Positions 1-20,000 of a DNA stretch of 20,000 nucleotides are shown piece by piece (the stretch's first letter is position 1; each line of letters starts with the position of its first letter). The translations under genes were made by a program, and so were the position numbers. The DNA comes from Rhizaria sp. SCN 62-66 (Eukaryota): positions 52,745-72,744 of the forward strand of contig MEDY01000122.1 in assembly GCA_001724265.1 (NCBI GenBank), read 5' to 3'. The notes beneath the pieces were generated by a model. The model searched no databases. It worked only from the letters and a program-made list of their open reading frames with translations, and was not told the DNA's origin.

Positions 1-1979
1 CTCCTTGCGCGCGTCAAGAGCAAGGACACGGCGCTGCGCGCGACGCTCGAGGCAGCCTTCACGGAGCAGGTCGCGGGGCTGCAGCACGAGACACTGCACG
101 CCATGGCCTCTCTGTTGGGAGGACCCAACTTCGACGGCACGGTGCTGGCGCTGCTGCAGGAGGCGGCAACTGGCGGGCCTGCGACTGCCGCAGCCGCGGC
201 CGAGGAGGCCAAGGCCGCCGCCGCCGCTGCCGCCGCCGCCGCCCGTGGCGGCAAGAGCAGCAGCAGCTGGTGGGGCCGCAAGGGCAAGCGCGAGGTGACG
301 GACGCGCTCACAGCCCGCAGCGCAGTCTTCTCCTGGGTCAACGCGCTGCTGTTGTCACCGGCGCCGGCCGTGCGCGACGTGGGCTTCCTGGCGCTGCACG
401 TGTTCATCTCGAGCAACAAGGCGCTGCTGCCCGCTTTCATCAACCAGTGCTACGCGAAGCAAGCTGCGCTCGGCCGCCGCTACTTCCTCGTCGTTGCGCG
501 CGTCATCCTGCTCTGTTACAGCGGCCACGACTTCGTTGATAACGCACTCGGCCGCAAGTCCCTCGCCAGCAGCCCCACGGGTGACCCCATGGGTACCGGG
601 AGTTACAGCAGCTTTCGCGAGCGCGGGTGGCATATCCCGCTCGACCTCGTGACTCACCTGGCCATTAACAAGCTCGGCGACGCCAGCTACAGCGTGCGTT
701 CGATGGCCCTGCGTCTGCTGCCGCTGCTCGAGCAGCACTTGTCCGAGCACGCCACTGCGCTCGGCCTGTCTAACGTCGCTGCATCGAGTGACCGTGAGCA
801 GCAGCAGCAGGGTGACCGTGAGCAGAGTGACTGTGAACAAGAGGAGGAGCAGCAGCAGTACGGTGGTCTGTTTGGATGGGACGCTGATATGAACTACATT
901 TCGAGTCACTACACCAACACCAACAACAGCAACAGCCGCAGCAGCTTCTACGTCAACAGCCACGGCAACTTTGCTGCCGACAACGAGGAGTGTAAGGGCG
1001 GCGACGAGGACGACTGTGAGGCTAAGAGTGCTGCCGAGGCTGCTGACACCGTTTGCTTGCAAGACGACGCTTACGGCGACGCTGCCCGCTTACGCGCAGA
1101 CGAACACTACTTAGAGCAGCAGGAGAGGTACTCAGAGCAGCAGCAGCAGCGTAAGAGTAAGAGCAAGAACAAGAAGAAGGCTGCCCGGTCTAAGTACCCC
1201 GCGCCCTCAGCGGCGCGTGTAAGGGGCGCCCCCGAGGACGTTCCCTTAGACTGCTTCGACCACGAGCCCTCGGCCATCCTCACCTCGCACCTGCCCGACA
1301 CGTACCTCAAGGTGCAGGTCTCCTGGTCGCGCCGGCTGGCCGGCAAGTTCTCCCACCTTGCGCTGCCGCTGCTGCAGGAGGTCGCGGTGCGGATCCACTT
1401 TGTGGCCACGGCGGCCGAGCAGCAGCAGCTGCTTGAGTACACGCGGCCCTGGCTCCAGCACATCGTGCTCACGAGCGCCGAACACTGCTTCCCGCCCAAG
1501 CCGTCCGCACTCTACGCAAACCCCCTCAGCACCAATGGCGCTGCTGTTGACGCTTCGAGCAACAACAGTCAGAACGTGCAATTCAATAACTTCGTTGAGA
1601 GTGCTGCTGATGGTGCATTTGCGGGCCCTGTTTTCTCGGTCCCGTCGCAGTCGACCTCGACGTGCGTGATCCTCAACGACGCCGACAGCGACGCCCTCAT
1701 CACCTGCCTGCTGGGTCTCATGTGCACGCTCGGTGGCCATTGCGCGCAGCAGCTCGACGGGCTCTGGACTGCACTCGTCTGCTCCACCTTCGCCGAGGAT
1801 ACCACGCCCAGCGCGTACGTCAAGTTCGTTTATAACCCCCTCTCTGTCTCTGCCTCTAACCCTCAGAGCAACACTGCTCGCATGAGTGATAGTGATGGCT
1901 CTGGTGCTAGCGCCAGCAACGGCGGGATGGAGGCCATTTTCGCAGAGGAGGAGCCTAGCAGCAACACAAACACTAACAG
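1..1979 (+). CDS. FRY: Furry/Tao3/MOR2 family cell-morphogenesis scaffold, internal exon, 5'-truncated by the window
   Basis: Frame is open from base 1 (LLARVKSKD...EQVAGLQHETLHAMASLLGGPNFD), so ATG 103 is internal. Motifs match recalled plant/protist Furry blocks: AMASLLGGPNFD (cf. AMASLLYGPCFD), LLPAFINQCY...YFLVVARV (cf. LFPACIDQCY...YFSVLAEV), LAINKLGDASYSVRSMALRLL, HLPDTYLKVQVSWSRRLA...LLQEV...QQQLLEYTRPWLQHI (cf. NLPDSYQQFQYKLSCKLA...HQVLTCMAPWIENL). Exon ends AG|GTACGC at 1979/1980. Confidence 0.88.
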
Positions 1980-2099
1980 GTACGCATTATTTTTCAGTCA
2001 AACGTCACTTTAAAATCACAATTATTCGCATTTCCGTTGAATATCTTCTCACAGTAGATTATGCTTTCCTTGTTTTTGTTATATCTCTTCTCCTTATAG
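1980..2099 (+). other. Spliceosomal GT-AG intron, 120 nt, phase 2
   Basis: Donor GTACGC at 1980, AT-rich body with in-frame TAA (2011-2013), pyrimidine tract and TTATAG acceptor ending 2099. Splicing joins AG+G (Arg) and fuses ORFs 103..2013 and 2107..10812 in frame (...TNTNR-RDVFKMQN...). Confidence 0.9.
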
Positions 2100-5000
2100 G
2101 CGCGATGTGTTCAAGATGCAGAACACCGCGGTTGTTCTGACGCACCTGCTGCTCACCGTGAGCGGCCGCGTCCATGGCCGCTTCGACAACACGTTGCTCC
2201 AGGCCTGCAAGTCGGTCACTCTGTACCTCTCGCGCGCGTGCCCGCTCTACGTGCTCAACGCGCTGGCCCTGCAGGTAACGCCCAACAGCCTGTTCGAGGC
2301 CGGCATTCCCCCGCCTCCGCATAGTAGCAGCGGCGACGCGGCGACCGCGACGTTCTCATCGGTCGCCCATCTCTACGCAAGCAACGGCAACGCTGCCGCT
2401 GAGAGCGACTCGAGTGAGACCGCTATTGTTACCGCTGCTTCTGCGTCTGCGCCTGCTACGAGTTCCAGCAGTTACTCCACCACTGCTGGCCTCTCTAGCT
2501 TCAGCCCCCGCAACTCCGCTAACTCCAGCGCCCCCGGCTCTCACATCGCCGCCGCCGTCGCCGCCCTGAGCAGCGGCGGCGCCGGCGTGGCCGCGGCCGC
2601 GGGCTCCGCCGCGCCCCGCGTGGACTGCGCAGCCGACCTCATGACCGTGGGCGCCAGCGCCTTCACCACGACGGCGCGCTCGACGGACGTCGCCGCCATC
2701 GCCGCCACGGTGCCGTACACGGCGCCTGTCGCGGCCGCCGCGGCAGACGGGCCACAGGGGCCCGGTTTGCTGTTCTCGCCGACAGCGGCCGCCGCCACTG
2801 CCAATACCAGTGCGCACACGCGCAACGCCGTCAACAGTCACTTGAAGTTCACCTTTGCCCCGACGACGACTGCTGGTGCTGCTGCTGCTGCTCCCGGCGA
2901 CTTTGCAGGCAGCAGCGTTGCCGCAACCTACGACGTCCTGGTCAACTCCCCGAACCCCTCCGCCGGACTCGAGGCCTTCACCGTGACGTCCTCGACGGCC
3001 TACGGCAACTACTTCCCCGGCGAGGCAGTGTACATGTCCCCCTCGACGCTCGCACTGTCGCTGCTCATCGACTCCGTGTACGAGCTCTCGCTCCCCGCCG
3101 CCGCCGCTGGGCTGTCCGCAGACACGGCCGCGCTTGAGGCAGGCGCGAGCTATCTTCTGAACAACAACAACAGCAACGGGAGTAACAGCGTGACGGCGGC
3201 GTTCTCCGCGCTATTCCGCCGGGCAGTCTGCGGCCGCAACACGAGCGGCGTGAACACCACCGCCAGCAACGGCTGCGGCTACTACAACAACATCAGCAAC
3301 AACACGAAGGGCGGCGCAAGCGAGAGTGAGAATAGCGGGTGTGTATTGGGCGACAGCTGGTCTCGCCAGCCCGTCTACAGTGCCGCTGCGCTCTTCGAGC
3401 TGCCAACGCTGACCGAGTGCTTGGTGCAGATCTTACACATCGGCGTCCAGGGCTTGGCGGCGCACAACAAGCTCATCGTGCGGCACCACTGCGCAATGCT
3501 GCTTGTGAATCTCACGCACGCCGTCACCTCGCTGCCCCCCATCAAGAGCGCTCACGGACAGTTTGTCGGCTCTGCTGCTCACGGCCACCCCGCCACTGCC
3601 GCCGCTGGTGCGACTATTGGTGGGGGCTACACTGGCGAGCGCGGGGCGTTCGTGCGCGTGCAGCAGCTCAAGGCACAGGCCTCGGCCCGCAAGCAAGGCG
3701 TCACCATGCTGCTCTGCGGGTACCTCGACTCTCTGCTCAAGACCACGGTGGACGATGTGAGCGCGACGATCGCCTTCACGCCGCGCTGCTGGGACATCGC
3801 GCTGCTCTACGACGCTAGCACCAGCGCGCAGACCGCCACCGCCGCGGCCGCCGCGCTCAAGGCCGGTGCGCGCAATCTAAGTACCCCGGCCACCGGTCTA
3901 AGTGCTGGCGCCCCGGTGCCCGACGCCGCAAGTGTGTCTGCGCAGTCCCCCGCCATCACCGTTGACGACGCGTCCTTGACCTCGCGCGTGACACGCTTGC
4001 TGCTCTCGGTCCTCGCCGACGCCGGTCTCTCACAGGCGCAGCTGGCCTTCTGCTGGGGCCATCTCGCGCTGCGCTGGGCGCTGGCGTCGCGCCACCCGCA
4101 GGCCAAGCTGCGCGCGCTCGACGTGTACCGCAACGCACAGCCGCAGTTCCAGCCCTCGGCGCTGCCGCTGCTGGCCCAGCTGCTGGCGCAGACGGCCGCC
4201 GGCACGCCCACCGGGCTGCTCGACGACAGCGTAGAGGGCTGCCTCCGCCGCGCCTGCGCCCCGCTCCTGGGTAACGTTAACTCTAATGATGCGAACTGTG
4301 GCGCTGCGAGCAGCAGCAACGCCGTCACAGTCACGGAAGCGTTTGTGGTTACTCGCGCGCTCGAAGACGCCCTGCAATACGACCGTCGCCGGCTCTTGAT
4401 CGCTGCTACCAGTGTGCCTCAGCTCACCCCTGCCGCAAACGCGTCATCTGCGAGTACATCCACGGGTTCTGACAGCTATAGTAGCAACAACGGCGGTGTC
4501 ACATCCCCGCGTGTTGCTCTGGCCAACCGCATGTCCTCTCTGTCGCTCTCCGACGTCAGCAGCAGCGTCCGCGCCCTGTTGGCCGCCGCTGGCCGTCTCC
4601 CGGCCGGCCGCGCCGAGGTGGCAGCGCTGGGCGCCGGCTTGGGCGCGGCGGCGGGGGCCGTGGACTGGGTCCTGGTGTCCAACACCGTGGGCGCAATGCA
4701 GCACCTGCTGGCGACTGCGCCGGCGGCAGTCATGAGCATCACCAACCACACGCTCGTCGCCGATAGTGACAAGGCGGGGGAGAGCGAGGCGCCGATAACG
4801 CTCATGGGCTGGTGCTCCCTCGCTTCCACTCTGCAGTCGCGCACGAGTGTTGCGGGAGCCACCGCCGCTGTGAGTGCCAAAGCTGTCGCTGCGCACAGGA
4901 CCCGCGCCCTCGGCAAGCTCATTACCGTCGCCGCGGCCTTCCGCGCTGTGCTGTGGTCCGCCGTCGGCCTCATGCGGCTTGACTTGCACACCGACCCCGC

Positions 5001-8000
5001 CGATAATAGTCGCGGCATGCTGCAGTCGCCCGTCTTCCCGCCCGCCTTCACCGCCGGCGCGAGGCTGCTGTCCGCGTTCGTCGACTCGCCGCTCACCACG
5101 CTGCACCCCGTCACGGCCAGCAGCGCGCACAGCGCATACGTCACCTCTCTGAACAGCAACAGTAACAGCAGCAGTACTGGCGCATTGATGGCGCTCACGA
5201 ACAACCGCCGGTGGGCGGTCGCGACGGCCTTCACCCAATTCCTGCAGTGGCACGCCGTGGCGCCGCCCGCGGAGCTGCTGGCGGTTCTCAGCGACAACAA
5301 CGGTGCCGCGCCGCTGCTGGCCGCCGGCGGCGTCCGGACGGCCACCGCGGTCGCCCGGTCCCGCCTGTCGCTCGCGGGCGCCGCAGCCAGCATGCAACAG
5401 TTCCAGTACCAGAACAACAACAGCAGCGGCAACGGAAGCGGCGGCTCCTCGAGTAACGGTGTTGCGCCGATGGCGTTCGCGTTCACCGGGCTGCACGCGC
5501 TGCTGATGCGCGGTGTGAGCACACTTAATACGCACGTCCGCGCCGTCGCCGCGCACAGTTTGCTGTCGCTGTGGTCCGCGCCCCCGACCCTGCTCACGGT
5601 CACCGACGTGGCCTACTTCGACAAGACGCCCTTCCACACCGCGGGCACCGCCGCGGCCGCCGTTACTGCGCTCGCGCAGAGCAACGGAAGCCAGGCCGCG
5701 CTGGGGGCGGCTTACCTTAACGTCGAGACGCTGCTGCCGCAGACCGCGGTGGTGACGGCGACTGTGGAGCAGTTCAACATCGCTGCCCCGCTTCTGCTGC
5801 GCCAGACGCCCGCCTTCTTGGCGCTCGTCACTGCGATTCCTCTGCTGATGCACGCGTTGTCCGAGCCCCGATCCTCGCTGCACGTGTTCAGCGACTTGTA
5901 CGTGCCGGCCACCTCCGCCACCCATAACCCCACCGCTGCGACCGCTAATAACAGCGGCGGCAACGCCGTGTACGTGAGTGGGCCCCAGAGGTCCAAGGCC
6001 GTCGCCGCCAAGGCTGCCGCCCACCAGTCCTCTCTCGCGAACAGCAACGGCAAGAACACCTCCGCCGTTGGTGTTTCGACCGAGAGTGGTTTCTTTGGCG
6101 TGGCCACACACAGCATCCATGACCCCTTTGCGACGGCCACGCTCGTGTCGCTCGCGGCGGGGCTGGCCGAGGCCCTGGCCAAGACGCCCAACGGCGCCGG
6201 GCTGCCCACTGCGCTGCACTCGGTCAACCTCACGCTGTGCCCCAACACCGCCGCTGCCCAGCGCAACGGCAGCAAGAGCAGCAGCTACAGCAACAGCTGC
6301 GTGAGCGGCCACAGCAACGCAGTGCACTACTCGCAGCTGGCGGTTATCCGCGCCGGCTCTGTGCCGCCGCTGCTGGCCTCGACGCTGCTAGCGCTGTCTC
6401 TGGCGGCCAAGGCCCGCGGGCTCGCCTTCGCGCTCGACGAGGTTGAGCTCAGCGCGGTCTTCGCGGCCTACTGCGAGAACGAGTACTACGAGCTCAAGTT
6501 CGTGCCTTTCTCCAACGACCAGGACGTGGCGCCCGACGACTCGTCGCTGCGTCGCCAGGCGGTCTATTTCTCGCGCACCCATAGTACGGGGGTGGGGGGC
6601 CGCGCACATGCCGCGAATGCGGCCGCCGCAGACCGTTCCCGTGCTCTGCTGTCGCCGACCGCTTCGGCGGCACTGACGTCGCCGCTGGCCTCTGCGTCGT
6701 TCTCGTTCTTCCCGTCCAATTCCACGTCCATCTCGAGCTCTCTTTCCTCGTCCAACGCGAAGTCTTCAGCGGCATCGTCGTCGAAGTACCCCCTTGGTGC
6801 TTCCTCTGCTTTGCCCCCCGCAGGCTACACGGCTTACACTCACAGCGACGACACGGCGGGCGGCCTAACTTCCGCCGGCGGCCTCTCCGTCCCGCCCGCG
6901 GCGCGCTTCCTGCAGGACGCGGGCGCTGTGCTGGCCGAGGCGCTGGCGTCGCTGCAGGTCTCGGCGTCGTCCCGCCTCACCAAGACCACGGCCGTCACGA
7001 CGGTGCTGACCGCCTGCGCGAGTCTGCTGGAGCCGCTGCTGCGGCCGGTGCACTCGCTCGCGCTGCTCGACGACCCGCACTACCACAACAACGCGAGCGG
7101 CACCCGCGCCGCCGCAAACGGCCGCCATGGCTTCGGCTCCGGCTCCGCAGGCCCCGCGGTCGGCACCGACGGTGTCTTCCGTCTCCCGACCGCTTTATCG
7201 TCGCTGTCTGTGCCCAGCGCGCTCGCACTGCTCCACACGCTCGGTGCGGGCTCGGCCGCCACGGCCGCGTCGCTGCGCGCGTCCGCCACCGCCTACCTCG
7301 GCCAGCTCCAGCAGCAGCAGCAACAGGCTAACAACATCAACGACTCTAGCGCGAGCACGAGTATGAGCGTGAACGCCAGCGTCAACACTGCGACTGCGAT
7401 GCTGCTTTCGGCGCTGGATCCTTCTCTGGCGCGCGCGCTGGCCGTCAGCGGCCCCGGCGACGAGCTTCTGGCGCTGCACACACTGCGCTTTGAGGCCCAC
7501 CAGACCGAGCTGCTGTACGCGATCATGGCGCACTCTGACTGGGGCTCGCCCATCTCTATCGACTCCGCGAACACGGCCAACAGCAGCAACGCGGTGGTCG
7601 TCGCGAGCGGCAGAGCGGGCAGCACGCGCAGCTCCGTCAGCGGCAGCGGCGCCGTCACTGGGGCGGGCGCGTCCCGCCTGGCCGAGGCCGCGGCCGCGGG
7701 CGCGCTCTTCCACGAGCTGGGCGAGCTTCTGGCCACGGCCGGCTGGCGGTCGATCGACCGCGTGCTCTCGCTCGCCGTGCGCACCAACACGGCCTCGGCC
7801 AGCAGCAGCACCGATCACGGCGACGGCGCGCGCGGCGGCTCCAGCACCGAGGTCGAGGACGGGCTGCGGTCGCGCCGCTACCTGGCCCACGTGGCCATGT
7901 CCGCGCCGGGCACGTACACCACCAGCGTGGGCTTCGCGACGCAGCAGGCGGCGTCGGTGGCCGCGCAGCTCGAGACGGCGCGCGTGGCTTGCCACAGCAA

Positions 8001-10812
8001 GGCGCTTGCCCGCAGTGCCAAGCAGCAGAGCGACGTAATGCGCCGCCGCTCGCTCGCGTTTAATAACAGCGACAACAGCAGCGGCAACGGTGCTAACACC
8101 CCGAACGCTGCTGCGAAGCTGAGCACGCGTGCTGTCGTCGTCGACGGCGCCGACGACGGCGACGACGTTGGCGTGGGCGAGGTCGTGGCTACCGGCGTCC
8201 GCCGCAACCGCGCCAGGTTTTCGCTGGCGCCCGCCGCGGCCAACTTCAGCGCCTTCGACGGCAAGGAGCAGCGCAAGCCCGATGCCGAAGAGGAGGACGA
8301 GGAGGACGGTGTCGGCGTGCCAACTGCGCACAGCAACCTGACGAAGCCGCCTAAGTCCCACGGCGCACAGCCGCAGCAGAGGCCCATGAGACCGACTCCG
8401 CCCGTGCCTGTCCGTCGCCGCCCGGCCCCCGCGATTCCGTCTACCGCGAACGCTGCTATCGATGAGAGCAACAGCGAGTTGACCGACACCATTCTCAACA
8501 GCTTGAATGTCGGCGCCGGAAGCAATGCAGTCGTTACCACGACCAACAAGGGTTCGACAGTCACCGTCACTGTCACGGCCACTCTGTCCCCGCGTGCGAA
8601 CGCGGCCAATGGCGCCAGCAGCGGGCATACCAAGGGCAAGAACAACTTCAACATCACGAGCGTCAACAGCGTCGTCACCGACAACAACAACGGCGCCGTC
8701 ATTGCCACCACGAATAACAACAATAATACCGCTCACACTAATACTGGCGCTAGTGGCTTCCTGAACGCCACCGCCCCAGCGAGTGGAATGAAGAAGCGTG
8801 GTGTCGCCCTGGCCCCTGTGACCGTGGACTCCGACTCCGAGGCCGAGACGGAGCCCGTCCCCCGCCTGCATACTATGGGCCTCGACCCCGCACCCGAGTA
8901 CGACGACATTGACGCGATTGCGTACGCGCAGCAGCAGGCGGTGGCGGCGGCGGCCGCGGCGGCTGCTGCGATGACGGAGCAGCAGCGCCAGAACCAGGCG
9001 TACCACACCGCGAACTACTCGAGCGACCACGTCAGCAGCGCCACCGCGAGCGCTACTGCTGGCGGCCCTGAGTATGCTGACGACGGCGACTATGAGCACA
9101 AGGAGCAAGACGAGGAGTACTACTCCGACCACGAAGACACTGGCTATGACCAGGATCAGGACCAGGAGGCTGAGGCTGAGTCTGAGGATGAGGCCGTGCT
9201 GGCGCTGGTGCAGTCGTCGGCGTTGTCCAGGTCGCGTCGGTCGCTGCTGATGTCCGAGCAGCAGCGCGCTGACATGGAGGCCGAGGCCGCCGCCGCCGCT
9301 GCCGCCGCCGTCGCCGCCGTCAAGGCCCGGGCGCAGCAGGCGCAGGCTCAGTCTCGCGCTCATGCCCAGGCCCAACAGCAGCAGCAGCAGGATTACGCCG
9401 ACTATGACGATGAGGAAGATGCCGGCAGCGAGGCCGAGGCCGAGGCGGCGCTGCGGGCCCGCGAGGCCAACCGTGACAGCTACCTGGACCAGCTTATGGT
9501 GTCACCCCGCAGCCACCACACTGGCGGCGGCCGCCACGGCCACCACAACAACAGCGGCAGATACTACAACAACAACGACGACGACGACGACGCTGACCAG
9601 GACGGCGACTGCGACGAGAACGACGTGAATGCCCACTTACACGATGTAAGTATCAGCGGGCTCGACGACAGCTCGGTCGATCCGGACACCGTGATCTCAT
9701 TCGCCAACGCCATCGCAGACGCGATGAAGGCCATCACCAACACCGCCGCCACCAACAACAGCAACGGCAGAAACAGCGGCAACGCCGGCTCTAGAGCCAG
9801 CGCCAGAAACCCGTCCGCCAAGGCCAACGCTCCCGCTGCGACTACCCGGGCGAACGCAGCCTCCGTCAAACTTGCCGCTGCTACTGGCGCTGGCTCTAGC
9901 GCTGCTGGCAAGAGCGCGAGCGCCCGGGCGGCGGCCGTTGCGGCGCGGCAGCAGCAGCAGCAGGCTTTGATCAAGGCCAACAAGCAGAAGGCCGGCGCCG
10001 GCGCCCCTGCGGCCCCCGCGGCGGCAGCCGCTGCTGCCCCCGCTGGCGCCGGCCCCAGCATGCTGACCGCGGAGCAGAAGCGTGCAATGATGATTGTCCG
10101 CAACGCACTCAGCCCCCGCCCCAATAACAACAGCGGCAACAGCAGCAGTGGCAGTGGCAGTGGCAATGCGAGTGCGGGCGTGCCTCGCGTGGCCAATCTC
10201 GCCAGCACGCGCACTGCGGCGGTGCAGCACACGCACAACGCCCACGCCGCTAGCAGCAGCAACGGCAACATCAACGGCAGCAGCACTGGCGCTGGCACTC
10301 CGTACAAGTCGCCGCTGATGCGCCCCGCCTCGGGCAACACACACGGCTCGCCGGCGCCCGCCTACAGCAGCAGCAGCGGCAGCGGCGGTAGTAACAGCAA
10401 CGTCAGCGCTGTTGCGAGCCGCAGTGCTGCCCTGGCCGCGGGCCGCAGCGCCAACGCAGGCGCCGCGAACGGCAACGCGCGTGTGGTGCCGTTGTCGTTC
10501 AACGGCAACAACAGCGCTGCCTCGGCTAGCGCGAGCAGCAACAGCCGTCTTAAATCCCCTGCACCGGCGCCTGCCACCGCCGGTGTTGGCAGCAGCTCGA
10601 GTGCGGGCGCCGTCAAGTCCCCGCTGCTGGCGGCTATGCGCGCGGCCAAGAAGGAGCCGGGCAATCCTCAGCAGCAGCAACAACAGCAGCAACAGCAAGG
10701 CGGCAATGTGCGCCGTATGGGTGGCACTGGCCTCACGGCGAGCTATCAAGAGTTGGAGGCGCAGCTGAGGGGCGCGGGGCACCTCGATCTTGGCCCTCCC
10801 CCACAGAAGTAA
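2100..10812 (+). CDS. FRY: Furry/Tao3/MOR2 family protein, terminal exon (about 2,900 aa, conserved blocks separated by long low-complexity insertions, disordered C-terminal tail)
   Basis: Uninterrupted frame with strong GC3 bias, ending at TAA 10810-10812. Furry-like blocks: NTAVVLTHLL...ACKSVTLYLSR, LVQILHIGV...IVRHHCAMLLVNL, WGHLALRWALASRHPQAKLRALDVYRNAQP (cf. WGAEALKWAMECTSRHLACRSHQIYRALRP), VLWSAVGLM. Confidence 0.85.
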
Positions 10813-11308
10813 GGGCGGAGACACTTGAGTATAATGTTTAAGAAGTACACGTACTTCATCATCATCATTTGCTTTGCGGCTCGCGAGTCCTTTGAATTTG
10901 TTTTGTTTATAGTTTTGTTTGATAATACGTTTACAAAAAGCGAGATGCAAGCTGTCGATAATACGATTATATAATCTTGAGGAATAAGACACATCGACGA
11001 TGATCTCGAAAAGAAAGATTATGATGATGGCGAAGTTTGATTATTATGATAATGATGACAGATCGTTTGTTGCATCAATATGAGAAAAGAAGAGAATTAA
11101 CATGTAAAAATACAGTTCTATTGTTTACGACGTTAAAAAAATTGTTCAGAGGGCGTGAAGGTACGCTAAGAAAATGAAAATAAATCTATGTATTGTGTGA
11201 TATTTAAGTAAACAAGTCAAGCACGTTACTGTCCTTGCAGCAACGATTCTATGTAAACTAAGCTAATTCTAAGAGTAAATCGGAACTGATTAATGTTCAA
11301 AGTTGTAA
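10813..11308. other. AT-rich spacer (about 500 bp) between convergent genes, containing both 3' UTR/termination regions
   Basis: Sharp drop in GC between TAA 10812 (+) and TGA 11309-11311 (-); no credible coding frame. Confidence 0.75.
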
Positions 11309-12416
11309 TCACTCATATTCCTCGTCATCATTATTTTGAAAATACTGCATGAGAGCGTCAACGTAACTGATAGAGCCATCTCCGTCAGATTTGTCGCCAC
11401 TCTCGGTGTTATTGGCGTCATCGGCGGCCGTGTTGATGTTCGCCTCGAGATAGTCACCGTCATTGCCGTCGTCATCATCGTCGTATTCGCCGTGGACGTT
11501 GTTATTGTCGTTGCCATCCAAAGCAGCGGCGTCAGCGTTGCTGTCGTCGTTGTGGCTCTGAGTGGTGATGTCAGTTGTGCTGCTGTCGTTCGCATAGCGA
11601 GACCGTTTAACGACAGCACCACTCTCATTCACATCAGATTCACCGAAACCTGTCTCACCGGCAGTGTTATCACTGCTTTGGTCGAGCGCACGCTTAGAAC
11701 GACTATTGGCGGACGCAACATGGGTGCTAGCGTTCCCATGATTAGCATAAACAGGGCCGACAACAAGCCTCGCAGGCGACAGTCCGTTGTAAACGTCAGC
11801 CATACTGTTGCTGGCGCCCCCATCGTCGTCACCAGGCAAGGGCGGCGTCAGACTGGGAACAGCCCTGCCACTCACCGGGGCAGCAACCAGACTCGCCGCC
11901 GAAACAGGCGCGCTCAGCCCGGTCCTCGGCGTCGTCCCGCCTGTGCCCGCGCCCGGCTTGAGCGCCCCCGGGGGTGTCGCCGTATTGCGCAAGGCGCCGA
12001 GCCCAATCGGCGAGACGGACAGCTGCGTCCTGAACCGCGGCAACAGCGTGCCACTGTTGGTGGCGCTTCCGCTCCCAGTGGCCCCAGCAGCCGCAGCACC
12101 GCCGGCGCCCGCGGGGGCGTTGACGCTCGGGCTCGAGGTCGCGCTCACGCCGACTGCGGACGCCGGCGGCGTGAGGCTGTTGCCGTTGGTAGGCGGGGTA
12201 TAGACCGCGGCGGTCGCGGCGTTGGCGCTGTGCTTAGACGCGTCTAAGTGGCTGGCCTGCGGCGGTGTCAGAGCAGGCGTTACGATCAACGTAGGGGTGC
12301 TAGAGCCGTTGTCACTGGCAGCGCTAGAGTTAGAATTTGAAATAGAGCGACTACCGCAAATGTGGGTTGTACTGCTGGTCGGCGTTTGTGCTCGCTGAGC
12401 CCGCTGCTGCTGCTGA

Positions 12417-12449
<33 letters not shown>

Positions 12450-15400
12450 TGCTGTTGCTGTTGCTGCTGAGTGCTGCTTGGATGACCGTGCGCGCTATAG
12501 CTCCCATGATGCTGGGTATTGTGACTGCTCGGCGGAGTGTTCGCAACGCCGTCGACGCTCCCAGGCGACCGGACCGGCCGACTATGGCTCTGGCGAGTCG
12601 TGGCGTCGTTGCTGGTGTTAAAAAAAACGTTATCACCCGTTGGCGACCGCGACAAAACCTCTGGAGTAAGACGTTTCATCGCGAAGGGCACCGGCACCGG
12701 CAGTGGCATCGGACTCTGGCTCTGGCTCTGGCTCCGGCTTTGGTCAACCGACCGGCTGCTGGCATCCCAGTCGTCGTTGTCGTCAAAGTCATCATTGTCG
12801 TCTTTGTTTTTACCGCTGCTACTTGCAGTGTTAACGATCTCGTTCTTGGGCGATCGTGACTGTGAGCCGCTGCTACGGGGGCTGCGGCGGAGTGACTGCT
12901 GCGAGGCCGCCTTGTTCTGAGTGGCGGGCGAGTGTGGGCGGGACTGCGCCCGGGACTGCGGCCGCGACTGCGAACACAGCCTACGCGCACTATCATCCGC
13001 ATCACCATCAGCAGTGCCATCGACGCCTGTGCTGGCTGCAGTCGCAGTAGCCGTTGCCATAGCAGCAGCAGCGGCAGCCTCGGAGGCAGTCCGAACTTTC
13101 GAGCGCGGGCTAGTCCTCGTGTTGAATCTCGTGTTCGTGTTACCAGTGCTGTTCTGCGACTGCACGTTCAACGGCGACTGCGATTGTGAGTGCTGAGCCG
13201 TATTGACGGCCCGGAACGGCGTTTTGCGCGGCGCAAACGGCGACGCCGCCGCGAGGAGCGCGCCCGTCGCACCCCTCACGCCCACGCTGACGCCGGCGAC
13301 AGCGGCGCCGAGGCCGCTGCCGCCTGCGCCGGCGCCGGGGGTGACGCTCGTGGCGGCGACCGAGGCGGCGGGGGAGACGCTGATGCTGATGTTGGTGTCG
13401 TTAGCGTCGGCGCTGTTGTCGCGAGAGAGCGTCGTCTTTGGTGCGGCTGAGCTTGCCGTCACGCCATTGGGGTTATTGTTATTGTTGTTGTTGGAGTTGC
13501 TCCGACTCGTGCGCTGCGAGAGTAAGGCAAAAGCTTCGTCAAAGTTTTCAGGAGCTTTGCCACTGCCGTCATGAGCAGCGCTGGCGTCACCGCCAGCAGC
13601 AGCGTCGCCACTTCTGGGGGTAGCATGCTGTTGTTGCTGCTGAGTCTTGCTTTTTCCCTTCCCCTTAACCTTCCCACCGCCAGTTGCGGGCACAGCAACA
13701 CTGCTGGCATCAAAGCTCGCACTCGAGCTATCATTATCATTACCACCAACATTCGCGACAGCAATGGCACTGGCATTGGCGGTGTTGCTGCTTTGCGGTG
13801 TTGCAAGAACAGGCGGCAGCTTCGAAGGGGACACGGACTGAGGGCCGATGCGCCGAGGCCGGCCACTTACATTCGAGTCGACACTTACGTTGTACAGTCC
13901 CTCGGCACGTACACCGCCAACGCTGACAGCACTTACATTGACGCTGCTTTGCAAGGCCGAACGCTTAGACGCGGCACCCTTAGATGCCAATGCACTTCCA
14001 TTCAACTCGCTATCATTACTGTCGGTAGAACTCACAGGAGCACCTACAGCAGCAGGAGTCGCCGTCGCGACAGGGACCGCGACGCTGGCAATGGTCGAGT
14101 GACCATGCGCGGCAGCAGCGGCAGCGTGGGAGCGGGCGCCGGCAGCAGCAGCGTGCACAGCGTTCATGGTGTTGCTGTTGTTGTTATGGGTTGAGGAGCG
14201 GATGAAGTTCTGGTTAAAGCTCGTGAAATCGCTGAAGCCGACGCTGTTGTTGTCAAAGGCGCCAATAGTGACTCCGTTTGAGTTCGCGTGAGCCGCTGCA
14301 GTCATAGCTGCCGCGTTGTTGCTGTTGTTGCCATTGTTGATGTTGTTATTGTTGCTGCTTGCGTTGTTTACGGGAGCGACTGTGGGCAGGTTGGACAGCT
14401 CTGAGTATCCCGGTGCTTGGGGCTGCAGCGGTAAGTACCCCGGGCGGGAGTGTAAGTACCCTGGCGGCGGAGAGTGCGAGTACCCCTGGTTCTGCCCAAG
14501 CAGAGGCGGACTCATCGCTGCCATGTTCGCGCTGCCAGAGCCGCTGCCCGCATGCGCGCCGGGCCCGTTGGCGTTGCTCGCTCCGTTTGCGCCCGTGCCC
14601 GCAGCGTTAGCAGTGTTATGAGGTCGGCCCCTGCTCTTGCCACCGGCGTTGACGCCGCCCACGGCAGCGGCATGAGCACTCGCAGCGCCAGCAGCGGCAG
14701 CAGCAGCAGCGTTGGCGCCGGCAGTGGTGATACTCTCAGCCGCACTGTTGCTGCTGCTAGGCGCGAAGGGAGCCATCGAGTGACCGTGAGCAGAGTGACC
14801 GTGAGCAGAGTGGGGCGAGACGTAGGTATTGTAGAACTGACTGTTGTTCACGGCCATATAAGGGTACGGACGCGGCTGGGACATGTAAGGGGGATGCCCC
14901 GCCATGTAAGGGGGGTGTTGGCCGCCCATGTAAGGGGGATTCTGGGGGTTGTAGGGCGGGTAACCATGAGTGTAAGGGGGGGCATGTTGCGAGTTGTAAG
15001 GGGCGTGCTGTGAGTTGTAAGGTGGGTGTAAGGGCCTGGTGTAAGGGGTCGGGTAGCCAGAGCCAGGAGCAATCATCGCTCGAGTGCTGCCATGACTACC
15101 ATTCGCACCTGCAGTGTTAGACTTGTTCTTATCAGTGTTCTGTTGTTGCTGTTGTTCCTCGACCGTGCTTTCGCTGTTGCCTGCAGGGGCTTTGTCCAAC
15201 GCTACAGCGCTAGTCGCAGCTTCGGTGTTGTTACTGTTGCTGTTGTTGTTGCTGCTGGCGCCAATCGAGGTTGTACGCGCACTGAAAGCGGAGAAATCTA
15301 GGGGGCCGTCGTCGGAGCCCTTAGACTCGATACCCTTAGATGGACCGACGTCCTTGGATTCAAGACCCTTAGACGGGGGCTGAGCACCCCTAGAAGCGCC

Positions 15401-18400
15401 CGTGGTCTGTCCCTTTTGTGACTGAGCGTCCGCGGCTTTGCCATTGGCGTCGGCATTCATTGTACTAGAAGCTGCTGTTGTCGCCGCCGTCGTTGCCGTT
15501 GCCGCTGCCGCTGCCGCTGCTGTTGTTGTTGTTGACGCCGGGGGCAAATATGACTGAAGTTGCAAGTATGACTGCGACTGCAAGTGCAGGTGCGAGCGTT
15601 GCGGGCTCAGCGGAGAGATGAACTTACCAGGCCCGCTTACATTCGCGCTCGAGGCGGTTACATTCCGGACCGAAGTACTTACACTGGCGTCACTGCCACC
15701 GCTATTTGTGTTCGCGTGAGTTGTCGCACCATTTGACGCCGTGTTAACATTAACAGGAGCAGCAGCGGCTTTAGAAGTAGCGGCGCCCGCGGCAGCAGGA
15801 GCAGCAGCAGCAGCAGCGGCGGCGGCGGCGGCAGCGGCGGCGGCGGCGGCAGCGGCGGCAGCGGCGGCAGCGGCGGGGCCACCCCCCTTTTTCCTGTTGT
15901 TCGCAGCCGAAACGACTCCGGCAGTCGCGCCGCCGGCGGCAGGAGTGACCGGGAGAGCAGCAGCAGCGGCCTTAGCGACGGCTTTCGTCTTGTTAACGGC
16001 GGCGACGGCGAGACCGTCACGCGCAGTAGAGCGATTGCTTGCCGTATCGTCCGCGTTTGAGTCGACAGTAGGGCTCGTTGGATCAGTCACGACATCAGCC
16101 TCGGCCTCAGCCTGGACCTTAGCGTGACCCTCAGAATTGCCCTGCTGATCAGCTTGAGTCTCACCATTGTCCGTTGCCTCAGCAGCAGTATTGGTCACAG
16201 TTTTGCCACCATTATCACTTACATTCGCACTTGCACTGTTCTTACTGGCGGTTTCAGTGGAGTTAACGCCGACGTGGAGGGGGTTGTAAGGGGGCGCAGG
16301 CGGCCGCGCCCCCGGCGTGTACAAATGTAAGTACTGCTGCTGTTGCTGTTGGTGTTGCGGCCCCTGCGCGTGTAAGTAGTGCACGTGTAAGTGCTGCATG
16401 TGCGCAGGCGTATGCTGCGAATATAAGCCGCCCGCAGCAGCCGGAGATTGAAGCATCGCCGTCCCTGCCTGCACCCCCCCGGCTCCTCCATAGTAAGGAG
16501 CCGGGGGGCTGGCCGCGACGCCCCGCTGCGGCAGCGGCATCGGGGTCGACGCCGCCGCCACCGCCGCTGCTGCGGCAACCGCAGCCTCCGCCGCCGCTGT
16601 CGTCTTGACGCCGCCACCAGCAGCAGTAGCGGAGTGACCGTGGGCAGCGGAGTGACCGTGCGCGGAGGAGGCGTGGCGGGCGTGGACTGCCTTCGGGGCC
16701 GGCGAGTGGGTGATCAAAGGACTCGTAATCACGAAATTGGCACTGACTGCCAATGTTGACTTAGCAGGATTGGCGCTATTGCCCTTAGCAGCCGCAGCAG
16801 GGTCGGCCGCGTTCGCTGCCTTGGGCGGAGCCTTTTTGGTCAACAAGGGCGTTTTGAAGCGGCTACCAGCATTAGCATTCGCAGTCGCGCTGCTGCTTGA
16901 GCTTGGCAAAGGAGCCGGCGATGAAAGGGGGACTTGCGGAGATGCAAATACTCCCTGACCCTTACTCCCTTTGTTGTTGACCGTCTGGGCCGCGGAGGCA
17001 CTTACACCTTGTAAGGGCGGCAGGGGCGACACCAGCACGGCTGACTCGGCGGCGGCACACTCAGCAGCATTGCCAGCAGCAGCAGCGTCTTTCACGTGAC
17101 CGATGCCGTTTCCAACAACACTCTTGGACGCGTTGGCGCCAGTATCAGCGTTAGCCGCGTTACCATTGTCGTTGCTGTTATCAATGGTGTCATCGTTGTA
17201 GCTCTGCTCCTGCTCCTGCTCATGTTGCTGCTGCTGCTGCTGCTCTTGCGGCAAGTGCGACTGCGAGGGCGGCTGCGCTTGTTGCTGCATCTGCAGCTGA
17301 AGCTGCTGTCGGTGCTGGAAGTTCAGCTGCTGCAGCTCCTGCTCCTGCCGCTGCTGCAGCTGCCGCTGCTCCTCCATGTGCTGCTGCTGCATCTGACGCA
17401 TGTGCTGCTCGTGTTGATGGTACAGCGCCTCCTGCTGCGGGCGCCCGAAGCTGGGGTTGCTCTCGAGCTCGAACTGTCGCCGCTGCTGGTATTGGCTCTG
17501 GAAGGCCTGGTATTGGTGGTGCTGGAGCTGCTGCTGGTGGCTGCGCTCGGCGTGGTGCTGGTGCAGCAGCAGCTGGTGCTGGTGCTGCTGCTGCTGTTGC
17601 TGATGCTGTGCCTGTTGCTGTTGCTGTTGCTGCAGCTGCTGCATGGGCATGGGCGGTTGTTGAGCCATATAAGGAGTGTAAGGATGGTGTTGCATCGGGT
17701 AAGAAGGGTAAGTACCCACGGGGTTGTAAGGGCCGCCCATGTAAGGGCCAGCTCCTGGGTAAGGCTGATGCTGTTGGTGGTGTGAATACATGTGCAGCTG
17801 GGTGGGAAAATGCTGCGACGGCATGTGTGGCGGCTGCTGCTGCTGCCTTTGCGTCATAGCGTTGCTCTTATTAGCCGCCGCCGCCGCTGCAGCAGCAGCG
17901 GCCGTGACCGCCGCCGCCGCCGCCGCCGCCGCCGTCGTCGTCTCCATTTTCGCGCCCACCGAGGCGCCGCTGTCTTTGGCCGCGGCCTTGCGGGCCTTGA
18001 CCGAGGGAACCGTTGGGCGGCCTGACTTCGATTCGCCGCCAGCAGCGCCGTTGCCGACCGTAGTGGCAGCAGTTGCCGACAAAGCGTTCGGGTTGCTGTT
18101 GTAGGCGTTGGCAGCGGTGCTCGCGATGCCAACGCCCGCCCCGACGGCTGTGTTACCAATGGGATTGAAACTGAGACTGCGGCTGACCGTCGCAGCACCC
18201 GTGGCAGCGGCCCCAGTGGGTCCGCTGGCGCTGCCGTAGTTGACTGCGATGCCTGCACTGGGGTGTTGTGCGGCGAGGTTGACGTTCCCGCTTGAGTTGC
18301 TGTTAACGGTGAGCGCAGGATTGGCGCTCAAAGCGTTCGGGATGGCGTTACTGTTAGCTGTTGCTGTTGACGCAACTGCAGAGTCGGCGTCAAATGAGAA

Positions 18401-18430
18401 CGAGTAAAGGATTAAATACGCGCCATTCTC
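11309..18430 (-). CDS. Terminal exon (2,373 aa) of a large, mostly disordered protein with poly-Q, poly-A, PY-rich and N/S-rich tracts
   Basis: The ORF extends upstream of the TTG at 18331 to an acceptor TTATAG| (AG at 18432-18431). The exon starts in phase 0 with ENGAYLILYSFSFDADS and ends DDEEYE-TGA (11311-11309). Confidence 0.85.
12403..12469 (-). repeat. (CAG/CAA)n coding microsatellite, poly-Gln (Q17-H-Q4)
   Basis: Run of (gct/gtt) triplets on +, in frame in gene 2. Confidence 0.9.
14880..15050 (-). repeat. Degenerate 6-8 aa PPY/APY peptide repeat (HPPYNSQ-HAPYNSQ-HAPPYTHG-YPPYNPQ-NPPYMGGQ-HPPYMAG-HPPYMSQ)
   Basis: Recurring TGTAAGGG on + at roughly 21-24 nt spacing. Confidence 0.8.
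15800..15874 (-). repeat. (GCC/GCT)25 poly-Ala tract
   Basis: 25 consecutive Ala codons in gene 2. Confidence 0.9.
17205..17645 (-). repeat. Gln/His-rich low-complexity region (CAG-rich)
   Basis: Dense (ctg)n on +; translation QQLQQQQQQQAQHQQQQQQHQHQ...QEQQQQQQHEQEQEQ. Confidence 0.85.
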
Positions 18431-18636
18431 CTATAAGCCGCACAAATGATGCACAAAGAAAACATCCAAGCATACAATAACGTGACCGTGTGAGGAGGCG
18501 ACACACAAACGACAAATTAATGCGTCATATACACGAAAAGCAATGTAAAACAAGCCAACATATATGAGATTGTAATAGATGCACTATGCCATAAAATCGC
18601 ATCATCGCGGCGACATCTTTGTTGCTAAAAACGTAC
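18431..18636 (-). other. Spliceosomal GT-AG intron, 206 nt, phase 0
   Basis: Donor GTACGT at 18636, acceptor TTATAG ending 18431, AT-rich body. It has the same GTACG/TTATAG signature as the FRY intron and joins ...KKLNKE to ENGAYL... Confidence 0.8.
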
Positions 18637-18909
18637 TTCTTTGTTAAGCTTCTTGCAAATGTCGCCGATCGTAGGTATGTCAGCCTTGGCAGTCTTGTTC
18701 TTACCACCGCTGCCAGACTAGAGCGTCACCGTCGCGTCCGTGTGCGCAAGCAGCGTTAGCTTCGGCGGCTTCCCGCCCCACAACGAGGCCGGGGTGAGGC
18801 GCTAGTGGAGCCGTTTGACGGCCTTGGTCGACAGCCAGGAAGCGGGGAGCTAGAAATCGCGCGTGCTTTTGCTGCCCGTGCGCTCGACGATGCGTCCCAT
18901 TTCGAATGG
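18637..18909 (-). CDS. Exon 2 (91 codons) of gene 2, with three in-frame TAG codons: PFEMGRIVERTGSKSTRDF*LPASWLSTKAVKRLH*RLTPASLWGGKPPKLTLLAHTDATVTL*SGSGGKNKTAKADIPTIGDICKKLNKE
   Basis: GC-rich island bounded by acceptor GTACAG| (AG at 18911-18910) and donor |GTACGT (18636), both phase 0. Hand count gives 71/91 codons ending in G/C. The translation resembles the TKI1/CRAMP1 conserved domain. Confidence 0.72.
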
Positions 18910-19093
18910 CTGTACGGTAAAATATGGAGAATCGTATAATTAGTAGTATGACAAAGTATTGATGAGACATACCCAAATATGGATGCATACCAAGCGAAAG
19001 AGAGAAACGGTGGTGGAGAGTCATCGGAGGGAACGTTGCACGAGACGGTCTATATCGCGGCTTAACAAAGGGAAGTAGTAATAGATAACGTAC
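18910..19093 (-). other. Spliceosomal GT-AG intron, 184 nt, phase 0
   Basis: Donor GTACGT at 19093, branch-point-like TACTAAT about 30 nt before the CAG acceptor ending 18910, pyrimidine/AT-rich body. Confidence 0.7.
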
Positions 19094-19138
19094 AAATGGA
19101 ATGAGTCGGAGGGTGACTGTGCTGCCGTCCGACGCCAT
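19094..19138 (-). CDS. Probable first coding exon of gene 2 (MASDGSTVTLRLIPF)
   Basis: ATG at 19138 (context CACATGG), 15 codons, then a GTACGT donor in phase 0. VTLRLIP resembles the TKI1/CRAMP1 motif IKLQLFP. Confidence 0.68.
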
Positions 19139-19708
19139 GTGTATAGAAAGAAAGCTAGCCCGCGGACGGGTGCCTGTGGGTTGCAGAGGGGGATGGCGAG
19201 TGCATGTGAGAAAGTGGGAGCGCGGGAATGAGTGCATAGAGTATCAATAGGCGTTTCAGGAAATATAATAAGGTAGTCAAGTATAAAAGTGGATTTTAAA
19301 ATCGATATCTGAACAACGCATCTGTTAACGGATATCGTGCATCGCTGGATACGTTCGAAGATAAGTGATCTGGAAGGCGCGAGAACGACTCGTTTCGCAT
19401 CACGTAACTCTACCAGAGCCAATATACTTTTTACGTCATTTAACGACCAGACTCTTGAGATATGCAAAGAAATTGATAGCGTTATGATATAAAAAGATAA
19501 GTTGAATTGATTTGAAGACTTCGATGTGTATGATTATGAGTTTCTTTCGCAGCAGCCCGCCTTGAAGGACGAGCCCAAAGCGAGAGCAAACTTCAGTCTA
19601 TCTAGAGAAGAGAGAGTGAGATAATGAATGGGTGAGTGCAAAGAGTGCGCAGTAATGCCGCACTCTTACACCAGAGCGGCTAAACTACTCATACTCGTCA
19701 TCACCAGC

Positions 19709-19786
19709 GCAACAGCAGCAGCAGCAGCAGCGCAGAGCGCAGCCGCAACAGCAGCAGTAGCAGCGGTGACAACAGCAACAGCAGCA
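19709..19786. repeat. Non-coding (GCA)n-type trinucleotide tract in the RPS18 3' UTR/downstream region
   Basis: gcaacagcagcagcagcagcagcagcg...acagcagcagtagcagcg...acagcaacagcagca, 45-125 nt after the RPS18 stop. Confidence 0.7.
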
Positions 19787-19831
19787 AAGCTCGCCTCAGT
19801 GACGGCGGTGGCTCGTTGGTGGTGAGCGCAT

Positions 19832-20000
19832 TTACTTGCCAGCAATGAGGGAGGTGGTGCCACGGTGACGGCCGTTGCTCTTGGTGTGCTGGCCACGGAC
19901 GCGGATGTTCCAGTGGTGACGGAGACCACGGTGGACACGGTTGCGCTTCATGCGCTCGAGGTCGTTACGGAGGCAAGTGTCAACGGTGGAGCCGATGAGC
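19832..20000 (-). CDS. RPS18: 40S ribosomal protein S18 (uS13), C-terminal part, 5'-truncated by the window; absent from the supplied ORF track
   Basis: Frame starting at 19999 reads [58 protein letters not shown] (19834-19832). This matches the uS13 signature [35 protein letters not shown]. Confidence 0.96.

Follow-up and report, generated by a model that had tools for sequence, protein, structure and literature searches.

Three in-frame TAG codons within one frame-preserving exon near the start of a long gene encoding a low-complexity protein

Genes in the window and structure of gene 2

The window, by which we mean the whole 20,000-nt stretch of DNA analysed here, holds sequence from three genes. 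A FRY/Furry-like gene (MOR2-PAG1_mid) lies on the plus strand, with exons at 1-1979 and 2100-10812 separated by an intron at 1980-2099 (GTACGC...CCTTATAG), and ends in TAA; its exons, with 145 Gln codons and no TAG, were used as a comparison set. The minus strand carries gene 2 and, at 19832-20000, the last 55 codons and TAA stop of ribosomal protein uS13 (RPS18), the 3′ UTR of which reaches about 19560 according to an RNA contig. Among solved structures the uS13 tail is best matched by chain 9ygm, with small margins over fungal and plant chains, and the chains that come next are presumably apicomplexan. This uncultivated eukaryote turns up repeatedly in metagenomes of wastewater and bioreactors, and one of those studies includes a poly(A) metatranscriptome.

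Gene 2 is modelled with three exons on the minus strand. E1 (19138-19094) consists of the ATG at 19138 and 14 further codons (MASDGSTVTLRLIPF), 15 codons in all, ends in the donor TTT/GTACGT and forms the 3′ margin of a GC-rich island (about 19260-19094) in AT-rich surroundings. Intron 1 (19093-18910, 184 nt, 42% GC, GTACGT...CCGTACAG) has a TACTAAT motif ~30 nt 5′ of its acceptor. E2 (18909-18637, 273 nt, 91 codons) has phase-0 introns on either side, a pyrimidine-rich acceptor that ends in CAG, the donor GAA/GTACGT, and an internal ATG at 18900 preceded by the three codons Pro-Phe-Glu. Position 18909, given as an end coordinate in the earlier sequence-only reading of this DNA, is the first base of E2 and not the start of the gene. 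After intron 2 (18636-18431, 206 nt, 40% GC, GTACGT...GCTTATAG), E3 (18430-11309) runs for 2373 codons to a TGA stop and encodes a low-complexity protein in which Gln, Ala, Asn and Ser abound and a Pfam search found no domain. The first Met comes at codon 163, but coding-type codon usage begins at or near the acceptor. The donors of the window are alike (GTACGT in E1, GTACGT in E2, GTACGC in FRY) and the E3 acceptor (CTTATAG/G) resembles that of FRY. The resulting mRNA would be >7.5 kb long, and the 106 + 2373 codons counted in the sequence-only reading are recovered exactly, with 15 in E1 and 91 in E2 making up the 106 and E3 the 2373.

TAG and glutamine codons in E2 and elsewhere

Numbered along the isoform that includes E1, E2 and E3, the in-frame TAGs on the minus strand are codon 35 (E2 codon 20; 18852-18850, TTC TAG CTC), codon 51 (18804-18802, CAC TAG CGC) and codon 79 (18720-18718, CTC TAG TCT). 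All three follow a C (CTAG in 3/3), as had been remarked. There are 3 CTAG in 264 nt of E2, against 9 in 7,119 nt of gene 2 CDS and 9 in 8,709 nt of FRY CDS. Every TAG trinucleotide on the E2 coding strand (3/3) is in frame; about one off-frame TAG would be expected from the density in the gene 2 CDS (26 in 7,119 nt), and there is none.

The 88 codons from the ATG at 18900 to 18637 comprise no CAG, no CAA and three TAG. By comparison, the FRY exons (660 + 2,903 codons) and E3 (2,373) contain 266 CAG, 61 CAA and no TAG, so that the earlier observation that TAG is absent beyond the start of gene 2 holds for 5,936 codons with 327 Gln codons. Nor is there any in-frame TAA, TAG or TGA in these 5,936 window codons outside E2, a count to be read knowing that the long ORFs of the window were themselves delimited by being stop-free. 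The chance that a single specified 91-codon block receives all three TAGs is 3.4e-6, which rises to ~2e-4 over all blocks. It had been proposed that TAG is confined to the 5′ end of the gene; the TAGs do lie early, and the pattern is better put as confinement to one exon, since all three are in E2. Causes suggested in the sequence-only reading were recoding near the gene start, a promoter-proximal C-to-T bias that a suppressor tRNA tolerates, and editing limited to the 5′ end. The window offers one gene start only, the 5′ ends of FRY and RPS18 being outside it. From 3 to 5 Gln codons would be expected in E2, and the probability of finding no CAG or CAA in its 88 codons is 0.007-0.03; the exon also has no Tyr. 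The three gene ends of the window are TAA, TGA and TAA (n = 3), none of them TAG.

The TAG region is identical in DNA contigs of two other studies, therefore the TAGs are not assembly errors and the allele that bears them is not private to one sample; a second copy with CAG at the TAG sites was not seen. No splice joint appeared in any of 4 sequencing runs compared with the window, and the one RNA contig for gene 2 is X5, from a poly(A) metatranscriptome (18258-18496, 239 nt, depth 4.8, strand not assigned); none overlaps E2. X5 is unspliced across both the E3 acceptor and an alternative acceptor at 18375, and could represent pre-mRNA, intron retention or DNA carried over into the library.

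Coding signature of E2 and database searches

E2 has the composition of a coding exon. Its GC content by codon position is 0.51/0.51/0.80 (GC3 0.78-0.80 overall), and GC3 in the four segments between TAGs is 0.74, 0.87, 0.93 and 0.59. The periodicity, reached by only 5/100,000 shuffles (p = 5e-5), is in the frame set by the splice junctions and runs across the three TAGs without a frameshift. The codon adaptation index (CAI) of E2 is 0.622, compared to 0.612 +/- 0.078 for in-frame E3 windows (n = 26) and 0.447 +/- 0.089 off frame.

Neutral decay was simulated with a crude model that assumed a CAG ancestor, using two mutation spectra with 1,500 runs each. A median of 80-93 substitutions accumulated before three in-frame stops had appeared; all three were TAG in 12% of runs, and three TAGs with no Gln codon left arose in 0.5-0.7% of runs. 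The full pattern of E2 was produced in 0/3,000 runs. The mixed stop types, frameshifts and lost codon bias of a neutrally decaying pseudo-exon are missing from E2, which has only TAG, unbroken periodicity and a CAI equal to the E3 mean. A RIP-type shift from CpA to TpA is likewise absent from the E2 dinucleotides relative to other exons, on small counts (TpA/ApT 1.14 vs 0.83-1.21; (CpA+TpG)/(ApC+GpT) 1.10 vs 1.19-1.31). E2 shows no signs of decay, so a simple damaged allele sits uneasily with it.

A search of 1.84 billion representative proteins found no homologue of the E2 peptide (its one match, E = 1.6e-4, is a repeat artefact), and there was neither a Pfam match nor a fold match at E <= 0.001. 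The 20-kb window has no tRNA genes and no Rfam matches, and the one additional contig obtained is identical to the window. RNA folds around the TAGs show no extra stability over shuffled sequence (z = -0.62, -1.45, +1.02); the predicted folds place the TAG in a loop at 2/3 sites, with energies no better than those of shuffles. Known 3′ contexts that stimulate readthrough are of the UAG-CARYYA type or a stop followed by CUAG, and the hexamers 3′ of the E2 TAGs are CTCCCC, CGCCTC and TCTGGC. The marks of programmed stop-codon readthrough are missing at these sites, which have no stimulatory hexamer, significant structure or Rfam element.

Readings of the TAG-bearing exon

Splicing E1 to E3 gives a standard-code ORF of 2,388 codons with its own ATG and no internal stops; splicing E1, E2 and E3 together gives stops at codons 35, 51 and 79. 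Because E2 measures 273 nt (91 x 3) and lies between phase-0 introns, skipping it leaves the frame intact, with intron 1, E2 and intron 2 removed as one 663-nt intron (19093-18431), and because the product is an intact standard-code ORF no recoding is needed. E2 thus combines the usable splice sites and frame preservation of a cassette exon. We consider the chances evenly balanced that the TAGs act as genuine stops in a skippable, frame-preserving cassette exon that was recently disabled or is unproductive, and a disabled or regulatory exon is more likely than a novel decoding of TAG. The productive mRNA would have E1 joined straight to E3 and encode a 2,388-residue low-complexity protein, and transcripts containing E2 would terminate after 34 codons and be unproductive. 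E2 may have been a normal coding exon until recently, when C-to-T changes would have struck each of its three CAGs, perhaps all at once in a clustered and strand-coordinated event; or else its present role might be that of a "poison" exon. The skipping of E2, the CAG origin of its TAGs and their recency are inferred.

Several features of the window are consistent with a skippable E2. TAG gives no hint of a sense role elsewhere (0 in 5,936 codons, among 327 Gln codons), the E1 donor and the E3 acceptor match the other splice sites, the three gene ends are TAA, TGA and TAA, and there are no tRNA genes, Rfam matches or unusually stable folds at the TAGs. In addition, stops in GC3-rich coding sequence probably arise most often by CAG-to-TAG transition. 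On the other hand, the exon does not look dead in its periodicity, codon bias or E3-like CAI, and neutral decay fails to give its pattern. A mutational origin has to account for targeting, since every in-frame CAG would have been changed (presuming CAG ancestry), whereas two off-frame CAG, about six CTG and four other CCA sites in E2 were spared, and no RIP-like dinucleotide shift accompanies the change. Good splice signals on both sides of E2 probably mean that it is included at least sometimes, the allele recurs in two further studies, and the hydrophobic strands of E1 and of the start of E3 may belong to a single small domain for which E2 is required.

Poison cassette exons and nonsense-associated skipping, known from splicing and NMD, are alike in having an internal stop-bearing exon with working splice signals whose skipping restores the frame. 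Known poison exons, as a rule, resemble non-coding sequence and are kept by conservation as regulatory elements. E2 differs in its full coding periodicity and codon bias past the first stop, and is known here from genomic sequence. If its TAGs are plain stops, E2 would be a tidy example of a frame-preserving exon lost or turned into an off-switch, and a caution for gene callers on metagenomic eukaryotes, for which one exon is insufficient to infer a code change.

It is possible, if rather doubtful, that TAG is instead translated as Gln or another residue and that E2 is a normal, constitutively included coding exon, read by a suppressor or near-cognate tRNA together with weak termination. The clustering in E2 would then reflect an effect of position, whether distance from the poly(A) tail or closeness to the start codon, or else a local mutational history tolerated since TAG is readable. 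The periodicity and codon bias, intact in exactly the TAG frame and free of frameshifts, argue for translation, as does the restriction of stops to TAG, never TAA or TGA, with 3/3 in frame and 0 off frame. E2 has no CAG or CAA although 3-5 Gln codons are expected, thus TAG fills the place of Gln. The failure of random decay to give the pattern in 0/3,000 runs, the identical allele in DNA contigs of two further studies and the avoidance of TAG at all three gene ends (weak, n = 3) point the same way. Against translation stand the absence of TAG from the 5,936 other codons, which under uniform usage gives the clustering a probability of ~2e-4, and the lack of a tRNA gene or recoding structure in the window. 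Three leaky readthroughs in series would leave almost no product. As Tyr is absent from E2 too, Gln as the residue is only a guess, and no homologue of E2 was found to show which residue is expected.

The sequence-only reading had argued that a uniform TAG = Gln reassignment would scatter TAG through the Gln-rich exons, and such a code is excluded by the 3/3 TAGs in one 91-codon exon and 0/327 Gln codons elsewhere. Nuclear UAG-to-Gln reassignment of the NCBI table 15 type has been described in phyllopharyngean ciliates (PMC11687900). E2 resembles it in having in-frame TAG where Gln is expected, with TAA and TGA stops in the window; reassigned codes have TAG scattered through all genes, unlike E2, which holds 3/3 while the other 327 Gln codons have none. 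The spread of TAG over many genes that genome-wide UAG reassignment calls for is missing from the three genes covered (0 TAG in 5,936 FRY and E3 codons vs 3 in 91 in E2).

Context-dependent codes, in which stop codons double as sense, are reported for Condylostoma and Parduczia (PMC4967479), and in Amoebophrya sp. ex Karlodinium veneficum 12/14 dynein heavy chain transcripts contain in-frame stops and third positions favour A/U (PMC6394959). The shared idea is that one codon can act as sense at a distance from the mRNA 3′ end and as stop close to it. Those codes, however, have frequent in-frame stops of more than one type and third positions favouring A/U, as opposed to about 5,900 stop-free codons, TAG only and a GC3 of 0.65-0.83 here. 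The hallmark of an ambiguous stop code, frequent in-frame stops that thin out only just ahead of the genuine stop, is missing here, there being no in-frame stop in the 5,936 codons outside E2. A narrower version, in which E2 is constitutive and translated and UAG is sense only early in a very long mRNA, at a distance from poly(A), or after stage-specific editing, with the standard code elsewhere, strikes us as somewhat improbable. Titles and abstract openings retrieved in a literature search describe no nuclear genome in which a stop codon is read as sense in 5′ regions only, and conditional reading of UAG, if true, would be an early or conditional stop-codon capture undescribed for nuclear genomes. 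A translated E2 would represent the start of such capture, with TAG tolerated once and absent from about 6,000 neighbouring codons, and would bear on the old question of how a genetic code can be altered while the proteome stays functional.

A third explanation, which we regard as unlikely, is that the gene model is wrong at its 5′ end and E2 lies outside the gene 2 coding sequence, as a remnant of another small gene, a 5′-UTR/uORF exon, or an exon bypassed by a transcription start within intron 2. Translation would in that case begin at another site, e.g., Met163 in the long ORF, which has the context AAAATGG. The X5 contig, unspliced from 18496 to 18258 over the E3 acceptor, fits this explanation, as does an E2 peptide with no homologue, Pfam match or fold match; X5 may nonetheless be pre-mRNA or library DNA. 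Over the 162 codons that precede Met163, E3 lacks stops and is coding-like, at +0.44 bits per codon in its own frame versus -0.61 and -0.70 in the other two, and coding usage from the acceptor onwards requires a start further upstream. A transcript starting near 18496 would meet three out-of-frame upstream ATGs, and E1, E2 and E3 fit in phase with matching splice signals, the periodicity of E2 being in the frame that its junctions set.

Least probable of all, and quite improbable in our view, is mRNA editing that restores a sense codon, by A-to-I change of UAG to UGG (Trp), a repair of premature stops known from filamentous ascomycetes, or U-to-C change of UAG to CAG, with full-length protein made only while the editing activity is on. 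An intact coding signature with genomic stops is the look of edited "PSC pseudogenes", and 2/3 TAGs fall in the loop of predicted folds; these hairpins, though, are no stabler than shuffles (z as above), three Trp residues at these sites would make E2 unusually Trp-rich (5/91) and the uS13 tail matches give no sign of a filamentous ascomycete. In Fusarium graminearum, 71 premature-stop pseudogenes are reported, 6 of them with two sites (PMC10776026), and the text excerpted from that report mentions no three-site case. Restorative A-to-I editing in that species is similar in its genomic in-frame TAGs within an otherwise functional-looking gene and in its several sites per gene; E2 differs in having no hairpin support and three sites rather than one or two, and in being known from DNA. 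Fungal A-to-I editing favours U at -1, hence UAG (PMC11156358), and all three TAGs have U at -1 of the edited A, which is given by the codon itself.

Structure of gene 2 and position of its in-frame TAGs

Enumeration of ATG, donor and acceptor combinations, with coordinates checked, yielded a three-exon model for gene 2 on the minus strand. E1 (19138-19094, 15 codons, donor GTACGT after TTT) is separated by intron 1 (19093-18910, 184 nt, acceptor CCGTACAG) from E2 (18909-18637, 91 codons, donor GTACGT after GAA), and intron 2 (18636-18431, 206 nt, acceptor GCTTATAG) leads to E3 (18430-11309, 2,373 codons plus a TGA stop), whose product is of low complexity and rich in Gln, Ala, Asn and Ser. 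This structure matches exactly the 106 (15 + 91) and 2,373 codons counted in the sequence-only reading.

Gene 2 has three in-frame TAGs, at codons 35, 51 and 79 (18852-18850, 18804-18802 and 18720-18718), all within E2 and each preceded by a C, the CTAG context that had been noted earlier. The claim that TAG is the only Gln candidate in the first 106 codons also holds: E2 has three TAGs and no CAG or CAA in the 88 codons running from the ATG at 18900 (the preceding three encode Pro-Phe-Glu), an absence with a probability of 0.007-0.03. That TAG is missing from the rest of gene 2 and from FRY, the Furry-like plus-strand gene, is borne out by 5,936 codons of FRY and E3 that contain 266 CAG, 61 CAA and 0 TAG. 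Every coding-strand TAG trinucleotide of E2 is in frame (3/3), none being off frame, where the density in E3 predicts about one. Three events falling in one 91-codon block have a probability of 3.4e-6 given the block and of about 2e-4 over all blocks. The description of TAG as confined to the 5′ end of the gene therefore stands as to location and is better tightened to one exon, E2. Uniform TAG reassignment, already argued against in the sequence-only reading, is excluded by this distribution. The three-TAG pattern is real and reproducible, and as a local feature it is statistically odd.

Contigs from other studies carry the same sequence. A DNA contig of run X3 spans 18000-19698 with 0 differences, two DNA contigs of run X4, from a third study, span 18209-19698 with one difference, at 19273, and a separate metagenome contig of 2,539 nt is 100% identical to the window. 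Given these matching contigs, the TAGs are not an assembly artefact; contigs lose rare variants, so that a minor CAG allele could escape detection.

Coding signature of E2

GC content by codon position in the TAG frame of E2 is 0.51/0.51/0.80, a periodicity reached by 5 of 100,000 shuffles. In the four segments delimited by the TAGs, GC3 is 0.74, 0.87, 0.93 and 0.59, and this excess in all four shows that there has been no frameshift. The codon adaptation index (CAI) of E2 is 0.622, against 0.36 and 0.41 for its own off-frames; 91-codon windows of E3 give 0.612 ± 0.078 in frame (n = 26) and 0.447 ± 0.089 off frame. A plus-strand reading of E2 was rejected as lacking an ATG or splice logic; its GC3-rich frame also has three TAGs, CTAG being palindromic. 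Use of the TAGs as YAG acceptors (alternative 3′ splice sites) was likewise discarded, as the coding periodicity ahead of them speaks against it.

Unselected decay was simulated with a crude model under two mutation spectra, the ancestor being assumed to have had CAG in place of each TAG. A median of 80-93 substitutions was needed to reach three in-frame stops, which were all TAG in 12% of runs; all-TAG stops together with zero Gln codons occurred in 0.5-0.7% and a CAI equal to or above that of E2 in 0.5-0.6%, and no run out of 1,500 per spectrum satisfied everything jointly. Crude as the model is, long neutral decay explains E2 poorly. A RIP-like dinucleotide shift in E2 gave no signal. If the ancestor had CAG, inspection of the sequence indicates that 3/3 in-frame CAGs changed and that two off-frame CAGs, about six CTGs and four other CCA sites were left as they were; targeting of in-frame CAGs only puts an extra burden on any context-driven mutation account. 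The absence of decay is the single unexplained property of E2.

Function and fold searches used the 88-residue peptide from ATG 18900 with TAG read as Gln. Against 1.84 billion representatives, phmmer returned one hit (E = 1.6e-4), judged spurious since the 26-residue segment involved recurs along the length of a 3,445-residue protein. Among the metagenome matches listed (at least 594 by pattern), the one relative confirmed by tblastn is the 100% identical 2,539-nt contig mentioned above. Two matches in genome contigs (35 and 39 residues, 41-43% identity, bacterial MAGs) and one in a viral contig (16 residues) were put down to chance, and no usable relative of E2 was found in representative proteins, the metagenome matches listed, or genome or viral contigs. 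Pfam gave no match to the peptide. AlphaFold run on the single sequence predicted a beta-beta-alpha-alpha-beta-beta-alpha order (mean pLDDT 60.5), and Foldseek of this predicted model against the PDB gave a best E of 0.027, with none at E ≤ 0.001. Within the 20-kb window there are no tRNA genes, no Rfam elements and no second copy of E2.

Possible exon skipping and competing readings

At 273 nt, E2 has a length divisible by three, and phase-0 introns flank it on both sides. If E1 is spliced straight to E3, the resulting ORF of 2,388 codons begins at a proper ATG, is free of internal stops and ends normally at TGA; the form that includes E2 has three stops. The signals that skipping would require, the GTACGT donor of E1 and the CTTATAG acceptor of E3 (followed by G), are of kinds also found at the FRY intron. 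An ordinary way out via exon skipping is thus available: the E1+E3 ORF being open, the standard code is enough if E2 is skipped, and the anatomy of E2 works like that of a stop-bearing cassette exon. The simplest reading, with nothing new required, takes the TAGs as plain stops and E2 as an exon that can be skipped; we give it about an even chance. It must, however, suppose either that E2 recently took three hits in an oddly targeted way or that stops were selected for in an exon still translated in appearance.

Within gene 2, the sole RNA contig comes from the poly(A) metatranscriptome run X5 (239 nt, depth 4.8) and passes over the E3 acceptor unspliced (18496-18258); pre-mRNA, intron retention or library DNA could each account for it, and it does not discriminate between readings. 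No splice joint was seen among the contigs of four runs, those of X5 and X8 leaving 18497-19559, which holds E1 and E2, uncovered.

Translation of TAG within E2 we consider possible though doubtful. It fits the intact state of E2 as a coding exon, its TAG-only, in-frame-only stops and its missing Gln codons; support beyond E2 is lacking, however, and no mechanism for such a restriction is known. Decoding restricted to the 5′ end would be an idea drawn from one gene start. The case lies outside the reassigned-code and ambiguous-code families because the genome-wide spread of sense stops that defines them is absent from the roughly 5,900 codons at hand. Amoebophrya (PMC6394959) and the ciliate cases (PMC4967479, PMC11687900) differ from this case in frequency, in the codons concerned and in base composition.

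That the gene model is wrong at its 5′ end is improbable. E3 has a codon usage of +0.44 bits/codon in frame from its acceptor on, against −0.61 and −0.70 off frame, and is stop-free; since it is coding-like from the acceptor and its first Met is only codon 163, a start further upstream is needed. An unspliced start at ATG 18592 was rejected, as it needs two more in-frame TAGs (18586-18584 and 18433-18431). Apart from those two, the E3 frame is open for about 50 codons of intron 2 (18592-18431); the TAG at 18433-18431 is the upstream bound of the E3 ORF, and intron 2 again has TAG-only interruptions. Such interruption of 18431-18592 probably reflects chance, the stretch being short; since it is AT-rich and looks non-coding, we regard the open frame as chance.

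Restorative RNA editing of the TAGs is very unlikely: such editing, known in filamentous ascomycetes, is reported for 71 pseudogenes, with two sites in 6 (PMC10776026), and reportedly favours UAG and hairpins (PMC11156358), whereas hairpin support is lacking at our TAGs, where local RNA structure is no better than in shuffles, and there is no sign of an ascomycete.

Neighbouring genes and occurrence of the sequence

The eukaryotic DNA of the window has GC-rich exons (about 0.61-0.72) and AT-rich introns and spacers, and three genes are visible in it (FRY, gene 2 and uS13). FRY (plus strand, exons 1-1979 and 2100-10812; Pfam MOR2-PAG1_mid, E = 1.5e-9) has a 120-nt intron (1980-2099, GTACGC...CCTTATAG) and is convergent with gene 2, the stop-to-stop spacer (10813-11308) measuring 496 nt at 33% GC. 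A FRY fragment matched nothing in genome contigs and, among the longer proteins of the protein collection, nothing but the product of the window itself, which is carried on a 91-kb contig. Low-complexity runs (poly-Ala, poly-Gln, poly-Asn and Ser-rich), for which GC-rich triplet repeats code, dominate the large proteins of 2100-10812 (2,923 residues) and 11309-18430 (2,373 residues), neither of which has a Pfam match.

The final 55 codons of uS13 (RPS18) lie at the right edge on the minus strand. This C-terminal tail (19835-19999) is unlike the usual basic tail, and its match weakens over the last residues in both chains shown aligned. Against solved structures, margins between the top chains are small; those ranking next after the best are, presumably, apicomplexan (Plasmodium, Toxoplasma). 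Naming a lineage from the tail was dropped, these margins being too small. The GC-rich uS13 3′ UTR has a CTG/CAG-type triplet repeat (19699-19767, minus strand), which on the plus strand is a CAG run with one TAG interruption and no ORF of at least 150 codons.

All three introns of the window (1980-2099, 18910-19093 and 18431-18636) start with GTACG(T/C), have 32-42% GC and are flanked by GC-rich exons, and CTTATAG ends two of them; they can usefully serve as splice models in the annotation of this uncultivated eukaryote. Metagenomes with the window sequence come from wastewater, bioreactors and activated sludge. Over 18000-19698, DNA contigs from three studies are identical or one base off (G>A at 19273) along 1.5-1.7 kb, AT-rich non-coding sequence included, and this contig identity suggests a lineage that is very uniform and widespread in engineered water systems.

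Follow-up and report, generated by a model that had tools for sequence, protein, structure and literature searches.

Three in-frame UAG codons in a protist gene: probably a feature of one gene, not of the organism's genetic code

How are three in-frame TAG codons to be understood when they fall within a single exon of a gene that is otherwise evidently alive? The question arises from a locus in the DNA of an uncultured wastewater protist, contained in the 20,000-nucleotide stretch that was analysed here and is referred to below as the window. An earlier, sequence-only reading took UAG to be a sense codon throughout the organism, probably for Gln, and named editing, readthrough and decay as alternatives, a list that we judge to be sound. 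The oddity is real and it is local to one gene: the three UAGs are a feature of that gene, not of the organism's genetic code. The best explanation is that the UAGs are bypassed in this gene only, through editing, suppression or readthrough, a reading that we hold tentatively and place somewhat short of an even chance.

The gene in question lies on the minus strand, as do all of its features listed here, and is one of three in the window, the terminal stops of which are TAA, TGA and TAA. It is made up of three exons separated by two introns. Exon 1 (19094-19138, 45 nt) consists of an ATG (19138-19136) and 14 further codons (MASDGSTVTLRLIPF), ending in phase 0 before a GTACGT donor; its codon log-odds score is -0.018, the exon being too short to be scored alone. 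An in-frame ATG further upstream, at 19237, was considered as the start and rejected, the stretch from 19237 to 19139 not being coding-like (log-odds -0.56). Intron 1 (18910-19093, 184 nt, GC 0.42) has the form GTACGT..TACAG, with TACTAAT around 30 nt before the acceptor, and intron 2 (18431-18636, 206 nt, GC 0.40) the form GTACGT..TATAG, the junctions of both being predicted from the sequence. A third intron in the window (1980-2099, 120 nt, GTACGC..TATAG) is of the same style, and both splice sites of exon 2 match the consensus for the contig. The gene model and the GTACG donors and YAG acceptors of the sequence-only reading are thus as it described them. Exon 3 (11309-18430) contains 2,373 sense codons followed by a TGA at 11309, and is open from the first base past the acceptor. 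Since so long a frame is maintained without stops (none in frame, compared to 44 and 136 in its two other frames), the gene must be considered alive. The first two 91-codon windows of exon 3 score +0.77, above the exon mean of +0.544, so that it is coding-like from its first codon onward; its first in-frame ATG comes only 161 codons in, and translation must therefore enter from upstream.

Between these lies exon 2 (18637-18909), a symmetric exon of 273 nt and 91 codons in phase 0-0. Its translation yields stops at codons 20, 36 and 64, corresponding to TAGs at 18850-18852 (context TTC TAG CTC), 18802-18804 (CAC TAG CGC) and 18718-18720 (CTC TAG TCT), exactly where they had been placed before. 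The frame that they interrupt is nevertheless the coding one. Its GC3 is 0.78 (71/91), where the two alternatives have 0.51 and 0.50, and its log-odds per codon, obtained using codon frequencies trained on the Furry gene of the window, is +0.446, against -0.886 and -0.646. Both alternative frames contain TAA and TGA; the coding frame has neither, and it likewise lacks CAG and CAA while including two TGG codons. When exon 2 is divided at its TAGs, the four segments have GC3 values of 0.74, 0.87, 0.93 and 0.59, each exceeding the corresponding GC1 and GC2. There is no frameshift and the coding signature continues through all three TAGs, in an exon with a GC content of 0.60 flanked by the much poorer introns. 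We take exon 2 to be a genuine coding exon with its coding signature intact. These measurements bear out the choice of frame in the sequence-only reading, along with its view that the frame is being translated or was until very recently, and our recount agrees with its tally of gene ends and of codons missing from exon 2.

The distribution of the TAGs exceeds chance. In-frame TAG occurs at 3 of 91 codons in exon 2 and at none of the 5,938 codons in the other two coding regions of the window, namely Furry (3,563 codons) and exon 3 (2,373 codons). Within exon 2 the triplet is confined to frame 0, while all 26 TAG triplets of exon 3 are out of frame. The three stops lie within 133 nt, and exon 3 is free of stops over the 161 codons that precede its first in-frame ATG. 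Read on in the frame of exon 2, intron 2 has one more TAG, at 18627, three codons beyond the donor. Two trivial sources of the pattern were tried and rejected: the tetranucleotide CTAG is not clustered as a motif (25 copies in the window, 24.8 expected), and mini-introns ending at the TAGs would need a GTACG donor inside exon 2, where there is none.

In the encoded protein, a short N-terminal segment of complex composition precedes some 2,300 residues of low complexity, rich in Ala, Gln, Asn and Ser, in which no Pfam family was found. The product of exons 1 and 2 is its most complex part, with a 60-residue entropy of 3.9 bits; windows of the same size from residue 151 onward average 3.26 bits and nowhere exceed 3.73. 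This contrast suggests that exons 1 and 2 encode the one folded module of the protein, for which a beta-grasp fold may be a candidate. The alignment with a TKI1 motif that the sequence-only reading proposed could not be reproduced: exon 2 matches no Pfam family at E<=1, and a phmmer search of 1,835,955,588 proteins gave a single, spurious match to a repetitive 3,445-aa bacterial-type repeat protein. Comparison of the exon 3 N-terminus with metagenome contigs gave 596 pattern matches and no relatives, and protein searches with it, aimed at open reading frames of spliced RNA assemblies, gave none among proteins of 97-310 aa or of 30-96 aa. Furry fared similarly against genome contigs (36 pattern matches, no relatives), a search of longer proteins with its N-terminus returning only the 2,304-aa open reading frame of the window itself. 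No Rfam family was found; a scan for sigma-70 promoters and terminators was also run, and is irrelevant to a eukaryote.

The C-terminus of the neighbouring RPS18 gene matched six loci among metagenome contigs. Just one of these, L001, is a near match, with 89.6% identity along 163 nt. It is not syntenic with the window, its gene order being RPS18, thiolase, quinone oxidoreductase. The other five are more distant, with 60-72% nucleotide identity over most of the match, or 86.7% over only 60 nt for L005. Comparison of RPS18 with PDB chains provided no clear taxonomic affiliation. The RPS18 of the closest relative scores around 200 bits against chains that we take, from their PDB codes, to be those of Neurospora and Chaetomium, no better than against those presumed to come from S. 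pombe or plants. By this sequence comparison the host is not a filamentous ascomycete, a point of some consequence below.

On the favoured reading, a bypass confined to this gene, the two short introns with their consensus signals would by default place exon 2 in the mRNA. With exon 2 included and three UAGs in its frame, the full-length protein requires a bypass, which would have to act on the RNA or in translation. Candidate routes are editing specific to UAG, either to UGG by an ADAT-type A-to-I activity or to CAG, a conditionally available suppressor tRNA, and programmed readthrough. Three UAGs in series would keep the protein tightly off wherever the bypass activity was lacking. We infer the inclusion of exon 2, the bypass and its mechanism alike. 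Should a single amino acid be inserted, Trp is the one that agrees best with how codons are spread over the gene, TGG being found twice in exon 2 (in addition to the three TAGs) and once in exon 3; since exon 3 has only that one TGG, it would be expected to be without TAG as well. Against Trp, exon 2 would then have five Trp in 91 residues, unusually many, and Gln or another polar residue fits better with what the hydrophobic pattern suggests are surface positions.

The nucleotides around the TAGs were compared with those at true stops. The TAGs are followed by C, C and T, and the six true stops (three in the window, three in L001) by G, T, A, G, G and A, five of them purines; the contrast in this +4 base has p = 0.048 by a Fisher test calculated by hand. 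A pyrimidine after the in-frame TAGs is a weak termination context. The known readthrough motif UAG-CARYYA is absent: CARYYA follows none of the TAGs. The predicted folding of exon 2 is no more stable than that of shuffled sequence (z = +0.67), and the A of the UAG is predicted to lie in a hairpin loop at one of the three sites, compared to 36% of 50 control UAGs.

Two known phenomena resemble such a bypass. In filamentous ascomycetes, restorative A-to-I mRNA editing by Tad2/Tad3 converts UAG to UGG during sexual development (PMC11156358, PMC10776026), and 71 genes of Fusarium graminearum are reported to require UAG-to-UGG editing of premature stops, among them PUK1 with tandem UAGs (PMC11156358). 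Like that editing, the present case is specific to a gene and involves exclusively UAG stops (three of three) in a frame that is otherwise intact. Several UAGs in one gene have a precedent in PUK1, and the effect in the fungi is conditional expression (PMC11156358). The differences are that the present host is not a filamentous ascomycete and that a preference of the edited A for hairpin loops is, as far as three sites can tell, not seen here (one of three). Three stops in 133 nt is also a denser arrangement than in the fungal cases consulted (PMC11156358, PMC10776026). Since the host lies outside the filamentous ascomycetes, nuclear UAG editing would be unprecedented in its lineage, which counts against it. 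Programmed readthrough and the 'pseudo-pseudogenes' form the second comparison, sharing with the present case a pyrimidine after the stops (C, C, T) and a gene that looks functional despite them. Known programmed readthrough, however, involves one stop, rarely two, while there are three here, with neither UAG-CARYYA nor a stable downstream structure (the z score given above), and three readthroughs in series would give a very low yield.

The most serious alternative, to which we give a chance only a little below that of a bypass, is that the TAGs are true stops and exon 2 a cassette or 'poison' exon of symmetric phase. Productive mRNA would then either skip it or be translated from a start further downstream, after short upstream open reading frames. 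Skipping would join exon 1 to exon 3 in frame, giving MASDGSTVTLRLIPF then ENGAYLILYSF..., and mRNA retaining exon 2 would encode only a 34-residue peptide and probably be degraded. The dimensions of exon 2 accommodate this, since removal of 273 nt in phase 0-0 keeps the frame open; no unusual decoding is needed, and the absence of TAG from exon 3 and Furry is explained directly. RNA contigs leave room for it too. In a polyA metatranscriptome run (X5), contigs cover only 18258-18496 and the 3' end of RPS18 (19560-20000). The former, the sole RNA contig on the gene, is unspliced across the 18430/18431 acceptor and so has no junction of exons 2 and 3, and constitutive inclusion of exon 2 is not established by it. 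Contigs of a further run, X8, cover RPS18 only. Among contigs of four runs there are no splice joints, and no RNA contigs on exons 1 or 2, which says nothing about expression.

Several features nevertheless speak against skipping. Codon periodicity would have no reason to persist past codon 20, yet GC3 peaks, at 0.87 and 0.93, after the first TAG. It is improbable that two more TAGs would arise by drift with the signature uneroded, so that one would have to invoke selection for three stops. Exon 2 has consensus splice sites at both ends, and most of the only high-complexity segment of the protein would be lost with it. Furthermore, intron-poor unicellular eukaryotes splice by intron definition and seldom skip exons. 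Comparison with poison exons subject to nonsense-mediated decay leads in the same direction: exon 2 shares with them its symmetry, its premature stops and the open frame that its removal would leave, but its codon signature runs beyond the stops and no skipped junction is seen among the RNA contigs. In a poison exon no codon-usage signature would be expected to extend through or beyond the stops, and such exons are characteristic of animal and plant genes more than of those of intron-poor protists. As to a start downstream of a long leader, such a leader would predict a depletion of ATG. The stretch from the first TAG to where exon 3 has its first in-frame ATG was examined for this, with a negative outcome: its ATG-free gap of 479 nt is unexceptional, since Furry has one of 646 nt and the gene itself, elsewhere, one of 684 nt.

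Less probable again, and improbable in absolute terms, is neutral decay, whereby the N-terminal exon died recently, the protein continues to work by means of skipping or downstream initiation, and the TAGs are early neutral hits such as C-to-T changes of CAG to TAG. A bias towards TAG among nonsense mutations is indeed to be expected, since of the codons that a single transition turns into a stop, CAG is by far the most frequent (266 CAG, 61 CAA and 21 TGG in the other genes), and rare events will turn up when very many windows are scanned. Decay was simulated in two ways, by substitution only; indels would lower the figures further. In 3,000 stop-conditioned runs, which started from 65 real windows of 91 codons, three stops were reached after a median of 116 substitutions, by which time mean GC3 had fallen from 0.76 to 0.59. 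All stops were TAG in 11% of these runs, a figure that counts in favour of decay, and GC3 of at least 0.78 was kept in 4.6%, but TAG-only stops, such a GC3 value and the loss of every Gln codon coincided in just 1 of 3,000. The second simulation employed fixed loads of 5 to 80 substitutions under three mutation models, and returned exactly three stops, all TAG, in no more than 2.1% of cases at any load and no more than 0.6% at 20 or fewer substitutions, where GC3 is untouched. In addition there is no frameshift, the splice sites are intact, and the stops are packed into their 133 nt with none across the 161 codons that open exon 3. Under these models neutral decay fits poorly.

A change of code across the genome, with UAG encoding Gln or another amino acid and only TAA and TGA terminating translation, is disfavoured, and we consider it very improbable. 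Codes of this kind certainly exist. UAG means Gln in Iotanema spirale and Leu in the rhizarian exLh (PMC5304391), and the supposition that they are limited to these two is out of date, since phyllopharyngean ciliates, with UAG for Leu or Gln, add three further UAG-only events (PMC11687900). The present locus resembles them in having in-frame UAG in an otherwise clearly coding frame and in its gene ends, TAG terminating none of the three genes in the window and none of the three in L001 (five TAA and one TGA, from six genes only). Exon 2, too, with three TAGs and no CAG or CAA, counts in favour of a changed code.

The difference lies in how UAG is distributed. In lineages with a UAG-only code it is an ordinary codon, accounting for 6.5-31.8% of the codons of its amino acid and occurring in 78-91% of genes; where it means Gln, it makes up 18.5-31.8% of the codons for that residue and is found in 78-84% of genes (PMC11687900). 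For the rhizarian exLh, 384 UAGs in 71 genes are reported (PMC5304391). Here, UAG is confined to one 273-nt exon; around 5,900 other codons, those in the remainder of this gene among them, have none. Among the 5,938 codons of Furry and exon 3 there are 327 for Gln (the 266 CAG and 61 CAA noted above) and 418 for Leu, with no in-frame TAG, so the organism-wide Gln codon of the sequence-only reading is not upheld. Even at the lowest published share of UAG (18.5% among Gln codons, 6.5% among Leu codons), such an absence would, calculated by hand, have a chance of around 1e-29 for Gln and 6e-13 for Leu. The split is equally sharp within the gene: exon 2 has three TAGs and no CAG or CAA, while exon 3 has no TAG and 182 CAG or CAA, 113 of them outside poly-Q runs (3/3 vs 0/182, hypergeometric probability around 1e-6, again by hand). 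The Furry open reading frame appears to continue free of stops for approximately 1,645 codons further upstream of the window, as inferred from the 2,304-aa protein P0004, and the 935 codons of L001 have no in-frame TAG. The ratio of TTG to CTG is 51:189, from which, by analogy, an old reassignment predicts tens of TAG codons. A search of the 20-kb window and of loci L001-L006 found no tRNA genes, which is uninformative for the genome as a whole.

Last, it is scarcely credible that the TAGs are artefacts of sequencing, of assembly or of a chimeric contig: although the window stems from a metagenome assembly, an independently assembled DNA contig from another study (run X3) spans 17950-19698 with 0 differences, and two DNA contigs from a third study (run X4) over 18209-19698 differ only at 19273, so that all are identical across exon 2 and both introns, and the same letters in two other studies show that the TAGs, where the sequence-only reading had allowed that CAG might stand in the DNA, are not an assembly error.

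What the finding means depends on the fate of the UAGs. Should exon 2 prove to be skipped or dead, the case would be an ordinary one. It would still carry a warning, that three in-frame TAGs, when the genes of a single window end in TAA and TGA, can look like a change of code, and the control that exposes the resemblance is the neighbouring genes. Either way, the most striking claim, a new sense code for UAG, is disfavoured by the evidence of the window itself. If on the other hand the UAGs are bypassed in this one mRNA, correction of premature UAGs in particular genes would not be confined to ascomycete fungi, to our knowledge the only organisms in which it has so far been recognised as a nuclear phenomenon, and the locus would offer a concrete place at which to seek the responsible enzyme or tRNA in an environmental protist. 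Going further, the protist may gate production of a giant, mostly disordered protein, with a single small folded module at its N-terminus, by UAG-specific recoding of its mRNA, the UAGs in the exon of that module being read through or changed only in the presence of a dedicated activity, whether ADAT-like A-to-I editing to UGG or a conditional suppressor tRNA. We offer this as a conjecture, more doubtful than the bypass itself; if true, 'restorative' recoding of stop codons in nuclear genes would have arisen here independently.

Exon 2 of gene X on the minus strand (18909-18637; 91 codons, 273 nt) carries in-frame TAG as codons 20, 36 and 64, at 18852-18850, 18804-18802 and 18720-18718. This frame has a GC3 of 0.78; the other two, both closed by TAA and TGA, reach 0.51 and 0.50. 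Log-odds per codon, trained on the neighbouring Furry gene, are +0.446 compared with -0.886 and -0.646, the former value falling among those seen in exon 3 (mean +0.544). The four segments delimited by the TAGs have GC3 values of 0.74, 0.87, 0.93 and 0.59 and each bears the coding signature, so that the frame stays unshifted across the stops. Exon 1, which begins with the ATG at 19138 and is 45 nt long (19138-19094), is in phase 0 like exon 2, the splice signals on either side of exon 2 are consensus for the contig, and exon 3 (18430-11309) is open from the first base past its TATAG acceptor for 2,373 codons, ending in TGA. All checked details of the sequence-only reading (TAG positions, exon boundaries, donors and acceptors, phase-0 frame) agree with these data, as does the coding-like bias that it reported; its statement that the frame lacks TAA, TGA, CAG and CAA held on re-counting all 91 codons. 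Were intron 2 retained, the same frame would meet a fourth TAG at 18625-18627, three codons beyond the donor (GAA GTA CGT TTT TAG), the first four stops then all being TAG before a TAA at 18519.

Assembly error, raised earlier as a possible source of the TAGs, is not the explanation: contigs from DNA runs of two other studies (X3 and X4) span both introns together with exon 2 and contain the TAGs, the sole difference being at 19273, outside the exon. A run search recovered near-identical DNA from metagenomes of bioreactors, wastewater and activated sludge (several studies, 2015-2025). Within the 20-kb window the contig is eukaryotic; its exons are rich in GC (GC3 0.66-0.83), while its introns are AT-rich and start GTACG. 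The plus-strand neighbour, a Furry/MOR2-PAG1 homologue (1-1979 and 2100-10812; Pfam PF14228, E = 1.5e-9), has one 120-nt in-frame intron (1980-2099) and ends in TAA. This gene is huge, with 3,563 sense codons inside the window; the first 659 of these also fall in a database ORF of 2,304 aa, whose predicted length alone implies some 1,645 more stop-free codons upstream, and the full protein probably exceeds 5,000 residues. It has long low-complexity inserts throughout, PF14228 being the only detectable Pfam region. Between the convergent Furry homologue and gene X lies an AT-rich spacer of 496 nt (10813-11308; GC about 0.47 over 10501-11500), into which both 3' UTRs must fit. Of the gene for ribosomal protein S18/uS13 (RPS18), the window includes the final 55 codons (19999-19835, minus strand), followed by TAA at 19834-19832, so the three genes end in TAA, TGA and TAA, as previously noted. 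The RPS18 3' UTR opens, directly past the stop, on an imperfect, GC-rich array of (CTG)n/(CAG)n with period 3 and about 29 copies (19699-19830, minus strand), also present in RNA contigs; polyA-RNA contigs ending near 19560 (run X5) and 19636 (run X8) indicate a UTR of about 200-270 nt.

Over its 2,373 codons exon 3 has no in-frame stop, while its two other frames contain 44 and 136; gene X as a whole is therefore not dead. The exon is coding-like from its first codon, whereas its first in-frame ATG lies 161 codons further on, so ribosomes must arrive from upstream, already in frame. ATG triplets number 32 in frame 0 and 62 in frame 1, with none in frame 2. Tracts rich in A, Q, N, S, T, G and P make up the exon 3 product, with runs of poly-A, poly-Q and poly-N among them, and there are several arrays of 3-nt repeats. 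Compositional complexity, measured as entropy, is confined to the part of the protein encoded by exons 1-2 (3.9 bits; windows from residue 151 on reach at most 3.73). Pfam searches at E<=1 revealed no family in exon 2, its overlapping frame or any part of the exon 3 product. A phmmer search of 1,835,955,588 representative proteins with the exon 2 product gave one match, a 3,445-residue repeat protein with a repeat-driven score, which was rejected. The similarity to the TKI1 motif that the sequence-only reading proposed was reproduced by neither method and, as judged by sequence comparison, gene X is an orphan.

The reading that we tentatively favour is that exon 2 would be included in the mRNA and its three UAGs bypassed. 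It draws on the persistence of the codon signature past the first stop, where it is strongest (GC3 0.87 and 0.93), on the consensus splice signals, on the complexity of the exons 1-2 product and on the pyrimidine following each TAG, a purine following 5/6 true stops (hand Fisher p = 0.048). Exon skipping is generally rare among intron-poor unicellular eukaryotes, which also favours bypass. The closest precedent is restorative A-to-I editing in filamentous ascomycetes; the Fusarium graminearum account describes editing of premature UAGs to UGG in 71 genes during the sexual stage, one gene having tandem UAGs (PMC11156358). Exon 2 has three TAG and no CAG/CAA, while exon 3 has no TAG and 182 CAG/CAA (113 outside poly-Q runs). 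Reading UAG as Trp would resolve this paradox, since exon 3, with a single TGG, offers little convertible to TAG; exon 2 has two TGG besides its TAGs. However, comparison of the closest relative's RPS18 with PDB chains, some of them presumably from Neurospora and Chaetomium, places the organism outside the filamentous ascomycetes. No clear trace of the hairpin preference known from fungal editing emerged (1/3 UAG sites versus 36% of control UAGs), and the structure of exon 2 is ordinary (z = +0.67). Furthermore, five Trp per 91 residues would be many, and the hydrophobic pattern suggests that two TAG sites may be solvent-exposed, where Gln would suit better.

Alternatively, the UAGs may be true stops, the productive mRNA skipping exon 2 or translation reinitiating downstream. 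We regard this as the other serious reading, if somewhat less likely than bypass; the symmetry of exon 2 would permit skipping. In X5, a polyA metatranscriptome containing the organism, gene X is represented by a single contig, 18258-18496 (239 nt, word depth 4.8), collinear with the genome. It lies outside exons 1-2, has no splice joints and is unspliced over the intron 2/exon 3 acceptor (18430/18431), extending 66 nt into the intron. This could represent pre-mRNA, a retained intron, a transcript started within intron 2 or carried-over DNA, and demonstrates neither that exon 2 is included nor that it is skipped. The exon 3 N-terminus, compared with proteins of 97-310 and 30-96 aa in search of ORFs from spliced RNA, gave no match.

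Recent death of exon 2 is improbable. Neutral mutation toward intron composition was simulated on 65 real 91-codon windows of the two large genes. The median number of substitutions needed for three simultaneous stops was 116, with mean GC3 dropping from 0.76 to 0.59; of the runs, 4.6% retained GC3 >=0.78, and 11% had TAG as their only kind of stop. Under three mutation models with fixed loads of 5-80 substitutions, runs with exactly three TAG stops and no other kind made up at most 2.1%, and at most 0.6% at loads of up to 20, where GC3 is intact. The simulations comprised substitutions without indels, which would further lower the likelihood of decay since the frame is unbroken. Old pseudogene debris was rejected, given the simulations, unbroken frame and preserved GC3.

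Highly improbable is UAG as a sense codon, such as Gln, throughout the organism's code, as the sequence-only reading proposed: no in-frame TAG occurs in the Furry homologue (3,563 codons) or exon 3 (2,373), despite 327 Gln codons (266 CAG, 61 CAA), 418 Leu and 129 Tyr codons and despite 24 and 26 out-of-frame TAG triplets, respectively. The contrast of three TAGs with none persists inside one gene. Neither is there an in-frame TAG in the 935 codons of a metagenome contig (L001) from the closest relative found (RPS18 89.6% identical over 163 nt). Its positions 1-4080 hold RPS18, then genes for a thiolase and a zinc-type quinone oxidoreductase, both intron-less, the window neighbour of RPS18 not being kept; TAA ends all three genes despite GC3 of 0.81-0.84. 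UAG is a common codon in UAG-only reassigned lineages: 384 UAG in 71 genes of the rhizarian exLh (PMC5304391) and, in phyllopharyngean ciliates, 18.5-31.8% of Gln or 6.5-10% of Leu codons, with at least one UAG in 78-91% of genes (PMC11687900). At the lowest published rates, the hand-calculated chance of zero TAG is about 1e-29 among the Gln codons and 6e-13 among the Leu codons. Gene ends are TAA or TGA in 6/6 cases (window plus L001); this would agree with a code change, though so few ends carry no weight. Overall, the data disfavour a new nuclear code with UAG=Gln.

The three TAGs hold up as a real and reproducible feature of the DNA, and their statistics resemble neither a code change nor neutral decay. 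Of the remaining readings, gene-local recoding outside fungi, doubtful as it may be, would be the most interesting.
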